Shown here: one piece after another, positions 1 through 64,000 of the stretch
Position numbering within the stretch: position 1 is the first letter of the stretch
Layout of the letters: the number at the start of each line of letters is the position of its first letter
From: Cenococcum geophilum
Lineage: Eukaryota
Direction: 5' to 3'
Length of the DNA stretch: 64,000 nucleotides
Assembly: GCA_050273025.1 (NCBI GenBank)
Contig: CP158635.1
Location: 4,774,001 to 4,838,000, forward strand
Notes under the pieces: model-generated
Told to the model about the DNA's origin: nothing
The model's input: the letters and a program-made list of their open reading frames with translations, nothing else
Database searches by the model: none
Translations under genes and position numbers: made by a program

Positions 1-810
1 AATTAATTAGGGAACTAAATAACTACTAAGAGTAATAGGTCGCGTATATTTAGTATTAGAGATAAAGCGAACGTTATAGGATAAATAAATATTTGCTTTA
101 GTACACTCTAAGTAAAAAAATGGTTATCGCGAAGATAGGTTCGCTAATATAATATAGATTAACCCTTCTTTTAAATAACGAGAATATGGAGACGGTATAA
201 TCTTACTAAGAGATAATATTATAGTAATAGTGCGAATACGACGAGCAGTTAAGGAAGAAGAAATTGCTTTAGGTATAATAAGTAATAATATTAACTAAAT
301 TAATTAGATGGACCTTATACCTCTAGTAAACAACCTAAAGATATTAGGAATCTTTAAGGATAAAGATAGAGAGGAGGGAGATAGTATTATAAACGCTTTA
401 AGTATAATATTATAACTACTTAGAGAAGAGTCGGAAGAAGCTAGTTAGTTAATTTAAGTATAGTCTAGGATGGAGCTAATAGAGCTATATAATAAGGAAT
501 AGTAATTAAGGTTACGTGGGGTAATCTATATAATCTATGGGATCTATATAATCCGTAATAGAGTAAATAGAGTATACGTATATTACGTATAAGAAGGATT
601 TTATAGGAGTATGGTTGTGTATTTAAGGACCCTTAATCCCTACCTAGATAGTTCCTTCTTTGTAGTAATTCTTAGAATATAATTAGAGTTAATCTGTTAG
701 GCAACCACTCCACCAGTTATTATTACGTTGTTGACTTTTATACTTGCATTTCCTATATACTTAGCCTAATAACGAGCCTACCGTAGTTCCTGCTATAAGG
801 TTCCGTTATA
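1..810 (+). mobile_element. 3' end of Ty3/Gypsy family A (3' region, PPT and 3' LTR); the rest lies upstream of the window
   Basis: Colinear with about 31676-32482. Polypurine tract AGAGAGGAGGGAGATAG ends at 384. Confidence 0.9.
385..810 (+). repeat. LTR of Gypsy family A
   Basis: Homologous to LTRs at 24578-24983 and 32059-32482. Ends TATTAT...CCGTTATA are RIP forms of TGTTAC...CCGTTACA. Confidence 0.9.
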
Positions 811-1589
811 CCCTCTAAAAAAGATACTTATCTATAACTCCTAAGTAAGAGAGCACTACGTGCTAAGAGGTAAATTTTGGGACAGCGAGACTTATATTAT
901 AATAGTAATAGTAAGTAAGGAGGATTTATATTTATTATAATAGTTAAGCAGTATTTATATATAGATGGCAACTATAAAAAAAGAGTTGCTAGTGTTAGGA
1001 ATAAGGCAAGTTGCTGTTACGTATAGTAAACTGCCGTCACGTGATGGCAAGTTGCTATCACGTGTCGCCGCGGCACTAGCGTGGCGAGGAGCCTTAAGTT
1101 CCTCGCCCTCCCTTATTCTATTAATAAGCTTTTTAACTAATATTACTGTAACCTACTTAAGTAGTCGTTATTAGTAAGTTACTTTATATAACTAATAATA
1201 ACTAATACCTTATTAAAGCTAGTAAGATTAGCTATAGAATATCTTATTTAAGTAAAGACACTACACGAACTATAGACCTATTCTTTTATAATAGCACCTT
1301 TATTAATTTTGAAATCTTTATCTCTCTATTAAAATAAATATATAATAACACTAGTTATAAATATATAGCTATTACTAAACTTAAAACCCTATAATAACGG
1401 AACCGAGACTTTACTAGCTTCTTTTTGGAATTTTTAGGCCTTATTAGTAAACTAGATTAAAATAAAGCCGCTAGAGTTACTGCTCTCTATTAAGCTATTT
1501 TAGATAAAATTAAAGTATAGTTAGTAGGTAGAGAACTGCTAAAGGACTTACCTAAATTTGCTATAATATATTAATAAATTAATAAGGAC

Positions 1590-1837
1590 TGTTCGTACTA
1601 ACTTAATAGCACGAGTGAGTCGTATCCACGGGCACGAAATACATGTAGTATTGTATGCTTGTTTGGATGGTGACTATCAATTATATAAAGCAGACTACGT
1701 GGTCTATATACTGATGCACCTCCCCCCTAATTAGTTAGTGCTTTATAAGTGCACCAGACGCGTAAGCAAGTGGTTAGTGCACTAAACGCGTAAACGCGTA
1801 AGCACGCGTTTGGTACAACAGGTGCTGTAATTATATA
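1590..1837 (-). repeat. Copia 3' LTR
   Basis: Direct repeat of 7710-7957; the differences I could see are all C/T or G/A transitions. Confidence 0.95.
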
Positions 1838-2349
1838 CTAGCAGTACTTAAAAAATAAAACCACCTGTGTACAGCCTCCGTAATTGCTTTAATAAAACCA
1901 TAGAACATAAAGGAAAATACATAGAAAATCTCCCCTAAGGTGCCGTCTAGGCTGCCTTTTAAACGGTACCTTAAGCTAGCCGTAAGTCCTGCTTACGGTC
2001 CGTAAAATAAACCGTATGGCCTTTTAATAGATAGTAAGTCAGATTTTAAGGGCCGCTAAGGCGCTAGTGCTAAGCGAGCTAATGGCGATTTTCCATGCCC
2101 GGTATGGAAAATCGTAATTAGTTAATTTAACCACTGTGGCAGAATATAGCAGAATTCGGCAGGTCATGTGAGTCCACTAAGTTCTATTATAGCTTTCTAC
2201 CGTTTTTCTACCTAATAGCTTACGGTCCGTAGAATAGGCCGTATAATAAGCCATACGGCCTTCTAACGGGCCGTAGGCGTACTATAGGTACTCCGTTAGT
2301 CCCGTTCTACCCATTTTATAACTTTTAAGTTAAGCTTATTTGTGTTAAT

Positions 2350-5300
2350 TAGGGTTTTAAAGGCTTAACACGGCTTTGCCTTAGTTATAGCGTCCACTAG
2401 GTTATCTCCGCTACTGATCCATTTAACCTCTATAATCTCACGTCGTTTATAGGCCTAATATAAGCATATTAGGTCGACTATAAGCCTCTTCTCTTATATC
2501 GTACCTAGTTTAACTAGGCAGTTATAAAGGGACTTTAAATTAGTGCATAAAACTAGGGGTAACTGCTCTAGTTGTAGAATCTTCTAGACCGTTAATTTAA
2601 TTGCAGCTGCTATATTAAATCCATAAGCTAGTATATATAGTTCAGAAGCTAGTACACTACGGGTTACTCGTTTACACTTAATTAAAGACTAATATAGTAT
2701 ATTTGCGTCCTAATTGCGGTCCGTAAGTACAATTATAAAGCCGATTTATAATAATAGGTCTTTATTATTAGTAAAGGAGGCGTCCGTAAATACTAGTAAG
2801 CTAAGGGAACTTAGGTCTAGTGGTACGAAAGTAAATCCCCTTACTACATTATTAATTTACCACTAAATGCGCTTATTAAGCTGCTTAATATTTTCTTTTT
2901 ACGGATCTATTACCTAGGCCGTAAAGGATAAGTCGTAGGTAGATTTAGATTAGCAAACTGTGGTAATATAGGCGCCTCTTATACGCTATACAGCGTATTA
3001 GTCTTTTATATTTATGGTCTTATAGGTCTCTCCACGGGAACTAGTAAGGTCCGTAGGCTTTACTATAATAAGCTTTAGGTTTTAAGCTTGGCGTTCCTGG
3101 GTTAGCTAGATTAAGTTACCCTTTTATGTAATTAAGCCTCCGTTAAACTTAATTGGAGTCTACTTAGTTAACTACTCTTACAGCTTTGCTAGGAACTTAG
3201 CTTCTTATAGTTTAGTCTCTTTAGCGTCCGCAAATATCCGGTCTACTAAAAAGAGGGTATTGTCTATTTAGAGTCTAATAATACTAAGGCCGTTTAATAG
3301 GCTATATAGGAGGTAGGGGTTATAGGTTAACTGTTCCATTTTAAGTTTACTAACGTAGTACTAGTAGTATATCTTAAACTAATGGTTTCCGGCTTCTGGT
3401 ACTCTATAAAGAGGTTTTACAACCTATAAAATTGTTCCTAGTTATAGGTTAAGCTTATAGGGTAGTCGTATAAAGATATCCCTACTTAGGTAGGTATTAG
3501 ACTGCATATAAGCTTATAAGATATCCCATAAGTAAAGGGCTACGGATTTAGTTTGCTGTAGTCCAGGCGTAAGTACGAGTATAATCCGTTAACTGACCCG
3601 TTAAATTATAGGCGATTGTATAAGGACTAGGTTCTTTCCCTAGTCGTTATAAGCTTATATAATAAGCCTTAATTTCTTAAAGGCTTTATTAGTACTAGGG
3701 TGCTTAATCTTATTAATAAAGCGTAAGTTAAATATACGGACGCCTTATAGAACGTCTCTCTCCGTTATAATTACAAAAACACCCTTTTTAAGTAGTCCGT
3801 TAATCTCTTTACGCCGTAAGTCCGTAAAAGGGGTTTCCTATACTAAAACTAATATATCTATAGGCGGAGATTACTTTGTGGATATGCCTATAGAGGTTAG
3901 ATAGTTCTCTATTACGGGATTCTTATAGGGGCGTCCTTGGCTACGCTTTACGGCAGGTTTAGTAAGTTTAGTAGGTTTCTAGGGGACCTCTAGGGTAGGC
4001 AAGGGTGCCTCCAGTTTATCTAATTCGGCAGTTATTTCTGGTTCGTCTAGTTTGGCGGTTACTTCTAATTCGTCTAGCTTAACGTCATAGGTGTTTTTAG
4101 GCCAAAAGTAGGGTTTTACGGACGTGCTTCTAAAGCTAGTTAGCCCGCTAAGAAGCTATACGCAGCACATCTCGTTTTCTATAGCCAGTAAACGGTAAGG
4201 TCTATTCTAACTGCCGCTTTCACGCTATATAAGGACTTCAGAGTTAAGCGGGAGGTTATATACTAAGGTTGTATTAGGTCCGTTACGGTAGTATAGGGCG
4301 TTATTAATAGTTTATTTAGCCCGTAATTTAACTATTTCGGCTATTGCCTTCTGTATTATAGCTGCTTGTTCTATAATAGATAGGGTAGGGAGGCCTAGGT
4401 TGCTTATCCTTAGGTAGGCTCCATAAACCAAAAGGGTGGGTACTAGTCCGTTAGGGCTAGCGGTATTATTAACGGCTTTTACGGCTATCTGTAAAGCTAG
4501 TTCCTTTTAGATATCCTTATACTCGTCCATAATAATCTAATAAGCTCTCTATAGAGCTGGGTGAGCTCGCTTAATAAGCCCAATAAACTAATACGCTTTA
4601 ACTGGAACAGCTTTTATTAATATAGCCATGGCCGTAGCATACTGCTAAAATTCCTTACTAATAAAGTTCCTACCGGCGTCGTAGGTAATATACTTAGGAG
4701 GTCTAACGTACGTGTCAATCTAGTAGGTCCGTAAAATATCCTAAGTATACTTTATAGATATATTTTGCAACCAACGGGCGGCTTAGTAGCGGGTTGCCTC
4801 ATTAATTATATATAATACTAGGCTGCCGTTAATGTACATAATATCTACGTACACTAAGTGGTTAAAGTTAAGGTCCTTATAAAGGGTAAACTTAAATTAG
4901 CCTAGGGAACGTCCGTATTTCTAGCAAAAGGAGTAGTATTTAGTTAGGTAATTAACTGCCTTCCTGTTAATATTGTTGTGTCCAAAGCGTTTAAGGACTC
5001 TATATAGCTTTTCGGCTAATAGGTAGCTGAAACGGCGGTGCAGACGGTGGATCTCCGTACTGGTAAGGTAGCATAGGTTATAGTTAAAAGATTTCTGAAT
5101 ATAGGTCCGTAAAGTCTCTCCCTATATAAGAAACGGGTGTCCAAATCGTTATGTAATTAATAGGGTAATATACTTACTTCCTAGGGCAGTTACGGGGCCG
5201 ATCAAGGTGTCCGTAATATTATTATAGTAAACCTGTAACTTATTCATGTCCGCAAGGTAAAGTAAGAAAGGGGTGTCTGCTTTTACTATATAGAAGTTAA

Positions 5301-7270
5301 CTAGGCTAATTGGGGTCTTAACTATAACTAATTTAATTAATGCAGTTAAGCTAATGCCGAATTAGACGTTTACGGCCCCAGTTTACATAATATTAATATC
5401 CGTATTATTATTTACGGTAGTCCTATATACGAGGTATTATCCATAGCCTATAGTAGACTTCTTAGAGGCGCCTATGTCAATTATAACACTATAAAATTCC
5501 TTAGGGGTATAGCGTTCTATAATAATATATATAAATAGGTCCTGCTTATAATCTATAACATCTGTAACGGGGGTACTTACGGAATGGTTTTTAGGCGCAA
5601 CTAAGTATATAAAGAAACGGTTGGCTAATACGGTCGTAATATTAAAGGCTTAGCTGTCCGTAAAAGGTCTAAAAGTAGTTAGGAATATCTCTAAGGTCTC
5701 TTATTCCTAAGCGTCTAAGTTAAAGTCAATTATAAGGGCTTCTATTAACTCATCAGGGGGCTCTTTTACTTCCTCTCCTTTATATTCCAAAATAAACTAG
5801 TTAATACGGCTATTAAGTCTCTTCCTAGACTTATTACGTTCTTCCTGGGTATACCTTATAGACTAACATCCTTCCTTACCGCACACGAAGCACTTCTAGC
5901 TGGTTTGTCTATGGGGGTATATTTTTATACGGGGGTTACTACAGGGGTTACAGGTAGGACTTAGTCGGTACGGGTGCTGCTAGCAGTAGCGGCGGTCCGT
6001 AAAGTAGACGTCTAAGTCTATTTACGGATATTAAATATCCATAACAAAGGCTTAAGTGCTGCCTGGTAGGTTTAAGACTTTATACATTGTAATAGAGGAG
6101 CGTAGATTATTAATAAGGCCAGCTAAGGTATCTATAGGCTTATAGTAGGCGTACTTGCAGGGCTCTACTTCCTAGTAGGCCGTAATAAGTTTATTATGCA
6201 GGAAGTTGTCCGTTTAAAGCTTAATATCAAAACCGTACTATAGGTGGCGGAGGTCTTTAATAAGGATTTGCAGGCACTCTATGGTCGATTTTTCAGTATT
6301 CTTGTCCATTACGGTCCGTAGCTTGGTCGCATTCTATTAGGTAAGGATATCACGCTTATATTCTAGTCCTTTAAAGTAGTTACGTGTAGCTTTGTATAGC
6401 TTGTTAAAAGGAACACTAAGGGGGTTACTCTTAAGGTTGGTGTAGTAGTGGTTAAGTGCTAGGCCGCGTAGTATAGTAGAGTAGGCTTAGCTAAACTCTT
6501 ATTTAGGAATATTAGCCTTCTAGCAGAGGTCCGTAAAGATAGTTAGTTTAAAGTTAAAGTTATCGTTTTCGCCGCTATACTTAGATTTATTGGTATAGAG
6601 CTTAGCCAGGTTAGCTAGCTCCTTACTATAGGTCTTTAGTTAGGTGGGTTGCGGATCTATAACTTACGGATTTATAGTTTGCGGATATATAGCTTACGGA
6701 TCTATGACTTAAATAACGGGGGTAATTTGGTCCGTATTTTAGTTTGCGGGGGTATTATGGTCTGTAACTTAAGTACTAGGTGTGCTTTAGCCCGTAAGAT
6801 TAATTCTAAAACTGCTTAGGTTTATAGGACGAATTTAGTTAAGTGGGTTAGGTATAAGGCTAGCGATTATATTAAGTTTGGAAGAAGTAAAGAGTTCCTT
6901 AGTTTCTTAGAACTAGTCTAGGATTTCCTTTTTAGTCTATTCCGTTTAGTTCTTTTCGTGTATTATATTATATAAGGACTATATAACAGTAACTTGTTTA
7001 TTCCTTTTAACCCATATACCTTAGTTACGTAAGAGGGTCTGTAGGTTACGGATAGTAGTAAGGTTGTATACTTTAAAGATAGCTTCCGTAAAGTCTGCGA
7101 AGTCTTCCTAGTATTACTCCTATAGGTTAACGTTTATAAGCTTAAAATATTCATATTTAAGAACTTTTAAATTTAATATAGTTGTTAACGTCAGGTATAG
7201 ACGTAAGGTCGGCTCCCTGCCTCTACTTTTCCTAGCCTTTATTAACTTACTTCCTTAGGTCTGCCATACT
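2350..7270 (-). pseudogene. Copia gag-pol polyprotein (RIP pseudogene)
   Basis: Minus-strand motifs: HRRF(G)H(P)S integrase Zn region near 5020-5050, GL(Q)(T)(D)(D)TLF RT core near 3250-3280, VFTDASF RNase H near 2775-2794. Confidence 0.85.
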
Positions 7271-7709
7271 ATATAGTGTAGTATAGTACGCAGTGGGTGG
7301 AAGAGGTCTTATAGTGGTCCATAAAGGCGGTTAATGTCTATAGCGGTTTGTAGAAGGGTAAGGGTGTCCGTAAGGGGTCTTAACAGGTCTATAGTAGTTT
7401 GTAGAGGGGTAAAGGGTCTTTGTAAGGGGTCTAAAAAGACGTCGGAGGTATTAAAAGAGGGTGTAGTAGGGATAGGGGTTTAAGGTTTAAGGGTAGGGGG
7501 TTCCGTACAGGTCTGTATTTGCGTCTATTATACTTTTAGTAAACCGTACTAAGACTTAAATAAGTATATAGAGTTGGAGATAAGTCCGTAATCCCTAACT
7601 TCCGACCTTCTAGTAGGTTGTACTAGGAGTCTAAACAGGTAGTTGCTGTTAAGTATTGCTTGGGGGGAGGTATCGAGTAATTGCTAATCTATGCGCGCTT
7701 ACTGATTAG

Positions 7710-7957
7710 TGTTCGTACTAACTTAATAGCACAAGTAAGTTGTATCTACGGGCACGAAATATATGTAGTATTATATGCTTATTTAGATGGTGACTGTCGA
7801 TTATATAAAGCAGACTACGTGGTCTATATACTAATGCACCTCCCCCCTAATTAGTTAGTGCTTTATAAGTGCACCAGACGCGTAAGTAAGTGGTTAGTGC
7901 ACTAAACGCGTAAACGCGTAAGCACGCGTTTAGTATAATAGGTGCTGTAATTATATA
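7710..7957 (-). repeat. Copia 5' LTR
   Basis: Direct repeat of 1590-1837. Confidence 0.95.
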
Positions 7958-8195
7958 AGGACCTTTAATATAATAAATAGACTTATTCCCTAAAGCTAAC
8001 TATACCTTATATTTAAAACTCTATAAACCTAGTATATACCCTAAAGCGCAATCCGTCTTTAAAACTAAAAGGCCTTATATATAACCCTATAGACCTTAAT
8101 ACTACTTAATTCTATATACCTTTAAGAACTAATAAATAAAAAATATAAGCCGTAAATAGAGAATGCTTTAAATATAGTAAAAAGGGATATATTTA

Positions 8196-9214
8196 GTAGT
8201 AGTAACTCTTTAATTAACGTCTAATACGGATCCTACTGGCCCACGCAGACTACTCCGTCGCAGGGGGGAAAACTTGTAATTTACATGAAGAAAACCCTGC
8301 AGTTGGGGGAGGAAAAACCCTATAAGCCACCTTAGTAGGATAAAAAACCCCGTTTTGCTATATTTGTCCATAGCGGCGGCCCTACAGGCCTACAACTACG
8401 TCCTAACCTCCTTAAATGTTTAAACTCCTTGGGAACCACTGCTTCCTTCTCTAGCTTATCCCAGCTAGGGTTTACTACATCCCAGCTAGGCCTTGCTAAT
8501 TAATTGCTGTACTATTGTTTCCCATATCTTGGCTATCCCCTATATGCTATCTCTTGTTTAACCATTGCTATATATACTATGCCTCCCCCCCCCTAGGGCC
8601 TATTGAAGGCGTAAGGGGGATTTATCTATTTTAACTACCTAATACTAAAGGCGAGCGGAATATATACGCGTGTACTCTGGGTATCTTTTGTGCCTAGGCC
8701 CTGGTTGCTAGGCCCTCTCTAAGGGTTACCACTCCGTTAAGAGGAGATAAGGAAAACCGTAGGTTGTAATCCGGGCTGCTAGGCAGTAGGTAGTAAAACG
8801 GCGAGTGACCGCATGCTCCGCGGGCGATCGCCCTAGGGGTTAGGAGGGGCCGTATATTTGCTCGTTGCTCGTTTGCAGTTACTCGTTCATTAATATAAGA
8901 GGTTATTAATGCTTTCTGTTGGGGGTCGGGGGATGCTATCAAATGCTATGCATCCATGTTGGATCGTACAGGTGCCTTAATAGGAGGATAGTGTAGTAGC
9001 CGCTATCGTACGGGGTACCAACGGTGGTGGTTTTCGAGATCTCACCATCCTATGTGAAAACTTTTTTTACTACCGCCCATAATACTCGCAACCACCACCA
9101 CTATGTCGTATCGCACGCTGTGCGACGTCTCTGCGTTGGCTCTGGGTCTGAACTTCGAAGACTTAGGTTCGTAGCCGTCACCACGTATAGGTGCAGAGTC
9201 CGTTTTCGACGGCC
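8196..9214 (-). mobile_element. About 1-kb non-autonomous non-LTR (SINE-like) retroelement
   Basis: 14-bp TSD AAGGGATATATTTA at 8182-8195 and 9215-9228, splitting the Gypsy B gag Zn knuckle. Short (TAC)n tail. Its 3' ~100 nt resemble the LINE B 3' end (GGAGTAGTCYGC...GGATCCG..T.A.ACGTTAA). No credible coding capacity. Confidence 0.88.
9129..9214 (-). ncRNA. Degenerate HDV-like ribozyme fold at the 5' end of the SINE-like element
   Basis: P1 GGCCGUC/GACGGCU (G1-U wobble), P2 CUCUGC/GCAGAG, P3 ACC/GGU, 7-nt L3 UAUACGU, P4 remnant, J4/2 GCCAAC (one extra nt). P1.1 is restored only by reversing a RIP-type change. Confidence 0.6.
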
Positions 9215-10489
9215 AAGGGATATATTTAAAGAAATTACTAAACTTACCCTTTTTAAAATAACTAACGTAGTTCCTCTTAGTCCTTAAATTATACTTATTT
9301 TATAAATTATACTTAGTCGCTATAAAGTATTTTACCTTTAATTAATTTAGAAAATAAATTATACTAGGGCTAAGTTGCGCCTTAAGATAAAAAGTAGAAG
9401 AGTATAAGTATCTAAGCTCTTTTAGCGCTAATATATAAGACAACTCCCTTAATATACTTAGTAAAATTTAAATACTTAAAAAATAGAAGAAAGTATAAAC
9501 CTTATAGATAGCGGAGCTACTAATATAGGCTTTATTAATACGAACTATGTAAAAACTTAACGCTTAAATTTAAAGAAATTTAATAAGCCTTAAGACCTAT
9601 AAGGCTTTAATAGTAAGCCTTTAATATATAGTAAACTAATATACTACGCTCTTATAAAGATGTAGATAGGTAAATATCTTAAATATATTTCCCTATTTAT
9701 AATACCCTTAAAGCATTATAAGATAATACTTAAATATAGATAGCTAGAATAACACAACCCTTTAATTAGCTGGGTTAAAGAAATACTAAAATTCCGTATA
9801 ACCTACTGCCGAAATTATTACTTAAAATACTACTTGCCCTACAAATATATATATAACTATTTAAATTTAATATAATATAAATTGCCCTTACTATAAACCT
9901 TAAACCAATATAATAAAGTTATAACTACTAATTGTGGTAAAGAATGTAAAGATAATATATTAAACCCCCTTAAAATTTATATAATATAAGCCGCACCCTT
10001 TTATTTATTAGTAAGAAAATAAGACTATAAGATCTTTATTATAACACTAGAAGATATTAAGAAGGTATTAAAATTAAAGTAATATATTAACCTCTAACCT
10101 CTTATACCTAATAAATAATAATAATTATTTATTGCTTAACGTTTGATTCGGATCCCTATTGGGCCTATGCGGACTACTCCTTATATATATATAGGGAGAA
10201 AACTCTATTTAAGAAAACCCCGTAATCTATCTCCCTACCTTTTAGGACTCGCCTATAAGGCGCCTATAGGGCGCCTACGAGTTACCTATAGTGCTTCTAC
10301 TACCTTACTTTTTAACCTCCTTAGGAACTACTACTGCCGTAACAAGCCTACGGATGCGCTAGTATTGTATACTTTACTCTACTACTATACAGTTATTAGG
10401 GGGCGCCCGTTGCTCGCCCCCCCACCCTCTATTACTATTTCCCTAGCAACCCAGAACTAGTTTAGTATATTTTAGCTAATAAGCCACTA

Positions 10490-13400
10490 GGTAACCGCCT
10501 TAAGGCCTTTTTATATTAAGAGCAGTATATTATAGTTCTCTGTGCCAGCTACTAAGAGTATTACTTCTTAGTTGGTGCGTAAGGGGCATAACAGTATTAC
10601 GTGTTTTGGTGTCTGTCTTGGCCAGCTATATTTGCATCTTAGGCTACCTACTAGGACACCTACCTAGTAGAGCTAGTCTTTTAGTCCTATTATTCCTGTT
10701 CTTAAGAGTGTTGCCATTATATTTTCTACCTTCGTTAGGCCTTCTCGGAGCCCTAAAGTATTTACCCCCTATAGCATTAACTATACTACAGCTTAGGTTT
10801 CTCTTGCCTTAGTCAGCCTCTATACCTTTAACTCCTATACGCCTCTCCAGCGTTGGTCCAACTAGTATTATATTACAGTAGATGGTTTCCTAACGTTCTT
10901 TTATGCTCTACTTTAGCTCCTTTCTCTCTCTTACTATTATCTTTACTGGCCTCTTACGCGTCTCCCTTTCTTCTTTATATAGGCCTAGGCCCTAAAGCAG
11001 CACTATTTTTCTTCTGCTTTTTTTACTTGTTTCTCTAATATGTCTTCCCTACTTTAGGGTTGTTAGTTTATTCTCCTACGGGGCGCCCTAGGGTCCCTCT
11101 ATAGTTTATTTAGGCGTGTCTTAATATACTTTATAACATTAGAGTTGCGTTTATTTTGCGCCCTTTATATTATAGCGGCTTTAATATATAGTTATAGGGG
11201 GGGAATATTGGCTTCCTTCTCGAGCAGTGCTGTGGCCGTTCGCTTATATACGCCTATTATACTCCAAAAGTAGGCTATTTAGACCTTTTAGAGTGGTTTA
11301 AGGAGCGACTTAGGGGGGCCTTTCTTAGATTCTCTAATGGCCCAAATACTGGACCTATACGTTATGGTTAGCCGGACAACTGCTATATATAGTAAGCGTG
11401 ACCTTTAAAAGCATAGACCCTATATAGAATTAACGATCCTAGATAATACAATGTACTATACTTAGCCCTTACGGGCCGCTTACGCCGCATATACGCTCTA
11501 CTAGAGCTTACTGTCTACCTATACTTCTAATACCCTTAGGCCCTAAACTGGTTAACCCCTAAAGCTTTAGATATAAATTATATACTAAAAATCTACAGAT
11601 TGGTTACGTTTTCTTATAAAATAGATTAGCTAGTATTTCTCTAGTAAGAATTAGACTTTATATCGTCTTGCCTATTCTATATAGGTATTATAAGCTTTCT
11701 CTAGTATTCTATAATTCTTTACGGCTGTTAGCCCGTATATAATTAGGGTTATATTATTAATAAAGCCTATTCCCTGGGTTACCCCTTTCTTAAAGAAGTT
11801 AAGTAGGTTGCTTATAAAGAAAAGGAAGAGTATAGGCGAGAGGGGTAATTTTTATGGTATTCCTGTTGCAACTGTAATAGGGGGGCTCTGGTATCCGCTG
11901 AAAACTAATAATATTTCTTTTTAACCTGTAAACCCTTAAATAAATTATATAATCTATTCTGGGAAGCCTTTTACCCTAAGGATATATAGGAGACGCTCGT
12001 AGGGTACGTTATTATAGGCGCCACTAATATCTAGGCTGAGTATTAATACTATAAAGTCCCTTCGCATCGCCTATGCGGATTTAATGGTGGCAGCGAGTAG
12101 CGTAAGTGCTAATAGTGTTAAGCGGTTCTTTCTTACCCCTATTTGGCTCTATAGTAGTAGGGCATGTTCCTTAGCCGTGTCTGCTATATAGTCCGCTATT
12201 ACCTTTTCTAAGATCTTACTTAGGGTGTTTTCTAAGGTAATAGGGCGGTAGCTTCCTGGGATTAAGTAATCTGCTTTACCTTCTTTTTATAGAATAACCG
12301 TCGTTATAGATCTTCTGAGTCGCGGGTAGTAGCCTATAGTAAAGCATGCTCTGGCTATATTTATAAGCTAAGGTGCTATAAATGGTCTATAGGTCTTTAA
12401 GGCCTTATTTAGAATCCTATCTAGTCCTAGTACTATATTATTTAAAAGGCGGCTAATAGTTCTGGCTATTTCCTCTGTTATTATGTCGCTGTTAACCCGC
12501 AGGCGAGTTACTAGTATTTCACCCGTAATGTCACTAAGGTCTGCTAGAGCCGGTTAGGGGAAGAACCTTTTTATAAGGATCTTTGCCTTTTTATCGTTAT
12601 TGTTAGTAGCCTATAATTCCCCTGCTCTTCGTAGGGGTAATAGGTATAGGTCTTCTGCTAGTCGCCCTACCTTTTTCTTTACCTATTTTATTATAGCCCA
12701 CAGGCCCTTATTATAGGGGAGGCTTAAATTAAAAGTGTACTTATTTATAAATCGTCTCTAGTTGTTCCTTACTTTTTTTTTTTAGGGTATTCTTTAACTG
12801 GTTTCTTATGTCTTTATATCGTCTCTTATCTTTAGGGTTGTGGCTACTTAAGTATTTCCTTCTTGCTTGTTATTGGCTAGCTATAAGAACCGCGTATTAT
12901 ACGGACCATATATATCGCACGTAGGGGCCCGGTTTTAAGACTGGGTAGTACTCTTCTAACCCGTTTTTAATCGCTACCTAGATCCTTTCTAGTCTTCGGT
13001 TGATTTCCTTAGGGGTAGCTAATAAGCCTCGCTTGTTTGGTATTGGGTAGATTTCTTCTAGGTTTTAGAGTTGTTGTTTAACTATATTAAGGAAGCTGTC
13101 TGCCTTAAGCATCCTTATTGCGTATCTTTTGCTATTTAGTTGCGCCTTAATGTCTAAATCTAGCTGTATCTAGATAGGGATATAGTCTAAAGTAAGTGCC
13201 TATTCTTCTTCGGGGTTGCACCTTTTAAGTCTCTAGTATAGGCCTTCGTCTATAAATATAAGGTTAATTATACTTCTAGCGGATCCTTATTGCCATATAA
13301 TTGCTCTAGGGGGGGTGGCTAGCTTAAGGCCCCAGGTGTTTATGGCTTTTAGTAGGCACTCTGCCTATTATTTAGCAGCGACGTGGATACCCCCCTACCG

Positions 13401-13830
13401 TAGGTAGTGGAGGTTTATATCTTCTAATAGGATAAACTCTATGCCTTTGGTTTTAAGTAAGCTTATTACCGATATAATATTCTTTATTTGTGGGACCCCT
13501 TTAACCCTAGGGTTATATATATTAATGATTTATACCGGTCCTCTATATGTCTGGATTATTATAACTGTAATATCTGGATTAACTGCCTGCTATAACTATA
13601 AGGATAGGCTAATAGTCTTACTAATTATAAAGCATACGCGTGTAGCTGCTTTTGGTTTGTATAGGAGCTGGAATCCTCAGGGGCAGTATGTTAATTATAT
13701 ATAGGTGTTATAGTACGGCTCTTGTATAGTAAGGATATGGTGTTTCTCTAGGTCTAGGCTGTCTAGTAGGGGCCTTATAAGACGGTGGTTTGTGTTGCTA
13801 TAGTTATACTATATAATGGATAGGTAGCGG
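10490..13830 (-). pseudogene. LINE B ORF2: APE endonuclease, reverse transcriptase, C-terminal CCHC
   Basis: (G)D(M)NLH(H) near 13410, YRPITLENTLSKILEK near 12205-12250, GIP(QG)(S)PLSPILFLFF near 11820-11865, F(VDD) near 11755, QTPKHVILLCP near 10585-10617. Confidence 0.85.
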
Positions 13831-13839
13831 ACCCCCAGT

Positions 13840-15200
13840 GAGGGTCCTTCGCCTCTTTATTATTTCTCGCTTCTTTTATTTTCACTTTCTCTAGGATATT
13901 TAGAACTTTTATCTCTTGTATCTACACCCTGGTTACTACTTATTTTATATAGAGCTTTTTATTCCCATGTTTTATGTTCCTACTAGCGCTTCTATATCTA
14001 AATCTGTTATTGTCTTTAGTTTTTCCCCTGTTCTTACTGGTTGGCTATACGCCCTTTAAGAGTCGGCTGTAAATATTATATTTACCGCGTTAAGTCTAAT
14101 TCTTAATTGTCCTGGTCTTAAGCTTGCTATAGCTGTCTATAAGGGTCTTCCTATAGGGTGTTCTCTTCCTTATGTCCCCTATAATCCTTATGTCCCTATA
14201 CGGTTTAGTAATGTCGCGCGGCGTCGCTTCTGGCCCGTTAAGGCTTAGGATGGCTGGCCTAGCCCCCTAGTATTAAAGGTAGGAAACGATAGAAAGGTAC
14301 CTGCGCTCCCCTGGCTTATCGCCTGTTATTTCCATTTATATAACCTCGCGTGCAGTTATTCCCGTAGCTATTAAGCCCTTACCTTCTATCTCCTGTATTT
14401 AATGTAGTCTTCTCTTTTCTACGCCTTATATGTGCTTTGGTGGCAGTTTACGTATTTTATTTAGTCTTAATTTAAGTAGTGTCTTATATTGTGGGGGCCT
14501 ATATAGTGGCCGCAGCACACCTGTACTGCGTATATAGATTAGGTATATCCCTATTATACGCAGCAATAGTATTATTCTAGACATAGTCTATAGTTATAGA
14601 GCCTTATATTATATATAAGGCCGTTTATAATTATTCCTTTTTAGATAAGGAGTTTTTACATTTTTGGTATATATGTGCTAATAATAAGGGAGCCATACGT
14701 TTGTCCGGCGTCTCCCTAGTAGGTCTTTAGTAACCCTTATATCCTCTTATTATTCTTATTGTTTACTTAGTTTACATTTTCCTATTAAAGCTATTAGATT
14801 TGGGTAATCTTAAGTCCTAGTATAAGGCGTTTCGTTTATCTTACTATCTCTTATATAATTACTGTGTTGTCCGCCTAGCGTCCCTTTTCTACCCTAAGGC
14901 TTATAGGGACCGCTAGGACTTTAACTGGGTAATCCTCGCGGAGTACTTTTATGCTAATACGTTCTCCTAGCCTATTTCCTGCCCTTATGGCTCGTTTCTT
15001 TGCCTATTAGTCCTTTAGGGTAACTCTAATGTCTCCGCTCCTAAGGTGTCGGACCGTAATAGCGTTATAGACCTCTTTGCGGATTTTTATAAGGACTTCT
15101 ATTTCTAATTATCCCCTAAGCCCCTCTGCTTTTTCTGTGTTTGGTTGTATTGTAATTATATACCCGGTTGTTGTTTTAAGGGGGGTAAGTTCTCTATGCT
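13840..15200 (-). pseudogene. LINE B ORF1 (gag-like), degraded
   Basis: Lies upstream of ORF2, with Cys/His knuckle remnants near 14500-14600. Ends approximate. Confidence 0.55.
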
Positions 15201-16981
15201 ATAGAAGCGCAGCTACGGCGGCCTAGGTGCGGTTCGCCGGTAAAGGGGGGTTTTATTTGTTTTTAATTTTGCTTAGCTGTTAGAGGTAGGTAGTTATATA
15301 GTAGAGTTTAACGTGCCTACTTATCTAGGCCTCTACCCTAGTTTTTTAGTATTTATTCTAATACCTAGGCCCAAAGGCCTAGGGGCTTTCTATAAGTAGT
15401 TGGCTGCTACCACCTTAATAGGGGGTCTCACCAGTTCTTTTGGATATCTTATAATAGGATTAGCCTAAGCACTAGTCCGCCCCCCCGCGGTCTATATAAG
15501 AGTCTCCTTCTAAAGTTAGTACGCTTTCGCACGGCTTGGGAGCCTTCTATAGCCTCTAGTTTTACACCTTTTCTATTATTTCCGCTAGTATAGGCATAAG
15601 CTGCCTTTTCTAGGGGTCGCAACTCCCGTCTTATGTGCCTATTGGCGTAATCCTATAAAGATATTATAGCTGCATCCTGTAATATAGAAGCCTTAGGTAC
15701 CTTCTATAGTTAAGGCCTAGACCAAAAAGCCTCCCCTACCTAAGTAACTCCTATTTACTTCTTAAGCATATTTTATTAGCGTACCGCCCTAGAAGCGAAT
15801 AAACGGTTCCGTCTGTTAATATACCGACACGTGTATCCGTTCTCTTAAGCTATATAGTAGTCTTCTCCGGCTAGGACGTAATCCTACCTGCCTATTAAGT
15901 ATACTAGGGGTTAGAGCCTAGCTAAAGGGTAAGGTCCTTAGAGCCAGCAGTAGCTACTACGTACTTCACCCTATAGAAGACTAGCAGTAATATAGGGGCG
16001 CAACACCCTATATACCACTAGCTCCCGTTTTATAATACCTATAAAAGTTTCCTTATAATAGGCCGACCGTGTCTTGTAGAAGGGGTTTATAAATACTAGG
16101 TCCCGCGCCAGGCAACCTGCTCTACCCTCTCCTACTAACTAAGCTTATGTCCCCCCTTTTTATAAGACTGTTAAGTCCTCGTCCAACTAGCCTATATTTC
16201 CCCTATAGCCTCCCCTATATATATATATATTAGGTTACGTGCACTACGCCTATTAAGACCCTTCTATAAGTCGCCTTAGACGTATATATATTAGGTTGCA
16301 TATACTACGCCTATTAAGACCCTCCTATAAGTTACCTGTAAGTCGCCTGTAAGTTACCTACGAGTTAAACGCCATAGGGCCGTCGAAGCTGGCCTATATT
16401 TCCGCTGCCTAGAGCTTTACCCGTATTTCCACCTCATTAAGCCGTTTAGTTGCCGTCGCGTCACTATTACGTCGCTGTCAACCAGGTCGCGCGCACCACG
16501 CCTATTAAGACCCTCTTCTAAGTCACCTAGGTGTACCGGTATACTAGATAGGCCCTTAGAGGGGCCTTAATGAGTTCTTTAGGCAGGGCCTTAATAAGTT
16601 TCGTATAAGGTATCTATAACGCGTTAATTAACAAGTTCTTATAAAAAAGGGTTCCCTACGCCCTTGCCATATCTATTTGGTCTTAGAGCTAGTATAAGCC
16701 TAAGGGTGTCCTATTGTACGCCTAGGACGCGTCCGCATCCGCTAGCTTAATAAGGCTAGTTTCGGCCCTAGCTATAAGCTAAGTAGACGTACATTAGGTG
16801 GTTTTTATATCCTAGTTTCCCTTAATAGGCCTCCCTAGATGGTAGAATAGGAGCTCTAAGCGGAGGCAGTAAGGCTCCTAGTGTTATTAAGGGCGATGCT
16901 TTAAACGCGTCGCCGGCTCAACACCACAGAGTCACAACGACAGCGCGCTGCACGCGCTGCGACGGCTCTCTACTATTACCT

Positions 16982-17066
16982 CTGCACTTGGCTATCAAAA
17001 GGAACGGATTCTAGATGATGTTTCCACCCGCGGCGACGTGGACGCGTGTAGTAGGGCTTCGCGGGC
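16982..17066 (-). ncRNA. HDV-like ribozyme at the 5' end of LINE B (RIP-damaged P2/P4)
   Basis: Reverse complement reads GCCCGCG-AAGCCCTA-CTACAC-GCG-TCCACGT-CGC-CGCGGGT-GG-AAA-P4-GCCAA-GTGCAG. G1 abuts the TSD. Confidence 0.85.
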
Positions 17067-17079
17067 TACCTAATAAATA

Positions 17080-20070
17080 TTATAATCTAATTAATACGTT
17101 TAAGAAATAATTTATAAACTAACTACCCCTATATTAAGATAAGCACGATTTTAAGATAGAACTTAAACCTAGTATAATGCTAAAGTTCGGCCTATTATAC
17201 GGTATATTATAAGAAGAGCTACTTATAATATAATAATACCTTAAAGAGTACCTAGAGAAAGGATTTATTTGCCCTAGTTAATTACTATTTACCTTATTTA
17301 TACTATTTATTAAAACCCTAAAAGAGGCTTAAGGTTCTATATTAATTATTAAGCCCTAAATATAATTATAATTTAAAACTAATATCTAATTTCTCTACTT
17401 TAAGAAACGCTTAACTACTTAGTAAAAGTATAATACTTTATAAAGCTTAATATAGTCGCTACCTTTAATTAAATCCGTATTTATAAAGGAGATAAGAAGT
17501 ATATAACTTTCTATATATAATAGGGACTTTTAAAATACCTAGTAATGCCGTTTAGTATAAAAAAATAGTCTTAGTACGTTTTAGTAATATATTAATAATA
17601 TACTTCGCGAATTCCTTAATATATTTATTACCGCGTATATTAATAATATCTTAATCTATTTATATTTGCTTTTTAAGTATTAAAAACACGTCTAAATAGT
17701 CCTTAATTGCCTGTAAGACGCGGGCTTATAATATAATATTAAGAAATATAAGTTCTACACGTCTAAAGTTGTATACTTAGGCCTAATTATATCCTATAAT
17801 AGAATTAAAATAGACTTTAAGAAAATTACTATAATTATAAACTAGGAAAGTCCTAGTAGTATATAAGACATCTAAGGATTTCTAAGATTCCCAAATTTCT
17901 ATTATTAATTTATTAATCACTTCTTAAAAATTGTTTAGCTATTAGTAAACTTAATATAATTTTTTTTAAATAGACTATTAAATATAAATAAGCTTTTAAT
18001 AACCTAAAATATTATTTTATAACTGCTCTAATTCTTACCTACTTTAATCTAAACCTTAAATATATTATTAAAATAGACTTGTCTAATTATATACTAGGAG
18101 GAATATTATTATAATATAATAAGAACGACGAGCTACGCCTAGTAGCCTTTCTCTCTTAGAAACTTACCCCTACTAAATTAAATTATAAGATATATAATAA
18201 GAAACTACTTATAATTATTAGATACTTTAAACAATAGCGTTTAAAACTTAAAGGATTGTTATTTTTAATACGCGTATTAACGGACTATAAAAACCTATAA
18301 TACTTTATAACTATAAAGCAATTAACGCAACACTAAATTCGTTAAGCTCTTATAATTTAACTGTAAAATTATATACTAACCTAGTAAACTTAATTAGAAG
18401 CCTAACTTATTAATAAAATAATTATAGGACTTACCTATAAACGCCTCTAATAAATAGATTATAAATTAATTATAAATTCTACTACCCCCTAAACGCTTTA
18501 AGAAACCACGCCCTATATTTTTAGATATAAAGCTTAATAGGAATAAATAAGAAATTAATAAGTGGGATATAGAAATTAATAAATTAATAAAACACGAATA
18601 TAAGAATAATCCCTAAATAGTAGATATAATTAAAGCGATTTAAATAGGGAAACGGTAATATAAAAATATTACACTCGCTAAATACAAAATCCGTAATAAT
18701 TAGTTATATTATTAATAAAAGATAGTAAACCCGAATTCCGAACCCTTATAATTTAAGATACTTAAATTTATATATAATTCCTCTATAGTAGGGCATCTAG
18801 GCTATATAAAGACTTAAAAGATTATCTAATAAGTATATTACTAGCTTATAATATATAACTATATATAAAAATACGTTCGAGTATATAAAATATATATACG
18901 TAAGAAGACCTCTTATATAAAGAAGTAAGGAGTATTTTAACCGTTGCTAATTTTAATGCAAAGATAGTAAGATATCTTAATTAACTTTATAGTTAACCTA
19001 CCTAATAGTAATAGGCTTATAAATATTATATTAGTTATTAACTATCTTATAAAAATACGATATATAATTCTTATAGACTTAATTAATGCAGTATTAGTAG
19101 CCGAATGTTTTATTAAGTATATCTTTAAGCTGTATAGACTTTTTAATTTAATAATATCTAACCACGGAAGCTGGTTTATTTTAGATTTTTTAGTAAGCCC
19201 TATATAAACAATTAAGTATATAAATACAACTCTTAGCTATATTTTATCTAAAAATAGATAGTTAAACTAAAATTATAAACGCGATTATAGAATAATACCT
19301 ATAAATATACTACTCCTACCTATAAAATAACTAGGAAAAGTAACTACCTTTAGCTAAGTTTACTATAAATAATATAAGAAACGAATTAATAGGTATAACG
19401 CCGTTCTATATAACCTATAGATAAGACCCTTAACTTAGATTTAAACTATAACCCAAAATTAATACAATAGAACCTATAATTAAGAGGATTTAACTAATTA
19501 ACGTATATAACTTTACTAATTAAATAAAGTAATTAACGGAACTATTATAAAGTAAATTAGCGTACGTTTAAATAGTATAAGAATAGTATATAAATAAAGG
19601 ATAAGCTCCTATGTAGGACTTTAAGGAAGGTAATATAGTTTACCTAAATATATAAAACCTAAAGACTTAATAACCCTTAAAGAAACTAGACTAGAAGTTT
19701 ATAAGCCTATACTAAATTAAAAAGAAACTAAGCCTATATACTTATAAGCTTAAACTACTAACTAAAATAAAAATATATCTAACGTTTTATATAAACTTAC
19801 TATAACCCTTAAAAGGTAAACCTATAACTTACGAAGTACTACCACTACCTCCCGTAATTATTAATACTAGTAATAGTTCTTACTTTATTAACTTAATTAA
19901 TAATATATAATAGAAAACATGATCTAAATAATTTAAACTTCTTATTAAGTAAAAAGGATATAAAATATAAACTTAGGAAACCTATAACTAGGTTAAGGCT
20001 AACGCGCTATCCTTAGTAAAAGAATTCTATAAGGACCATCCTTTATGGCCTACTCTAGCTAGATAGACAT
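17080..20070 (+). pseudogene. Gypsy B pol: RT, RNase H, integrase, chromodomain
   Basis: RF(C)(VD)Y(R)ALN near 17332, AYI(DD)ILIY near 17633, NY(E)IY(D)KELL near 18181, GH(P)G near 18791, chromodomain LLIK(W)(E)GY..T(W)EP near 19937-19983. Confidence 0.88.
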
Positions 20071-20446
20071 AACATAAAGGTAAATAATTACCGCCTAATA
20101 TAAATATATAAAAAACGATAATAAGAACTTAAAATATATTATAATGTTTATAACATAGTTATATAATATATAAGATATTAAGGAACTTTAACCAGTGGTT
20201 AAAGTTATTTAATTAGTTAAATTTACCTTGCTAAGACCTACTGTAAAGATATTAGTTCGGCTTACCACCTTAACTAAGCTAATAGCGATTTTCTATACCG
20301 GGTATAGAAAATCCTAATTAGCCTACTTAATAATTAGAACTAGTAAAACCTTATATTACTACCTAATGCGAAAATATAACACGTAATAAGTTATAAGTCT
20401 TAACTAAAATTAAATTATTTAGACCTTTGGCTAAAAGGGGGGGTAC

Positions 20447-21056
20447 TATAATAGGACTAGCCTAGTTATAGTAGGAATGTCTTAATAAAACACTTAATAG
20501 ATAAATTCTAACGCTTTAACCAAATTCTACTAGATTAATTAAATTTTACTAAAGTCTATTAAAGACCGCATGCGTATATACGCACGCATTGACCATTAAG
20601 CCCCTAACTATTTAATTATATAATTCTCTTATTATTCCTTTCTCTTCTTTACGCAACGTCTTGTTCTTAGCGAGAGCTATATATCCTTAGATTTAGATAG
20701 AATTTACATTATTCCTTTAAATCTTCCCCGAAGTCTCTTTACGCCCTTATCCCTTGCAACGGCAAAATAGGCCCTGCCGTTATCGATAAGGGCTAGCCAA
20801 TTAGATCAATAAGACTCCCAGTTATCAATATGGAGAGGTTTAAATTTTAGGCAATAGTTAGGGCTTCGGGGGGGCTTTTTTTGGCAATGCGATTAGGAGG
20901 AACTTTGTGTCGAATCTTCCAAACAAGGTCCTTATTAACTTTGACACGATTAGGAGGCATAGTGGTGGTGTAATTGGTAATTGACGCGTTCTTTAGAAAA
21001 CGGTGTTCGCGCACAGGCCATCTACGTATTGGACCTTGCCGTTGCAAGGGATAATA
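20447..21056 (+). repeat. Gypsy B 3' LTR, split by a MITE near its end
   Basis: Follows the PPT and begins TATAATAGG (RIP form of TG...). Right end inferred from where Gypsy C homology resumes. Confidence 0.65.
20750..21051 (-). mobile_element. 302-bp MITE / internally deleted Tc1-mariner-type DNA transposon
   Basis: Perfect 16-bp TIR TCCCTTGCAACGGCAA (20750-20765 and 21036-21051), TA TSD on both sides. Short minus-strand ORF MPPNRVKV... may be a transposase N-terminus. Confidence 0.88.
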
Positions 21057-21563
21057 GGATAACTATATCTCGGTTTCCATATATATTACTCTAACTTAGT
21101 ACTATACTAACTTAGTTACTATATACCTTTTACGTTATTAAGTATCTCTAATATTAACCTAACCTATAACCTAATTAATTTTTAGATTATATTTCTATAA
21201 CTAAGGCATTCCTAATACTACCTTATCCCGTCCTAATAGTAGCATATTAAAAGATATCTTAATTTATTTTCCTTTAATAGTTATCTAAATAGGTCCTATT
21301 TTAAGATTAATAATGCCTTCTCTATAGGCTATCGGATCTCCTAAAATTATAACTAATAGATAAAGGTGCTTTTTCTGCCTATATAGTAGCCCTATCCTTT
21401 TTACTACTACTAATAAAATATAGTTCCTTATTACTTTACTATTTATAAATATTTCAAACTACTAATCTTACTAATTAACTTATAAATTTAGGTATTGTCC
21501 TTAAATTTCTTTAAGGGTTTAAGGCTTTACTACTAGCTCTCTTTAGTTTTATAGGCCTCTACT
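21057..21563 (-). mobile_element. Gypsy C fragment (protease region), related to family A
   Basis: Reverse complement is colinear with about 27960-28450. Joins 59221 onward across the LINE A TSD. Confidence 0.85.
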
Positions 21564-22246
21564 AAAAACTTTTACCGCATATGCAACCTTACCAAAAGAT
21601 GGCGCCGCACTTCAAAACTTACGCATACCCATCTTCCTATCAAAAACAATTGATTTTCAGACTCTTAAGACCTAATTCCAACTGCCTAGCAAGCTAGAGG
21701 CGGATTCATTTGCCTTTTTACCCCCTTTTTACTTAAGAGAAAATTCTCTTAAGGGGTGGTCCTAGCTTGTAAACAAGGCAGGGGTAGGAATACCAAAATA
21801 TCAAAATATAGACTTTTCCTAGGTTTTTCTTCTATAAAAAGTAAAAGCCTAATAAAATAGGAGGTGTAGGTATTTTTCTATATCTCCTTTAGTCAGATTT
21901 TCTTTAGTAAGAGAAGGATTGCCTTTTCGGACTTTTCTGCTAGTAAAAGCCTAACAAGTCCTTTTTTTAGTGGTTTTTTCTACTTCTAATAGAGAAGAAA
22001 ATAACTACTACAGTCTTTTTACCCAGTTTTTCTACTACCTTTTAGTCTAATTTCCCTAGAAGCTCTCTAGTAGGGTTAGTAAGGAAAAAGGATATAGAAG
22101 GATAGTAAAAACTAGGAAGGCTTTTTACCTAGTTTTTTACCTCTATACTAGGAGATAAGAGAACTAAGGAGGTTATTATCTACTGCAAAAACTAGGAACC
22201 CCCCCTATAAGCTATAAGCTATAAGCTATAAGCTATAAGACATAAA

Positions 22247-23728
22247 ATGCTAAAGGTAAAGGCTATTAAGCCTAAAATAAAGCCTCCTATAGAGATAAGC
22301 GATGACGAATTCTTATCTACCTCTTCTACTTGTTCTTCTCTATCTTCCCTATGCCTATCTAGGAAAGATAAAGAAGTAGAAGAAGTAGATAAGCCGTCTC
22401 TAGCTTATATAAAGAACCAAAGAAAAAGAAGCCACCCCCTATCGTCTTCTGGAAAAGATAGCTAAAATCTAAAAAGAAACCTACCAAAAATAAGGCCCTC
22501 TAGGGCTAGTTTATACTTTTCCCCTCCTTCTTTAAAACAATTCCTATAAAAGGCCTTAGAAAACCTAACCTAGGCCTATCTAAGGCTAGAAGGAGAAAGT
22601 AAGGAACAAGTTAAATATATTAAGGACGACGTATAAAGAATTATAGTAAGAGAAAATCCTTCTATAAAAGAAACAGAAAAGGAAAAACAGGAGATAGATA
22701 TCCTAAAAGGACTAGTAGAAGAAGTAAGAGCCCTCCGCAAGGAGGTAGCCCCTAAAACCTATATAGAAAAGTTAAAGAAGGGCCTCTCTTCTTCTACTTA
22801 CTCTTCTTTATCGTCGTCTCCTCCTTCCTCTACTACCTCTCCTTCTTCTTCTTTACCCCCTACCTCCTTAATTCCCCCTACTAGTAAGGTAACTAGTAGC
22901 ACTACCAGTTCTACAAGCCCTCCCTCTACTAGAGGGAAAAAGAAGCAGCTATAAGAAAGAGGATTAGTCCTAGTTATAGACTAAAAGGACTAGCCTCTAG
23001 ATATCTTCTCTATACGAAATACAATTAATTAATAATTTATGTCTAAATTGCAAATAGAGAAGCTAGTTATAGCTTCTATAGCTAGAACTAGAGAAAAGTA
23101 GAATATTCTCCTTATAATAACGGAGGAATATAATGCAGATTTTCTAGTTAAATATAAAGAAGTCTGGTCTAGCTGCTTCTCCTTTAAAAGAGAATAAAAA
23201 CTAGAGCCCTAGGCTTAAATAGTAGCTTATAGCGTCCCTATCCCCCCTTTCCTAGAAGAAGGAGGCTCTAAACTTCTACAGGAAGAAATAGAGACCTTTA
23301 ATCCTATTAGGATATAGGGACAACCTAAATAGATCTCTTCTAGGGCAAAAAGATATGATCCACAAACTAGGTTCGGCTCTATAGTGTTTGCTATAAAAAA
23401 TGAGGAAAAAAGATAGGAAATCCTTAAATAGAAGGAAATCCTAATTGTAGGGGTAGCTACTAAGGTAGTTAAATACCTAGAAGTCTCTCCTACTATATAG
23501 TATACAAGCTGCCAAAAATTTAGCTATATAGGAGATAGATACTCTATAAGGGCCTGTTAGTTTTGTGTAGTAGTACACCTATCTAAAGACCACTCCTGTT
23601 CGAGTTGTAATATAATAGGTAAGCCTTATAAATATACTACCCCTCTTTATATTAATTGTAAAGAAAAACACTTTACTACCAGTAAAGACTGCTAGTCTCT
23701 TAAAGCAGCTAAGTTAATATACCAATGA
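22247..23728 (+). pseudogene. LINE A ORF1 (gag-like, CCHC knuckles)
   Basis: ATG at 22247 is in frame with TGA at 23726-23728. (Q)(C)TSCQKF(G)(H) and further knuckles near 23498-23690. Confidence 0.85.
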
Positions 23729-24577
23729 GTATATACTTAGAAGGTTTTATATAGGAAGAAGAAGAAATCTCCCTAGCTTCTAAAGCTAGAGGAGAAATCT
23801 CCTTTATATAACATAATGTAGGGAAAAGATAAGAAGTACAGCAAACCCTACTAAAAATAGGATTTAAAAGAAAAATAGATATTATCCTAGTATAGGAACC
23901 TAGTACATAGAAAGATAGACAAAAAGGATTTTACTTCTCTATTCCACATCCTATATTTAACCTTATCCTCCCTAGTAATCTAGCTATTCGCCCTAAAGTA
24001 GCTATTTATATAAGGAAAACTAGTTCTAGTATCCTATAATATAGAAATAGAGAGGATATCTATAAAGATACAGATACTATAGCACTAGAAATCTATGGCT
24101 AATTTAAAAAAATTCTACTGCTTAATATCTACAATAAGAGATAACTAGACGAGAACTCTAGAACTTAAAGTAATAGTAGATCTACTATCTCTAGGGCTAT
24201 TTTAGAACTAGAAATAGGCCTCCCCTTTATACTTGTAGGAGACTATAACCTATACTATATAAGGTGGAACGCACTAGCTAGAAACTTAACTAGAGAGGCT
24301 AAAGAACTAGTAGATTGGTTAGATAAATATAACTGCTAATTACTAAATTCTAATAAACAAAAAGGGACCTTTTATAGATCTAATATAAGAGAAAAATCTA
24401 TTATAGACTTAGCCTTCTACTTAGGAAACTTTTAAGAAAATACCTAGGATAATTGGACTATAATAGAAGAAACAGGATCTAATTACAAGACTATAGCCTT
24501 CTCTCTATTTACTAGAGAGACGTAAAGATACCTAAACCCTCTTTAAGAAACTCTATTTTTTATAAAAAAAGGCAAAC
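23725..24577 (+). pseudogene. LINE A ORF2 part 1: APE endonuclease
   Basis: (Q)HNVGK near 23809, GDYNL(HH) near 24238, IIDLAF near 24400, GS(DH) near 24475. Confidence 0.88.
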
Positions 24578-25029
24578 TATTACGGACGCTTTAGGTACAA
24601 TGTTACGACTACTTAGAGAAGAGTTAGAAGAAGCTAGTTGGTTAATTTAAGCACGGTTTAGGATAGAGCCGATAGAGCTATGTAATAAGGAATAGTAGCC
24701 GAGGTTATATAATGTGATCTATATAATCTATAATAGAGTAGGTAGAGCATACGTATATTATATATAAGGAGGATTTTATAGGAGTACGGTTATGTATTTA
24801 AGGACCCTTAGTCCCTACCTAGATAGTTCCTTCCTTATAGTAATTCTTAGAATATAATTAGAGTTAATCTATTAGGCAACTACTCTACTAGTTATTATTA
24901 TATTGTTAACTTTAACTTACTTTACCTATATACCTAGCCTATTAACGAGCCCACTATAGTTTTTACTACAAAGTTCCGTTATATAATTACTACCTAGTTA
25001 CAGTAATAAGTATAAAAAGTTAAATAATA

Positions 25030-28000
25030 TGCTACTAAAAGCAGCCACTATAACGCTATTAACGGCGGCAACTACTTTAAGGTTAGGAGGTAATACTAGT
25101 ATAGCGGATACTAACTTTTAATAACCTATAATGGTTAGATAGTTATAAGAGATAGTTAACTAGTTAATAATAAACAATGCGGCGCTAGAAGAAAGGGTTA
25201 ATAGGATAGAAGCGGTAAAGATTAAGTTACTATTAATTAAGAGATACTTAGGAGAAAGATTAAAGCTTAAGGGATTTCTTACGTAAATGTACTTTAAGGT
25301 AATATAAGAAGGAGCGAAGCTGCTAATACCTATAGATTGAATAGCCTATATAGGACTATTCCTATTAGGAAGGGCACTTAAATAGTTTAAGCTTTACCTT
25401 ATAGAAATACAGGCAAATAGAATAATAACTACTAATTAAGAGGTACGGTTTATGTTCTTAAGCTAGGAAGGGTTTATAGAGCGATTTATATAAATATTTA
25501 GAGACCTAAAGGTAGTAACTATAGCAGAAAGAAAACTCTAAGACATTATATAGCGAATATTAGCAATTAAGTATATAACGCAGTTCCAGATATTAGTAAT
25601 ATAAGTTAAGTAAAATAATAAGGCGCTTATGGTATAGTATAAGTAAGGACTTAAGGCTAAAGTCTAGGATATAATTATTCTAATAGAAGATGCGGACACC
25701 CTATAGGATTTAATAGATTAAGCAATTAAGATTAATAATTAGATCTACTAAAGGGAACAGGCTAAGAGAGGTTAAGATAGAGTTCTATAGTTATATAAGG
25801 CGTAGAGTACGCATTAACTAAAGCTAAGTTAGAAACTATAGTATGGCGCAAAGCTAATGGACCTAAGTAGTACTAAAGAAGCCTATAAGAGATAGAGTAA
25901 GAAACTATAAATACCTAGAGGTTAAGGATCTAGTAATTATAAAACTAAGGAGTAGAGGCTAAACTAAGGATCTTAGTAGTAGAAGATATTTAGGCGGACT
26001 CTATAGTAAAGTTAATAGTTTAAAGATAAAGCTTATATAAATTATAGAAAATAAGGTTACTTTGTAAGGGATTATAAAGATAGTTAGAGTTATTATGCAA
26101 TAAAGGGAACCAGATTAGCAGAAGACATATATATATAAAGGGATAATAGTATACTGCGAGGAATAAAAGAATATTTAATTAGAAGTTTTACGTTTTATTA
26201 TAATAATATATACCAAATTTATAAAGACGCTAAGTATGGCGTAAGCTATTAGCTATAAAAGCTATACTTAGCAGAGTATAAAGGAACTAATAAACCAGTT
26301 TGTAGATTAAATATTAAGGACGATAAATTTAACGTAGGCGAAATATTCTATAATAATAAGGCAATGAGAGCGGCTTACTAGGAGCATATAGACCTTAAAG
26401 ATGTTATAATAGAGGTAGAGGATAATTCTACTACAAAATAGGGAATATTAGTAGAGATTAAGACCCCACTAGATATAATATCTATTGCTTTATAAAATGT
26501 AAAAGAAGTAGAGTAGCAAACTACTTTAGTATTTAATAAAGGTAAGAAGCTAAAGGCTTAAGATTCTTATAATGAGATAAGAGACAACTAAGATTTTTAA
26601 GACGAGATAAGGTAAACCTAAGGACCTATAATAGACAGCAACTAATAAAATAGGGTAGTAGCTTAGTTTAAAGATATATAAATAAGCTTAGGACAGAGTT
26701 TCCTATAGGCATAAGATTCTCAAGATAAAATAAGTGAGATTTAAAACTCTTAAAATAAGATAAGAATATTAAGTAAGCCTAGTTGGACTAAGGCTAGAGT
26801 AAAGCTTAAGTTAGAAGTAAGCTTAGGATTAAAAATCCTATAGAACTAAGACTTTAAGTAACAAATAAGGACTATTAATAAGATTAGAGAATTTGCGGTA
26901 TAAATAGCAACTAGATTAAAAGACAGATATATAGACCTAAAGGACTTACTAGGGGAATAAAGTGTTTAGCTTAAGGATCGGAATATTAATACTAAGATTA
27001 AGAAGTAAGAAGACTTTAAGGATCTACTTATAAGACGCGAAAAGAAAAAAACTATAAAGGAATTTAGAGTAAGAATTACTTTATGGCAAGAGCAGAAACT
27101 AAATAAGAGATCTAGTATATTAGGATGTATAAGGGACAGAGCGCTAGTATAAAGAATTACTAATAGGCCTAGAATAGGTATACTAAGAGCTAAGTGGCTT
27201 ACCGAACTAGAATAAGAAGAGGATTTAGGGATTTTAACTAGGTTTAAAGAACGATATATAAAGGGCTGTTATAACGTAGTAATAAGAAGATACTTCCTTA
27301 TGAACGAACTATATACACTTTAGTAGCTATACTAAAAGTGGTATAGGTAGAGGCATAATGATAAGTAGGAAGATTTCTATATATGGTTAGATGAGAAAGT
27401 TATTTAGAACTACCTAATTATAGAAAAAGTAATAAGTTATATTAAGGGAGCCTTAATTATAATATTAAAAGATCTAAAGGAGCGTTTAGAGGACTAGAGA
27501 AGTAAAAGGCGTATTTTAATACCTATAAATAAAGTTATAATGTTTAGATTAATATAATAGAGGCTTAAACTTAAGGATAAAGATAAACTAAGAGTTAACC
27601 TAAAGCACTAAGCATATTATATATTAGCGTGGATTATATATATGGATAATACGTATAATATATATAGAGCACTAAAGGATAAGTATTAAAAATACCCTAT
27701 AAGAATATATTGGTTAGCAGAAGAATAGAAGTATTAAAACGCTAAGTATATATATAGCTAGCATCTAGTAGAAGTTTAGGAGTTAGGTAACTTAATATTT
27801 TAACTAAGAAAATTCCTTATAGAAGAATACCTAGATGGATAATAGTGGTGGAAATGCCTAGAGAATATATGTCTATAGTATATTAAGGATAAAAAGCGAA
27901 TTAAGTATTGGCTAAAGGTGGACTAAGTATAAATAAGATTAAGTAGCTAATAGTTAGGAAAAGTAGAGGCCTATAGGACTAGAGGGAGCTAGTAGTAAAG

Positions 28001-31000
28001 CCTTAGACCCTTAAAGGAATTTAAGGATAATACCTAAATTTACGAGTTAAATAGCAAGATTAGCAGTTTAAAGTATTAATAGATAGTAGAGTAATAAGGA
28101 ACTATATCTTACTAGTAGCAGTTAAAAGGATGGGATTACTATATAGGAAAAAGGAGCACCCTTACCTATTAGTAACAATTTTAGGAGATCTAATAGCCTA
28201 TAGAGAAAGTATTATTAATCTTAAAACAGGACCTATTTAGTTAACTATTAAAGGGAGATAGATTAAGATGTCTTTTAATATATTACTATTAAGAAATAAT
28301 AAGGCAGTATTAGGAATGCCTTAGTTATAGAAATATAATTTAAGGATTAATTGGGTTATAGGTTAAGTTAATATTAGAAATACTTAATAACGTAAGATAT
28401 AATAATAAGCTAAGATGGTATAGTACTAAGTAGGGGCGACCTATAAAGAAATAGAAAAGGGATTAAGTTATATACTAAAGAAATACTATAAGTATAGTAA
28501 GAAACTATAGTTACTAGAAAGTAAAAAGCTAGTAGAATATATAGTATAGGACTATAAGATAGAATTGGAACTAGGAATAAGTCTAAGGTTCTTTCTAATC
28601 TATAAGCTTACTAAAGAAGAGGGTAAAGCATTAAAAGAGTTTATCTAAGAAAACTTATAAAAAGGATATATTAGACCATTATAGTCGTTAGCGGGTTATC
28701 TAGTACTATTTATACTAAAGAAGAATGGTAAACTAAGGCTATGTATTAACTATAGGCAGTTAAATAGTATTACTAGAAAGGATAGGTATCCTTTACCCTT
28801 AATTAGTGAAATTTAAAATAGGATAGGTAACGCGTAAATCTTTATAAAGATAGATCTAAGATAGGCGTACTACTAGATTAGAATTAAGGAAGGCGATAAA
28901 TAAAAGGCAGCCTTTAGGTTAAAGGAAGGACTATATAAACCATTAGTTATGCAATTTAGGCTTATAAATGTACTAGTAATATTCTAGAAGCGTATTAATA
29001 ATATGTTAGGAGAGCTCTTAGATGAATTTGTTATAGTATACCTTAATAATATTATTATCTACTTAATAACTAAGGAAGAATACGGGGAATATATTAAATA
29101 GGTCTTAAAGAGACTATAGGAAGAATAGATGCTAGTAGTAATTAAGAAATATAAGTTCTTTACTAGGAAAATAGATTTTATTAAATTTATTATTAAACTA
29201 GGCTAACTTAGTATAGATCTAAAGAAGATTAAGGCTATAGTAAATTGGTAAGAACTAGAGAACGTTACGTAGTTAAGATTGTTTTTAGGGTTTTGCAACT
29301 ACTATAGAAGGTTTATAGTATAATAGTTAAAGAATATTAAACTATTTACGCGATTAACGAAAAAAGAAGAACTATAGATATGGGGAAAAGAATAGTAAGA
29401 ATTATTTAAAAGGGTTAAAGAGTTGTTTACCTAGGAGCTAGTTCTTAAGATCTATTAACTAAGACTAGAGACGGTTATAGAAATAGATATATTAGATTAT
29501 ATACTAGGGGTATACTTTATATAGAAATATTAAAATAAATAGCACCTAGTGGTATATTATAGTTGGAAGATAATACTACTAAAGTTAAATTATAACATCT
29601 ATAATAAGGAGTTATTAGGTATAATAGCAGCACTAAAGAAATAAAGAGCATTTTTGTAAGGTATAGAGAAACTATTTATAGTTAAAATGGATTATAAGAA
29701 CCTAATAGGATTCCTAATAATAAAGGAACTTAACTAAAGATAGGTTAAATAGGTAGAGATACTTACAGAATACTATTTTAAGATTTAGTATACTAAGGGT
29801 ATAGATAATATATAAGTAGATGCTCTAAGTTAAAAAGCTAAACTGTAAAATAATAAAAAGCTATTAGGGGCTTTACTGCGAAAAGATATAGACGGATTAA
29901 TTAGGTATAATTATCTAAAAATTATAGTAACTTAGAAGGAACTAAATAAGGTCTACAAGATACTAGAAAGCTTTTAGATATAGAGAATTCTAGAAGTATA
30001 ACTAGAAGATTTATAGATAGATATATACGAGAATTAAGAAGCTAAGTATATCCTAAAGAGTATAACAGAGCATTTCGTAGAAGACTTTTATAAGGGAATA
30101 ACTTAGGGATATAATAGAGCTAGAGGCTTAGTATTAAGACTTTAGGAGGAGTACATTATTAACAGAATCTAGGGCTTAGTATAAAAAGTTATAAAAGAAT
30201 ATTTAGATTGCTAAAGAAATAAACTAATAAGATATAAGCTATATGGAGGGCTATAACCTATTAAAATACTAGAGAGACTATAGAAGGTTATATTATAGAA
30301 CTTTATTATTAAGTTGCTAAAGTTAAGAGACCCTATTACTAGATAAGATTATAACGCGATCTTAGTAATAGTAGATAAGCTTATAAAGTAGGGATACTTT
30401 ATAGCATACATAGAAGAAATATTAGTAGAAGATATTACTAGAATCTACGTTAAAGAAGTATTTATAAGATATAAAGCACTAAGTAAAATTATATTAGATA
30501 GAGATCTAAGATTCGTAGTAGTATTTTAGGAGGTATTCTTAGCGGAATAAGGAGTTAGAGTAGTAACTTCTACTGTATATTATCTGCAGACAGACGGTTA
30601 GATAGAAAGATTAAATTAAATACTATATTAATTACGCATAGAATAATTAGGTATTGTTATTACTAGTTATATAGTTTATATATAATATAATACTATAAGA
30701 AGGAATAGGCATATTATTATTTAAGGCAAATTATAGATATAAGCTAAGAATATCGTTATTACTATAATAAGTAAAGAAAACGAGTAGTATAACTAAAGAA
30801 AGAATAAAGATGTTAATAAATCTTTATATAGACCTTATAGAATTAGTAAAGAAAGTATAAGAGAGAATAAAAAAGTACTATAATGTTAAGAGATCTAAAG
30901 GACCAGATCTTAAGGAGGGAGATAAAGTATAGCTACTATATAAAAATTTTAAGAGTTAATAACTAAGTAAAAAGTTAAACTATATTAAACTAGGACCTTT

Positions 31001-31345
31001 TAAAATTATATAAAAGATTTTACCGGTTATATTTAAATTAGACCTACTAGCCAAAATTAAAATCTACCCTATATAGTATATTATAATGCTAGAGCTAGTA
31101 TATAGAAATATTAAGCTACTAGTTTATAAAGTAGATATATATAGAGGATAAGAAAAAGATAAATAGCAAGTTTTAAAGATTGTTAATTATAAGGATATTA
31201 ATAATAAAATATAGTATAAGGTTAAGTGGATAGGCTATAATAAGACTACCTAGGAACTACTAGAGAATTTAAAAAATATTATAGGAAAGGTATAGGAGTA
31301 TCGGAAGAGATTAGGTTAGGTAGTATTAATAAAGAAGAATTGCTA
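25030..31345 (+). pseudogene. Gypsy A gag (extended) and pol (PR-RT-RH-IN-chromodomain)
   Basis: LCI(D)[16 protein letters not shown] near 28739, YL(DD)IIIY near 29039, LNY(D)I(HD)KELL near 29585, (HP)QTDG(QT)ERLN near 30580, YKVKWIGY...TT(W)E(P) near 31215. Confidence 0.9.
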
Positions 31346-31960
31346 AAGAATAAGTCACCTAAGGGGGACCTAAGAAGAGTAGTTGCTAAACTACTTAGAT
31401 TTATTTCCTTCTTAGCTAAAAGAGAATCTATTCTCTTATTACTAAGTTCCTATAAACCCTATTTTATAAGTTTCTACTCCTTAAAATAGACCTTCTTATA
31501 AACCTTCTTAAGACGGTTTAACCGAGTAGACGCCGTAAGATAAGACTTAAGGGCCCGTTGCTAAGTATTAGTAGCCTCCTATTTAGCGTCCTAGGAACGG
31601 CGTAACTCCGCTAAAGTAATAGATAGTTTATTATTTAGCTGTGTAGTAATAGATTAAATATAAAACCTTAAGCTAAATTAATTAGGGAACTAGACGACTA
31701 TTTAGAGTAATAGGTTATATATACTTAGTATTAGAAATAGAGCAAACGTTATAGGACGGATAAATATTTACTTTAGTGCACTTTAAATAAGAGGACGGTT
31801 ATTACAAAGATGGGTTCGCTAACGTAATATAAACTAACCCCTCTTTTAAATAGCGAGAACATAGAGATAGTATAATCTTACTAAAAGACAATATCGCAGT
31901 AATAGTGCGAATGCGACGAGCAGTTAAAGATAAAGAAATTACTTTAGGTATAATAAGTAA
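31340..31960 (-). pseudogene. Antisense accessory gene of Gypsy A: Zn2Cys6-like motif plus probable coiled coil
   Basis: De-RIPed reading gives C-x2-C-x6-C-x13-C-x2-C-x8-C near 31750-31865. A second copy lies near 75-190. Confidence 0.6.
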
Positions 31961-32487
31961 TTATATTAACTAAATTAATTAGACGGATATTATACTCTAG
32001 TAAATAACTTAAAGATATTTAGAATCTTTAAGGATAAAGATAAAAAGGAGGGAGATAGTGTTATGGACGCTTTAAGTATAATATTACAACTACTTAGAGA
32101 AGAGTTAGAAGAAGCTAGTTAGTTAATTTAAGCACGGTTTAGGATAGAGCCGATAGAGCTATATAACGAGGAATGGTAGCTAAGGTTATATAACGTGATC
32201 TATATAATCTATATAATCTATATAATCCGTAATAGAGTAGGTAGAGTACACGTATATTATATATAAGGAGGATTTTATAAGAGTATAGTTGTATATTTAA
32301 GGACCCTTAGTTCCTACTAAGATAGTTCCTTTTTTATAGTAATTCTTAGAATATAATTAGAGTTAATCTATTAGGCAACCACTCCACTAATTATTATTAT
32401 ATTATTGACTTTAACTTGCTTTACCTATATACCTAGCCTATTAATAAGCCCACTATAGTTCTTACTATAAGGTTCTATTACACAAAC

Positions 32488-33040
32488 TAGGAGCTCTTCT
32501 CTACTTCTTTAGCAGAACTAGTTTAAGAGCTAGAACTAGAAGTAAAAATCTTAGTACTAGAAGAACTAGTAGAAGAAACCCCCTATATAGAGATAGGAGA
32601 AAAATGTCCCTTAGCCTCTTTAGAGGATTTGTATAGACTTAGGGATAGAAGTATAAGTACGCTAGCAGATAATCTAGTTGTAGATCTTACTAGCTATATT
32701 AAGCTAGTAATAAAGAAAGCTATTCCTAGATTTAGAACCTATAAATTCTTTAAACTATAGTGGAATACAGAGCTTCTATAGAAAAGGAAAAAAATGGTAA
32801 AACTAGGAAGACTTTAAGAAGAATAACCTACTAAAAGTTTAAGACTAGAAGCCTATAAGGAAGCTAAAACTAATTGCTAGAATAGCTTCCTAGAAAAGGT
32901 ATAGGAAAAAGAGATCTTTACTGCCCTAAAATATATAAAGGAGAAAATATTATAAATAATTCCTAGTCTATAGTATAGTAAGGATAGGACTATAAGACTA
33001 GTAAAAAGCTTTAACAAATAGTATAAAGCTTTTATTACTA
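32488..33040 (+). pseudogene. LINE A ORF2 part 2 (linker between EN and RT)
   Basis: Resumes after the CAAAC TSD. K(P)(W)WNTEL near 32752. Ends ...KAFIT at the Plavaka insertion. Confidence 0.8.
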
Positions 33041-33094
33041 TATCGGGAAAATATTCGTAGGATGAGATTCAAGTAGACTTTATTTTTCGCGTTT

Positions 33095-33610
33095 CGCGTA
33101 ATTAACATGCAATTTAACTAACTTGACACGCAATTAACCAACTTAACACGCAATTAACTAACTTAATATACAACTTAACTAACTTAATACGCAATTAACC
33201 AACTTAATATATAACTTAACTAACTTAATACGTAATTAACCAACTTAATATATTTAAAAGTTAAATAATACGCAGTTAACCTACTTAACAACTTTAAAAG
33301 CTAACTGTATATTCCTTAATATGCAATTAACCAACTTAAAATTTAAATAATACGTAGTTAACTAACTTAACAACTTTAAAAGCTAACTATACATTCCTTA
33401 ATATGTAATTAAGGTAATATAATATATTATTTTAAAGTTATATACCAATTATATAAATAAATTTTTACTATTTTCTTAGCCTATAGTATGCTAGCTTATA
33501 ATATATATTAGGATTAAAATAATTTTATATAATCTTATATAATCTTATACAATTTTATATAATCTTATATAATCTTATATAGTCCTATATAGTCTTATAT
33601 AGGTTCTATA
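33095..33610. repeat. Left subterminal tandem repeats of the Plavaka element
   Basis: About 20-bp unit CGCAATTAACCAACTTAACA over 33095-33410, and 10-bp TTATATAATC array near 33524-33600. Confidence 0.85.
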
Positions 33611-33779
33611 CTAGCTTAGCTACTTTTACTATTTATCCTGGCTTCTATATAATAACGCAATACAGGTTCCTTCTTTAAGAAAGTTGTCCGAGTATAGAGT
33701 ATTGTATTAGTCCTAATTAATATAATTATTAATATAGTACAAATCTAGATAAGAAGTAGCGGCTGAAACAATATGCGCG

Positions 33780-36700
33780 CTTTATAAAATAGATAGCATT
33801 AAATAAAAGCGACCACCTCTAAGTACTTGCCTAGTATTTACGCTCGAGCGCGGCCACCTTTTCACCTTAACTATGCCGTGTATTAGATGCGGCAGTCTAT
33901 AATTTAATGGCTAAAGCAGCTCTACTATAGCTCTAGTATACTATACGTATATACTATACTTATCTAACCTTTTAATATCTAGAATAGTAACAATTAGCTA
34001 AAGCTAGCCTATAAGTCTTTTACCTAACGGTGTACGGCCCTTTTTAATACGGTCGTTATTATCTATATACTCTTAGACCCATACGTAATTACGCCTCTAC
34101 TAGTTAGAATATTACTAATCTAGTACGCAACGTACTACCTTACTAATTTAGGCCTTAAGGTTAGTTGTATTTTTTTTGTCTTTTTTCTAATAGTGGATAG
34201 ATAGATATATTTTAATAAGTAGGCGCTTAACCTATAAAGGATCCTTCTCTTTTTAGTCCATATTGGAGTTCTAGGCACGTTCGCCTTATAGTTTTTACCT
34301 ATACTCTTGGATAAATACCGCAATGCCGTCTAGAAACCCTAGGATTTTATAATAGTTTGCTATATAAGATATATAAAGCCACGTCTTTAACCTAAGACGC
34401 CTTTGGACAAGATCTATTGCCCTATTTATATCTTCCAAAGGCCACCAAAGCTTTACAACTGCTAAATGCTATATTAGTTAAGTAACCTATACCTTTAGAC
34501 GCTAGGAAGACTATAATACAAAATCACTATTTATAAAAGCTATTTTATCTTCTATTGCTAGTACTACTACCCGTCTTAAATTGTAAGAGCAGATTTAAGA
34601 TAGCAAATCCCGTTTATTTATTAAGTTATAAAACGCCTTAATAATATAATGGTGTCTAGCTTCGCCATTTACGCTAATATAGTACCTATCTGCACATCTG
34701 TACAGGCGGATATTTTCCTTAAAATATATAAGGGCATGGAATTTTGGTATATTAAAATGGCCCGTATTAGAATTCTTTACCTTTAGACGGAAACTTTAAA
34801 ACACGCCTTTAAGCATATTAATTCGATATAGGGTGTGGTGTATATATTGTAGTGTCTCCTTATTATAGGTGTAATACTAAGCTATAATAACGAAGTTATA
34901 TACGGCTCTTATAAAATGCATAGTATATAATTTCCTAGATAACAGTAGTGGGGCTAGCATAGCGACAAGTTGACAAACTATAGCTTTTTGTTTATTACCT
35001 ATCTATTAAGTAACTTTACTAAATAATAGATTATTAAACCGTTTTAGCCCTATAAAAGCCGGGACTTATTTAAAACGCTAATTAAGCTAAGCCTCCGCAG
35101 ATATATTTATTATGGTTGTCTTTATCCCTCTTCTCTTTTTTTTTAGCTGGACGACATTACCTACTAGTTTCCGTACCTATTTAATAAGTTATATAACGAT
35201 ACCCTTTAGAAGCTAATATAGAATATCTACCATTATGCCCTTATAGATGTTAAATAGGCAATAATGCTACGCGAAATATTCTACTAGGTATACTTAGTCG
35301 TCTAAAGATAGAAGAATGTTCTCTAGTTACTAGCGTTTAATCTGTCTTCTTATCTCCTTATAAGTGCATAGCGGGTATTATTTCTTAGTTAAGTTTTTAC
35401 GCTTTAAAGGGGGAACCTAGCACATAGTGCAGTGCTGTCGGCTTTTAACACCTATAAGCAGCACTTATTCTTTATAGTCTGCCATTATTCTACATATAAT
35501 TAGATAATATCGTCGCATAAAATTATCCGCATATTAAAGGTCTATGCCACTTTCTATAAGATGCTTAATTACTATTATATTTTAGTTTATAGAATATAGC
35601 GTTAAAATACTAAAGTAGAACTTACGTTTAAGTATTGTTCTTATCGCCTTATAATATGCTTTACTTTTTATATTATTATCCTTTTCTTTAATAACTAGTA
35701 TAAAACTAATAAGAATATTTATAGGGGATATCTATCGGCGTTAAACTTGTCGGTTAAGATTACTAATAGTAAGATATACTGGCCAGGCCGATTTATCGCT
35801 ATAGTGCATTATTAGCTAGGTCTTATCGACTGCTATAAGTATAGAAACTACTATAGCACCGCTAGGAACCTTGCCTTATATCTCCTACTACTAATCACCG
35901 CTGTATAGCTTATTATAGACTTAGTAGTTATCGGCATTATAGAGTCTCTTTAGTGCATATACTAGTGTATTTTTAAAGGGTCAATGGCTAATTAGAAAGG
36001 CAATTACATTTATAACATCCTAGTAAAGAATATAGTATTTCCTCTGCTTAGAGCCTTTAATGTTTAATTCCACCTTACACTCTAATTAGAGCCATTGTTT
36101 ATCTTATATACTAAATAAAATAGCGGTAATTAGTTCCTCCCATTAATTTACAGATTAGAAGCTAAGTAGGCTATAAAGTAGGCTAAGGCGGGTATCTTTA
36201 AGTAGTACGTTAACGTCTCCCTTTATACAGCGAATACGGTGCAGCTATATTAAAAAGGCGTAATTAAACTTTAAATAAAAAGGATTATATAGTATACTTT
36301 AGCTATTATCGTGTTATTATATAGTAATATCTAAAATTGTCTAGTTAACTTACTATATATTATTATCGGTCTCGCATAAAATTAGTTTACCTATCTTTAT
36401 ATTCTTAGTTGCTTTAAATATCTTTACTCTAAGTAATAATAATAACAATAGGACGCTTTTCTAATATAGTATACCGCACGGAGGCACTAGGTAGGCATTC
36501 TGCTTATATTTTACCGCCACTAGAGCGTACTTATTAGTATCCGTATTTATACCGTCTAGTTATAATTACGCGTTATCTAACTAGTTAGAGTAGTAGAATT
36601 AATTGTAAATTATAAGTAGTCGGGCCGTAATAAACGTGCGAGTATTATATCTCTCTTTGCGTATTTTTTTATAGACGTGTTAGTGGCTAGGCAGCTGCCT
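33780..36700 (-). pseudogene. Plavaka transposase (RIP pseudogene)
   Basis: Minus-strand de-RIPed motifs: RVYNELHSGDWWWEMQ...GATVVSILIAVDKTQL...GDKSAWPVYLTIGNL (35755-35930), MADYEEQVLLTGVKSRQHCTMCQVPP (35410-35490), VDILHQLLKGI (near 35200), HFNIPKFHALTHF..NIRLYG (34700-34760). Confidence 0.9.
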
Positions 36701-36759
36701 TTTATAGCACCGTAGGTATTAGTAAAGGCCACCATAACTCTTAGGGGTATAAAAATACT

Positions 36760-37856
36760 ATAGATAGCTCTACTACATTATCGCTAATTATATATTAAAT
36801 AATATAGTATTATTTCTAGGCGTAAAGAGTGTGTATTATAGTACTAACGGTTAATTACTAGTATTTAATCTAAGTAGCTTAGCTTTATAGCTACTAAGAG
36901 TATACCTCTTATTTTCTCGCTAGAACTAGTTATACTAAAGCGTAAGTATAACTAGCTTAATACTGAGTTTAAGGACTTAAGAGTCTAAGGCAACCGAACT
37001 AGACGCTAAAGCGTAAGTATAACTAGTTTAATACTAAGCTTAATACCAAGTTTAAGGACTTAAAAGAGTTTAAAGCAGCCAAACTATAAACTAAAGACTT
37101 AATAGTACCTAAAAAACCTTTATCCGTCTAAATAACAATATATAGTATTCTTAGGCGATGGATATAGGACCATAGCTATAGCGAAGATATTATTTACTAC
37201 TAATGTTATAGAGCCTGACGATATTAGCTATCCGGACCTATAATTCTATTATTTCTATATAAGCCGTAGTAAGAAAAAAGGGAGGATTAAGGGTAGTACT
37301 AGTTAAGTTAAGATAACTAAATAAGTTAGTACTTAGAACTATAATATTTAGTCTTAGGTATATAGAGTTCTAACTAATATCTAACTTAAGCTGCCGCCCG
37401 GAAGTCTTATATTTGTTATTAGGGTAACGCTAGAGGGTTAGGCTAGATAATAGGTATTAGCAATAATATAAATAATTTAAAGCCCGCGAAGTAACTAAAT
37501 AGAAAGCCTATATCTTATAGGCTAACTACTTATCTTTAACAGCTTTTAAAAGTTTATTTCTAGAATTTCTTTTAATACCTCTGGTTTCCTATTAAACAGA
37601 TATATTAGCACGAGCCTATATACTACTAGGGTGCGGAGAGCTAAAATATAGTTAGAGCTCTTTAAATAATTTAGTAGAAAAGAATGGGTTATTTAGGTTA
37701 GTCTGTAAATCGGCTAGCTTAACCTTAACATTCTACCCCAGCTTGCGAAGATTAGGGCCATCTCCACCCGGTATACCACCGTCGATCTATATATTAGCAT
37801 CTCCCTTATTTATAGCGGCTAAAGAAGCTTTAGGTGTCTGGTCTTTAGAAGGCATT
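36760..37856 (-). pseudogene. Unknown ORF upstream of and co-oriented with the transposase
   Basis: Reads MPSKDQTPKA...IDGGIPGGDGPNLRKLG from ATG near 37856. Ser-rich low-complexity 3' part. Confidence 0.45.
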
Positions 37857-38409
37857 ATAATACGGCTTTTAAGAGAGCCTACTCCGCGCTAGGGCACTAG
37901 ACGCTATATTATAGGTAGAGCTTATAGTAGTTATATAAGGCGGGATATATTTCTAGGCAGTATATATTTAGAGAAATTAAGGCTAAGGTAAGCTTAACGT
38001 AGCCGTGTTTTTAAAGAGAAATTAAGGCTGAGCTAAGCTTAATATAGTTATATTTTTAAAGACAAAGAGGCTATAGTGTCGGTTTAGGCGGCTATAGAAG
38101 TTTAAAAGATTAAGCGGACAATAGTAGAAAATAGAAGAAAAAGGCGTATAAATGAGAGTACGGTATTATAGGGCTAGAGTAACAATAGCTGTGTTATAGA
38201 TAGCTTGATATGTAATTTGGACTATAGGACCTATATATAAATAAGTTTAGCGAATATCTTTAATATAAGGCGTAGTAGCTATAAATAGGATCTAGGATAC
38301 TAGTTTTGGGTTGCCTATATAGTAGACATAATAGCTTACCTAAAAAAAAGTTGCTTTATTAGTGATATAGCTTAAAAATAGGTTATACTTTAGGTAAAAG
38401 GGTATCCCA

Positions 38410-38735
38410 AAGCCTTATCTTGCGCTTGTGGGATAAAATACTATATTATATTTTACTTTGTTTTATACAATCTTAGACTTTTTATAATATCTTAGATTAT
38501 CCCCCTACCTCTCTCTACTATGCACTTTACCTTATCTTACGCTTATGGGATAAAATACTATATTATATTTCACTTTTTTTTATACAATCTTAGACCTTTT
38601 ATAATGTCTTAGATTATCCTCCTACCTCTTTCTACTATGTATTTTGCCTTACCTTACACTTATAGAATAAAATGCTATATTATATTTCACTTTTTTATAT
38701 AATCTTAGACATTTTTTAATGTCTTAGATTATCCT
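38410..38735. repeat. About 119-bp tandem repeat, ~2.7 copies, in the divergent intergenic region
   Basis: CCTTATCTTRCGCTTRTGGGATAAAATACTATATTAT...TCTTAGATTATCC recurs near 38412, 38530 and 38647. Confidence 0.85.
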
Positions 38736-39479
38736 AAACTTATTTCTCTACCTCTTTAGAGCTGCTTTACTAACTAGTTATAACACAAAGAATAGAATCA
38801 TCAGCTCTCTTATTATTATTCACTTAGTTAATAGCGTAAATCTTGCATCTTATCTCGCTACGTATTTTTTATTCCATTTCTTACTCCAAGTCTTATATTT
38901 CGTTCTACTGCCTATATTAAAGCTTATATCTTATCCTACTTCTTATATTAAGACTCGCATTCCGTTCTATTTCTTATATCACTCTTAAATTACTTTTATT
39001 AGCATCCGCTATTATCTTAAGTTAACACTATTAGTATACCTTCTTATTATAACTGTTAGGATTATCTTGTTATATTATTACTAATTATCTAATACATTAT
39101 CCGCTCTACTATCTTTATAAATCACTCTATACTATTCTATATTAAGCTTTTACCCGCTTATAAATATATAAGGTCCCTAATTATAATAGCGGCGCTATAT
39201 CTAGAATCTAGTTGGTACTTAACTACTGTAACTAATAAGAACTTATTATAAATAAGTGGTCTAAAGCTGTAGTAAGGACTTATAATTAATAAAAAAATAT
39301 ATAGCGAAATCCTCTAATACTGTACTAGCGAAATCAATAAAGCGTCTAGTGGTAGGTTGCTAACGTTCGGACCTATATAAAATAGAGTTAAGCGTATAGT
39401 CTTTAACCTTCTTAATACTAAGTATGGGCACGTGTTTAAGAGATCCGATCTACTATTAGAGTTTAAAGCTTTTACTATT

Positions 39480-42400
39480 GCCGCCAAAAAATCTATATAG
39501 CGATATGTAATGACCAATAGACGTAGAGGCGTGGAGGTTATAATAACTAATACTGTTTAAAAGCGTAGCGCCTTGTCTTCTAGAAAGTAGTCTGTTGACT
39601 TATCTAGATTAAGGGCAACCTCTAAGGCTACCTAGGTGCTTAGTAATCTGTCTATTAAAGCCCTATAATAGCTAAATACTATACCTATACTATTCTATAA
39701 AATAAGCTTTGCTGTATATAGTTACCTAGACAAAATGCCATTTACTAGGGCCCCTATTCTATATGGATTTGTATTAAAAACTAAGCATAAGCATCTATTA
39801 TCCAATTCTCTAGAGAAAATTAATGTATATTACTATGGATATAACAAGCTATAGGCCGCGATAAGTAAAAACTTCTTAGTGGATAAATATAGGGATGGCT
39901 GGACTATAGTAGATCTGACTACTAGTATACTAATTCTTAACTATATAAACCTAGTATTTATAGTGCTTTCTATAAAGAAGGCCGGACTTAATATAATTAT
40001 AATTAGAGTTAAAGATTCTAATCGGATTACAAAGCGTAAGAGACTTTATAATTTATAAGATTATATAATATTATATAGAGTTGTCTAACGTATATTTATA
40101 GGTATAAGATTTAATAAGGGTGATTTTAAGTCTAACTCTAACCCTAATATTATATAACTAGTGCCGACTAGAAGAAGAATAGATATACCTGCCCTAGGTT
40201 AAAGTAGTTATAAGTAGTTAACCCTAGAGTCCACGCTACCTATACCTAAGCAGTTAAATCTAAACCCTATATTAACCCTAAAGTCTATACCACCTATACC
40301 TACTAATACATTATTAGCTGTACGGCCGGCTATAATTAAAACTACTTATAGCTAGACCTGTAGTAGTAAAGACTAGCCCCTACTAGATAAATTAGAGCTC
40401 TTAAAAGGCGTAGATCTAGATAAAGTGCAAATATTTAAAATAATGCTATAGGATAAAATAAAAGGATAGTGTAATAAATGGCCAAAGTCTAATCGCGAAA
40501 TATTTATTGATATATTATTTAAGGATATAAATAATGACCCTAACCTAATTTATATTAGGGAAATTAATCTTAACCGCATATAGGAGCGCCGCCACTTTAA
40601 CGCCTTAATTAACCCTATTTTAACTAATAAGGAACTAGAAGATAAGCATAAGGATAAAATTAAGGAGGTTAATTAGGAAGTTAATTACCTAAAGGATATG
40701 CAAGAAGTATATATTAACCTAATATTATGGGTAAAGGCGCTATAGTTCCTCTTATTTCTGTTAACTGTTTATAACACTCTTTAAGACGTAACCTTCTATT
40801 TATATGGCATAAAAAAGGGTAAAGCTATATAGATATATTAGCTGCTTAGTATTACCCATACTCTTCTTAATTGTGTAACCCTAAGTGGGACCTTTCTTAC
40901 GGATATAATGGGTTTAGGTAAGACACTTTAAATGCTTTTAATCTAGTATACCGGCGTGTTAATAACTAAGATTAACCTTAACTAGCTTAATTAGAAAAAT
41001 CAAAAAGGTAGAGATAAAAGTCTCTACTTTGCCCCTAATACGGATAAACACCCGCAGCCGCCTAACGCCTAATACCTAAGTTAAATAGATGGCATGCTAC
41101 AGTGCTATTATGTTAAGGGAAGTATTGCTAGAAAATTTCTTAACTGGCTAGTAGGACCAACTATATATATTACTAGACAGAATCTACTACCCTAAGTGGT
41201 TAAAGACGTTAAATTATGGTTTAAGACCTTAGAACTAAATAATTTTATTCCTAGAGGTAAACTATAAGTCCGTGTGCGCTATACGGCTTTTATTAGGTCT
41301 AGTATAAAGAACTATAATTTTACGGATAAAGATAGGGATATTCTTAAACCTATAAAATATAAAGGAGAAGGCGAAGTGGTCTAGTAGAAAATGGACCTAA
41401 GATTGGCTTTATATCTTATAATTACGACCTTATAAACTTAGGTAATAACCTAGACCGCTTAGGAACAGCATAAAACCATTTTTAATCTCTATAGAGACGG
41501 TGGTCCTTATTGTATTATTAGTGGGATTTTTATTAACGAGTTCTATACAGATAGGTTAGAGATAGGTTATCTAATAAAAATCGCTAAATAAGTATATAAT
41601 AATTAAGTAGTATTTCCTTGCTTCTAATACCTAGGCCGGTCTTATAAGGACGGTAATGGTAAAATAACCTACTATACCTCTTGACCTTTAGTAGTATTTA
41701 CTTCCGGTATACTAACTAGCGAAGGTTTTATAAGTCTAATTCCCGCCTTAGAAATTTTTAGGGCCCCTAATTAGACAGATTCCCTAAATATAAAATTAAT
41801 TAATAATTGTAATGTTAAAGCGTTAATTAAATATAAAAAGCTAGGAGTAGTTAATCGCTCTTCTCTTCCGAATAAGGTTATTATAGGCTTTAAAGAATGC
41901 TCCTCTTTAATTGTAAAGGTCTTAATTATGCGTAGGATAGGGGAAGACCGATGGTTTAATGGGAGGGTGATTAATAAGCTACCACTAGTCGTTTACTAAG
42001 ACTGCTATATAATAAACGATTTAATATTCAAACCGTATATTAAGAAGCTCTAGCGTGGAGCATCCTTAAAAGCTTTTAAATAGCTAAATAAAGCTTTTAG
42101 ATACTAAAAAGCTAAAGGAAGAAAAGGAGAAGAACCCATCTTTAATATAGATTAATTTCTGGAGGGAGCCGGTCGCTTATTAAAAATTTTTGCCATCTTT
42201 TTAGGCCTGGCTAAGGTAGGAGATAAGTGGCAGGATGTGTGGTAGAAGGATGAGACAAAAGTTGGAATAAAGCCGAGGTGGATAGTTAATAAGTTCTATA
42301 GCAAAAAATGGGATAAACCTTTAGACGAGAATCCACTTTAGAAGAATTAGAGCATAATTACTAACTTTAGGAAACTAAATAGAATTATAAAATATATTAA

Positions 42401-42983
42401 TAAAGTACTTAAAAGGAATCCTAATAAGAGATTACTATTTAGTAGTTATAAACCAGCGGTATATACGCTATTACGCCTTATAAGTTAGCTATTAGACTAG
42501 TAGTAAACTATTACTAATAATATAATATAGTATTTCTATAAAAGGCTTAGCCAGTCTAAATATTTAACTATTTGCTAAATAGAGTCTAGGATATCCCTAA
42601 AAGACTAGGAGGATATCTATAAAGCGTTTTATATTCTAATAGGCGGTCTTTACTAGAATAACATAGTCTAGTTTCTTATTATTAACTAAAGAGTTAGAGG
42701 AGAGGGTTTAAATTTAGTCTCTATATATAGAGTCCATCTGCTTAAACTAGTAATAATAGTAGATATAAAGGTGTAAGTGTTCGGCCAAGCTGCTAAATCT
42801 AGATAGCCAGCGCTAGTAGTTACTATATTAATAATATATAGTACGGATAAGTAGAACCTAATTAATATAGTTATATTAGCAAGGCGTATAATAACTAAAA
42901 GGATAATGATTAATAAGTCTTATAAAGTGTTTAAAGCCCAACCTACTTAGTAGGCTGATAATGATGTAATGGAAATAGCGTAG
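39480..42983 (+). pseudogene. SNF2-family (SF2) helicase/ATPase cargo gene, RIP pseudogene
   Basis: Motif I GTFL(A)D(M)MGLGKTL(Q) at 40887-40931, motif II IFI(D)EF(H) near 41526, motif III VFTSG(TP) near 41694 (all one frame). Motif V V(G)GEGLNL near 42693, motif VI (Q)VFG(R)AA near 42775. Probable intron near 42480-42530. Start uncertain. Confidence 0.85.
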
Positions 42984-43299
42984 CTGGTGTAGTTGGAGTA
43001 GCGACCCCCTATAATAAGAGTATGTCTTAGTATAATGTATATATATATAGATAATATATAACTATTTAATATTTTGTAATATATTATCTTAGTATTAACT
43101 ACCTTATAACTAACTAAACCTTAAAAAGTTTAAATTTTATCCGGATTAATATTACTTTAGCTACTAACTACTTTAATACCTGTTAAGTAATCTAGCCTAT
43201 AACCCTACTAACTCTCATTCCTAATATATATTAATAATTCCTATTAAGGTGTATCCTCTCTACTAATAGACTATATATATATGCCATCTTTATTATTCT

Positions 43300-45400
43300 A
43301 AAAGCCTAATTAGTATATAAGAGGATTATCCTATAACTAAAGCTCCCTTTATATCTTAAATTATTATAAGAAGTAAGACGGCATTAGAATAAACAAACTA
43401 ATGTTTATAACTACCGCTTTCGTCTACTAATTGCATAGTTGCAGCGTATATACGTAGTTATCTGCTATAAGGGGGAACTATCAGTAGTAGTTTTTAAGAT
43501 CTCACTATCCCGTATAAAACTTTCACTACTGCTTATAACGTCTTAACGACTACTAGCTCCTACCTATACGCTATGCGACGTCTATATAAAATCCCTAACG
43601 GCAAAGAAAAGTATACCCTGATTATTTTATTTAATCTGCCTCCTGCCTTTTTCTATTAGTGTAAGATATCGAATTAACCTATAATATAATGCTGACTGGA
43701 ATAATTGGCAAACCTAGCTCTACTAGACAAATGTGCTTAATTATAAGGACTAAAACCCTGTTACTATTAAGCTTATTATGCTATAAAATAAAAGGGCTAT
43801 TATTAATATTGGTATATTTTAAAGGCACTTTATTAGCCGGCACTAATAGATATAAGTTAATGGACTACCTACTACTTTATATTTAACGGTTTTAAGAACA
43901 ACAGGGCAAAATATGCTGTTATTCGTTATGCTTTTACTAACTACAATATTTAATTTATTATAGGCCAGAAATTTGACCTTAAAGATAAGTGAAAGGCAGA
44001 CTTTTAGGATATATTAGATATATTATGGATAAAACCTTTATATAACCTACCCGCATTAGAATACCTTAATAGCAGTACTATACCGTTAGATTTTACTATT
44101 AGGTATTAGTAACCGAGCAACCTTAAATCTTCCCCTTGTTGCCCGGCCCTAAGCCTTATTACGTTGCTAAGACTTATTACATTATTAAGTTTTATTATAT
44201 TGCCGCCGAGCCTTATCACGTTACTAAGCCTTATTATATTATTAAGTCTTATTATATTGCTAAGCCTTATTACGTCGCCAAGCCTTATTATATCGTTAAG
44301 TCTTATTACATTACTAAGTTTTATTATATTGCCGTTAAGCCTCATTATATTATTAAGCCCTATTGTATTGCCGCCGAGCCTCCTAGCTAGATTAAGTAAT
44401 TGGACGTCGCGCATTTAACTCCTAGGCGTGGCGGGTTTGATTCCTACTTATCGCGTATTAAAAATATTAAAAATATTAAAAAAGAAGGTCGTTTCCTATT
44501 AAATTAGGCGTTAGTAAGGCTCTAAATTAAGCTTATATTTTTATACGTGTCCCGCAACGCCTAAAGTTATATATTTAACGAAATCTTAGCACTATATACT
44601 AAGCATATCGGCTCTTCCACGTTAAGTTTTAATTATATTGGGCTAGCTCTAAATTATAGCAAGAGGCAGAACGTACTATACTACTACACTATAAGGACTT
44701 TGGAATATAATCTTATAAATTTAACTAAATTATAACCCCTTTCTAAACCTTACGATTAAACCAGATCCTTAGGGAGAGATCCCTATATTAAATCTTAGGG
44801 AACGTTTAGTTGCGACTTTAGATTAAATTTAAAGGCTGTAGAATATATCCGAGCTAAAGCTTAAATCTAATTCTAACGCGATTGTTTAGTTAATCTAGTA
44901 ACTTTCTAATCTAAAAGCTCCTCTAAATCGGCAAGCGCGTTAAATTCATAAGCTATACCGTATATAGAATCTAAATTTATAAATATAGGGTATCTCTGTT
45001 ACTGTAGTGGCTACTATAGTAACGGGGGCGCTATATTTTAGTGAGTAGTTAATTTACTATATCTCTACCACTGCAGTGGCGAGGTACCTTAAGTTTAACA
45101 TTACGCTAAGCATTATAACTTTCCTGTAGTAACTGAGCAACCCTAAACTAAAGTAATTGTAGAACTTACTATGCTACTGCGCTATAAAGGCCCTTAGTTA
45201 TAGTCTTATAAATTTAATTAAAATATAAACACCTTCCTAAATCTAATAATTGAATATTTCTACGTGTAATACTATACCAAGGATTATAATATAGATTGCT
45301 TAGATATGGCTTTACTACAATATAACGGCTCTATGCCAATTAATTGATCTATAAGAGATTTGGGTAGTAAAATTACTGCTAAGAGTTACTGCCCGGATCC
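43300..45400 (+). pseudogene. Unidentified cargo gene with an internal repeat
   Basis: One frame has few stops, mostly RIP-type, across 43861-44400 (WTTY.F.F.GFKNNRAKYAVIRYAF...). No family recognised. Confidence 0.35.
44151..44380 (+). repeat. 18/21-bp frame-preserving minisatellite, about 12 units
   Basis: Unit AAGCCTTATTACGTTGCT with variants; probable ancestral unit GAGCCTCATCACGTCGCC. Confidence 0.9.
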
Positions 45401-45459
45401 TGGCCGATAAATACCCATAACTATAATCTTAGTAAATGGCAAAAAGTATATAGTAGTAC

Positions 45460-45655
45460 TGAGACAATAGCAGGATAATATAAGATAATAATAAGACAAT
45501 ATAATATAATGGTAGGATAATGATAGGATAATATAACATAATGGTAGGATAATGACAGGATAATATAACATAATGGTAGGATAATGGTAGGATAATATTA
45601 GGACAATATAATATAATAGTAGGACAATAGTAGGACAATATAAGATAATATGAAA
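45460..45655. repeat. Low-complexity GGATAAT/ATAAT repeat
   Basis: Repeated GGATAATGRYAGGATAATATAACATAATGGTA-like units. Confidence 0.8.
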
Positions 45656-46952
45656 AAATAAAATATAAGATATAAAAAGAGGGAGCCCTAACGCTTCCTT
45701 TTCTTCCTACTCCTATGGCCCTGGCGCCTAATATAGTGTAATATCGTCTATCTATATAAGCGATAGTATTAAGACAGTTAGAAGTACTAGGAAATTTTAT
45801 AAAGTATATATTACTTTAAGTAATATACCTAAATAACTAGTCTAGCGTATGGTTTGTATAACATATAACAATAACAGGGGGATCTCCCATTGTTATATTG
45901 CTAAGTAACGCCTTTAAAGCTACGTTTTTCTAGTGCCTAGAGGTCTTTAAATTATTATAAGACGCTTTATAAGAACTCGTTTCAGTACAGTAACTTAAGA
46001 TTTATTAAGCCCTATAGTAGTTATATCTAACCAGTCTTTAAGAATATAAATATTCTTAAATAAGGAAGTATTTTTAATAGCTATAATTAAACTAAGATCC
46101 GTATAAGGCTTATTTATAACATATTATAATGCTTTAATATTTTATTAAACTTAAATAAAGTGTTCTAATAACGGGAATCTATTAGTGGTTAGATATCTTC
46201 TTATTTAGAAAATATTACACACTTACGGCTCTCTTATTAGCTTTTATAATGCCAATATAGTATAGTAACTAACTTTATAAAATCTAGTTTATTCCTTAAC
46301 TATTGTCTATAATACGGATAAGTTAATCTTAATATCTTTAGGTCTTAAAGAATAAGTTAACCTCTAAGGGATTCTGTTTTAATACGGCTAATGGTCTCGC
46401 CGCCACTATTATAAGTATATATTTTGTTTAAAAATTGTTAGTCTTGGGAGTTAAAATAACTAAAGACCTGGCGACTAGTCTTTTTAACTAATCCTAATAA
46501 ATTATCTTCCCTACTCTCCTGAGTGAGAACGCTATATAGATTACTAGCCCTTAAGGTGAAAATATTACTAAGCTGGTATAGACCTTGCAGATATTAGGGG
46601 ATAACTGCTTTAGAATTATGGCATGCTTACCTATTTATATATACTAACTCTATTACTATATCTAGATTCCGGCAAACTAAAAAGGGTCTACTTTAATTTA
46701 ACCTACTACCTCTCTTAACGGTTTAATCGTATCTTCTCTTAAAAGATTATATTAAGAGCTTAGATACTCCTTTATTAAGCTATACAGACCTAAGATCTTA
46801 TTAACTTATAGTGGAATATCTCTGTTTTTACTGATAATATTCTGGCCCTTATTAGGGATATTAAGTATTTTAGTAGAAGTCGGGACCTTTAATTGTGCTA
46901 ACTAGGCTCTACTAGTTATAGGCTAACTAGGCGTCTTAAAGTATTAGTAAAT

Positions 46953-47087
46953 ATAGTTACTAGTATATATTAAGCTGCCTAGAAAGGATTTATATATATA
47001 GAACTATAGCACTATAGCCTAGAGGCTGTATGCGTATTATTGTACGTAGTATAATATAATAAATATATAAAAAATATATAAAAAAAA
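46953..47087 (+). mobile_element. About 135-bp 3'-terminal fragment of LINE A inserted in the Plavaka element
   Basis: Matches 59080-59207, has an A-rich tail, and an imperfect 14-bp TSD AAGTATTAGTAAAT / AAGTATTAATGAAT. Confidence 0.88.
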
Positions 47088-49771
47088 AAGTATTAATGAA
47101 TTTGGGTACTAAATTAAGCTTATAAACGGAGACGTAAAAGGGATAGAAGGTTATAAGTCTAAGTAGTATAGCGGGTAAAGAAGCGTTCGCTAATACGCTT
47201 ATTTATTTCTTATAAGATATTTAACTAATTGTTTTATATAATAACTAAATAATATACCTATCTATACAATTCTGTACATCGGTCTTAGCGCGTAATTAAG
47301 ACGTCTTTCCTGCCATACCTCCCCCAACGCTTCTAAAATTATAGCACTAATAATAAACCTAAGCTATAATACTAAAGACACTCTTAAGTGAGATCTAGGG
47401 CTTATAAACGAATAATATAATATAATCTACTATAATGTTGAAATTAAAATGTCAACGCGTGGGCTCCTTAGATAGCTACTATGCTCCCTTATAAGCAAGG
47501 CATAAATACGGTAAATATTAAACAAAATCTCTAACGAATTCTTATCTGTATTTCTAGGTTTACCTAAGAACCTATATACTAAATATGTTAAATAGCTTAC
47601 CTAGCGCTATAGCTATAACGCGACGCGTTAAATAAATAAAACGGCTCCTACTAGGTAAATTATAATAGGTAACCCAGTACTCCTATACTTCGCCATTGCG
47701 TATTATCTACTAGCTAGCATACTAAAGGCAATAAGGTAGGAGGGAATACTAAGGTTATATAGAATAATAATAATACTAATCTAGCGGGCAGCTAACGAAG
47801 AGCTAATAATTATCCTAACCCGAAAGCTAGTAACTAGTAAGAATGACGCTCTAAATATATACGTTGATAATCTAAGCTTTAATATATTTGTAGACATACT
47901 AGGCTAGGATATTAACTTTAACCTTAAGAGCGAAACGCTTTACTATTATATTGGCGATAAGATAGCTAGAGGACGAATTTAGCTTATAAACGAAGAGAAA
48001 TGGCGTAGTGTAGTTAAGGATATATTTCTATAAGAAATGGATAGGTTTTTATTTATAATAGAATAAAGAAGAATAAGTAGGTTACTACTTAAAGTTAAGC
48101 CAGCGTTACTAACTTGTATTTATAGTTTACGCTATTAGCTAAGAATAATATAATTACTTACCCTCTATTTCCGTACCCTTGCCTTTACTAGATAACTTAT
48201 ACTCTATATATATAAGAATAGGTAGAACTAGTAAACGGGTTAATACTAAGGCGATACTTAACCTATAGCTGTCCTAAAAAACCTCTCCTAGTTAAAAAAG
48301 AGCCCTTACTCTACGCCTTAACCCGCAATAGAAAAGGCGAAGGTAACTATAACCGCAGTATAGATTATGCGCCTTAAAGCCACTACTTTATCTAGAATGC
48401 TTGCTGGTTTAATGAATTACTATATATAAAGGTAGACGGCTTAATAGAGCCCCTTAGTATACTATTAGGCGAGGGAGTCTTAGAATAATATAACCTAAAA
48501 TATTCTTATAACTTATCCGGCATTCTTAAAACGCCTAAGGGGATTGGACAATAAAGCCTAAGGTTTATACCTATTCTTTTTAGTGAACTTATTAGGGTAA
48601 TATATATTAATACTGTCCCTAGCTCGCTCTTAGTATCTAACACCCAATCCTTATATTTATGCTTGCGCTTTCCTTACCATTTTGCTAAATTTAATTGCTA
48701 TTGTAATATATATATAGGGGATAGGTTAGGCTTACTATAGGCTAGCGGGGTTAATGACGCGGAAGAATGACGTTAGATATTTATGGTAGAAATACTAGGT
48801 GTTGTATAAGGGTGTGGAATATAGCGATATGACTATATAGAAGTGTGATTACTGTTCTGTATGCCGCCTATACCTACCCTAGTATTATCTATACTAGCGA
48901 GCTGCATAAATAAAATAGATAAGCTTTACTTTAAGTGTGAGACGGGTGTTAAACCTAGTATAGGTAGACTGGAATAAGGTATAGGATCTAAAAGCTAGCG
49001 CCCTAGGTGGGTAAAGTAGTTTAATAAGGTACCTCCCTGTTAAATTCAGACACGAGCCTTACTAGCCTACTGCTTTTGTTGCCGGGATTAACGTTTAACC
49101 TTTTGTATACGTATACTATATCTACTAAGGGATATACTAATAGAATAAAATAGTTTCGCGTATAATAGCAAATAGTATTAGACAATCTTTAACTATATAA
49201 TAATGTTTTCTTAACTACTAACTTAACGCGAGTTAATAGGTTATGGTCGCGGCTTAATTGCAACTAGTTAGAACTAGCAGCTAATTATAATAAATGCACC
49301 CCTATTTAAGTTATTTGCAAGCACTATAGTAATAATACTCCTACTAATACTGCTATTAGTCTAATATATACCATACCAGTATACATTCTTTTAAGTTATT
49401 AATCTATATACGCCCTAGATATTATAGAAATAGCTATAAGGTAACCTATTCTAGCTATAAGCTATACCTTTTACTAACTAGGCAAATATAGAAGTGTTAC
49501 TATAGTAGGTAAACGTAAAAACGCGTTATTAAATACTTAAACTAGTAGTAAGAACCCTACTTTAAGTTAACATAGGATAAGGAAACGAGGATAACTAGTA
49601 TAATTAACCTTATGTCTCTACCTAGCCTACTGCTAAGAGTTGCCTATATTCTAGCTAATAGAAGGAAGAACGCGCTAATAGAGAACAAGTACGTAGAACC
49701 TAGCTAGGACGAGTATATAGAACCTAGCCAGAATAAGTACGTGGAACCCAGCTAGAATAAGTAATATTATA

Positions 49772-50077
49772 ACTCTGGTCTAGTTATATCTGGGTATAGA
49801 GAGGAGTAGGCATATAATAGACCCTATTAACGTTAAATATAATATATTAAGCTAGCTAACAATATATAAAATGTATATAGCCGCCTCCGGCTTAAAAGGG
49901 TAATATCTAATAATAAGAATAGCGACTCTGGTCTAGTTATATTTGGGTATAAAGAGGAGTAGGTATATAATAGACCCTATTAATATTATATATAATATAT
50001 TAAGCTGGCTAATAATGTATAGAATGTATATGGCCGCCTCTGGCTAAAAAGGGTAATCTCTAATAATAAGGATAGTG
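49772..50077 (+). repeat. 153-bp tandem duplication, preceded by a 24-bp x3 repeat near 49683-49760
   Basis: ACTCTGGTCTAGTTATAT... begins at 49772 and 49925. Both unit lengths are multiples of 3. Confidence 0.85.
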
Positions 50078-51804
50078 ACTATGAGTTTATACCTACTTCT
50101 TCTATAAAATAATAGCAACTAAATATTAATAAATCTACTAAATCTATTAATAATCTGGTAGTAGAACTAGCTTAGTTAAAGACGCGAAGTCCTAATCTTT
50201 TAGTTAAGGTAGGTTATACCTTTATATATAACCGGAGTCTAACTACAATACTTAATAGTCTCCTCTACTATTTAGTATTTAGTAAGCCCTAGTAAATAGA
50301 ACACTCTCTTTACTATCTAACCGCCTACCGCTATAAAAAGCAGCATCTTTATAATATACCTCCGGCTCTTAACAATTGCGTATTAGTTTAAAATACTCTC
50401 CTATACGCCTAATCCGTACCTTACCGCGTAAATAATTACGTGCTAGTTTGAAATACTCTCTTACGCGCCTAATCTAAACCTTATTACGTAAATAACTAAC
50501 ATTTAGCTTTATATTCTTCCTAGTAAGCCATATTCACCTAAACCCTAATATAGCTTCGTCTATAAAACAAGTAACCTCCCTCTAATATAGAGTACACTAA
50601 TCTAGTATTTAATCTGAAGGGGACCTAGATAGCACTAGGGAAAGTGAGGACGAGTTAGACTATGATAATTTTGACCTAACTGCCGCAATACGGGCAAGAG
50701 AAGAGTACCTCTAGATATTATAATGGCGATATATAAAAGAAAACCCACCTAAGAGACATAAGCCTATATTTGCGCTTTATAGGTCTATTTTACTAGTAAG
50801 GCTAGTAACTAACTCTAGGACTTATAACGGGTATCTTATTAACCCGTAGTTCGACCGCTTTCTAGGCCTTATTAAGGATATAATAAAAAAGGTATAGTTA
50901 GAAGCTATTTTAAAGCAGCTAAAAGTAGTATAAAAAAAAGCTAATAGTATTCCTAACCTGGTGTCCGCTTATAAGGTATCTATATACTAGAAATATTATA
51001 TTAAATTGTTTACTAATAATCTTAATATTATATATAGCTATTTAACGTAATAGGGAACTTTAGGAACTATACGATTATAAAGGCTCGTATAGTTATAAGG
51101 GAGGTATATAGGCTAGGGTTTAACAACACGCCTAAACTAATCATAGAACTACTAACTAATTATAATTTTATTGCGCTAGATTATATAAAGGTATTTTGCC
51201 TGTGCTATTTAGTAAAATACTAATAAGAGTTAATAGCTAAGTAATAACCGCTTCTGTTTTAACGCGATAGTTGCTAGTATAGCTAGTATATTTTATAGTA
51301 GAGGAAGAAACGGCCTTGCCTAATTACCCTGCTCTTATAATATATTTAAAAAGCTTACTAATAATACTATTATTTTTGTTTTAATAGCAATATATTATAT
51401 AATTAGGGAGTATAGAACTGGGTCTAAGGGAACAGATAACTTTTATAGCACTATTGTTAGCGGTTAGTATATATCCGGTATTTTACTACCTATTATTATT
51501 CTCTAACCCGTTATAGAAGCCTACGCTAACCTCTTAGGTAGCTAGAACCAGATATCTAGAAAACGGCAATCTAGAATCTGGCTGCGGCTTTAGCCTATAG
51601 TTATTAAATATACTATAGGCCTAATGCCAGATTAATTAACTATAGAAATTATTAAGGACCTGTATAAAGATAACCTTAACGACCTTATAGTGGATCTAAG
51701 TAATGATGTAAGAGAGAGGTTCCTTATAAGCCTTAGCGACAACAAAACTAACGCGATTATTAACTTAGGCTATTTATTAGTGAGCCGGGCTATACTATCT
51801 AATC

Positions 51805-51942
51805 TACTAAGTCTGTCTTAAAGGGAGAGCTCTAGAGTAGGCTAGACTAGTTTACTAAGTCTGTCCTAAATAGAGAGCTCTAAAGTAGGCCAGACTAGTC
51901 CACTAAGTCCGTCTTAAAGGGAGAGCCCTAGAGTAAGCTAGA
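51805..51942 (+). repeat. 48-bp tandem repeat, about 3 copies
   Basis: YACTAAGTCYGTCYTAAAKRGAGAGCYCTARAGTARGCYAGA at 51805, 51853 and 51901. Confidence 0.85.
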
Positions 51943-52666
51943 AAATCTAGGGCCCTACTACTACTATAATATTTACTAATTTAACTTTTGGAACTAGCTA
52001 AGTTTATTAAATTTAGTAGAATATATATCCTCCGCCTTAGTATACTACTTTATTCTAAATATAGGAACCGGTAAGCCTAGGCCGGAAAGGTTTAAATCTA
52101 ATAAGTTATTTATATAATTTAAGCAGTACTATAGCCTTATAGAGGACAGCTATAGCTAGTATAGTAACGGAAAAGCAATATTAAATTTAATTAAGAATGA
52201 GGAGTAGTATATAAAGTTTATAATATATGCTCTGGACTCTAGTATAGAGGAGCTAGTAGAGTTTTTAGTAGGAGATTAGGTATAGGACTTTTTATACTCT
52301 CCTATAGGATAACTACGGCTTCTTTATTATATATACTAGCTCTTAATCTACCTTTCTTTTAGCCTATATCTGCTACTCTTAGTAGCTACTTTTTGGCTAT
52401 ATATATACGCTATGCTAGCAAAGCTAAATACTTATAGTATATTATTGTCGCAGGGAGAGTAGGAAAGGTCTTATGCTTTTAGAATATATTATAAAACAGT
52501 TAGGATATTATATTAAATTGTCTAAAATAATATAATAGATTGTATAAAGAAGTGTATATAATTTACCTTACTAGCCTTATAAATAGCTTTAAAGTAGCCT
52601 TTATTTATTATCTAAAATATACTATTAGTATAAAAGAGGTAGATGGCTCTAAATACAATTATAGTT

Positions 52667-52733
52667 GTAGGTTATGTGTAGGTTGCGCGTAGGTTGCGTG
52701 TAAGTTGCGCGCAGGCTGCGCACAGGCTGCGTG
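52667..52733. repeat. Right subterminal 11-bp repeats of the Plavaka element
   Basis: GYAGGYTGCGY repeated about 6 times. Confidence 0.85.
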
Positions 52734-53013
52734 TTAAAAAAACACAACATAGGCTAGTCGGTCGAGTTGCCAAATGCCCTTAACTGCGCGCCAATTGCGT
52801 CAACCACTAACTATTAAGGCCATTAGTAGGGTACTATATTTTGCCGATATACTCTATTTCCTAAACCCCCTTCTTCTACTAGCTCTATAGAGTAGAAGAA
52901 CTATATTATAGATAGTAAATAGGAATAGCTAGAACTAAAGAAGATGGAGGTTAAATAAGTAATCTTCTCTAGCTCTAATAAAAAAGCTCTAGGGCTAAAT
53001 AAGCTATCCTTTA

Positions 53014-53098
53014 GCCCGCGAAGCCCTACTGCACGCGTCCACGTCGCCGCGGGTGGAAACATCATCAGGAATCAATTCCTTTTGATGGCCAAGTGCAG
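53014..53098 (+). ncRNA. HDV-like self-cleaving ribozyme, intact fold
   Basis: P1 53014-20/53048-54, P2 53029-34/53093-98, P3 53035-37/53045-47, L3 UCCACGU, P1.1 CC/GG (53055-56), P4 53060-87, J4/2 GCCAA. Confidence 0.9.
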
Positions 53099-54865
53099 AG
53101 GCGATGGTAGAGAGCCGCCGCAGCGCGTGCAGCGCGCTGTCGTCGCGGTTCTGTGGTGTTGAGCTCGCGACGCGTACGATGTATCGTACAAAGCTTCGCA
53201 CAAAGCATCGCCCTCAACAACACCAGGAGCCTTACTGCCTCCGCTTGAGGCTCCTGCTCTACCACCTAGGGAGGCCTATCAAGGGAAACTGGGATACGAA
53301 AACCACCCGATGTACGACTACCTGGCTCGTAGCCAGGCCCGAAACTGGCCTTATTAGCCAGTCGACGTGGACGCGTCCTAGGCGTACGACAGGACACCCT
53401 TGGGCTTGCACTAGCTCTGAGACCGTAGGGACACGGCGAGGGCGTAGGGAACCTCTTTTTATAAGAACTTGTTAAGGTTAACGCGTCGCAGATACCTCGT
53501 ACGAAACTTGTTAAGGCCCCAAGGCCACCGCGAAGAACTTGTTAAGGCCCCTGCCTAGAGAACTCGTTAAGGCCCCTCTACGAGGGCCTATCTGGTATCC
53601 GGTACTCCCAGGTGACTCAAAAGAGGGTCTTAATAGGCGTGGTGCGCGCGACCTGGACGCGACAGCGACGCGATAGCGACGCGACGGCGACCAGACGGCT
53701 CGACGAGGTGGAAACACGGGCAAAGCTCTAGGCAGCGGAAACACAGGCCAGCTTCGACGGCCCCATGGCGACCAGGTGACTCACAGGAGGGTCTTAATAG
53801 GCGTGGTGCACGCAACCTGCGCATATACATATGGGGGAGGCTCTAAGGAAACACAGGCCAGTCGTACGAGGTCTCAACAGTTAGAGACACAGGCCAGCTT
53901 ATAAAAAGGGGGGACACAAGCTTGGTTAGTAGGAGAGGGCAGAGCAGGTCGCCTGGCGCGGGACCGAGCATCTACGACCCCTCCTGCAAGACACGGTCGG
54001 CCTGTCATAAGGAGACTCTTACAGGCAACGCGAAACGGAGACTAGTAGTATATAGGGTGTTGCGCCCCTATACTACTACTAGCCCCCGCGGGGCGTAGTG
54101 CGTAGTAGCCACTGCTGGCTCTAGGGACCTCACCCCTTAGCTGGGCTCTAACCCCTAGTGCACCTGGTAGGCAGGCAGGATCACGTCCTGGCCGGAGAGA
54201 CTACTACATGGCTCGAGAGAACGGATGCGCGTGTCGGTGTACCAATAGACAGGACTGCTCGCTAGGGCAGTACGCTAGTGAGGTACGCTTAAGGAGCAAA
54301 CAGGAGTTACTCAGGCGGGAGAGGTTTGGCAGGCCTTAACTGTAGAAGGTGCACCCACTCCACACTGCAGGATGCAGCCACGACGCCCTTGTAGGATTAC
54401 GCCAGTAGGCGCGTGAGACGGGAGTTGCGACCCCTGCAAATGGCAGCTTATGCCCGTGCCGGCGGAAACAATGAAGAGAGGCGTGAAACTAGAGGCTATG
54501 GAAGGCTCCTAAGCCGTGCGAAAGCGTACCAACTCTAGGAGGAAACTCTTATACAGACTGCTAGGGGGCAGACTGGTACTTGGGCTAACCCCATTATAAG
54601 ATATCCGTAAGAACTAGTGAGAATCCCTGTGCGATTGGTGGTGGCAGCTAACTGCTTGTGGCTGGGATAAAGCACTGGAAAACTGAGGTAGAGGCCTGGA
54701 TAAGCAGGCATAGTAAACTCTACTGTATTATTAGTACTACTAGTATATATAACTACCTGCCCCTTTGCTCCTCCGTCCGTCGTCGCAAGGGCGCCGCCGG
54801 TTGTATACCCCCTAAAGACACGTCACCACGACGCTAGCCACCACAACCAACGATTCCACCACAAC

Positions 54866-55462
54866 CGGTCTGCCACAGAGCAGACGACCTCCACTACAAC
54901 CAGTCTGCCGCAGGGCAGACGACCTCCTCTACAACCCGTCTGCCGCAGGGCAGACGACCTCCACTACAACCCGTCTGCCGCAGGGCAGACGACCTCCACT
55001 ACAACCAGTCTGCCGCAGGGCAGACGACCTCCACTACAACCAGTCTGCCGCAGGGCAGACGACCTCCTCTACAACCAGTCTGCCGCAGGGCAGACGACCT
55101 CCTCTACAACCCGTCTGCCGCAGGGCAGACGACCTCCACTACAACCCGTCTGCTGCAGGGCAGACGACCTCCACTACAACCCGTCTGCTGCATGGCAGAC
55201 GACCTCCACTACAACCCGTCTGCTGCAGGGCAGACGACCTCCTCTACAACCCGTCTGCTGCAGGGCAGACGACCTCCTCTACAACCCGTCTGCTGCAGGG
55301 CAGACGACCTCCTCTACAACCCGTCTGCTGCAGGGCAGACGACCTCCTCTACAACCCGTCTGCCGCAGGGCAGACGACCTCCTCTACAACCAGTCTGCTG
55401 CAGGGCAGACGACCTCCTCTATAACCAGTCTGCTGCAGAGCAGACGACCTCTACTGCAACCG
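54866..55462 (+). repeat. 35-bp minisatellite, about 17 copies, each with a stem-loop
   Basis: Unit GTCTGCC-GCAG-GGCAGAC-GACCTCCWCTACAACCM. CAGRGCAGAC recurs every 35 bp from 54876 to 55436. Confidence 0.95.
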
Positions 55463-57886
55463 GTCCACGGCTGTCGCGCTATAGGTAATTAAACTATAGA
55501 GGACCGCAGGCGTACCGCAGGCGCACCGCAGGCGTACCGCAGACGATGCACTGCTAGGGTAGCTATAGTAGGGGATAGGGGAAGGGGGCCGGCCCGTGTT
55601 ACTTTAGCACGTTAAATATAAGGTATATAGGCGAATTGGTGTTTATACCCTATACAAGACAACCTCGTGAAAATTTTCCTATGGGAGTGGGTTTACGTAA
55701 CGAGGTTCGCCCTTATAAAATACCCGTTTTCTAGAGCGTAAATCTAGGATTAGTAGGTTACTTTTGGGGAGAGTACCTACTAATTACTAATTCCCTACCC
55801 ATTTCTTTAGCAAGGAGAAGGAATAGGGTATAGAATTAAACAGTCGTATGGGGGTAATTGGTAGCTACTTTCAAGCTAGTAAGCTATATGGTTTCTCTTA
55901 TTCTTATATGCAAAACTACGTTAAAAATCTACCTTTTAGAGCGCTTTTTCTACTCTAGGAACGGCAGAATACGGCAGAAATAGATAAAAGAGCCAGGATT
56001 TTCGTGTGATTTTCTTGGTGTAAACTGGACCATAGTAAGCAAAATATCAGGACAAAACACCAATAGGCTAGGACTCCCCTAGTATTTAAAAACGGGCCGG
56101 AGTGTCCACTTAGCTACTAGTACATGTTAAGCTGCCTAGGAAGGATTCATGTATATAGAACTATAGCGCCATAGCCTAGAGGCTGCATGCGCAGTATTGT
56201 ACGTAGTATAATACAATGGATATAAAAAAAATAAAAAAAAAAGCTATCCTTTATAATCCTATAAAAGGCCTACCCTATTATAAAAGATCTTCTATATAGA
56301 ATCTATAGGATTTTATTTACCCTAGGTTATCAACTAAAAGTCTAGAAAAAGGCTTAAGGAGTTATTCTCCCTAAAGCAAATAAAGAGGACTATTCCCTAC
56401 TAAAGTCCTATAGACCTATCTCCTTACTAAACTACCTAGGAAAGACTTTAGAGAAGATCTTTATTACTAGATTAGGATATCTAGCTAGTACTACTAGCTT
56501 ACTTTAAGACTTATAACTAGGAGGAAGAAGATAGCGGTCCGTAATAGACGTAGTTTTACTACTCCTAAATAATATCTAGTTTAAAAATAATAGGAAAAAA
56601 GCCAGATAAAGAATAGCTACTACGCTATTTCTAGATGTAAAAGGGGCCTTTAACCATATCTCCGTAAACTAGCTTTTATCTATCTATAAGGAACTAGGGC
56701 TATCTATAGCGTTTATGTAATAGGTAGCTACCTTCCTTAGTAATAGAAAGCTACAGCTCTACTTTAATAGACAAATATAAAAAAAGGTAGAAATAGAAAC
56801 AGGGATACTATAGGGTTCGCCTATATCTCCTATTTTATTTCTACTATATATACGCAATATCTGCAGCCTATAAACAGAAGGAGACTATTCCCTTAGCTAT
56901 ATAGACGATTTTGCAATTATGGTTACTTCGAACTTAGCTAAATCCAATTATAAAAAGCTAGAGGGAATAGCGCTAGAGCTAATATCTAGAGCTAAAGAAG
57001 TTACTATTAGTTTTAATATTAGCAAAATAGAGCTTATACACTTCTATAGTAAGCGTATTACTATATAAAAAAAAGAGCTAAAGCTAGGAGATATAGAAAT
57101 ATCCCCTAAACCCCTAGTTAGGTAGCTAGGGGTATTTCTAAACTCTAAGCTTACTTTTAAATAACACGTAAAAATTAAAATCTCTAAAGCAAAAACAGCC
57201 TTCTATTTAATTAGAAGACTAGGCAATATATAAAGAGGTCTATCTCTATAAGCTCTATAACAGCTCTATATAGCTTGCGTTACTACTATAGTAGACTATA
57301 AAATATAATGCTGGTGGAAAAGCAAATCTAGAGACTACCTATTAGCTAGGTATCAATCTCTACAAAATAAGGCCCTAAAACTAGTTTTAGGAGCGTTTAG
57401 AGGATCTCTTATACAAGCTATAGAAATTAAGGCCTCTATCCCTCCTCCTAGAATTAGATTTAAAAAGCTTTGCAATAGCTATACATTAAGAATCCTAAAA
57501 TTTAAAGAAAACCACGTAATTAAAAAGGCCTATATAAAAGAGATTAATAAGGATAGGGAGGAACTAGTAACTAGTTCTAGTTCTAGTTTTAGCCCTAAAA
57601 ACTCTACTATAAGACACCTTCTATAGCTAAAAACTTAACTACTATCTCTAGCTTCTAGAGTCCAGTAACTAATTCAAAATTGGAAAATAGAGAGAATCTC
57701 TCTAGATTGGCAAAAACCGTAGTCTCCCCCTATTTCTACATTCTTTTCTATCTCTAGGGGTAGTAAAGAAGAAGCTATACAAGAACATTTAAGACTAGTA
57801 GAAAATCTATAAGAATCCCTAGAATGGGACCTAGTAGATATATACTATATAGACGGCTCCAAAGATAGTAAATTAAGTATAGCGGC

Positions 57887-58015
57887 TGTGACGGCTGAAC
57901 CACCAGCTAAAAGGATAGTGCACGAAGAAGATCAAGATCGACTTCGCAGCTTGTAGTTTAACATATATGTACCTAAATAAGCGCCCGCAGGTCACGTGAC
58001 GTCACAACCGTCACA
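57887..58015. mobile_element. 129-bp solo LTR
   Basis: Termini TGTGACGG...CCGTCACA. 5-bp TSD GCGGC at 57882-57886 and 58016-58020. Confidence 0.9.
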
Positions 58016-59220
58016 GCGGCCGTATATAAAATAGGGAAGAGAAATAGGATTAAATACGCAATAAATTGGAATCTAGGGCCTTATATAGAAATTATAGACG
58101 TAGAACTTTATACAGTCTATAGGGCCCTAGAATATCTAAAATAATAAAGACTAGAAGAGAAACAAGTTTATATCTTTATAGATAGCCAAACAGCTATTAA
58201 AAGATTACAGCTTAATTCTCTTACAGGGGGACAAGAACTAGTCTTTAAAATTACGTAAAGCTGCTCTTATCTAGCTAGTAAGAATATCTTTATTAACTTT
58301 TATTGGGTTCCTAGCTACCTAAAAATCTACGGAAACAAAATAATAGATAAGCTAGCTAAAAAGGGCCTCTTTAGAAGAAAAATATAATCTTCTTATACAT
58401 CCCTAGCCTATATAGGGAGAGCAGCAAGAGAAAAAATACTAGGATAGTAGAAAAGCAACTAGCAACAGAAAAAAATTAAAGGACAATACTATACTAGGAT
58501 CTTTAGAGGAAACTACTCTTTATCTCTTAAAGCCCTTAAGGATAAATATCCTAAAAGGTTACAATTAGCTTTCTATTAACTAAAACTAAAAAAAGGCTTC
58601 TTTAAATCCTTCTCTAAGACAATAGGGAAGGATAAAGAAGGTAGATGCTTTAAGGACTATAGAGCTATATAGACTCCTAAGCACCTATTACTAGAATGCA
58701 GACTATATAGGGAAGAGAGAAAAGAAATGCAAAGACAACTAAGCTCTTCTCTCTCCCTAGAGAAGCTCTTTTATATAGAGAAAGGAAGAAGGGCGCTTTT
58801 CCTATTCCTAAGTAAGACAGAAATAGCTACTAGAAAGTGGCTAATAGAAGTAAAAGCTTTAGAAGGAGGTAACTCCTACTAAACTTTTAGTAAATAGATA
58901 GTAGTGAGCAAAAGGACAGAAATAAACTATAAAATGTATAGGGGCAGGCGTTAGGATTCGTTTACCGTTTCTTTTACCGTTTTTTTACTATTTTAATACT
59001 ATCTAATAGTTGTCGTAACCTAGTATTTTACTAGGGAGCGGTAAACCTCTAATCTAAAGGTTTATAAACTACTAGGATATAGCTACTAGTATATATTAAG
59101 CTGCCTAGAAAGGATTTATGTATATAGAACTATAGCGCTATAGCCTAGAGGCTGTATGCGTAGTATTGTACGTAGTACAATACAATGGATATTAAAATAT
59201 AAAAAAAATAGGCCTCTACT

Positions 59221-61373
59221 TTTCCTAACTATTAGCTGTTTAATTCTTATATATTTAGCTTACTCTTTAGCTAATACCTAGTTCGCTTTTTGTCCTTAAT
59301 ATACTATAAATATTTTTTTTGGCACTTCCACTACTATTATCCGTTTAAGTATTTTCCTATAAAGAATTTTCCTAGTTAAAGTATTAAGTTGTTTAACTTC
59401 TAAACTTCTATTAGATGCCAGCTATATATATACTTAGTATTCTAGTATTATCGCTTATTTAGCGCCTAATATATCCTAATAGAGTATTTCCGATTCTTTT
59501 CTTTTAGGTTTTTATATATATAATCCACGCCAATATATAATACGCTAAGTACTTTAGGTTAACTCTTAGCTTATCTTTACTCTTAAGTTTAAACCTTTAT
59601 CTAGCTAATCTAAATATTAGTTTTTTATTTATAGGTACTAAAATCTCTCTTTCTTATCTCTAGTCCTCTAATCCTTCTTCTAGATTTTTAAACGTTATAA
59701 TTAATGCTCCCTTAATATAACTTATATGTCTTTCTATAATTACCTAGTCCTAGATAACTCTTTAGTCTAGCTATAGGTAAAAATCTTCCTAACTATTATT
59801 ATATTGCTGCCTATACTACTTTTAGTATAGCTTTATAAGCGTATACAATCTATCTATAAGGAAATATCTCGTTATTACTGCTTTATAACAGCCCTTTATA
59901 TGCCGTTCTTTAAATCTAGTTAGAACTCCTAGGTTCTCTTCTTATTCTAGTTTTTTAAGTCACTTTACTTTTAGCGTGCCTATTTTAGGCCTATTAGTAA
60001 CCTTTCTTAAGGCTATTTTTAGCTTACCCGGCATCTTTAGTCTATAGTACCCTCGTTATTCTTACTATGCTTTAATTTAATTCTTAAATTCTTTTTAGTC
60101 TTCTCCTAGTTTATATCTAGCTATTAGATCCTTTAAATCCTTAAATTTTATAATTCTAGTATTAAGTATTTAATTCTAAGGCTAAATATCTTATTTACCT
60201 AATATAGGTACTTCTAGCTCCTTTCGAAGTTATACCCCTACTTTAATCTATTTAGACTCTTATAGTACCCTTATCTCGTCTTAAAAATCTTAGTACCCTA
60301 AAACCCTTTATCCTATACTTATTTATTTATCCTTAAACTAAGCCTATACCTTACTCTATTAATTGTTATTTATTATAGGTCCTTAAGCTTATCTTATCCC
60401 GTCTTAGGAATCTTAAGCGTCTCTTATCTCTTTTTAAGCATTTTAAGCCTATAGCCTTTTGCCTTTATTAAGTGCCAAAGTAGCCTACTATTCTACTTCT
60501 CTTATGTCTTGCGAAGTGATAAATATTATATCTAATAGAGTCTTAATCCCCATTACTAATCCGGTTTCTATAGTAGATTTAACCTCTACCTCTATTATAT
60601 ACTCGAACTTTACGTACTCCTAGTTAGTCGCTTTTATCTTATCGTTGCTACTTATAGTCCAATTATTCTAATCCTTGGATTCTATAGCTTAGTAAAACTA
60701 GAACGTAAGAAACTTCTTCGCTAACTACTAGCTAGCTATACTATCTTAGTCCTAATTTAGTTTATAGAGTTAATCTAGTCCTTTATCTAACTCTCTTATA
60801 CTTTAAAGTCCTTTTAACTTAGGCTCTTATAGCTAATAGCTTACGCTATACTTGGCGTCCTTATAAACTTAGTATACGTTATTATAATAAAAGGTAAAGC
60901 TTTTAATTAAACACTCTCTTATTCCCTATAGTGTATTACCGTCCCTATATACGTATATACCATCTACTAGTCTTATTCCCTTTACTACGTAGTTATACTA
61001 ACTACCTCTATAGTCTCTAGTGAAATAACCCTATTTTCCGTAGTTTATATAAGCTCCTTCTTTATACCACTTTTCCTGCTATAGAGTCTGCCTAAATATC
61101 TTCTACTACTAAAACCCCTAGTTTGGCCTCTACTTTTTAGACCTTTAATTATTTAATTTTTATTCTCTAGATTTCCATAGTTATCTATTCTTATATTCTT
61201 TAGTACTACTTAGGACTATTAGCTCTACGCTATACTATAATTTAGATACCTATTAGTATACCTTTCTTATATACTTCGGTCCCTAATACATTCTATACTC
61301 CTTATTGCTTTAATATAGCCGGTTATTAATCTTAATAGCCTATTTAATTAATTCTCTTATATTGCTTAGGTCT
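59221..61373 (-). mobile_element. Gypsy C gag region, related to family A
   Basis: Reverse complement is largely colinear with about 25690-27960. Confidence 0.85.
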
Positions 61374-64000
61374 TGTTACGGAACCCCACCGCAGGGGCCT
61401 CTATAGGAGAGCCCCGTGCTCTCGCGTACACCTCACGTACAGCTTATATCAGCTACGCGTAGATACATCACCTCCTTACGCCCTTGACCCTTACGATCGA
61501 TCGCGCAACGTCTTATAGACCCCTCGAATACATACGCTCTATAGCCACTGCCCTCGTTCTATAACATTACGTTGCGCCTTTTTACCACTAACGCTTAGCC
61601 TATAACTAATTCTATATCTCTATAATACTATAGGCGCTACCAAAAGCAGCATATCTATAAATTACCTTACTTTATACTTCTAAGAAACCCATAATAGTAA
61701 GACGATATTTTTTACTAGCTACTATATTAAACCTAAAGAACAATCTAATACCTATACTTAACCTACAACGCCAATCAATCCTAGGAGAATTCAATTTATT
61801 AGCCTTAACCCCTAAGGAGATAGACACCAATAATGTCTTATCTTTTATTAACTATATAACTACGGACAAGTAAATAGAAGGGCTACTACTTATTAAAATC
61901 GAAATACGAGACGCCGAGATATTTATAAAAATAGTAGCATAAGATTTTAATAAATACTACCGCCTTCTATGGAACTACTACCTAAAGTTTATATAAGCTA
62001 AGATACGTACTACCTAAGATTACGATATTATTTAAAACCTATAAGCTTGTAAAGCGCTCGCTAATAACACACGTTAAGAAACTAAAGACGACCTCTACGT
62101 ATCTAAACGTGATGTTTAATAGTTAAAGAAGAATAAGATTGCACTAATTGCTATAGTCACTAAAAAAGAAGGCATAATTAAATACCTATAATCTTAGCTT
62201 AATAAGTATATTTATAACAATGCTAGATACCTCTTTACTATATATAACGCCACCCAAGTCTCTACACCCCCAGTAACTTTACCTACTTAATGCTTAATAG
62301 AGGGTTAGCACTAAGCAGCTTTACCTAATAGAAACCCCTACTAAAGCAGTAATAATAAAAGCTATAATAATCGGACCTAAACTGCTACTATAAAATCTAA
62401 TACACGCTACCCTAATCCCCTAGTCTTTTAAGGAGACCGTAAGGAATACAGCTACTAGAAGATACAAATCTATAAAAAACTAACTTAGAGCACCTGCCTT
62501 TTTCCTATAGAAGATACTAAGATTAGCTATATTATCGGGCGAATAAAGGGTATACTATTTAATAGACTCTTTGCCTAATAGGAGACTAGTAGCCCCTAAA
62601 AGTAGTAGTCTTACTAAGAAGTTCTTAATAATCTTAACCTAATATACCATGACTATAACCTACTGGCTACTAACTAAGCTAAACTATATACCCTAAAGAT
62701 AAGCCCTACTAAATTATTTAATAAGTTCTATATTAAATTCCAGGAATATACTAAAGCCCTCGCCTAAGACAATACTAAAGACTAAAAGGATCTCCTTAAA
62801 AAAGTTACTTATCGCCTTAGTTACGCAGCCGCTAGCTATAACTATAAGAATATTTATAAGATAGTAGCAGCCCTATAAAAGATTAAATAATAACTAAATT
62901 AAATTACTACTACTAACCCTTATTTAAAGACCTCTCTATAGAAGCCCTCTGGGCCTACTAAATCTATATATACTAAGCCACCAACGCCTACTACCTTAAG
63001 TACCACTAGAGCTAATATTAACCTCTCTATACTAACCTTTCCGTAAAAACTCCTAAATAGAGAGCGCAAGCTACTCTGGAAATTAGGACGCTACTATAGA
63101 TGCTATTAAAAAGGCTATTATTATAATAACCTAAACTACTTAATAGCTAGGTTTAGTACCTACCGCCTAATACCTAACCTAATACCCCAAACACTAAATA
63201 TGTTGCTACGCGCCACTACCATATAAAATAAAGACGTAGTAATAGTAGTAAAATCGGATACGGAAGTAGAAAACGCTAAGTCCTAGCCCTAAGTTGTGGG
63301 TTAGGACGCCCTAATAATAGAGGGATCTATATATTGGCCTGCTTAATAAATAACTTAGTAAAAATAAATAAACAGAAATAGATAGCTTTACCTATAATAG
63401 GAACTACTGCTATAAAATAATATAAAAGCCGTTTTATAATTAACTGCAGAGCTACTAACTAATTTATAAATACCTAACTTGTGCGCACTTATAACCTACC
63501 TACCTTACCCCTTACTAAAGCCCGCGCCCTATAACTCTTTAATAGTAGTTATACCGTATAGAAGATTACCTATATAGTATAACTCTACTTAGATATAAAC
63601 GGGCACTAGAAAAAGCTTTAGGCCTATATTACACTACTTACTAACTACCATATTATCCTTAGAATAAGCTAGCTTAAACAACACAACCCCGCTATTAACT
63701 AAGAAAAGAGAAAAATAACCTTTAACTCTAAATACTGTAGAGAGACTTACCTAGGACATAGCCTAGCCGCCTCTATTTACTCACCAGAATATTAACCTAA
63801 GAAACCCCTTATTACCCTACCTATAACTAATTACTACTATATAAGTGCCGCGGCCTTCTACCGTATAGCATATAGGAAAGGCTAGACCGTTACTATAGCT
63901 TCCTAATTATAACTATATAAGCTTAATAAAGAACAGAATTATATCCTTTATAGTAATAGGATAGACATAGTTAACCTTTTAGAAGATAACGCCCCTACGA
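61374..64000 (+). mobile_element. 5' part of Ty3/Gypsy family D (LTR, gag, protease), running off the window
   Basis: 193-bp LTR 61374-61566 with ends TGTTACGGAAC...GTTCTATAACA. R(C)YRC(HQ)KG(H) knuckle near 63088. Protease I(D)C(G)AT near 63438. Confidence 0.88.

Follow-up and report, generated by a model that had tools for sequence, protein, structure and literature searches.

A RIP-mutated copy of an abundant 1-kb non-coding retroposon with an HDV-like ribozyme fold at its 5′ end and a LINE-type 3′ end

What kind of mobile element is a 1-kb piece of non-coding DNA that starts with a ribozyme-like fold and ends like a LINE? The question is raised by an insertion at 8196–9214 on the minus strand, here called EL2, in the stretch of 64,000 nucleotides that was analyzed as a whole and that we refer to as the window. 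This 64-kb window is AT-rich (GC mostly 25–40%), is filled with decayed repeats, and is nearly devoid of long open reading frames, with only five of at least 120 aa. A RIP-active fungal genome is indicated by decay in which transitions dominate, by the many changes that lie in TpG/CpA context, and by the soil, root and ‘fungus’ labels of the sequencing runs that contain related sequences. We consider it highly probable that EL2 is a RIP-mutated copy of a high-copy, approximately 1-kb non-coding retroposon that is processed by a ribozyme and mobilized by machinery of the type encoded by LINE B, a decayed retrotransposon nearby in the window.

The boundaries of EL2 are well defined. The element is a whole copy of a non-autonomous retroposon, 1019 bp long, non-coding and lightly RIP-mutated, with its 5′ end at 9214, where the minus strand starts with GGCCGTCG, and its 3′ end at 8196, where it finishes with GAGTTAC(TAC)n. 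It lies between identical 14-mers at 9215–9228 (5′ side) and 8182–8195 (3′ side), a target-site duplication that reads AAGGGATATATTTA on the plus strand. In the contigs of one sequencing run (X1), position 8184 is joined straight to 9218 with 11 letters shared, and 12 loose ends at 8195 carry on into the sequence found beyond 9218, which indicates that EL2 landed in a different repeat, the remaining copies of which are empty; these joints are paralogous empty sites of the host repeat of EL2. The read depth of related contigs also falls at both ends of the element. With exact duplications on both sides and such empty sites, the preliminary description of this locus as a 1-kb, duplication-bounded non-coding element stands. 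A majority consensus was built from 56 full-length relatives, and the window copy is 86.6% identical to it. G>A changes number 32 and C>T changes 30, and a TpG/CpA context is found for 32 of the 62. This copy is dead.

The first 86 nt of EL2 (9129–9214; all coordinates of the head are on the minus strand) form a nested double pseudoknot of HDV-like topology, ordered P1–J1/2–P2–P3–L3–P3′–P1′–P1.1′–P4–J4/2–P2′, starting from the first base, with the predicted cleavage site immediately 5′ of the G at 9214. P1 pairs GGCCGUC (nt 1–7, 9208–9214) with GACGGCU (nt 36–42, 9173–9179), P2 pairs CUCUGC (nt 17–22, 9193–9198) with GCAGAG (nt 81–86, 9129–9134), and P3 pairs ACC with GGU (nt 23–25 with 33–35, 9180–9192) around the loop L3, UAUACGU. 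These are the helices first listed for this locus, and the HDV-type topology that they had been taken to form from the first base was recovered. The first P1 pair, at the predicted cleavage site, is G.U. The 3′ strand of P1.1 (A43 and C44, 9171–9172) lies opposite L3 positions 2–3, its pairing partners, and the P4 stem-loop occupies 9142–9166 (nt 49–56 with 66–73). The J4/2 joiner, AGCCAAC (9135–9141), contains the presumed catalytic C in CCAA and one extra C before P2, and is at least 90% conserved in the 104 distinct heads of the family described below. Both the 7-nt L3 ending in ACGU and the GCCAA joiner that had been pointed out earlier are present in the window copy, as is the extra J4/2 nucleotide that had been entered as a caveat: GCCAA is followed by one more C, making the joiner one nucleotide longer than in the second head family of the window, at 53014. 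The GCCAAC joiner is conserved in EL2 heads, and its cytosines are candidates for the catalytic one.

Three G-to-A substitutions break pairs of this fold in the window copy. Its P1.1 consists of U28–A43 alone, the other pair being broken by A27, which is preceded by T and represents a RIP-type TpG-to-TpA change. In P4, A51 and A52 are G in the family consensus and leave two A–C mismatches. With one pair lost from P1.1 and two from P4, the ribozyme of this copy is itself probably impaired.

If the fold were a chance resemblance in a repeat, similar arrangements should be easy to find in comparable DNA, and at the loosest level they are. A relaxed descriptor with a free start matched 25 start sites on the two strands of the window, so the topology alone is cheap, and weak as evidence, in AT-rich DNA. 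Minimum free energy folding of the head was no better than that of shuffles (z = 0.63), a result that would also fit chance; the program is blind to pseudoknots and its score is hence uninformative. The more specific comparisons argue against coincidence. With the start fixed, the P1/P2/P3 topology appeared in 302 of 300,000 shuffles, and the topology together with P1.1 and the C.RA joiner in only 8 of 300,000. A stricter descriptor that includes the L3 motif, run over both strands of the window and of the 122 listed family loci, matched two element-head families only, those of EL2 and of 53014. Chance also fails to account for a head core about 7-fold more conserved than the body and for an independent second family with covarying helices, both set out below, and we regard this explanation as scarcely credible and close to refuted.

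Covariance-model annotation overlooks the head. A search of the window with the full Rfam library, including its HDV-type models, gave no match at the gathering score. The HDV-type models that appeared in the output were HDV-F-prausnitzii (RF02682) and CPEB3_ribozyme (RF00622), and the best alignment was that of RF02682, end to end over 9214–9129 at 15.1 bits against a threshold of 44 (E = 1.3, a value that comes from a 211-nt search). The F. prausnitzii HDV-like ribozyme shares with EL2 the J1/2 start UCGAA.A and a nearly identical P3–L3–P3–P1 core, CACCU.UACGUGGUGA, and differs from it in P1, P2 and P4. This resemblance is probably convergent and structural.

A better measure of the fold comes from its relatives. 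We sampled the family with one metagenome scan, which gave at least 122 loci; its search pattern lay downstream of the ribozyme to avoid selecting for the head itself. Among the matches listed, 117 of 122 loci have a complete head with the same G right after unrelated flanking sequence; of the other five, contig ends truncate three, G1 is missing from one, and the last is chimeric. Together with the window copy, 118 complete heads were examined. The 3′ motif was recognized in 58 of these 118 among the matches listed, and in 46 of the 58 exact duplications of 9–16 bp (mostly 13–15) abut G1, the elements so delimited being 983–1047 bp long. Nearly all of the sampled copies begin at one and the same base, which is the predicted cleavage site. 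Among the 60 listed loci with at least 1100 nt of downstream sequence, 54 contain colinear 1-kb elements and six depart from the 1-kb body. One of the six (L024) is interrupted by another repeat, and the five remaining divergent loci among the matches listed, in which a LINE behind an EL2-type head was looked for, match nothing in the window.

The family consensus repairs the defects of the window copy. Its L3 is UGUACGU, positions 2–3 of which pair with the two nucleotides after P1 as G27–C44 and U28–A43. Among the matches listed, all 104 distinct heads have U28–A43, while G27–C44 is GC in 68, AU in 3, GU in 2 and unpaired in 31, mostly those with A at L3 position 2, the window copy included. 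The first P1 pair is a G1.U42 wobble in 97 of the 104 listed heads and A–U in the other 7. The usual P1.1 of HDV ribozymes is CC/GG, and the preliminary description had cautioned that P1.1 here was non-canonical, either GU/AC or, once RIP was reversed, GC/GC. The first part of this caution is accurate, the family P1.1 being GU/AC, and the two-pair consensus answers it: this is a regular helix that differs in its sequence. The invariant U28 and A43 (104/104 heads) exclude the GC/GC reading.

P4 is a perfect 8-bp helix in the consensus, CUGGGUCU/AGACCCAG, so that both P1.1 and P4, the two helices whose formation had been set as a check on the ribozyme reading, are formed. Across the family, P4 occurs in at least five length or sequence versions, all of them paired (CUGGGUCU/AGACCCAG, CUGAGU/ACUCAG, CUGAG/CUCAG, CUGGAU/AUCCAG and CUGC/GCAG), and the relatives L020, L028, L093 and L047 have shorter or different types that still pair. 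The P4 of HDV-like ribozymes is dispensable, and a P4 that varies yet stays paired is the behavior expected of it. Over the 104 heads, 96.0% of 2631 pair cells hold standard pairs, compared with 30–42% when the partners are slid by 1–3 columns. Covariation inside the EL2 family is modest, and less telling than the paired variants of P4. The number of double-change cells, 44 and mostly in P4, exceeds the 16.6 ± 3.0 found in shuffles (0 of 500 reach it), but only six pairs show any both-side change. Shuffles gave 4.0 ± 1.2 such pairs, with 48 of 500 reaching six, and the difference is not significant. The both-side changes within the family are all transitions, which RIP can also make. In 56 full-length copies the rate of transversions and indels is 0.0076 per site in the head core (nt 1–48 and 74–86) and 0.057 in the body, and the core is under selection, being about 7-fold more conserved.

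The structure can also be compared with that of a second family in the same window. A second ribozyme-headed element, whose surrounding GC-rich block is unmutated, starts at 53014 on the plus strand; its decayed copy starts at 17066 on the minus strand. The architecture is that of the EL2 head with other helices: P1 GCCCGCG/CGCGGGU, P2 CUGCAC/GUGCAG, P3 GCG/CGC and P1.1 CC/GG, with L3 UCCACGU and the joiner GCCAA. Of the 18 core pairs, 8 are the same in the 53014 head and the EL2 family, and the other 10 differ in both partners; no pair differs in one partner alone, and none is broken. This comparison of two head families amounts to effectively one evolutionary contrast, if a clean one. A covariance model (R1) built from EL2-family heads alone, when run on the window, scored EL2 at 119.4 bits and ranked next 53014–53111 (19.9 bits, E = 0.0056) and 17066–16969 (18.4 bits, E = 0.012), both aligned end to end. 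The proposal made from the window alone, of an HDV-type structure that persists where sequence identity does not and that marks a class of elements, is borne out by the co-changed pairs and by the retrieval of 53014-type heads with this model. We also entertain, tentatively and at slightly less than an even chance, the broader generalization that these elements represent a whole class of abundant ribozyme-headed retroposons, the first described from fungi, with at least two families in the window, each combining its own HDV-like head in place of a Pol III promoter with the tail of a different LINE, and with a GU/AC P1.1 that Rfam misses.

The conservation of the head could have another cause. 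It might be mainly an internal promoter or a 5′ control module that fixes the start at G1, with the HDV-like fold non-catalytic or incidental. A fixed transcription start could suffice to give the precise common 5′ end, and strong conservation of the head would be equally expected. In addition, the available text of PMC3383444 describes the 77 nt of trypanosome elements as both promoter and ribozyme, and so the two roles are not exclusive. What a promoter alone does not predict is that 10 of 18 pairs are changed on both sides and none broken between the head families, that P4 keeps its pairing through changes of length, or that a G.U first pair occurs together with a CCAA joiner. We therefore judge a purely promoter-like head to be improbable, and favor a ribozyme head that may, by analogy with the trypanosomatid Pr77, double as a promoter.

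EL2 had been labeled SINE-like, and as a short, non-coding, abundant, duplication-bounded element with a LINE-type tail it could in principle be a true Pol III SINE with a head that goes back to some unrecognized small RNA. However, ARAGORN found no tRNA in six elements and the window copy, Rfam searches of three complete, little-mutated elements had no match at E ≤ 1, and no A/B-box pair is present within the first 500 nt. These results uphold the earlier statement that there is no tRNA or 5S head, and the A/B-box head that was to be watched for in the consensus does not appear. Runs of T4–T7 occur near nt 150, 450 and 860–900 in all eight of the little-mutated copies, and a length of about 1 kb likewise speaks against such a SINE. 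Open reading frames are short at most (none of at least 70 aa in copy L041). Of the features that define SINEs, the LINE-shared 3′ end and the duplications are found in EL2, and a tRNA-, 5S- or 7SL-derived head with A and B boxes is not. With no tRNA, 5S or A/B-box head and with internal T4–T7 runs, we rejected the reading of EL2 as a Pol III SINE, which we consider very unlikely even with a head from an unrecognized RNA; ‘SINE’ is a misnomer for EL2.

The tail of EL2 connects it to LINE B, a non-LTR retrotransposon with a reverse transcriptase domain at 10119–15283 (minus strand) that is RIP-decayed and has an uncertain 5′ limit; its read-through translation matches Pfam RVT_1 (E = 2.5e-14). 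The last ~70 nt of LINE B, GGAGTAGTCYGC...GGATCCG.AT.A.ACGTTAAGCAATAAAT(TAT)n, match the 3′ end of the EL2 family. In the window copy, conserved blocks are found in the LINE B-like 3′ region (8196–8470, minus strand), which ends with a stem-loop region, GGAGUAGUCUGCG...GGAUCCGUAUYAGACGUUAA, and with (TAC)n as its tail at 8196–8204. By blastn, less-decayed family members match window positions 10109–10187 at 80–88% over 49–77 nt, with E-values down to 1.8e-22: locus L050 reaches 87.8% over 74 nt (E = 1.8e-22), and L078, L036, L041 and L003 reach 80–82% over 49–77 nt. A second block that matches between the family and LINE B lies ~150 nt further upstream, and the GCAATAAAT tail variant of the LINE is present in some family members. 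For the window copy itself, ordinary blastn of the 3′ end against LINE B gave no match at E ≤ 0.01, and with purines and pyrimidines collapsed the identity is 90% over 62 nt, in a very noisy search of which only the two top matches were used and whose E-values are invalid. The resemblance to the LINE B 3′ end that had been reported for EL2 is thus evident from its less-decayed relatives and, in the window copy, only in collapsed form. A transition-lenient Smith–Waterman comparison with LINE B, which gave scores of 149–204 against a shuffle maximum of 126, was discarded as inflated, and we trust the conserved blocks alone. The predicted 3′ stem-loop has 11 pairs that are all invariant or changed on one side, making covariation uninformative there.

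Metagenome loci also contain copies of LINE B, at 84–90% identity, two of which are split by EL2 insertions (L051 and L037); the listed loci cover LINE B beyond its first 349 nt only. At the 5′ end of the window copy of LINE B, which may be 5′-truncated, no EL2-type head was found, also with the R1 model. Judging from the sequence shared between the two, LINE B is the presumed source of the borrowed 3′ end.

EL2 has a second ultra-conserved part inside its body, at 8796–8871 (minus strand), which contains a run of short palindromes. Its transversion/indel rate is 0.002, compared to 0.057 for the body, it has the highest read depth in all four runs that we mapped, and in the DNA examined it is seen only inside family copies. 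This block is a candidate for another functional module, of RNA or DNA.

The abundance of the family is apparent from public runs. Sampled EL2 words were found in runs of two coded organisms, in several soil or root metagenomes and in ‘fungus metagenome’ RNA libraries, and in four runs the contig pieces that lie on EL2 at 80% likeness number 4605, 3243, 7457 and 1026, differing from it mostly by transitions. In the RNA library, depth at the 5′ edge drops from 28,876 (9176–9213) to 65.5 (9214–9251), and at the 3′ edge from 1552.6 (8188–8225) to 0 (8150–8187). The four runs consist of contigs, which show presence rather than RNA ends or expression level, and the RNA library may contain DNA; uncovered parts of EL2 and differences in depth between bins were not taken as evidence. 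With this reservation, RNA-library coverage that stops at the element ends is weak evidence in favor of the model.

The model that best joins these observations follows the scheme known for R2 SIDEs and L1Tc/NARTc. A copy would be transcribed either from a putative internal Pol II promoter or through read-through starting at whatever promoter lies upstream. The first 86 nt of the RNA would fold as the HDV-like nested double pseudoknot and cut immediately 5′ of G1, stripping all upstream sequence and giving every RNA the same 5′ end. The last 70–270 nt, common to LINE B, and the (TAC)n tail would then be recognized in trans by a LINE B-type reverse transcriptase/endonuclease, and target-primed reverse transcription of the whole RNA into a new site would leave a target-site duplication of 9–16 bp. 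If copying ran to the very 5′ end, all copies would begin at G1. The data show the anatomy, the family, the common 5′ end at the predicted cleavage site, the duplications, the conserved fold and the shared 3′ end; catalysis, the polymerase responsible for transcription and mobilization by LINE B are inferred.

Such a retroposon would widen ribozyme-processed non-LTR retroposition from animals and trypanosomatids to a probable fungus, in elements that are very abundant and that appear in soil, root and fungal metatranscriptome data. With its more than 100 natural variants, the family documents an HDV-like ribozyme whose P1.1 is non-standard and whose P4 varies freely, of a kind that covariance-model annotation overlooks, and it offers repeat annotators a class in which to place ‘SINE-like’ repeats of fungi when a Pol III head is lacking. 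Because the genomic 5′ ends coincide exactly with the predicted cleavage site, they also provide a simple handle on the use of the ribozyme in vivo.

How does EL2 compare with known systems? In stringent LINE/SINE pairs such as UnaL2/UnaSINE1 of eel, the two partners have a common 3′ stem-loop and a short-repeat tail, and the SINEs have tRNA-derived Pol III heads. EL2 resembles them in its conserved shared 3′ end, predicted stem-loop and short tandem-repeat tail, implying recognition in trans, and differs from UnaSINE1 in having a ribozyme head rather than a tRNA-derived one. NARTc, a non-autonomous trypanosomatid element, ends in poly(A), unlike the EL2 family, whose members end in (TAC)n or (TAT)n.

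Ribozymes at the 5′ end of such elements have precedents. According to the available part of a review (PMC6765202), which covers the ribozymes of R2, L1Tc, Baggins and RTE elements as well as SIDEs, some metazoan LINEs and SINEs employ hammerhead or HDV-like ribozymes. SIDEs were defined in Drosophila, where they include R2/R1 hybrids that combine the ribozyme of one element with the tail of another (Eickbush & Eickbush 2012, PMC3414825). As far as the accessible text of that study goes, the R2 SIDEs and R2/R1 hybrids are, like EL2, non-coding, non-autonomous and not of Pol III type, have a 5′ HDV-like ribozyme along with a stringent non-LTR element's 3′ end, and keep the ribozyme while the sequence diverges; the hybrids also have 14-bp target-site duplications like that of EL2. 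They differ in residing in rDNA, where they are few and co-transcribed with 28S rRNA, whereas the EL2 family is dispersed, ~1 kb long and very abundant (at least 122 loci), and EL2 further stands apart in its probably fungal host and (TAC)n end. In trypanosomatids, L1Tc/NARTc, Pr77 SINE-like elements, SIDER and DIRE have a 5′ HDV-like ribozyme of ~77 nt common to a dispersed LINE and its abundant non-autonomous relatives, which sets the RNA 5′ end there, as proposed for EL2 (PMC3185411, PMC3383444, PMC4035085 and PMC8190864, each as far as available). Those elements belong to another host kingdom and are likened to EL2 by structure rather than sequence, and in the same accessible portions promoter function is demonstrated for Pr77.

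In the open-access literature we found no report of fungal retroposons with HDV-like ribozymes, and the fungal elements found there for comparison were only tRNA/5S SINEs and non-autonomous elements of Blumeria. A ribozyme-headed retroposon is thus probably new for fungi, and this one is unusually abundant and missed by Rfam. The design is known from flies and trypanosomes and is not new in kind: with its non-coding body, 5′ HDV-like head and LINE 3′ end, EL2 appears most aptly classed as SIDE/NARTc-like, a non-autonomous retroposon with a 3′ end borrowed from LINE B.

Across EL2, the roughly 1-kb non-coding retroposon with an HDV-like ribozyme head at 8196-9214 (-), the substitution rate is lowest and the read depth highest at an ultra-conserved block within the element (8796-8871, -). 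This block is composed of short palindromes placed side by side (CCCTAGGG, CGATCG, CCGCGG and GCATGC); a role as promoter or as a binding site for a protein is possible. A small hairpin (CCG-UCGAAAA-CGG) is possible at nt 3-15 of the head (9200-9212, -), where it would occupy part of the 5' strand of helix P1. Its loop differs among EL2 subfamilies, with A or U at nt 12, and the hairpin may be an inactive alternative conformer of the head.

The alignment of a heavily decayed fragment at 43442-43588 (-) is confined to nt 80-216 of the EL2-family consensus and scores 135, where shuffled sequences reach at most 51; upstream of it the ribozyme core is missing or replaced. A weak match to R1, the covariance model built from EL2-family heads alone, lies at 22552-22635 (+; 12.6 bits, E=0.29). 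Its first bases, GGCCUUA, have the perfect complement UAAGGCU 22 nt downstream, and the site may be a decayed third head or a chance match.

Among the metagenome loci, we found that two copies of LINE B, the non-LTR retrotransposon presumed to be the source of the EL2 3' end, hold EL2-family insertions (L051 and L037), which makes the presumed helper a landing site for its parasite. At another locus, L024, an EL2-family copy is itself split by a further repeat, which recurs at window positions 398-808, 24580-24985 and 32060-32482. Other window repeats include a RIP-decayed Copia-type LTR retrotransposon (1579-7957, -), with LTRs at 1579-1837 and 7699-7957 that are 92% alike and with zinc-knuckle, integrase and RNase H motifs visible in read-through translation, and an array of 18 registers of a 35-bp tandem repeat (54715-55605, +), which falls in the one block of the window, at 53-56 kb, that is both unmutated and rich in GC (52-58%).

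The 'first' ribozyme-headed element, of about 1.7 kb, occupies 53014-54757 (+), with a RIP-decayed copy at 17066-15284 (-). Three independent copies of this type, including one in the L014 flank, share the 3' terminus ...TATATAACTACCT, beyond which their sequences differ. Because this tail does not resemble the LINE B tail, the partner LINE of the 53014 element is probably another one. The head of the 53014 element has an HDV-like fold of the canonical type, with CC/GG as P1.1.

Follow-up and report, generated by a model that had tools for sequence, protein, structure and literature searches.

The MINE elements of Magnaporthe grisea are chimeras in which a full-length, 1.1-kb non-coding sequence (WEIRD) is joined to a 5'-truncated copy of the MGL LINE, the whole being flanked by TSDs of 10–20 bp (PMC2104539, Gogvadze et al. 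2007). Tripartite forms also occur, the switch sites have a GCC consensus, and the available text of that report attributes the fusions to template switching by the RT (PMC2104539). A comparable arrangement is seen in mammalian U6 snRNA/L1 chimeras, in which a small RNA, present at full length and with a fixed 3' terminus, precedes a 5'-truncated L1 within a single TSD (PMC2104539). HDV-like ribozymes have been described at the 5' ends of a different set of elements, including R2, L1Tc/Pr77, RTE, and baggins (PMC6765202, PMC3774820, PMC3185411, PMC4035085), for which the proposed role is to free the element RNA from longer transcripts. In Drosophila, R2/R1 hybrid SIDEs carry such a ribozyme ahead of the 3' end of the other LINE (Eickbush & Eickbush 2012, PMC3414825), and a Pr77-like HDV fold in Penicillium chrysogenum is mentioned in a remark on unpublished data (PMC3185411). 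These descriptions of earlier work follow the portions of the reports available to us.

The window (the whole 64,000-nt stretch of DNA analysed here) is a RIP-degraded fungal repeat landscape with a GC content of 0.23–0.46, except for a block at 53–56 kb where it is 0.52–0.58, and it contains no ORFs of 150 codons or more. An 85-nt sequence is common to positions 16982–17066 (minus strand) and 53014–53098 (plus strand), and both copies can be fitted by hand to the HDV-like double-pseudoknot plan. Judged by its sequence, the copy at 16982–17066 is likely to be a RIP-mutated version of an HDV-like self-cleaving ribozyme motif. Each copy stands at the head of a long non-coding module that is followed by LINE sequence, and we think that these composites probably arose when a ribozyme-headed module RNA was joined to a LINE by a template jump of the RT. 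The coordinates of the features are collected in Table 1.

The putative ribozyme is built from five helices. P1 has 7 bp (GCCCGCG with CGCGGGU) with a G1·U closing pair, and J1/2 has 8 nt; P2 has 6 bp (CUGCAC with GUGCAG), and P3 has 3 bp (GCG with CGC) around a 7-nt L3 (UCCACGU). A 2-bp P1.1 is formed between the CC of L3 and the GG located directly 3' of P1, and P4 is a bipartite helix followed by a J4/2 that reads G-C-C-A-A in the element C copy at 53 kb and G-C-Y-A-A across copies. The helices form a nested double pseudoknot in the canonical order P1/P1.1/P2/P3/P4. In HDV-like ribozymes the catalytic cytosine lies in J4/2 and is followed by N-R-A, and the cleavage site is immediately 5' of G+1; the J4/2 C of the present fold we take to be the counterpart of the HDV catalytic cytosine. 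As the original prediction had noted, P1, P3, L3, P1.1, and J4/2 are identical in the two window copies. The changes in the 17-kb copy fall in P2 (G18>A, a RIP-type change that leaves an A·C mismatch), in P4 (G>A at two pairs), and in the loops.

Public metagenome contigs were searched with a pattern consisting of P2'-P3-L3-P3' and GGAAAC behind P1, with the 3' strand of P1 left free, and at least 121 stretches match. Alignment columns 19–34 and 42–47 (P3, L3, and P1.1) are set by this pattern, and the invariance of these elements carries no evidential weight because the pattern itself fixed those columns. Among the matches listed, 96 distinct copies give 96.9% paired cells over the fold's 27 pairs; after a shift of the 3' partners by 1–3 columns, the figure for the same 96 copies drops to 35–54%. 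The closing pair of P1 at G+1 is G·U in 88 of 94 cells and A-U in 4 of 94, and all of the 96 distinct copies have the J4/2 C (alignment column 79), which is followed by C/U, A, and A, again among the matches listed.

The alignment offers thin covariation, as it consists mostly of closely related copies that come from one or a few genomes. Five pairs are changed on both sides, a pair count reached by 17 of 500 shuffles and a covariation score reached by none of 500, and many of the compensatory changes are transitions, which are a product of RIP itself. The most telling double change is a transversion swap in P2 (U17-A to A-U) found in L032, L072, and L117. These three constitute a diverged module family in which nt 1–48 are kept at 95–97%, and in which P4 is replaced by unrelated sequence that yet forms a perfectly paired hairpin. 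Identity to element C is 72% over 1.1 kb for L032 and 75% over ~430 nt for L072.

A descriptor that we wrote for the fold has a single match in the two strands of the 64-kb window, at 53014. Thirty random 64-kb sequences with the base composition of the window yielded one match (~0.03 per 64 kb), and 30 random GC-rich sequences yielded none; in the 17-kb copy, the G18>A mismatch in P2 prevents a match to the strict descriptor. Our own covariance model, applied to the window and to 50 loci, recovered no copies that were not already known, and no Rfam family matches either window copy at gathering thresholds. With relaxed thresholds, HDV-family models, which do not score pseudoknot pairs, were top or near-top on four independent copies, aligned in register and in every case sub-threshold. 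RF02682 (HDV-F-prausnitzii) scored 22.6 bits (E 0.063) at window 16980–17065 and 33.3 bits (E 0.001) on L117, against a gathering score of 44; RF01788 (drz-agam-2-2) scored 17.7 bits (E 0.025) at window 52974–53102, below 38; and RF00094 scored 27.4 bits on L085, against a gathering score of 50. Nested MFE folding, a method that cannot represent pseudoknots, gave values no better than those of shuffled sequences (z of -1.32, +1.18, and -0.06).

The two window copies start at the same base, and in both elements a 13-bp TSD directly touches G1 with zero extra bases, in agreement with the original prediction. Among the matches listed, 115 of the 118 metagenome loci with at least 20 nt of upstream sequence begin at the G1 position, 107 of them with GCCCGCG, three with ACCCGCG, and five with single transitions; the remaining three deviate in their first 2–16 nt. 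Mean pairwise identity in this set is 0.34 over the 20 nt upstream versus 0.96 over the 18 nt downstream, and two locus pairs have a common upstream flank. Independent insertion at one base, as had been proposed, is borne out by these 115 of 118 listed loci, and cleavage may be what defines that base. Shared sequence reaching upstream of G1, which the prediction had named as the evidence that would count against it, is found in none of the 115. TSDs of 12–14 bp, again adjoining G1 without an extra base, were recovered with an exact-match test in four of the 48 loci listed (L004, L010, L021, and L039). The empty site is present in DNA contigs (three of X1 and one of X6) as a joint of 53000 to 56241 at which 13 letters fit both sides.

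The view that the 17-kb copy has been damaged by RIP proves sound, as the first ~760 nt contain 89 substitutions, of which 71 are C>T or G>A toward that copy, mostly at CpA and CpG. The ribozyme region is also present in contigs of RNA libraries, a type of library that can contain DNA. Raw RNA reads of X23, which have another species label and are 90–95% alike, cover the 5' end 3–5 times with no start peak at 53014. Three metagenome sequences start close to G1 (L032 at ribozyme nt 10, L072 at nt 9, and L085 1 nt before G1), and these starts, if the sequences are RNA-derived, would be consistent with transcripts that begin at G1.

Table 1. Positions in the window of the putative ribozyme copies, the modules, the LINE sequences, and the TSDs.
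Feature	Position	Strand	Remarks
Putative HDV-like ribozyme copy, RIP-damaged	16982..17066	-	G1 = 17066; own covariance model 107 bits
Putative HDV-like ribozyme copy, intact	53014..53098	+	G1 = 53014; presumed catalytic C 53089; own covariance model 120.7 bits
Non-coding 5' module, 1782 nt	15285..17066	-	headed by the putative ribozyme; ends ...AACTACCT(G/A)CC
Un-RIPped module copy	53014..54762	+	GC 0.56; no conserved ORF
5' TSD of LINE B composite, TATTTATTAGGTA, 13 bp	17067..17079	-	adjoins G17066
3' TSD of LINE B composite, TATTTATTAGGTA	10105..10117	-	repeat of 17067-17079
LINE B body, RIP-degraded	10118..15284	-	5'-truncated by ~390 nt relative to L028, L050, L043; tblastn P0001, P0004
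LINE B ORF2 (APE + RT + Cys motif)	~10427-13943	-	RT domain ~11620-12277, RVT_1 E 4.7e-14
Element C (composite)	53014..56240	+	ends in poly(A); flanked by AAGCTATCCTTTA
Element C remainder	54763..56240	+	35-bp tandem array, further sequence, LINE A-type 3' end
Element C LINE A-type 3' end, 133 nt, poly(A)	56108-56240	+	87-91% identical to two other window copies
5' TSD of element C, AAGCTATCCTTTA, 13 bp	53001..53013	+	adjoins G53014
3' TSD of element C, AAGCTATCCTTTA	56241..56253	+	repeat of 53001-53013; empty-site joint
LINE A copy, host of the element C insertion	56254..59211	+	RT ~56244-57527, RVT_1 E 1e-19; 3' end 59211
LINE A degraded RNase H	~58034-58738	+	tblastn matches to RNase H-bearing relatives

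The stretch of about 1.8 kb that begins with the ribozyme is a separable non-coding module rather than the 5' UTR of LINE B itself. A leader of about this length had been predicted before LINE B ORF1, and the length agrees (1782 nt); the status of leader does not hold, as the stretch is joined at many positions. The module is ~1.75 kb in size, and the 17-kb copy is 76–80% identical to 53014–54728. The predicted internal repeat, CACYACGCCTATTAAGACCC, for which the chance expectation is 0.01, does occur three times in the 17-kb module (two exact copies and one with a single mismatch) and is present twice in the 53-kb copy.

At its other end the module is equally constant, and terminates in ...AACUACCUGCC. 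Among the matches listed, the end motif ...AAACTCTACTATAT(optional insert)AACTACCTGCC closes the homology in all 48 loci that extend 1900 nt or more past G1, and ...AACTACCT(G/A)CC is present at every junction examined; the tail AACTACCTGCC is kept in the diverged L032 and L072 as in the main family. A hairpin is predicted at the module 3' end, and seven of its 14 predicted pairs have a compensatory change in at least one of eight sequences. No known RNA family in Rfam matches this end. The hairpin lies at 54663–54762 in the window, at L032:1256-1355, and at L072:1302-1401, is followed by the AACUACCUGCC tail, and has the stems GUAGAG/CUCUAC, GUAAGG/CCUUAC, and GCGAAG/CUUCGC across three diverged families.

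An ORF starting from the ATG at +91 (123 codons in element C) was considered as a gene and rejected, as it spans anywhere from 12 to 154 codons among copies. At window 53104–53475, the ATG sits 2 nt past the last ribozyme pairs and is kept in most copies. A role for the ribozyme in translation start has reportedly been proposed for R2, and the variable ORF behind this ATG lends no support to such a role here. In the raw RNA reads of X23, 37 molecules end at 54760, corresponding to the last bases of the module, and 236 reads (3 + 233) contain a joint that goes back 23, from 54782 to 54760 (window 54760–54782). Both observations point either to a variant copy in the species sequenced or to a genuine RNA end.

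The sequences that follow the module were compared in loci chosen by the ribozyme core, and the junction counts cover ribozyme-bearing loci with at least 1900 nt downstream. Among the matches listed, the module end is joined to LINE B in 21 of 48 loci at 17 distinct positions, with entries at LINE B positions 2818, 3239, 3402 (two loci), 4344, 4431, 4503 (four loci), 4654, 4758, 5031, 5101, 5763, 5922, 6423, 6482, and 6563, and with near-full-length joins in L028 and L050. The same end is joined to LINE A in 10 of the 48 listed loci, at about eight or more positions. Three loci (L042, L015, and L071) have a second, 5'-truncated module after the first, followed in L071 by LINE B, and L079 and L010 are similar to element C; other bodies lie behind the module in four of the 48 listed loci, and the module is interrupted in nine. 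A circular or tandem template was considered for the module-module forms and rejected, as the inner junction is at module position 503 or 1380 and not at G1. At the LINE B junctions, the last 2–7 nt of the module (CC, GCC, or CCTGCC) fit LINE B equally well, as compared by eye with a RIP-mutated reference.

A single module-less LINE B 5' end is present in the upstream flank of L043, where it is preceded by unrelated sequence. The L028 and L050 junctions are ~30 nt apart, and all lie within ~40 nt of this LINE B 5' end. The window LINE B is joined ~390 nt further in, and is therefore a module plus a slightly 5'-truncated body. In the diverged L032, the module end leads directly (L032:1356-1420) into coding sequence for a CX2CX4HX4C zinc knuckle of the kind typical for LINE ORF1 proteins; module-LINE fusion therefore recurs in the diverged family. 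In L030 and L037, the module is followed by 81–90% matches to window 21670–22761 and 23487–23712, and these sequences may be a third kind of module partner.

The whole LINE B composite runs from 17066 to 10118 on the minus strand and ends in an A/T-rich tail. In its RT region it shares 71% identity with P0001, a protein of 1026 aa that contains APE and RT. The ORF2 of Tad1-clade LINEs contains APE, RT, and RNase H domains; RNase H is missing from LINE B, as it is from P0001, P0004, and the 33 closest relatives, and is present in more distant relatives. In a FastTree phylogeny built on a set without named reference sequences, the RNase H-less proteins and LINE B form a single clade (support 99) that is nested among fungal LINEs with RNase H, and LINE A groups on long branches with an RNase H-bearing protein. 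The predicted absence of RNase H from LINE B and its presence in LINE A thus both find support, the LINE A domain being degraded and its RNase_H profile match weak (E 0.0021, 18.7 bits, cut-off 25.8).

LINE A had also been predicted to lack the ribozyme, and none was found with our covariance model in or beside the window copy of LINE A. The general contrast with LINE B fails because LINE A bodies elsewhere carry the module. LINE B's own 5' region has no HDV match and no match to a known RNA family. Within the window LINE A, ~120 nt (57890–58013) are without counterpart in six metagenome LINE A copies that align on both sides, reflecting either a short insertion in the window copy or a deletion in the other six.

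The ~133-nt 3' end of element C, with its A-rich tail (aligned over 56111–56243), is also found at 46954–47085 and, as the 3' end of LINE A, at 59080–59211, and the 3' end at 47085 probably belongs to another LINE A-type insertion. Element C includes a 35-bp tandem array (54855–55465) of 17.5 copies that are 95% alike, which is by far the deepest-covered part in RNA libraries X7 and X23; a similar tandem array lies behind the module in L015 and L079. Elsewhere in the window, ~1–9400 (minus strand) contains a RIP-degraded Ty1/copia-like LTR retrotransposon, with gag zinc knuckle, protease, integrase, and RT in order in a stop-masked frame, and with direct repeats (1590–1837 and 7710–7957) that are 94% identical. 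A Pfam search of window 1–9500 returned no family, despite the copia-like motifs seen by eye. Other RIP-degraded repeats relate 25833–27974 to 59208–61243, and 1–811 to 31676–32483 and 24578–24983; these families are 76–87% identical, with one pair inverted and a strong GC skew.

In the composite origin that we favour, the module would be transcribed, probably within longer transcripts, and a ribozyme cut just 5' of G1 would create the 5' end of the module RNA. This RNA would have a discrete 3' end at ...AACUACCUGCC, with the conserved hairpin before it. During TPRT on a LINE RNA (LINE B here and LINE A elsewhere), the RT would leave the LINE template at a site of CC/GCC microhomology, jump to the 3' end of the module RNA, copy it, and run off at G1. 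The predicted product is a TSD-flanked composite of a full module and a 5'-truncated LINE, as which we would read both the module at 15285–17066 with its LINE B body and element C (53014–56240) with its LINE A-type 3' end.

An alternative is that the ribozyme and the 1.8 kb behind it are the 5' UTR of LINE B, and that the short forms are internal deletion derivatives like the R2 SIDEs, which originate by such deletion according to the available text (PMC3414825). The window copy and L028/L050 do have the module ahead of a complete or nearly complete LINE B, and the recurrence of junctions at LINE B 4503 (four loci) and 3402 (two loci) among the matches listed is as expected of amplifying deletion derivatives. 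However, the left boundary of these supposed deletions is always the module end among the matches listed, with the right boundary scattered over 17 positions, and a second, unrelated LINE family is joined to the same module. Deletion also sits poorly with the module-module-LINE forms, with the clustering within ~40 nt of the L028 and L050 joins (~30 nt apart) and the module-less LINE B 5' end in L043, and with the retention of the terminal motif in the diverged L032 and L072, and we regard this account as unlikely.

Internal promoters set the 5' ends of many LINEs, and G1 could mark a transcription start, with an HDV-like fold that is fortuitous or no longer catalytic. Such an explanation, which we judge quite improbable, has to accommodate a descriptor match that is rare by chance (~0.03 per 64 kb) and yet begins at the first base, a J4/2 C that is invariant in 96 of 96 listed copies although RIP mutates C, and a P2 swap and P4 replacement that preserve the fold in the diverged family. 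Run-off at a transcription start would give an equally sharp boundary, and cleavage is here deduced from a fold whose Rfam scores are sub-threshold and whose MFE z-scores are not significant; capped templates, however, frequently give rise to an additional G at the junction, and the TSDs adjoin G1 without an extra base. The same ribozyme-headed module could also be joined to LINE fragments by an RNA ligase before reverse transcription, as is said to have been proposed for U6/L1 chimeras. Ribozyme-type processing leaves 5'-OH and 2',3'-cyclic phosphate ends that are joined by RtcB-type ligases and would suit this route, and the constant module 3' end is compatible with either ligation or a template jump. 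Ligation nevertheless seems to us very improbable, as the annealing of nascent cDNA would be expected to leave the 2–7 nt overlap with terminal CC/GCC/CCTGCC, and ligation would not, and the GCC rule of MINE is taken as evidence of template switching in the available text (PMC2104539).

A template-jump origin of the composites raises a broader and more tentative reading, in which filamentous fungi harbour conserved 'retro-hitchhiker' RNAs of ~1.4–1.8 kb with a 5' HDV-like ribozyme and a 3' hairpin plus AACUACCUGCC tail. The tail would be a preferred template-jump acceptor for the RTs of several LINE families, and WEIRD of Magnaporthe would be a member of the class; taken jointly, we consider these propositions possible rather than probable. 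We know of no function reported for WEIRD since 2005. If the reading is true, dead 5'-truncated LINEs capped by the module would become transcribable and mobilisable non-autonomous elements, and the module would spread without a 3' LINE signal of its own. An active ribozyme would explain both the full-length 5' partner of the chimeras and the use of one exact end base, and would provide a testable idea for the nature of WEIRD-like RNAs. For the annotation of fungal genomes, a long 'leader' shared by LINEs can be the mobile module itself.

In the literature searched, we found no link between HDV-like LINE ribozymes and MINE/WEIRD-type chimeras, and, in the portions available, no HDV-like ribozymes in retroelements of filamentous fungi apart from the Penicillium chrysogenum remark. 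As in R2, L1Tc, RTE, and baggins, to judge from the available descriptions, the ribozyme comprises the first nucleotides of the element, with upstream sequence that varies between copies and conserved sequence downstream, and as with Pr77 it is a 5' hallmark of autonomous and non-autonomous elements alike. The R2/L1Tc-type ribozymes, however, are part of the LINE's own 5' UTR near the ORF and are known from animals and trypanosomatids in those accounts, whereas here, in a fungus, the ribozyme heads a separable 1.75-kb module and does not belong to the 5' UTR of an autonomous LINE B. The Drosophila R2/R1 SIDEs share with the present elements a ribozyme of foreign source that is mobilised by another LINE, and their foreign 5' RNAs are likewise put down to RT template jumps. 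As described in the portions we draw on, they are rare and rDNA-specific with the ribozyme immediately before the 3' end, in contrast to a long module joined at many positions genome-wide. The U6/L1 chimeras differ in their RNA partner, as U6 has a known housekeeping function and no ribozyme.

The closest likeness in form is to MINE as it is described in the available text. In both, a full-length non-coding 5' part (~1.75 kb here) is combined with variably 5'-truncated LINEs, and one TSD surrounds the whole chimera (13 bp for the window elements and 12–14 bp at four loci); the switch sites are of the GCC type, as seen in overlaps judged by eye, and tripartite forms are present (L042, L015, and L071). 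The word 'ribozyme' has 0 occurrences in the available text of the MINE report (PMC2104539), whereas the module here is headed by an HDV-like fold. The present module also differs from the MINE arrangement, as that text gives it, in being found on two LINE families and in recurring in a diverged family. Each part is known separately, and what is new, to judge from the literature searched, is the combination, in a fungus, of an HDV-like 5' ribozyme with a MINE/WEIRD-type chimera.

Follow-up and report, generated by a model that had tools for sequence, protein, structure and literature searches.

The 64,000-nucleotide stretch of DNA analyzed here (the window) very probably carries a single dead copy of a 19.8-kb DNA transposon that belongs to the Plavaka lineage and is related to EnSpm/CACTA. 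The insertion occupies window positions 33041-52849 (19,809 bp) and lies within the ORF2 of a LINE. Its features, together with the flanking LINE segments, are listed in Table 1.

Table 1. Features of the transposon copy and its flanks, in window coordinates.
Feature	Position	Strand	Basis or remark
Host LINE ORF2 segment left of the insertion	32484..33040	+	Ends ...KAFIT
Left target-site duplication copy, TA	33039..33040	.	End inspection; single TA in empty-site contig
Left TIR, TATCGGGAAAATAT	33041..33054	+	Reads CATCGGGAAAATAT in L001 and L002
Left subterminal repeat array	33102..33412	+	20/41/82-bp units with CGCAATTAAC-type motifs
Plavaka transposase core, many stop codons	34571..36100	-	Pfam PF18759; tblastn and alignment
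117-bp tandem repeat, 2.8 copies	38413..38734	.	Also in L001-L003
SNF2-family ATPase-like gene, RIP-broken	40158..42998	+	P0015 match; 5-copy alignment A1
Captured N-terminal fragment, Hrr1/ZNFX1-type SF1 helicase	45636..46943	-	P0019 homology; ZNFX1 domain
~135-bp piece like the host LINE family's 3′ end	46951..47090	+	
DUF6532-like gene	50600..52300	+	Domain at 51222-51470
Right subterminal repeat array	52666..52800	-	CGCAACCTAC-type motifs; tandem array at 52666-52731
Right TIR, ATATTTTGCCGATA (reverse complement TATCGGCAAAATAT)	52836..52849	-	14-mer search of window
Right target-site duplication copy, TA	52850..52851	.	Empty-site contig
Host LINE ORF2 segment right of the insertion	52852..53011	+	LFPKPP...KKALGLNKLSF

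Termini and Empty Site

The two TIRs match at 13 of 14 positions (TATCGGGAAAATAT vs TATCGGCAAAATAT). The probability of at least 13 matches arising by chance at two fixed positions, given this base composition, is ~5.6e-7. When the terminal 14-mer was searched across the whole window allowing up to 2 mismatches, it was found only at 33041(+) and 52849(-), and no internal copy of the terminus was present within the element. Of 19 window-wide occurrences of the motif YGCARYYDRY, 11 fall in the two terminal regions of ~450 bp. The left 460 bp contain five, each in + orientation, the right 450 bp contain six, each in - orientation, and the remaining eight are elsewhere. After RIP (repeat-induced point mutation), the left terminus of the window copy reads TATCG, while CATCG is present in L001 and L002, two metagenome contigs that carry the same element. 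The preliminary description had reported 14-bp TIRs agreeing at 13 of 14 positions, a 2-bp TA duplication and subterminal repeats at both ends. The TIRs and duplication were found where it had placed them, and the subterminal repeats took the form of tandem arrays with inverted motifs. Of the two pre-RIP termini that it had put forward, CATCGG and TGTCGG, the former is what L001 and L002 carry. A loose read-end table showed no entries for 33041 or 52849 among the matches listed, which has no bearing on the termini.

The empty site was observed in a contig of sequencing run X1, in which a LINE paralogue joins position 33012 to 52872 with bridge letters that contain ACTACTCTATTT. A model with one TA retained gave the best fit (32.5, vs 26 and 29), and the paralogue shows differences of ~16-20 nt from the window immediately left of the junction. 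The 2-bp duplication is thus read from the window copy and a single paralogue contig, whose anchor is short (28 letters). Alignment to uninterrupted LINE copies had been suggested as a check, and this contig crosses the predicted site with a single TA. The proposal that removing the element restores the LINE reading frame was also borne out, as the flanks read ...KAFIT and LFPKPP... and RVT_1 lies in the frame of the right flank; the right ORF2 segment resumes at 56244, past a further insertion, and runs in the same frame into RVT_1 (56379-57068). TA at both sides of the element was confirmed; as a required target it was not, because AG rather than TA adjoins the left end of L002, which makes TA a non-obligatory target.

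The window as a whole is a nest of elements. The LTR-retrotransposon frame P0013 matched no Pfam family, and its label is based on an LTR pair and on pol-like motifs read by eye.

Collinear Copies and RIP

The element is collinear with both metagenome contigs over ~18.7 kb at 88% identity. L001 matches window positions 33042-51802 and L002 matches 33042-51757, in order and at 86-88% identity. In the three-way alignment of the window, L001 and L002, pairwise identities were 88.0, 88.1, and 90.6% and the largest indel was 202 bp. Homology to both contigs begins at 33041/33042, and at the left terminus each of the three copies adjoins unrelated sequence. Since three collinear copies are found at unrelated sites, we take the block to be the unit of the family rather than a pile of later insertions, and the earlier claim that the whole block moved as one unit holds through at least 18.7 kb. 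A composite origin, in which a short Plavaka element was inflated by nested insertions or the block arose by segmental duplication, would be in keeping with a window that is itself a nest of elements and with the tandem arrays inside the block, which differ in copy number between copies. We nevertheless consider it very unlikely, given that the three copies keep the whole order despite their unrelated flanks, that their largest private indels are 134-202 bp, that the terminus has no internal copy, and that both the duplication and the empty site are consistent with transposition.

The differences among the three copies have the spectrum of RIP. We counted 2920 transitions vs 125 transversions (96% transitions); in 431 of the 768 C>T changes the next base is A, and in 555 of the 812 G>A changes the preceding base is T, which is the CpA context that marks RIP. 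The same mutation spectrum was seen in the sequencing runs, and all copies of the element seen here are RIP-mutated. Coding frames could not be told apart from non-coding ones by scans of stop-codon density. Summed depth was fairly even along the element (~12,000-19,000 in run X1 and 7,900-24,900 in X5); such depth is not a copy number and only hints that all parts of the element are repeated alike. Runs X21 and X22 had very low depth at 37615-38281 and 45619-46952, with a stretch without cover.

Transposase and Proposed Mode of Transposition

The preliminary description placed a Plavaka transposase near the left end, and the Pfam Plavaka model (PF18759) indeed matches at 35195-36100(-) with an E-value of 3e-34 and 119.2 bits (cut-off 26.3). 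The gene probably spans about 34000-37500. PF18759 was present in all three database relatives found (P0016-P0018), and an intact transposase of this element family was not among them. Both Asp positions and the C(2)C motif align by tblastn and in the alignment, the latter reading CTMC in the window and CTIC in L002. In these RIP-damaged copies, the position of LHQLHKG reads L(H/Y)XLLKG, with the first His in L001, and the second His of H(3-4)H is Leu in all three. The spacer between the divergent transposase and SNF2-like genes is occupied by the 117-bp tandem repeat.

From these features we infer a transposition chemistry in which the DDE transposase would recognize the CATCGG... termini, probably assisted by proteins binding to the inverted motif arrays near the ends. 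It would excise the whole element and paste it into a new site with duplication of 2 bp. The copy studied here landed in the ORF2 of a Tad-like LINE, and RIP afterwards riddled the inserted copy with C-to-T and G-to-A changes.

Starships of the Pezizomycotina are large multi-gene elements that move by a tyrosine recombinase and are not known to have this kind of TIR and 2-bp duplication. Like them, the element is large, mobile, and multi-gene and resides in a filamentous fungus, but none of the Starship hallmarks was found here. Its classification as a giant element of a Starship-like or other non-DDE type is scarcely credible, as this reading draws on size and the presence of several genes only, whereas a Pfam scan of 12 frame translations revealed no tyrosine-recombinase or DUF3435 family and the TIRs, the 2-bp duplication, and the Plavaka DDE domain are all present. 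The distinction from Starships drawn in the preliminary description is therefore upheld by the six-frame Pfam scan and by the DDE and TIR features.

The SNF2-Like Gene

Region 40158-42998 is predicted to be an SNF2-family ATPase gene, an assignment shown only through its un-mutated relative P0015/P0130 and their kin. The window copy has N-lobe motifs resembling those of SNF2 proteins (GLGKT, (D)EF(H), and SGT(P)), and P0015 aligns to it without gaps over 40410-42485 at 68% identity, with differences of the RIP type. The window region itself matched nothing in Pfam at E<=0.1 and nothing in PDB by phmmer at E<=1, and a profile of five SNF2-like copies had no match in PDB. P0015 scored 21.2 bits against Pfam SNF2-rel_dom, below the cut-off of 24.9. 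It has 100 relatives at E<=0.001, with E-values down to 2.7e-18 among full-length proteins, and SNF2-rel_dom was above the cut-off in 15 of the 16 longer relatives that we picked. The family alignment A3 shows little or no variation in GLGKT, DEFH, and SGTP, and the A3 profile matched 91 SNF2 sequences in PDB, including ISW1 (the best, at 8.8e-42), Rad5, Rad26, and Rad54 at 1e-32 to 9e-42. The SNF2 label given in the preliminary description may thus be kept by way of P0015/P0130 and their kin, but it does not follow from the window copy on its own, for which there was no Pfam or PDB match.

Past a stop codon or intron at ~42486, the end of the gene was read by eye as helicase-C-like. An hhalign comparison of A1 with A3 extended to A1 column 929; it is circular for the N-terminal part, as a near-identical un-mutated protein is in both alignments. 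The helicase-C assignment rests on the reading by eye because hhalign yields no separate statistic there. In un-mutated copies the gene is an open ORF of 804 aa.

Other Genes Carried by the Element

Several degraded genes had been reported besides the transposase, and these were found to be the SNF2-like gene, a helicase fragment, and a DUF6532-like gene. In the helicase fragment, the Pfam ZNFX1 domain (PF25396) was detected at 46341-46583 with an E-value of 1.3e-10, and P0019 of Glonium stellatum, at 51% identity, is the best relative. The fragment covers residues ~41-446 of 1162, homology to P0019 stops at ~388-446 in all three copies, and the AAA_11/AAA_12 helicase core is absent from the fragment in each of them. 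As the ZNFX1 domain is present but homology stops short of the core in all three copies, what had been called a helicase is a captured N-terminal fragment and not a helicase gene; it is probably a functionless passenger. Assignment of the captured gene to a silencing-helicase family is based on the names of its relatives. The neighboring LINE 3′ piece is inside the unit of the element family, as L001 and L002 show no gap there. Run X1 had high depth in the 46953-47619 bin. The DUF6532-like gene matched PF20149 (DUF6532) with 25.3 bits in the window, 28.7 in L001, and 23.5 in L002, against a cut-off of 24.

The SNF2-family ATPase and DUF6532-like genes are probably accessory genes of the element. 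There is a nearly even chance, in our estimate, that they are working ones, which might make chromatin accessible, act against silencing, or assist the transposase, in the manner of TnpA in En/Spm or of the red-algal PAG genes. Both genes occupy corresponding positions in all three copies, the SNF2-like gene in un-mutated copies has an 804-aa open ORF with GLGKT, DEFH, and SGTP, and Plavaka elements with accessory genes are already known from the available text of two sources (bioRxiv 10.1101/2025.02.11.637652; PMC12730594). However, the three copies represent one young family, and their common content says little about any need for accessory genes. It is almost as likely, in our estimate, that all of the non-transposase content is passive cargo, made up of captured host genes or fragments that take no part in transposition. 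In all three copies the helicase piece is plainly a capture that has been truncated, and the presence of a LINE 3′ piece within the family unit implies that the element tolerates junk. Passive carriage would be harder to reconcile with an SNF2-like ORF that is long and open in un-mutated copies and whose cellular-looking kin are distant (19-25% identity), so that no recent host donor is evident.

Comparison With Known Elements

Maize En/Spm (CACTA) encodes TnpA and TnpD, has CACTA ends, and makes 3-bp duplications. The element resembles it in that its DDE transposase belongs to that wider clade, that it has a further protein gene, and that inverted subterminal motifs lie at both ends, but differs in its 2-bp duplication and CATCG end. 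EnSpm/CACTA proper, with a 3-bp duplication and CAC(TA) termini, was ruled out on these two features. ESTA, an EnSpm-like group with an obligate TA duplication and a RAG1-like transposase separate from Plavaka, was ruled out by the AG at L002 and by the match to the Plavaka model. The PlavakaA sublineage, with 5′-TGT..ACA-3′ termini, was ruled out by the CAT... present in L001 and L002. Plant CACTA elements and Pack-MULEs capture gene fragments, and the helicase piece is similarly a truncated part of a host gene that has been carried and amplified within a TIR transposon, although here the host is a fungus.

Closer parallels come from other Plavaka elements, as far as the available text of the sources goes. 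PlavakaB of the Agaricomycotina has a PF18759-type transposase related to EnSpm, 2- or 3-bp duplications, and 5′-CATCA..TGATG-3′ termini, and can carry an extra gene, TET/JBP (PMC12730594). The element shares with it, on that account, the PF18759 transposase, the 2-bp duplication, and the carriage of extra genes. Its termini are CATCG..CGATG, so that L001 and L002 match those described for PlavakaB at four of five bases and differ at the fifth; furthermore, its host is of the ascomycete type and RIP-active, and its extra genes are SNF2-like and DUF6532-like rather than the TET/JBP described there. The RIP-damaged window copy of the transposase has 21-23% identity to the agaric proteins found. 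The Plavaka of the ascomycete Tuber (Chinese white truffle) is described as having a 2-bp duplication and a TIR beginning 5′-CATAC-3′ (PMC12581995). As described, both PlavakaA and the Tuber element duplicate 2 bp, as here, and the Tuber TIR also begins with CAT but differs in the motif that follows; the available description of it mentions neither accessory genes nor a size.

The available portion of a preprint on red algae (Bostrychia and Chondrus) describes giant Plavaka elements of 17.4-19.1 kb with accessory genes and tandem arrays, massively amplified and mostly as degenerate copies (bioRxiv 10.1101/2025.02.11.637652). To the extent described there, these are like our element in transposase, size, several accessory genes, tandem arrays, strong amplification, and a prevalence of degenerate copies, while the kingdom differs. 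Their accessory genes PAG1-3 are reported to comprise an N6-adenine methylase plus SET and a ParB-like domain plus a 2OG oxygenase (bioRxiv 10.1101/2025.02.11.637652). No PAG domain, including those of PAG2 (DNA methylase PF01555 and SET PF00856), was found in the 12 frame translations (Pfam, E<=0.01, at a sensitivity lowered by RIP).

Significance

Discussion of large mobile elements in fungi usually centers on Starships. The present case, which is not a Starship, is a cleanly bounded DDE/TIR transposon of ~20 kb that transports several genes together in a filamentous fungus. While large Plavaka elements are known, the gene set found here has not been described. An SNF2-like partner of Plavaka or CACTA elements was not found in the literature searched, and the main text of PMC12730594 does not use the term SNF2. 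The novelty implied by the preliminary description for a large multi-gene Plavaka element was too high, as the available text on the red-algal elements already presents giant copies of 17-19 kb with accessory genes. Fungal Plavaka elements with 2-bp duplications, including one from an ascomycete, are likewise in print in the text available (PMC12730594; PMC12581995).

A more far-reaching reading, which we regard as rather improbable, is that the element represents a giant Plavaka lineage of RIP-active ascomycetes with its own SNF2/DUF6532 module directed against silencing. The SNF2 remodeler and the DUF6532 protein would open or protect the chromatin of the element, un-mutated copies with open reading frames would circulate in natural populations, and the helicase piece would act against host defense as a decoy or a source of small RNA. 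Independently of that reading, the helicase fragment shows that gene capture by such elements occurs in fungi too, and JGI/IMG gene calls clustering with the SNF2-like gene, annotated as "SNF2-related domain" or "hypothetical protein", are probably transposon genes. If the link between Plavaka and SNF2 holds in other fungi, it would provide a testable case of a transposon that brings its own chromatin remodeler.

Boundaries of the element and its insertion site

The preliminary description gave the 19,809-bp Plavaka element at 33041-52849 14-bp terminal inverted repeats (TIRs; 13/14) and a 2-bp TA target site duplication (TSD), and the sequence bears this out: the termini are inverted repeats of 14 bp that differ at a single position, with TA outside each end. 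Given the local base composition, such a match at fixed positions has a chance of ~5.6e-7, and when the 64-kb window was searched with the version of the terminal 14-mer from less mutated copies, it was present at two places only, 33041(+) and 52849(-), with up to two mismatches allowed. Because TATA is palindromic, the sequence by itself leaves room for a cut point 1-2 bases away. The subterminal repeats claimed for both ends were also found, as a tandem array just inside each end and as an oriented motif, YGCARYYDRY, occurring five times in the left 460 bp (+ strand, 5/5) and six times in the right 450 bp (- strand, 6/6), with only 8 occurrences in the remaining window. Elements of the En/Spm type carry subterminal protein-binding repeats, which the inverted arrangement of this motif resembles.

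The insertion is defined independently by its surroundings, which are AT-rich (25-35% G+C) and consist of nested repeats. The left flank translates as ...SFNK*YKAFIT and the right flank as LFPKPP...KKALGLNKLSF, the latter in the same frame as an RVT_1 domain at 56379-57068 (E 1.9e-19); removal of the element thus rejoins the LINE frame, as had been proposed. Contigs from four public sequencing runs were aligned to 32946-52945 at ≥80% likeness. One contig from run X1 matches to 33012 and resumes at 52872, and its 32 bridging letters include ACTACTCTATTT, that is, both flanks joined with a single TA. Compared with the flanks, it scores 32.5 under a one-TA model, 26 with no TA and 29 with two. 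The join at 33040/52852 expected of an uninterrupted LINE copy is therefore seen in this contig, which we consider good but not overwhelming evidence of an empty site, as it is a single contig with a 28-letter anchor and without the ~16-20 nt immediately left of the junction.

Coordinates of features in and around the element
Feature	Position	Strand	Details
Left TSD and TIR	33039-33054		...TTATTAC TA / TATCGGGAAAATAT...; read from sequence
Right TIR and TSD	52836-52851		...ATATTTTGCCGATA / TA CTCTATTT...; read from sequence
Left tandem array, just inside end	33102-33412		
Right tandem array, just inside end	52666-52731		
Plavaka domain, PF18759	35195-36100	-	Pfam E 3e-34
ZNFX1 domain, PF25396	46341-46583	-	Pfam E 3.1e-10
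DUF6532, PF20149	51222-51470	+	six-frame Pfam 22.2 bits, below cut-off
Internal tandem array	38413-38734		117-bp unit
Internal tandem array	44149-44372		18/57-bp unit
Internal tandem array	45472-45651		11/43-bp unit
Internal tandem array	49772-50080		153-bp unit
Internal tandem array	51799-51942		48-bp unit
Further insertion 1 splitting LINE ORF2	24578-32483		LTR-retrotransposon-like block
Further insertion 2 splitting LINE ORF2	53012-56242		G+C-rich retro-insertion

Two other insertions also interrupt this LINE ORF2. The 3.2-kb G+C-rich block (52-58%) is un-mutated and resembles a retro-insertion by LINE machinery, since it is bordered by a 13-bp direct repeat, AAGCTATCCTTTA, at 52999-53011 and 56243-56255. 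At its end is an A-rich tail with a ~135-bp LINE 3′-end piece before it; the block also contains a tandem array (54855-55465, 70 bp x ~8.7) and is 75-80% alike to 15296-17068(-). It looks as if it was inserted once repeat-induced point mutation (RIP) no longer acted here. In the LTR-retrotransposon-like block, the direct repeats at 24580-24976 and 32061-32475 share 87% identity, and inspection by eye shows pol-like motifs; a Pfam search of one frame gave no family. Additional incomplete copies are found at 1-811 and 59208-61243(-). Three window copies of the ~135-bp unit, 87-91% alike, are located in the interior of the Plavaka element (46951-47090), at the end of the G+C-rich retro-insertion (56111-56243) and at the LINE end (59080-59211); the unit is probably the 3′ end of the LINE family, common to whatever the LINE machinery mobilises. 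The bin holding the 46951-47090 unit shows ~5-fold higher depth in run X1.

Further copies and RIP damage

The SNF2-like region of the element, used as a protein query, returned one relative, P0015, and P0015 as query against metagenome contigs identified three loci. L003 spans window 38431-43102, while L001 and L002 are collinear with 33042-51802 and 33042-51757 at 86-88% identity, in a comparison extending to ~1.1 kb short of the expected right end. L001 and L002 are 90.2% identical over 19,683 columns, and a three-way alignment with the window gave identities of 88.0, 88.1 and 90.6%. Private indels were mostly within tandem arrays, the largest being 202 and 163 bp absent from the window and 134 bp absent from L001 and L002. 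At the left junctions (window ...ATTACTA/TATCGGG, L001 ...AATCTA/CATCGGG, L002 ...CTGACAG/CATCGGG) the flanks outside the termini are wholly unrelated among the copies. These junctions therefore fix the left boundary exactly and give CATCGG as the terminus before mutation, one of the two guesses in the preliminary description. Since three collinear copies lie next to unrelated flanks, the whole gene order that they share is the unit of the family and not a private pile-up of insertions, and the view that the block moved as one holds for L001 and L002 from the left terminus over the stretch compared. The TA target stands for the window copy, which has TA on both sides, and TA also borders L001 on the left, but AG beside L002 means that TA is not obligatory.

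Copy number in the internal tandem arrays differs among the three copies. Among public runs (coded X5-X20 and X16), this stretch is partly present in many that are labelled as a second organism (24-43% of sampled words) and in one root metagenome (31%), and three runs with the second-organism label have next to none. Given this uneven presence across second-organism runs, the locus or the element family may differ between strains.

At alignment sites with a single deviating copy among the three, we counted 2920 transitions vs 125 transversions; 431 of 768 C>T changes preceded an A and 555 of 812 G>A changes followed a T. A transition excess was likewise found in public runs (run X1: A>G 367, C>T 308, G>A 361, T>C 454; every transversion type ≤4). 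RIP in Pezizomycotina has a CpA-biased pattern, and this is the mutation spectrum of the element. Stop codons occur throughout all frames, and the frames were therefore translated with X at stops.

Gene content

Pfam searches of all six frames (12 translations) detected only three families, PF18759, PF25396 and PF20149; no match was to a tyrosine recombinase or to a methylase, SET or TET/JBP domain. The Plavaka domain lies near the left end as described, and its presence in place of a tyrosine recombinase agrees with the separation from Starships. The named relatives of the transposase, from agarics (Mycena, Coprinellus), are all distant at 21-23% identity, and all have PF18759. The alignment retains the two Asp positions as well as the C(2)C motif, and the copies read L(H/Y)XLLKG where the Plavaka motif LHQLHKG aligns.

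The region around the ZNFX1 domain has nine ascomycete protein relatives, with AAA_11, AAA_12 and ZNFX1 in 9/9. The best is P0019 from Glonium stellatum (1162 aa, 51% identity, E 1.2e-56); the others are at 31-37% identity, some named [quoted passage not shown]. In tblastn with P0019, homology covers residues 41-446 (window), 1-388 (L001) and 41-387 (L002), and the helicase core is absent from all three copies. The reading as a helicase gene thus fails, and the region is a captured N-terminal gene fragment already carried by the family ancestor. The 135-bp piece at 46951-47090, which also forms the host LINE 3′ end, lies inside this fragment; L001 and L002 are gapless there, so the element kept moving with such debris aboard. 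In shorter queries, DUF6532 scored 25.3 (window), 28.7 (L001) and 23.5 bits (L002) against a cut-off of 24, in an identical frame and place in each. In a literature search, the term was found only in a Ganoderma genome paper.

At 40158-42998(+), GLGKT and a helicase-C-like end were seen by eye. The window copy of this region has no Pfam match at E≤0.1 and no PDB match, so the SNF2 identity of the gene is shown only by way of an un-mutated relative. P0015 (691 aa, JGI/IMG, source name "SNF2-related domain") aligns gaplessly to 40410-42485 at 68% identity, with differences of the RIP type (W to stop, E to K, D to N, T to I), and itself reaches 21.2 bits on SNF2-rel_dom (cut-off 24.9). An exhaustive search with P0015 gave 100 relatives at E≤0.001, 27 at ≤1e-10 and 3 at ≤1e-30, many being short fragments of 50-70% identity, presumably ORF pieces from other mutated copies. 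Among 16 hand-picked longer relatives, SNF2-rel_dom was above cut-off in 15 and Helicase_C in eight, with a ninth slightly under. The lichen-fungus proteins KAI9840211.1 and KAI9750294.1 are examples of distant relatives of the SNF2-like gene. In an alignment of P0130, an open 804-aa ORF whose start is equivalent to window ~40158, with 13 relatives, GLGKT, DEFH and (S/T)GTP were invariant or nearly so, and the resulting profile matched 91 solved SNF2 proteins (best ISW1, 8.8e-42). We conclude from these results that this is a real gene of a divergent SNF2 branch, and that un-mutated versions of it occur in nature. Six proteins, P0130 among them, make up the P0015 cluster; they come from several JGI/IMG contigs (1.3-21 kb; 13-21 kb for those encoding P0015, P0128, P0129 and P0130) and all share the same terminal stop; mutated copies run on in frame past it into the helicase-C-like part, which suggests an intron at this point.

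Relation to known Plavaka elements

The element fits Plavaka, whose autonomous members are defined by pfam18759 in PMC8290104. PMC12730594 groups Plavaka with EnSpm, Mirage, Chapaev and Transib in a "CMCT" clade and describes two Agaricomycotina groups, PlavakaA (2-bp duplications, TGT..ACA termini) and PlavakaB (2-3 bp duplications, CATCA..TGATG, some with TET/JBP); "SNF2" is absent from its main text. For Tuber Plavaka, 2-bp duplications and 5′-CATAC-3′ termini are reported (PMC12581995). A Bostrychia preprint describes Plavaka families of giant size (17.4-19.1 kb), which carry tandem repeat arrays as well as three accessory genes. The terminus of our element is nearest to the PlavakaB pattern (4/5 bases), whereas its gene set differs. 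Full-text searches brought up no publication that ties SNF2 to fungal transposons of the Plavaka or CACTA type. This kind of element has been described before, but not with this combination of genes. The original observation is confirmed and its interpretation supported, with corrections on three points: the helicase fragment, the route to SNF2 and the target site.

Un-mutated ORFs of the SNF2-like gene (P0015, P0128-P0132) are present on several metagenome contigs. This hints that intact copies of the element family live in the sampled fungal populations.

What the first reader, a model, noticed from the sequence alone, without database searches (positions are those of the whole stretch)
39480..42983. 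SNF2-family ATPase carried as transposon cargo
Seen: SF2/SNF2 motifs I, II, III, V and VI in order, transcribed divergently from the transposase and RIP-mutated like the rest of the element, which implies it was multicopy. Known: some fungal KDZ and Plavaka transposons are linked to chromatin or DNA-modifying genes such as TET/JBP. Inferred: a transposon-encoded remodeler that could open target chromatin or counter silencing.
Basis: partly seen in the sequence, partly recalled or inferred. Interest (0 to 1): 0.8.

Follow-up and report, generated by a model that had tools for sequence, protein, structure and literature searches.

The report
Dead SNF2-like gene beside Plavaka transposase
This is the mutation-wrecked remains of a helicase-type (SNF2-like) gene that was copied many times in a fungal genome next to a Plavaka jumping-gene enzyme, so it was probably a passenger of that transposon, though this is not proven.

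Summary
One + strand frame (about 39.5-43.0 kb) carries SNF2-type motifs I, Ia, II (DExH), III, IV, V and VI in order. It lies head-to-head with a Plavaka transposase relic (- strand, 33.6-36.1 kb or further; Pfam E 9.7e-35). The whole window bears a strong RIP signature.

Sister copies show the frame was once open. Of 112 residues opposite the window's stops, 102 are Q or W. The gene was multicopy: 36 short diverged fragments exist in public proteins, and tens of contig variants cover each listed variable site in four sequencing runs.

SNF2 membership is weak statistically. Pfam gives no hit. Only the C-lobe profile reaches Snf2 structures, at E 0.008-0.012.

Cargo status is plausible but unproven. 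No termini were found. An un-RIPed near-progenitor of the transposase exists in metagenomes, but no un-RIPed counterpart of the SNF2-like gene was found.

A ZNFX1-type helicase relic lies downstream. No paper found in four searches of the held library describes an SNF2 gene in Plavaka elements.

Verdict: a probable new accessory-gene variant of a giant Plavaka transposon, now dead. Its function is inferred only.

The parts
39510..43000 (+). Relic of an SNF2-like ATPase gene in one reading frame without frameshift. The start is uncertain (in-frame Met codons at 39510, 39735, 40443). The end is near 42983-43060.
   Evidence: Translation. Motif coordinates, and 75 stops in 1333 codons (46 TAG, 29 TAA, 1 TGA by type) against 159 and 203 in the other + frames. 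Sister fragments tile residues 22-867 of window:40380-42983. Opposite 36 of the 51 stops in that stretch, fragments have Q or W in 102 of 112 cases.
40902..41720 (+). N-lobe motifs I, Ia, II (DExH, now INEFY) and III.
   Evidence: P0007 keeps ADEFY and P0001 keeps FLADIIGLGK. There is no profile-level support: A4 against the PDB gives 0 hits at E<=10.
42426..42803 (+). C-lobe motifs IV, V and VI (GEGLNL ... Q.FG[QR]A.[KR]SRQ).
   Evidence: Profile A2 against the PDB: all 9 hits at E<=1 are Snf2-family chains, best E 0.012. Profile A5: Fun30 at E 0.0084. hhalign places A2 on RapA 504-607, P 0.027.
33632..36100 (-). Plavaka transposase relic. The N-terminal part may run on to about 36.9 kb.
   Evidence: PF18759 at E 9.7e-35 over about 35195-36100. 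33632-35518 aligns without gaps to all 629 aa of the un-RIPed P0037. Of 199 mismatches, 194 are C>T/G>A-type, and all 42 stops lie opposite Q, W or R.
38413..38734 (.). Tandem repeat of 117 bp x 2.8 in the spacer between the two divergent genes.
46341..46583 (-). ZNFX1-domain relic of an SF1 (Upf1/ZNFX1-like) helicase gene, convergent with the SNF2-like gene.
   Evidence: PF25396 at E 1.1e-10, 41.9 bits against a cut-off of 27. By eye, 'PPVIVICYTNHTLD' follows downstream in the same frame near 45.75 kb. No PDB hit.
33670..49000 (.). Stretch covered throughout by many diverged contig variants in four runs. It is the minimum extent of the repeated block that holds the transposase, the SNF2-like gene and the ZNFX1 relic.
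   Evidence: all 30 bins are covered in all 4 runs. Summed depth is about 12-19 thousand in X1 across this stretch, with a bump at 46343-47676, against 0.4-1.4 million at 29001-33002. The tool warns that summed depth is not a copy number.

Best explanation
The region is a pseudogene. It is the RIP-killed copy of an intron-free gene of about 1100-1200 codons for an SNF2-like (SF2, DExH) ATPase.

Shown:
- The gene was an intact open frame when its repeat family multiplied.
- It then accumulated C>T/G>A nonsense and missense changes.
- Many diverged copies exist.

Inferred:
- The gene was an accessory (passenger) gene of a large Plavaka-type cut-and-paste transposon, at least 15 kb long. It was transcribed divergently from the transposase across a spacer of about 2.6 kb, and it multiplied with that element.

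Most likely role (inference only, low confidence): a DNA-translocating motor that helped the element in chromatin. It may have exposed the element's ends or target DNA to the transposase, or kept the element from being silenced. This would parallel the TET/JBP and other chromatin-directed genes carried by related elements.
For: Open ancestral frame. All motifs lie in one frame with no frameshift over at least 2.6 kb. Of 51 in-frame stops in 40380-42983, 36 are covered by sister fragments. These show Q (73) or W (29) in 102 of 112 cases. The commonest substitutions are D/N, E/K, I/T, I/M, I/V, L/P, S/F and H/Y, all transition types.

Multicopy.
- phmmer against 1.84 billion representatives gave 36 hits at E<=1e-3, all 41-161 aa and 39-83% identical. 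Thirteen different representatives overlap query residues 22-181.
- The 10 of 36 that I looked up are singletons on metagenome contigs of 575-1104 bp.
- In four runs, 72-102 thousand contig pieces of 80-100% likeness lie on 29001-49000. At the 40 listed variable sites (of 4550), mostly 10-70 contigs per run carry the other letter. Differences are almost all transitions: in X1, A>G 782, T>C 886, C>T 602 and G>A 755, against 5-38 per transversion class.

Link to Plavaka.
- The two genes sit head-to-head.
- Summed contig depth over the SNF2 bins is 0.80-0.90 of that over the transposase bins in all four runs (my arithmetic). This is weak evidence, because the tool says depth cannot rank genes.
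- The transposase relic is a RIP derivative of a real Plavaka element.
- Earlier unchecked notes of this scan report the same pairing in other fungal genomes.

SNF2 likeness. C-lobe profiles hit Snf2-family structures first. hhalign puts the profile on the homologous part of RapA.
Against: - No Pfam SNF2-rel_dom or Helicase_C hit for the region. The best fragment hit is Helicase_C at E 0.058, below the cut-off.
- The N-lobe profile finds nothing in the PDB and aligns to a non-homologous part of RapA.
- In one search, two unrelated chains (alpha-parvin at 0.014, a lipoprotein at 0.1) score among the Snf2 hits.
- No terminal inverted repeats or target duplications were found, so 'inside the element' is not shown.
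- The transposase has an un-RIPed near-progenitor (P0037, 68% identity; its cluster lies on contigs up to 21 kb) and 12 further relatives at 30-36%. The same protein collection holds no un-RIPed high-identity counterpart of the SNF2-like gene. It holds only P0033 (51% over 53 aa) and P0036 (39%).
- The un-RIPed relative on metagenome loci L001/L002 is itself frameshifted. In L002 it lies next to a CDC48-like gene, with no Plavaka in the 2.4 kb held.
- No second copy in the window allows a direct test of collinearity.
Confidence: 0.55

Rival explanations
1. The SNF2-like gene belonged to another repeat unit: a different, unrecognised mobile element or a segmentally amplified block. It merely lies next to a Plavaka copy here, through nested insertion or because a composite block was amplified.
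For: - No termini were found.
- Un-RIPed transposase relatives have no un-RIPed SNF2 counterpart.
- The L002 relative lies beside a CDC48-like gene, not a Plavaka.
- The whole 64-kb window is a patchwork of RIPed repeats.
- Summed depth is not a copy number.
Against: - Contig cover is even from 33.7 to 49 kb in four runs, with a near-constant ratio between the two genes.
- No other transposase or mobile-element family was found. Pfam scans covered 36.6-51.9 kb on the + strand and 32.2-51.9 kb on the - strand.
- Unchecked notes report the same pairing in other genomes.
Confidence: 0.3
2. It is a former single-copy host SNF2 gene that was destroyed because RIP spread from neighbouring repeats.
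For: RIP can leak into adjoining unique DNA (general knowledge, recalled). The whole window is RIPed.
Against: - The gene itself is multicopy: 13 distinct representatives cover one stretch, and tens of contig variants cover each listed site in four runs.
- No intact orthologue turned up among 1.84 billion representatives. That would be odd for a conserved host remodeller.
Confidence: 0.03
3. It is not an SNF2-family gene. It could be another SF2 or P-loop ATPase, or a chance run of motif-like strings in AT-rich DNA.
For: No Pfam or PDB hit for the single sequence. The N-lobe profile is silent. The AlphaFold model is unusable, at pLDDT 42.6.
Against: - Chance is excluded by the open ancestral frame and by motif rarity.
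- The V/VI block GG.GLNL ... Q..GR..R.GQ is the SNF2 signature (recalled).
- The C-lobe profile's best matches are Snf2-family chains.
Confidence: 0.1

Closest known systems
Plavaka DNA transposons of fungi (PF18759; PlavakaA/B, TET/JBP-carrying PlavakaB; Kojima 2025, PMC12730594, abstract and passages read)
   Same: It has a Plavaka-type DDE transposase, is multicopy, lives in a fungal host, and has a chromatin- or DNA-directed extra gene next to the transposase.
   Different: - The extra gene here is an SNF2-like ATPase, with a ZNFX1-type helicase relic nearby, not a TET/JBP dioxygenase.
- The host is RIP-competent and so probably an ascomycete, whereas the described families are from Agaricomycotina.
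- The described termini (TGT..ACA, or CATCA..TGATG with 2-3 bp duplications) were not identified here.
- The passages I read name no helicase or SNF2 cargo.
Giant Plavaka elements of red algae with accessory genes PAG1-3 (bioRxiv 10.1101/2025.02.11.637652, passages read)
   Same: These are very large elements (17-19 kb) of the Plavaka lineage. They carry several accessory genes thought to act on DNA or chromatin, and they expanded massively in copy number.
   Different: Their accessory genes are a methylase+SET protein, a ParB-like/2OG-oxygenase protein and an unknown protein, not an SNF2. The host kingdom differs, and there is no RIP.
Snf2-family ATPases (Fun30/Etl1, Sulfolobus Rad54-like, Rad26, Chd1, ATRX: the PDB hits)
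   Same: The order of helicase motifs and the C-lobe V/VI block.
   Different: No subfamily can be assigned. Motif II reads DEFH. There is an N-terminal region of about 400-450 residues and an inter-lobe stretch of about 140 residues without any recognised domain. No intact member is known.
Anti-silencing accessory proteins of DNA transposons (VANC of Arabidopsis VANDAL elements; as cited in the Bostrychia preprint passages, otherwise recalled)
   Same: The idea that a DNA transposon carries a gene that alters its own chromatin state.
   Different: There is no sequence relation, and no evidence here of any activity.

Membership tests
SNF2 family ATPases (Pfam SNF2-rel_dom PF00176 + Helicase_C PF00271) | Significant match to the SNF2 N-terminal (lobe 1) family model | tested here: not met
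   0 Pfam families at E<=1 for all three + frames of 39000-43501 read with X at stops. N-lobe profile A4 against the PDB gives 0 hits at E<=10. RIP damage may explain this, but the test as run fails.
SNF2 family ATPases (Pfam SNF2-rel_dom PF00176 + Helicase_C PF00271) | Helicase_C / lobe 2 similarity | tested here: inconclusive
   Fragment P0023 hits Helicase_C at E 0.058, 14.1 bits against a cut-off of 23.5. Profile A2 against the PDB: 9 of 9 hits at E<=1 are Snf2-family, best 0.012. Profile A5: Fun30 at 0.0084, with two unrelated chains in between. hhalign to RapA 504-607 gives P 0.027.
SNF2 family ATPases (Pfam SNF2-rel_dom PF00176 + Helicase_C PF00271) | Ordered motifs I, Ia, II (DExH), III, IV, V, VI in one polypeptide | tested here: met
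   Read by eye in one frame, with coordinates. Two motifs were tested against shuffles. The motif definitions are recalled.
SNF2 family ATPases (Pfam SNF2-rel_dom PF00176 + Helicase_C PF00271) | DNA-dependent ATPase / translocase activity | not testable with these tools
   The gene is dead (51 stops in 868 codons). No intact copy is in hand.
Plavaka transposons | Plavaka-type transposase (PF18759) | tested here: met
   E 9.7e-35, 120.8 bits against a cut-off of 26.3. 68% identical to P0037, which its source names 'Plavaka transposase'. The mismatches are RIP-type.
Plavaka transposons | Defined termini (TGT..ACA or CATCA..TGATG) with 2-3 bp target duplications enclosing the genes | tested here: inconclusive
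   No convincing inverted repeat was found. A RIP-tolerant alignment of 32.7-33.5 kb against 49.7-50.9 kb scored 61.5, against a control mean of 75; 142 of 185 controls scored at least as high. A short motif array at 33.13-33.37 kb has two exact inverted matches at 49845 and 49998. That pattern was defined after seeing them, so it is only a lead.
Plavaka transposons | The SNF2-like gene moves with the transposase (same order in independent copies) | not testable with these tools
   Contigs laid are 200-600 bp. There is no second copy in the window.
RIP-mutated repeat | RIP dinucleotide indices and a transition-only mutation spectrum among copies | tested here: met
   TpA/ApT is 1.58 and (CpA+TpG)/(ApC+GpT) is 0.47. 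Transitions dominate. 194 of 199 transposase mismatches are C>T/G>A-type, with a reverse control of 1. The usual thresholds (0.89 and 1.03) are recalled.

The most novel reading that the evidence does not exclude
A lineage of giant (15-17 kb or more) Plavaka transposons in RIP-competent ascomycetes carried its own nucleic-acid motor toolkit. This was an SNF2-type ATPase transcribed divergently from the transposase, plus a ZNFX1/Upf1-type helicase. These genes would have handled chromatin or RNA-based silencing while the element multiplied to hundreds of copies, before RIP destroyed them all. SNF2 ATPases would then be a new class of accessory gene of eukaryotic cut-and-paste transposons.
Probability: 0.35. 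Interest if true: 0.75.

Novelty: new variant of a known kind. Interest (0 to 1): 0.55.

Why it matters
Cut-and-paste transposons rarely carry genes beyond the transposase. The known extras in this group are TET/JBP dioxygenases, methylase/SET proteins and ParB-like proteins, and all of them point to a fight over chromatin marks.

An element-borne SNF2 motor would add ATP-driven remodelling to that list. It would also give a testable reason why some Plavaka families grow to giant size and very high copy number.

This copy is dead. The value lies in pointing to the family and to the un-RIPed relatives in metagenomes (the P0037 cluster) where a live version could be sought.

Tried and rejected
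Whole genome and earlier notes
- No whole genome is held for this window.
- Earlier-findings look-ups by place and by sequence found nothing.

Pfam and RNA scans
- One Pfam call was too large and gave no result.
- Pfam on the RIPed SNF2 frames found nothing.
- Pfam on 9 fragments gave only sub-threshold hits.
- Pfam on the ORFs of the GC-rich island and others gave nothing usable.
- Rfam on the whole window gave 0 hits.

PDB and profile searches
- The single SNF2-like sequence found nothing in the PDB.
- The N-lobe profile A4 found nothing in the PDB.
- hhalign of A4 to RapA gave a non-homologous match.
- The ZNFX1-like frame found nothing in the PDB.

Alignments, structure and atlas
- MAFFT of all 36 fragments on the full query misplaced the C-terminal fragments (A1). 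I used segment alignments instead.
- AlphaFold2 on the C-lobe alignment A5 gave pLDDT 42.6, too poor for a fold search.
- The atlas run on the plain translation of L001:266-793 gave only scores of 0.82 or less to unrelated families, which is noise.

Searches for longer or related sequences
- 'Longer' homologue searches with the un-RIPed pieces P0033 and L001:266-793 found nothing.
- A viral-contig scan with P0037 found nothing.
- A genome-contig scan with the transposase alignment A6 found nothing.

Within the window
- blastn and tblastx found no second copy of the SNF2-like or Plavaka genes.
- tblastx of L002 against the window matched only 42270-42482. No CDC48 relic is present here.
- Stop-density scanning was too noisy to find further genes.
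- The terminal repeat searches failed.

Literature
- Iyer et al. 2014 (PNAS) is not held, so whether it mentions helicase neighbours of Plavaka could not be checked.
Full report
**What is there.** The window is AT-rich (GC about 0.30), apart from an island at 53-56 kb. It carries a strong RIP signature throughout. TpA/ApT is 1.45-2.29 and (CpA+TpG)/(ApC+GpT) is 0.17-0.82. For 39480-42983 the values are 1.58 and 0.47. No ORF in the region exceeds about 80 codons.

The + strand frame that starts at 39480 nevertheless reads as one continuous protein interrupted only by stops. It carries helicase motifs in the order expected of SNF2-type ATPases (coordinates):

- I: DIMGLGKTL, 40902-40928
- Ia: PTIYITRQNLLP, 41157-41192
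- II: IFINEFY, 41526-41546
- III: FTSGILTS, 41697-41720
- IV: KRLLFSSYK, 42426-42452
- V: RVRGEGLNLVS, 42690-42722
- VI: VFGQAAKSR, 42777-42803

The motif consensus forms are recalled. Back-translated MGLGKT and GEGLNL each occur once in 64 kb, where shuffles give 0.00 and 0.01. From 39000 to 43000 this frame has 75 stops in 1333 codons, against 159 and 203 in the other two + frames. The low-stop stretch reaches back to about 39.0 kb, so the gene was probably 1100-1300 codons long. Its start is uncertain.

**It was an open gene, killed by RIP, and multicopy.** I ran phmmer with window:40380-42983 (stops as X) against 1.84 billion cluster representatives. It gave 36 hits at E<=1e-3. All are 41-161 aa and 39-83% identical, and together they tile residues 22-867. 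Thirteen different representatives overlap residues 22-181. The ten I looked up are singletons on metagenome contigs of 575-1104 bp.

I aligned all 36 fragments back to the window's frame. Of its 51 stops, 36 are covered. The residues opposite them are Q (73), W (29), R (5), L (2), and P, G and F (1 each). That makes 102 of 112 the two residues whose codons RIP turns into stops. The commonest substitutions are transition types.

I laid Logan contigs of four runs on 29001-49000 at 80% likeness or more. This placed 72-102 thousand pieces per run, and all 30 bins were covered in all runs. Differences are almost all transitions. At the 40 listed variable sites (of 4550), mostly 10-70 contigs per run carry the other letter. 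The runs come from two organism labels and one root metagenome.

**Is it SNF2?** The support is only partial.

- The RIPed sequence gives no Pfam family at E<=1 and no PDB chain at E<=10.
- A profile of the C-lobe (window plus 7 fragments, A2) finds 9 PDB sequences at E<=1. All are Snf2-family: Sulfolobus Snf2/Rad54 at 0.012, Fun30 at 0.024, then Rad26, Chd1 and ATRX.
- A wider profile (A5) puts Fun30 first at 0.0084, but two unrelated chains score among the hits.
- hhalign places A2 on RapA residues 504-607, which is RapA's own motif IV-VI region, at P 0.027.
- Fragment P0023 touches Helicase_C at E 0.058.
- The N-lobe has motif-level support only.
- An AlphaFold model of the C-lobe was unusable.
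- No subfamily can be named.

**The neighbour.** On the - strand, about 35195-36100 matches PF18759 Plavaka at E 9.7e-35. The same frame runs on to about 33.6 kb.

The last homologue search found P0037 (629 aa), which its source (JGI/IMG) names 'Plavaka transposase', at E 5.7e-280 and 68% identity. Twelve further relatives lie at 30-36%, among them a Plenodomus lindquistii protein. Basidiomycete proteins lie at 23-27%.

Window 33632-35518 aligns without gaps to all 629 residues of P0037. Of 199 mismatches, 194 can be reached by C>T/G>A from a codon of the P0037 residue, against 1 in the reverse control. All 42 window stops face Q, W or R. The transposase relic is therefore a RIPed descendant of an element whose un-RIPed form exists in metagenomes, on contigs up to 21 kb.

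The two genes are head-to-head. They are separated by about 2.6 kb that holds a 117-bp x 2.8 tandem repeat and no recognisable domain.

**Is the SNF2-like gene cargo of the Plavaka element?**

For:
- The two genes are adjacent and divergent.
- Contig variants cover 33.7 to 49 kb evenly in four runs. Summed depth over the SNF2 bins is 0.80-0.90 of that over the transposase bins in every run, while the neighbouring 29-33 kb repeat is about a hundredfold higher. The tool warns that this depth is not a copy number and cannot rank genes.
- No other mobile-element family turned up in the Pfam scans of 36.6-51.9 kb (+) and 32.2-51.9 kb (-).
- Unchecked notes of this scan describe the same pairing in other fungal genomes.

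Against:
- No termini or target duplications were found.
- The only hint of termini is a short motif array at 33.13-33.37 kb with two exact inverted matches at 49845 and 49998 and none elsewhere. I defined that pattern after seeing them.
- The protein collection holds the un-RIPed transposase, but no un-RIPed high-identity counterpart of the SNF2-like gene.
- The only un-RIPed relatives are distant. These are P0033/L001/L002 (30-51% identity, themselves frameshifted, with L002 next to a CDC48-like gene) and P0036.
- I could not fetch the long contigs.

**Other content of the block.** PF25396 (ZNFX1 domain) matches at E 1.1e-10 on the - strand at about 46341-46583. By eye, an SF1-helicase-like motif follows downstream. 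This relic is convergent with the SNF2-like gene. It coincides with a local rise in contig depth, so it may belong to another repeat. DUF6532 scores just under its cut-off at about 51222-51470 on the + strand.

**Literature.** Searches for Plavaka+SNF2 (1 paper, unrelated use), Plavaka+helicase (10 papers), Kyakuja/Zisupton/SWI2/Plavaka, and EnSpm/SNF2/'accessory gene' found no description of an SNF2 gene in Plavaka or EnSpm elements. I read these parts:

- Kojima 2025: abstract and passages
- The Bostrychia preprint: passages
- The Agaricus paper: one passage
- The Spirogyra paper: passages
- The Cryptococcus KDZ preprint: passages
- Muszewska 2017: passages

Iyer et al. 2014 is not held, and I read no supplements. 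Either could hold a relevant neighbour list.

**Verdict.** The region is a real, dead, formerly multicopy SNF2-like gene. It was probably (about 0.55) an accessory gene of a giant Plavaka transposon, and its function is inferred only. If confirmed, it is a new variant of a known kind of element.

Noticed in passing
window 46341-46583 (-), and about 45.75 kb: Pfam ZNFX1 domain (PF25396, E 1.1e-10), followed by an SF1-helicase-like motif read by eye. This is a Upf1/ZNFX1-type helicase relic, convergent with the SNF2-like gene. It sits under a local rise in contig depth (46343-47676), so it may belong to a different repeat.
   Followed up: partly
proteins P0037, P0060, P0065 (JGI/IMG metagenome contigs of 5.5-21 kb): An un-RIPed transposase that differs from the window's relic almost only by RIP-type changes (194 of 199 mismatches). 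Intact-looking members of this Plavaka family therefore exist in the environment.
   Followed up: partly
window 51222-51470 (+): DUF6532 match at E 5.4e-5, 23.6 bits against a cut-off of 24. It may be a further gene relic in the same repeat block.
   Followed up: no
window 33102-33412, and 49772-50080: Tandem arrays (period 20/41/82 bp on the left; 153 bp x 2 on the right). The motif TTARYYARYTTAATA matches exactly five times on the + strand at 33154-33250 and twice on the - strand at 49845 and 49998, and nowhere else in the window. These could be subterminal repeats of an element of about 17 kb, but I chose the pattern after seeing them, and a RIP-tolerant end-to-end alignment was not above controls.
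   Followed up: partly
window 52.9-56.0 kb, and 15296-17068: A GC-rich island (0.52-0.58) with a 35-bp x 17.5 tandem array at 54855-55465. It has a more AT-rich inverted copy, 75-80% identical, at 15.3-17.1 kb. No Pfam or Rfam identity was found.
   Followed up: partly
window 29001-33002 (also 1-811 and 24578-24983): A different repeat whose summed contig depth is about a hundredfold that of the Plavaka block in all four runs. It abuts the transposase end of the block.
   Followed up: no
L002 1641-2326 (-): In a metagenome contig, a frameshifted un-RIPed relative of the SNF2-like gene lies convergent with a CDC48-like gene (CDC48_N at E 3.2e-9, CDC48_2 at E 4.2e-4).
   Followed up: partly
window 38413-38734: A 117-bp x 2.8 tandem repeat in the spacer between the divergent transposase and SNF2-like genes. 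It could be a shared promoter or a binding-site region.
   Followed up: no

Follow-up and report, generated by a model that had tools for sequence, protein, structure and literature searches.

A probable chimeric retrotranscript joining a leader RNA with an HDV-like ribozyme fold to an abundant retroposon in Cenococcum geophilum

We analysed a stretch of 64,000 nucleotides from Cenococcum geophilum (GCA_050273025.1, contig CP158635.1, positions 4,774,001 to 4,838,000 of the forward strand), hereafter the window. Positions 53014-56240 form a single 3.2-kb insertion with a perfect 13-bp target-site duplication (TSD), a poly(A) tail, no coding domain and little repeat-induced point mutation (RIP), the mutation that fungal repeats undergo. 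A six-frame Pfam search of the insertion returned no family at E<=0.1. The RIP substrate index, (CpA+TpG)/(ApC+GpT), was 0.83 in the insertion versus 0.41 and 0.45 in the flanks, and the GC content was 0.52-0.58 versus 0.32-0.34. An earlier note on this DNA had described one TSD-bounded, non-coding retrocopy much less affected by RIP than its surroundings, and these points were confirmed. The coordinates of the individual features are collected in Table 1.

The target of the insertion is the reverse-transcriptase region of a RIPped copy of the retrotransposon LINE A, whose own tail lies at 59080-59208 and which upstream of the insertion reaches at least 52850. In a paralogous LINE A copy (L027) the target is uninterrupted, with one copy of the target sequence and an alignment that runs across the insertion point. 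The empty target was also present in short contigs of DNA runs X1 and X6, where position 53000 is joined to 56241 with 13 shared letters. LINE A and a second family, LINE B, are non-LTR retrotransposons; both have RVT_1, TSDs and a 3′ end that is A-rich or made of simple repeats, and their reverse transcriptases (RTs) are 30% identical. The RIPped copies of both families yielded no endonuclease domain.

Table 1. Features of the insertion, its target and related copies in the window
Feature	Position	Strand	Remarks
Leader-LINE B chimera, RIPped	10116..17066	-	leader 17066-15284 followed by full-length LINE B body; RVT_1 E 5.5e-14
Third copy of tail module, with A-rich end	46954..47083	+	upstream sequence unlike X and LINE A
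5′ TSD, AAGCTATCCTTTA	53001..53013		identical to 56241-56253, 13/13
Leader	53014..54759	+	1.75-kb non-coding RNA, copied in full; 5′ partner in the chimera
HDV-like self-cleaving ribozyme fold (predicted)	53014..53102	+	
Chimera junction	54757..54763	+	leader ...ACCTGCC / X CCCCTTTGC...; 2-3 nt C assignable to either side
Retroposon X, near full-length copy	54760..56240	+	lacks ~11 nt of the longest X 5′ ends (GTCCGTCGCCT)
Hairpin array of X	54855..55465	+	17.5 x 35 nt, 95% matches; unit GTCTGCC-GCAG-GGCAGAC
X body	55466..56110	+	no second copy in the window; in all 121 listed loci
3′ tail module common to X and LINE A	56111..56223	+	starts at TAGCTACTAG
Poly(A) tail	56224..56240	+	A8TA8
3′ TSD	56241..56253		identical to 53001-53013, 13/13
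Target: RIPped LINE A copy, 3′ part	56254..59208	+	RVT_1 at 56379-57068, Pfam E 1.1e-19

The 3′ half of the insertion belongs to a repeat that we call retroposon X. Copies were sought in the window and in metagenome loci, possibly from other strains, found around a seed at 55958-55979, and X was present in at least 121 such loci. The earlier note had described about 650 bp upstream of the tail as unique in the window. No other copy of 54760-56110 was indeed found there; the metagenome loci show that the body is repetitive. The hairpin array that had been reported was also recognized, and copies bearing it include L040, L042, L048, L057 and L073, among others. L040 is the nearest to the window copy among the loci listed, with 2 transversions in 566 nt. 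Several T4-5 runs occur within X.

Concerning the tail, positions 56111-56240 are 91.5% identical to 59080-59208 and 86.9% identical to 46954-47083. In a purine/pyrimidine alphabet, a transition-blind comparison used to see past RIP changes, 56111-56223 is 98-99% alike to 59080-59197 and 46954-47076. In the alignment the homology of the three tail copies begins at the same base, and about 125 nt are common to X and LINE A. Three hairpins are predicted in the tail, with a folding energy that is not unusual (z -1.4). As 107 of the 121 listed loci align across the boundary between body and tail without a break, the position near 56110, one of two internal junctions proposed previously, is not a chimera point; the other, near 54760, is. 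The 3′ end is of LINE A type as claimed, and was not grafted on at this site but belongs to X, which has its own TSDs.

X also has a 5′ end of its own. This end lies inside 17 of the listed loci, and in all 17 the upstream DNA is unrelated and is not the leader. Of the 36 copies that could be tested, 16 are flanked by exact direct repeats of at least 8 nt, and L011, L025, L034, L040, L045, L048, L057 and L058 have TSDs of 8-14 nt. X is an independent, TSD-flanked, expressed non-autonomous retroposon and an abundant family in its own right. An Rfam search of 52900-56400 gave no hit at E<=1 to a tRNA, 5S or 7SL head, and lacking such a Pol III head X was not classified as a SINE in the strict sense.

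On the minus strand, 17066-15284 is a homologue of the leader that makes up the 5′ half, and there it heads the window's LINE B copy. Aligned over 53014-54728 and 17066-15296, the two match at 76-80% (92-96% in the purine/pyrimidine alphabet), so that the reported likeness of about 1.75 kb, ribozyme fold included, was upheld. Differences between them are dominated by C>T (111) and G>A (103) versus T>C (14) and A>G (20), which identifies the copy at 17066-15284, and not that at 53014-54759, as the RIPped one. The leader-LINE B chimera carries the ribozyme fold at its head and a (TAA)n-type tail, and is flanked by the TSD TTTATTAGGTA at 17077-17067 and 10115-10105.

Both ends of the leader are constant. 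All six full-length copies start at the same base (G1), with unrelated DNA upstream. Of 12 leader 3′ ends inspected, 11 terminate in AACTACCT plus 0-3 nt of GCC, and the remaining one (L053) could not be placed because of its degeneracy. A search for ribozymes or other processing signals at the 3′ boundary was negative. Head-to-tail leader joints and solo or tandem leader source loci were absent from the window and the 121 listed loci.

The 5′ end of the leader coincides exactly with the predicted cleavage site of an HDV-like fold. The fold comprises P1 (53014-53020/53048-53054, with G1.U41), P2 (53023-34/53093-53102), P3 (53035-37/53045-47), P1.1 (53039-40/53055-56) and P4 (53060-53087), together with J4/2 (GGCCAA) and a candidate catalytic C at 53089. 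All 31 pairs of the nested double pseudoknot could be drawn together with the J4/2 C and the G.U pair. In a search of 111 nt the full RF02682 model was matched at 29.5 bits (E 2.9e-4), which is below its gathering score of 44, and the alignment recovered P1, P3, L3 (UCCACGU) and J4/2 (GGCCAAG). RF01788 scored 17.7 bits (E 0.15), also below its gathering threshold (38), and a search of the whole window with Rfam at gathering thresholds gave no hits. The RIPped twin at 16980-17065 matched RF02682 at 22.6 bits. Across six ribozyme copies 95% of the cells for the 31 pairs are paired, versus 34-57% when the partners are slid. As the six copies are near-alike and differ mainly by RIP, covariation amounted to one double change, a level reached in 172 of 500 shuffles. 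Judging from the predicted fold and its position, self-cleavage of an HDV-like ribozyme would set the 5′ end of the leader.

The junction between leader and X in the window was found in none of the 121 listed loci, and all 29 BLAST segments break there, none spanning it. The 12 leader joints lead to 12 different partners. Retroposon X is entered at seven points, ~1748 (window), ~1850 (L013), ~2540 (L053), 2633 (L017 and L060), 2637 (L009), ~2674 (L067) and 2851 (L012). The leader is also joined to the last 394 nt of LINE A (L059), to the 5′ end of LINE B (window), to LINE B position 3469 (L017) and to leader position ~289 (L017), the last joint being present in run X1 as well. At several joints 1-3 nt (CC, GC or ACC) are common to both sides, a reading by eye rather than a count. 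The entire unit is bounded by TSDs in both window chimeras (the element itself and the leader-LINE B copy) and in L009, L012, L017 and L060; none was recognizable in L067 and L059. The head had been assigned specifically to LINE B. This assignment does not hold, as the same leader 3′ end also abuts X at six further positions, as well as LINE A, a truncated LINE B and the leader itself, and in L063 a LINE B body begins at the boundary without a leader.

One joint position is shared by two loci, L017 and L060. Their leaders display no transversions in ~830 nt, and their X parts display 12 transversions in 564 nt. Each X part matches a different leaderless X copy with no transversions, indicating that the shared joint arose twice independently.

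Taking these results together, we consider it likely that 53014-56240 arose in one event of target-primed reverse transcription, by which a chimeric retrotranscript of two parts was inserted. A non-coding RNA with a ribozyme at its head was probably fused to an abundant parasitic retroelement during reverse transcription, and the anatomy of the copies suggests a template switch in the course of the target-primed reaction. Recognizing the shared 125-nt tail, an RT, presumably that of LINE A, would start at the poly(A) end of X RNA and copy it nearly through to the 5′ end. The enzyme would then switch templates, entering a second RNA, the 1.75-kb leader, at its 3′ end (...CCUGCC) and copying it as far as the 5′ end, itself the putative product of self-cleavage by the HDV-like ribozyme. 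Integration of the product into a LINE A copy already mutated by RIP would generate the 13-bp TSD.

The earlier note had favoured a propagating non-autonomous family, in which a master with exactly this layout of leader and X would depend on the ribozyme for 5′ processing and on the LINE A tail for recognition by the RT. The copy is un-RIPped with its ribozyme fold and tail intact, leader and X are both present in RNA libraries, and the junction search was confined to the metagenome loci and the window. Nevertheless, we regard such a family as improbable, taking into account that neither the 121 listed loci nor the 17 X 5′ ends join the leader as the window element does, that every joint has its own partner, and that the only shared joint position was generated twice. 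The same evidence favours the one-off template switch that the earlier note had set against its family, and the window element is most likely one such event among recurrent template switches. With its intact ribozyme fold and tail, it could in principle be copied again.

Ligation of RNAs before reverse transcription has been proposed for U6/L1 chimeras. Applied here, a leader with a 2′,3′-cyclic phosphate at its 3′ end would be ligated to X RNA with a 5′-OH, and the product reverse-transcribed in one pass. A constant 3′ end with variable partner entry points is expected from ligation as well, and ribozyme chemistry provides cyclic-phosphate and 5′-OH ends (PMC5640933). We find this route unlikely, given that the leader 3′ boundary lacks a recognizable ribozyme or processing signal and that the short shared letters at several joints better fit priming on the acceptor 3′ end. 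Far less probable is an internal deletion of one full-length LINE that began with the leader and ended with the X body and tail. This is the layout of R2 and R2/R1 SIDEs (PMC3414825), and one LINE B copy, at 10116-17066, is indeed headed by the leader. On the other hand, the LINE B tail differs, the part of the LINE A 3′ UTR that precedes the tail does not resemble X, X has its own TSD-associated 5′ end, and no parent with both ends was found. Independent deletions would not produce one left boundary at all leader joints. As this boundary is common to unrelated partners and no listed locus shares the junction, we rejected classification as a SIDE-type, internally deleted LINE. The region is a nest of transposon insertions, which would accommodate one DNA insertion nested in another (X in an element carrying the leader, or the reverse), with no chimera at the RNA level. 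This is the least probable of the explanations and scarcely credible, as the only TSD pair is at the outer ends, the paralogous empty site is clean, and the inner joint at 54757-54763 has neither a poly(A) at the leader 3′ end nor a TSD for X.

Chimeric pseudogenes of U6 and L1, and of other snRNAs and LINEs, are known in mammals. As in U6-L1, the 5′ partner has a constant 3′ end, entry into the LINE is variable and a TSD surrounds the unit. The 5′ partner of U6-L1 is a small housekeeping snRNA, whereas the ribozyme-headed leader RNA, at 1.75 kb, bears the characteristic features of the head of a mobile element. The earlier note knew of no fungal example, and one has in fact been described: the MINE chimeras of Magnaporthe grisea, comprising WEIRD-MGL, WEIRD-Mg-SINE and tripartite WEIRD-Mg-SINE-MGL (Gogvadze et al. 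2007, PMC2104539). MINE likewise combines a full-length copy of one non-coding RNA (~1-2 kb) with a LINE, or a non-autonomous element sharing its tail, entered at variable points. The unit is flanked by 10-20 bp repeats, comparable to the TSDs here. Chimerization positions recur in both (six pairs in MINE; X 2633-2637 used three times here), GCC is a motif at MINE switch sites and ends the leader, and multi-part chimeras occur in both (leader-leader-LINE B in L017). The window element has the anatomy of MINE and U6-L1 chimeras, with one TSD, poly(A) at the 3′ end only, a complete 5′ RNA, variable entry and a stand-alone X. The sequences and the host differ from those of MINE. While the 5′ partner of MINE is an RNA of unknown nature, the 1.75-kb leader starts with a canonical HDV-like fold. 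Retrocopies bearing the leader have tails of two kinds, LINE A type and LINE B type, and in the window copy X is nearly complete rather than truncated. Micro-homology is reported to be absent at MINE joints, in contrast to the 1-3 shared nucleotides read here. X resembles Mg-SINE, which shares its tail with MGL (PMC2104539), in having only its last ~125 nt in common with LINE A, in its poly(A) and TSDs and in being non-coding, and differs in its length (1.1-1.5 kb), the absence of a tRNA/5S/7SL head and the 35-nt hairpin array.

R2 SIDEs and R2/R1 hybrids of Drosophila are also non-coding, with a 5′ HDV-like ribozyme and a 3′ end recognized by the RT of a possibly different LINE (Eickbush & Eickbush 2012, PMC3414825). 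They are described as rDNA-specific families derived from full-length elements by internal deletion, whereas our joints indicate RNA-level fusion of separate RNAs at dispersed sites, and no family with the junction was found. In the non-LTR retrotransposons R2, L1Tc, RTE and baggins an HDV-like ribozyme makes up the first ~90 nt of the element, so that cleavage defines the 5′ end of the DNA copies (PMC6765202, PMC3185411). The fold described here occupies the same place, yet heads a non-coding module separable from the LINE body. The examples cited in the relevant part of PMC6765202 are metazoan or trypanosomatid. In fungi, 230 variant HDV-class ribozymes in 26 species were added to 11 canonical ones known earlier (Li & Breaker 2017, PMC5640933). 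The variants have C-G at the cleavage site, an E-loop in P4 and one extra nucleotide between P2 and P3, whereas the present fold has the canonical G.U and a plain P4. The word retrotransposon does not occur in that paper. We found no fungal case of an HDV-like ribozyme associated with a retroelement in the literature surveyed, most subscription journals lying outside it, and the leader would add one.

Chimeras of this kind are known from the rice blast fungus; what is new is that the 5′ partner has a predicted ribozyme at its head and has been captured in retrocopies of two LINE families. In the window and the listed loci the leader occurs with two LINE tails that are unrelated, with a SINE-like parasite and joined to itself, and in annotation the LINE B leader and LINE A tail are to be treated as separable modules. 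It is possible, though doubtful, that the leader is a selfish ribozyme-headed 1.75-kb RNA, neither a LINE 5′ UTR nor a housekeeping RNA, that travels only as a 5′ passenger on cDNAs of at least two LINE RTs. If so, each capture would give a 5′-truncated or promoter-less retrocopy a self-processing 5′ end, making the leader a mobile 5′ module for non-LTR elements, and for its 3′ end to be so exact (...CCUGCC), processing or self-cleavage of a kind outside current models would be required. The WEIRD RNA of Magnaporthe may be the same kind of entity. The leader, with its HDV-like fold and fixed 3′ end, suggests what WEIRD-type RNAs might be and offers a testable model for the gain or exchange of 5′ ends by non-LTR elements.

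Both halves are represented in RNA data. In run X7 the RNA contig depth was ~48,000-227,000 over 54764-56053 and ~2,800-10,500 over the leader, with a baseline of 2-5 in low-copy flank bins; these depths are sums over repeats and not copy or expression levels. The highest depth was that of the hairpin array. Raw RNA reads of run X23 over X were strongly strand-biased (165-181 versus 4-8).

The window element (53014-56240) is a single unit with exact borders, enclosed by a perfect target-site duplication (TSD) and ending in A8TA8. GC content is 0.52-0.58 inside the unit versus 0.32-0.34 around it, and the substrate index for repeat-induced point mutation (RIP) is 0.83 versus 0.41 and 0.45 in the flanks. 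Pfam searches of all frames found no family in the element. Its first 1.7 kb correspond to 17066-15296 (reverse strand) with 76-80% identity, or 92-96% in a transition-blind alphabet; the many short matches of 25-60 nt in transition-blind BLAST were taken as two-letter-alphabet noise. Between these two leaders, as we call the 1.75-kb non-coding 5' module (53014-54759), the 17066-15296 copy shows 111 C>T and 103 G>A changes, the reverse changes numbering 14 and 20 and transversions 37; this copy is therefore the RIP-mutated one. Similarity searches within the window, including transition-blind ones, found no second copy of 54760-56110. The 130 nt at the element's 3' end have counterparts at 59080-59208 and 46954-47083, and in the alignment the tail homology begins at the identical base in all three copies. 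The target, a RIPped LINE A copy, is uninterrupted in a paralogous LINE A copy (metagenome locus L027). In two DNA runs, short contigs pass directly from 53000 to 56241 with 13 letters in common, but may derive from paralogous LINE A copies and are thus uninformative on alleles. The earlier note had described this unit and interpreted it as a young non-autonomous element combining two LINE families; the observation was borne out, the interpretation only in part.

Features of the window element and of the leader joints
Feature	Location	Detail
TSD of window element	53001-53013 and 56241-56253	AAGCTATCCTTTA, 13/13 identical
Hairpin-unit tandem array	54855-55465	35 nt x 17.5
RT domain of the host, a RIPped LINE A copy	56379-57068	RVT_1 (Pfam)
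TSD of leader-LINE B copy	Window	TTTATTAGGTA
Helices of putative ribozyme	Leader head	P1 7 bp with G1.U41, P1.1, P2, P3 3 bp with 7-nt L3, P4; J4/2 GGCCAA, candidate catalytic C 53089
Leader to X	Window element	From about the 12th nucleotide of X
Leader to X	L013	At array start
Leader to X	L053	At ~2540
Leader to X	L017 and L060	At 2633
Leader to X	L009	At 2637
Leader to X	L067	At ~2674
Leader to X	L012	At 2851
Leader to LINE A	L059	Last 394 nt of LINE A
Leader to LINE B	Window LINE B copy	Full LINE B body
Leader to LINE B	L017	From position 3469
Leader to leader	L017; also a contig in DNA run X1	At leader position ~289

The part downstream of the leader (54760-56240) is a copy of an element of its own, X. 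A metagenome scan with a 22-nt seed (55958-55979) gave at least 121 loci, and flanking DNA was taken for 80 of them. All 121 loci listed align to the window element. At about 56110, which had been proposed as an internal chimera junction, 107 of the 121 loci listed run straight across from body to tail, and 9 of the other 14 stop at the locus edge; the poly(A) end is reached by 98. The X 5' end lies inside the locus in 17 of the loci listed, at or a few bases from the equivalent of 54760, and none of the 17 has the leader upstream. Stand-alone copies carry TSDs of 8-14 nt (for example L011, L025, L034, L040, L045, L048 and L058), and an automatic scan found exact repeats of at least 8 nt in 16 of 36 testable copies. 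With its own leaderless 5' ends, its own TSDs and an uninterrupted body and tail, X is therefore a stand-alone, non-coding poly(A) retroposon of 1.1-1.5 kb. Its short 5' region is followed by a hairpin array that varies in length, a body of ~650 nt and a tail of ~125 nt in common with LINE A; an Rfam search found no tRNA, 5S or 7SL head. A 24-nt indel (55700-55723) divides X into two subfamilies, the segment being present in 29 of 69 covering copies and absent from 40; the window copy carries it. In seven further loci (L008, L041, L064, L072, L074, L078 and L086), at least six of them from one contig set, the final ~370 nt of X follow a different upstream body (...CCAGCAGCCCAGTCGGTTGCACAATTCC...); these are a further family using the X 3' end.

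Twelve leader 3' ends were compared, two of them in the window (the element itself and the LINE B copy), three in L017 and one each in L009, L012, L013, L053, L059, L060 and L067. Eleven of these end with AACTACCT plus 0-3 nt of GCC, L053 being too degenerate to place, and the sequence beyond differs each time. Several joints, read by eye, have 1-3 letters (CC, GC, ACC) common to both sides. TSDs surround the entire chimera in both window cases (the element and the leader-LINE B copy) and in L009, L012, L017 and L060; none was recognisable for the L067 or L059 chimeras. The earlier note had regarded the head as the leader of LINE B (10116-17066, reverse strand). In L063, however, the LINE B body starts exactly at the leader boundary with unrelated DNA upstream, and elsewhere the leader is found on other partners, so that it is not integral to LINE B. 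To judge from these joints, the leader appears to behave as a discrete RNA, attached to whatever a LINE enzyme copies. The 3' end of LINE B, ...GTTAAGCAATGAATAA(TAA)n, does not resemble the LINE A tail, and the reverse transcriptases (RTs) of the two are 30% identical. Pfam detected RVT_1 alone in LINE A and LINE B copies; the metagenome loci held no intact LINE ORFs, their five ORFs of at least 250 aa all being unrelated to LINEs.

The first 89 nt of the leader can be drawn as an HDV-like nested double pseudoknot. Over 186 pair cells in six copies, 95% are paired, versus 34-57% with partners slid; covariation gave no support for the helices in these six copies, 172 of 500 shuffles scoring equally high. 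The Rfam model HDV-F-prausnitzii matched 53015-53100 over its full length with 29.5 bits (E 2.9e-4, 111-nt search) and the RIPped twin with 22.6 bits, and drz-agam-2-2 matched the leader head with 17.7 bits, all below the gathering score. Plain thermodynamic folds, in which pseudoknots cannot be drawn, did not stand out from shuffles at the putative ribozyme, at the tail or at the 3' end of the leader (z -1.2 to -1.4). All six full-length leader copies start at G1 with unrelated DNA upstream. Such a common start would be expected if a cleaved RNA were copied to its end, and is the strongest indirect evidence for the putative ribozyme. As for the fixed leader 3' end, a second ribozyme was considered and rejected, since no family matched at E<=5 in window 14900-17150 except the 5' HDV-like match; none was found in L063 3600-4100 either. 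Tandem head-to-tail leaders as a source of unit-length RNA were represented by no joint in the window and the 121 loci listed.

The earlier note had envisaged a propagating family with the joint near 54760. None of the 121 loci listed spans this joint, and 29 of 29 alignments break there. Only one joint position was used twice, in L017 and L060. Their leaders differ by no transversion in ~830 nt, their X halves by 12 in 564 nt, and each X half matches a different leaderless copy (L022 and L049) without transversions. Propagation of one chimera is ruled out for this pair, as the halves come from different X lineages; the 24-nt indel common to both is a widespread subfamily marker. The two chimeras are independent events at a hot spot, with the L009 joint 4 nt away. 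The twelve joints thus represent twelve events. Three independent leader-X chimeras enter X at 2633-2637 (L017:5700-5710, L060:5707-5717, L009:6330-6340; about window 55646-55650). A predicted AACCTCGT...ACGAGGTT stem lies immediately downstream, and the cluster resembles the template-switch hot spots reported for the Magnaporthe LINE MGL. Re-copying of any chimera left no sign in the metagenome loci, which possibly represent strains other than the source of the window.

How, then, was the window element made? A single TSD surrounds the whole unit and poly(A) is present at the 3' end only; a nested insertion is disfavoured. The 5' partner is a full-length RNA with a fixed 3' end, and the 3' partner an RT template entered at variable points; an internal deletion is likewise disfavoured. 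Taken together, these four features correspond, by comparison of anatomy, to chimeras made by LINE template switching, and the element is therefore read as such a product. The RT, probably that of LINE A because the element bears the LINE A tail, would have copied X RNA almost to its 5' end, continued onto the 3' end of the leader RNA and run to the ribozyme-defined 5' end, the product integrating into a LINE A copy that RIP had already mutated. An alternative to the template switch that is still live has the leader and X RNAs ligated first and reverse-transcribed afterwards.

Contrary to the earlier note, which knew of no described fungal example, one exists: the MINE elements of Magnaporthe have the same anatomy (Gogvadze et al. 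2007, PMC2104539). There, the 5' part is the non-coding WEIRD RNA at its full length of 1.1 kb, and the 3' part a 5'-truncated MGL LINE or an Mg-SINE; repeats of 10-20 bp are present, chimerisation sites recur, switch sites show a GCC motif and a tripartite case is described. A similar end product is seen in R2 SIDEs and R2/R1 hybrids, which originate through deletion, however, and exist as families (PMC3414825). HDV-like ribozymes are reported to head R2, L1Tc, RTE and baggins (PMC6765202), and fungal HDV-class ribozymes are known (PMC5640933, a paper that does not mention retrotransposons). Titles and abstract beginnings, with subscription journals mostly outside coverage, gave no link between an HDV-like ribozyme and a fungal retroelement. 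The window element thus adds a further case to a known kind of chimera; not described for that kind are the predicted ribozyme head of the 5' partner and the occurrence of this partner on retrocopies of two LINE families. The leader would matter more if it turned out to propagate itself as a 5' module and to have 3'-end processing of its own.

In RNA library X7 (a sequencing run, as is X23), contig depth is ~48,000-227,000 over 54764-56053 versus 2-5 in low-copy flank bins, values that are sums over repeats and do not measure expression level. Raw reads of run X23 over retroposon X are strongly strand-biased. Leader depth in a raw-read RNA run was ~3-20 in most bins and 62 in one. Reads seemed to end at 54760 because the X copies of the organism sequenced carry a 23-nt duplication of the X 5' end (54760-54782), with CCT between the repeats, seen in L057:7095-7130 and in 236 reads of X23. 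Over 56054-56311, a stranded run showed an orientation opposite to that over the X body (first mate 10-20 plus, 1-7 minus), which suggests antisense transcripts across some tail copies.

Other repeats were also observed. At L013 ~1034-4694, the RIPped hairpin array of a leader-X chimera is interrupted by a ~3.6-kb element whose terminal inverted repeats measure ~45 nt. Window 46954-47083 is a solitary 125-nt tail module with an A-rich end and upstream sequence not closely like X or the LINE A 3' UTR; it could be a relative that has lost most of its 5' side, or a different element that shares the tail. A GC-richer segment just past the LINE B 3' end (8200-9230, reverse strand) belongs to another repeat, also present in L034, L049 and L050. 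Inverted copies of yet another RIPped repeat lie at 25833-27974 and 59208-61243 (76-77% identical, 90-93% transition-blind), one of which abuts the LINE A tail end at 59208.
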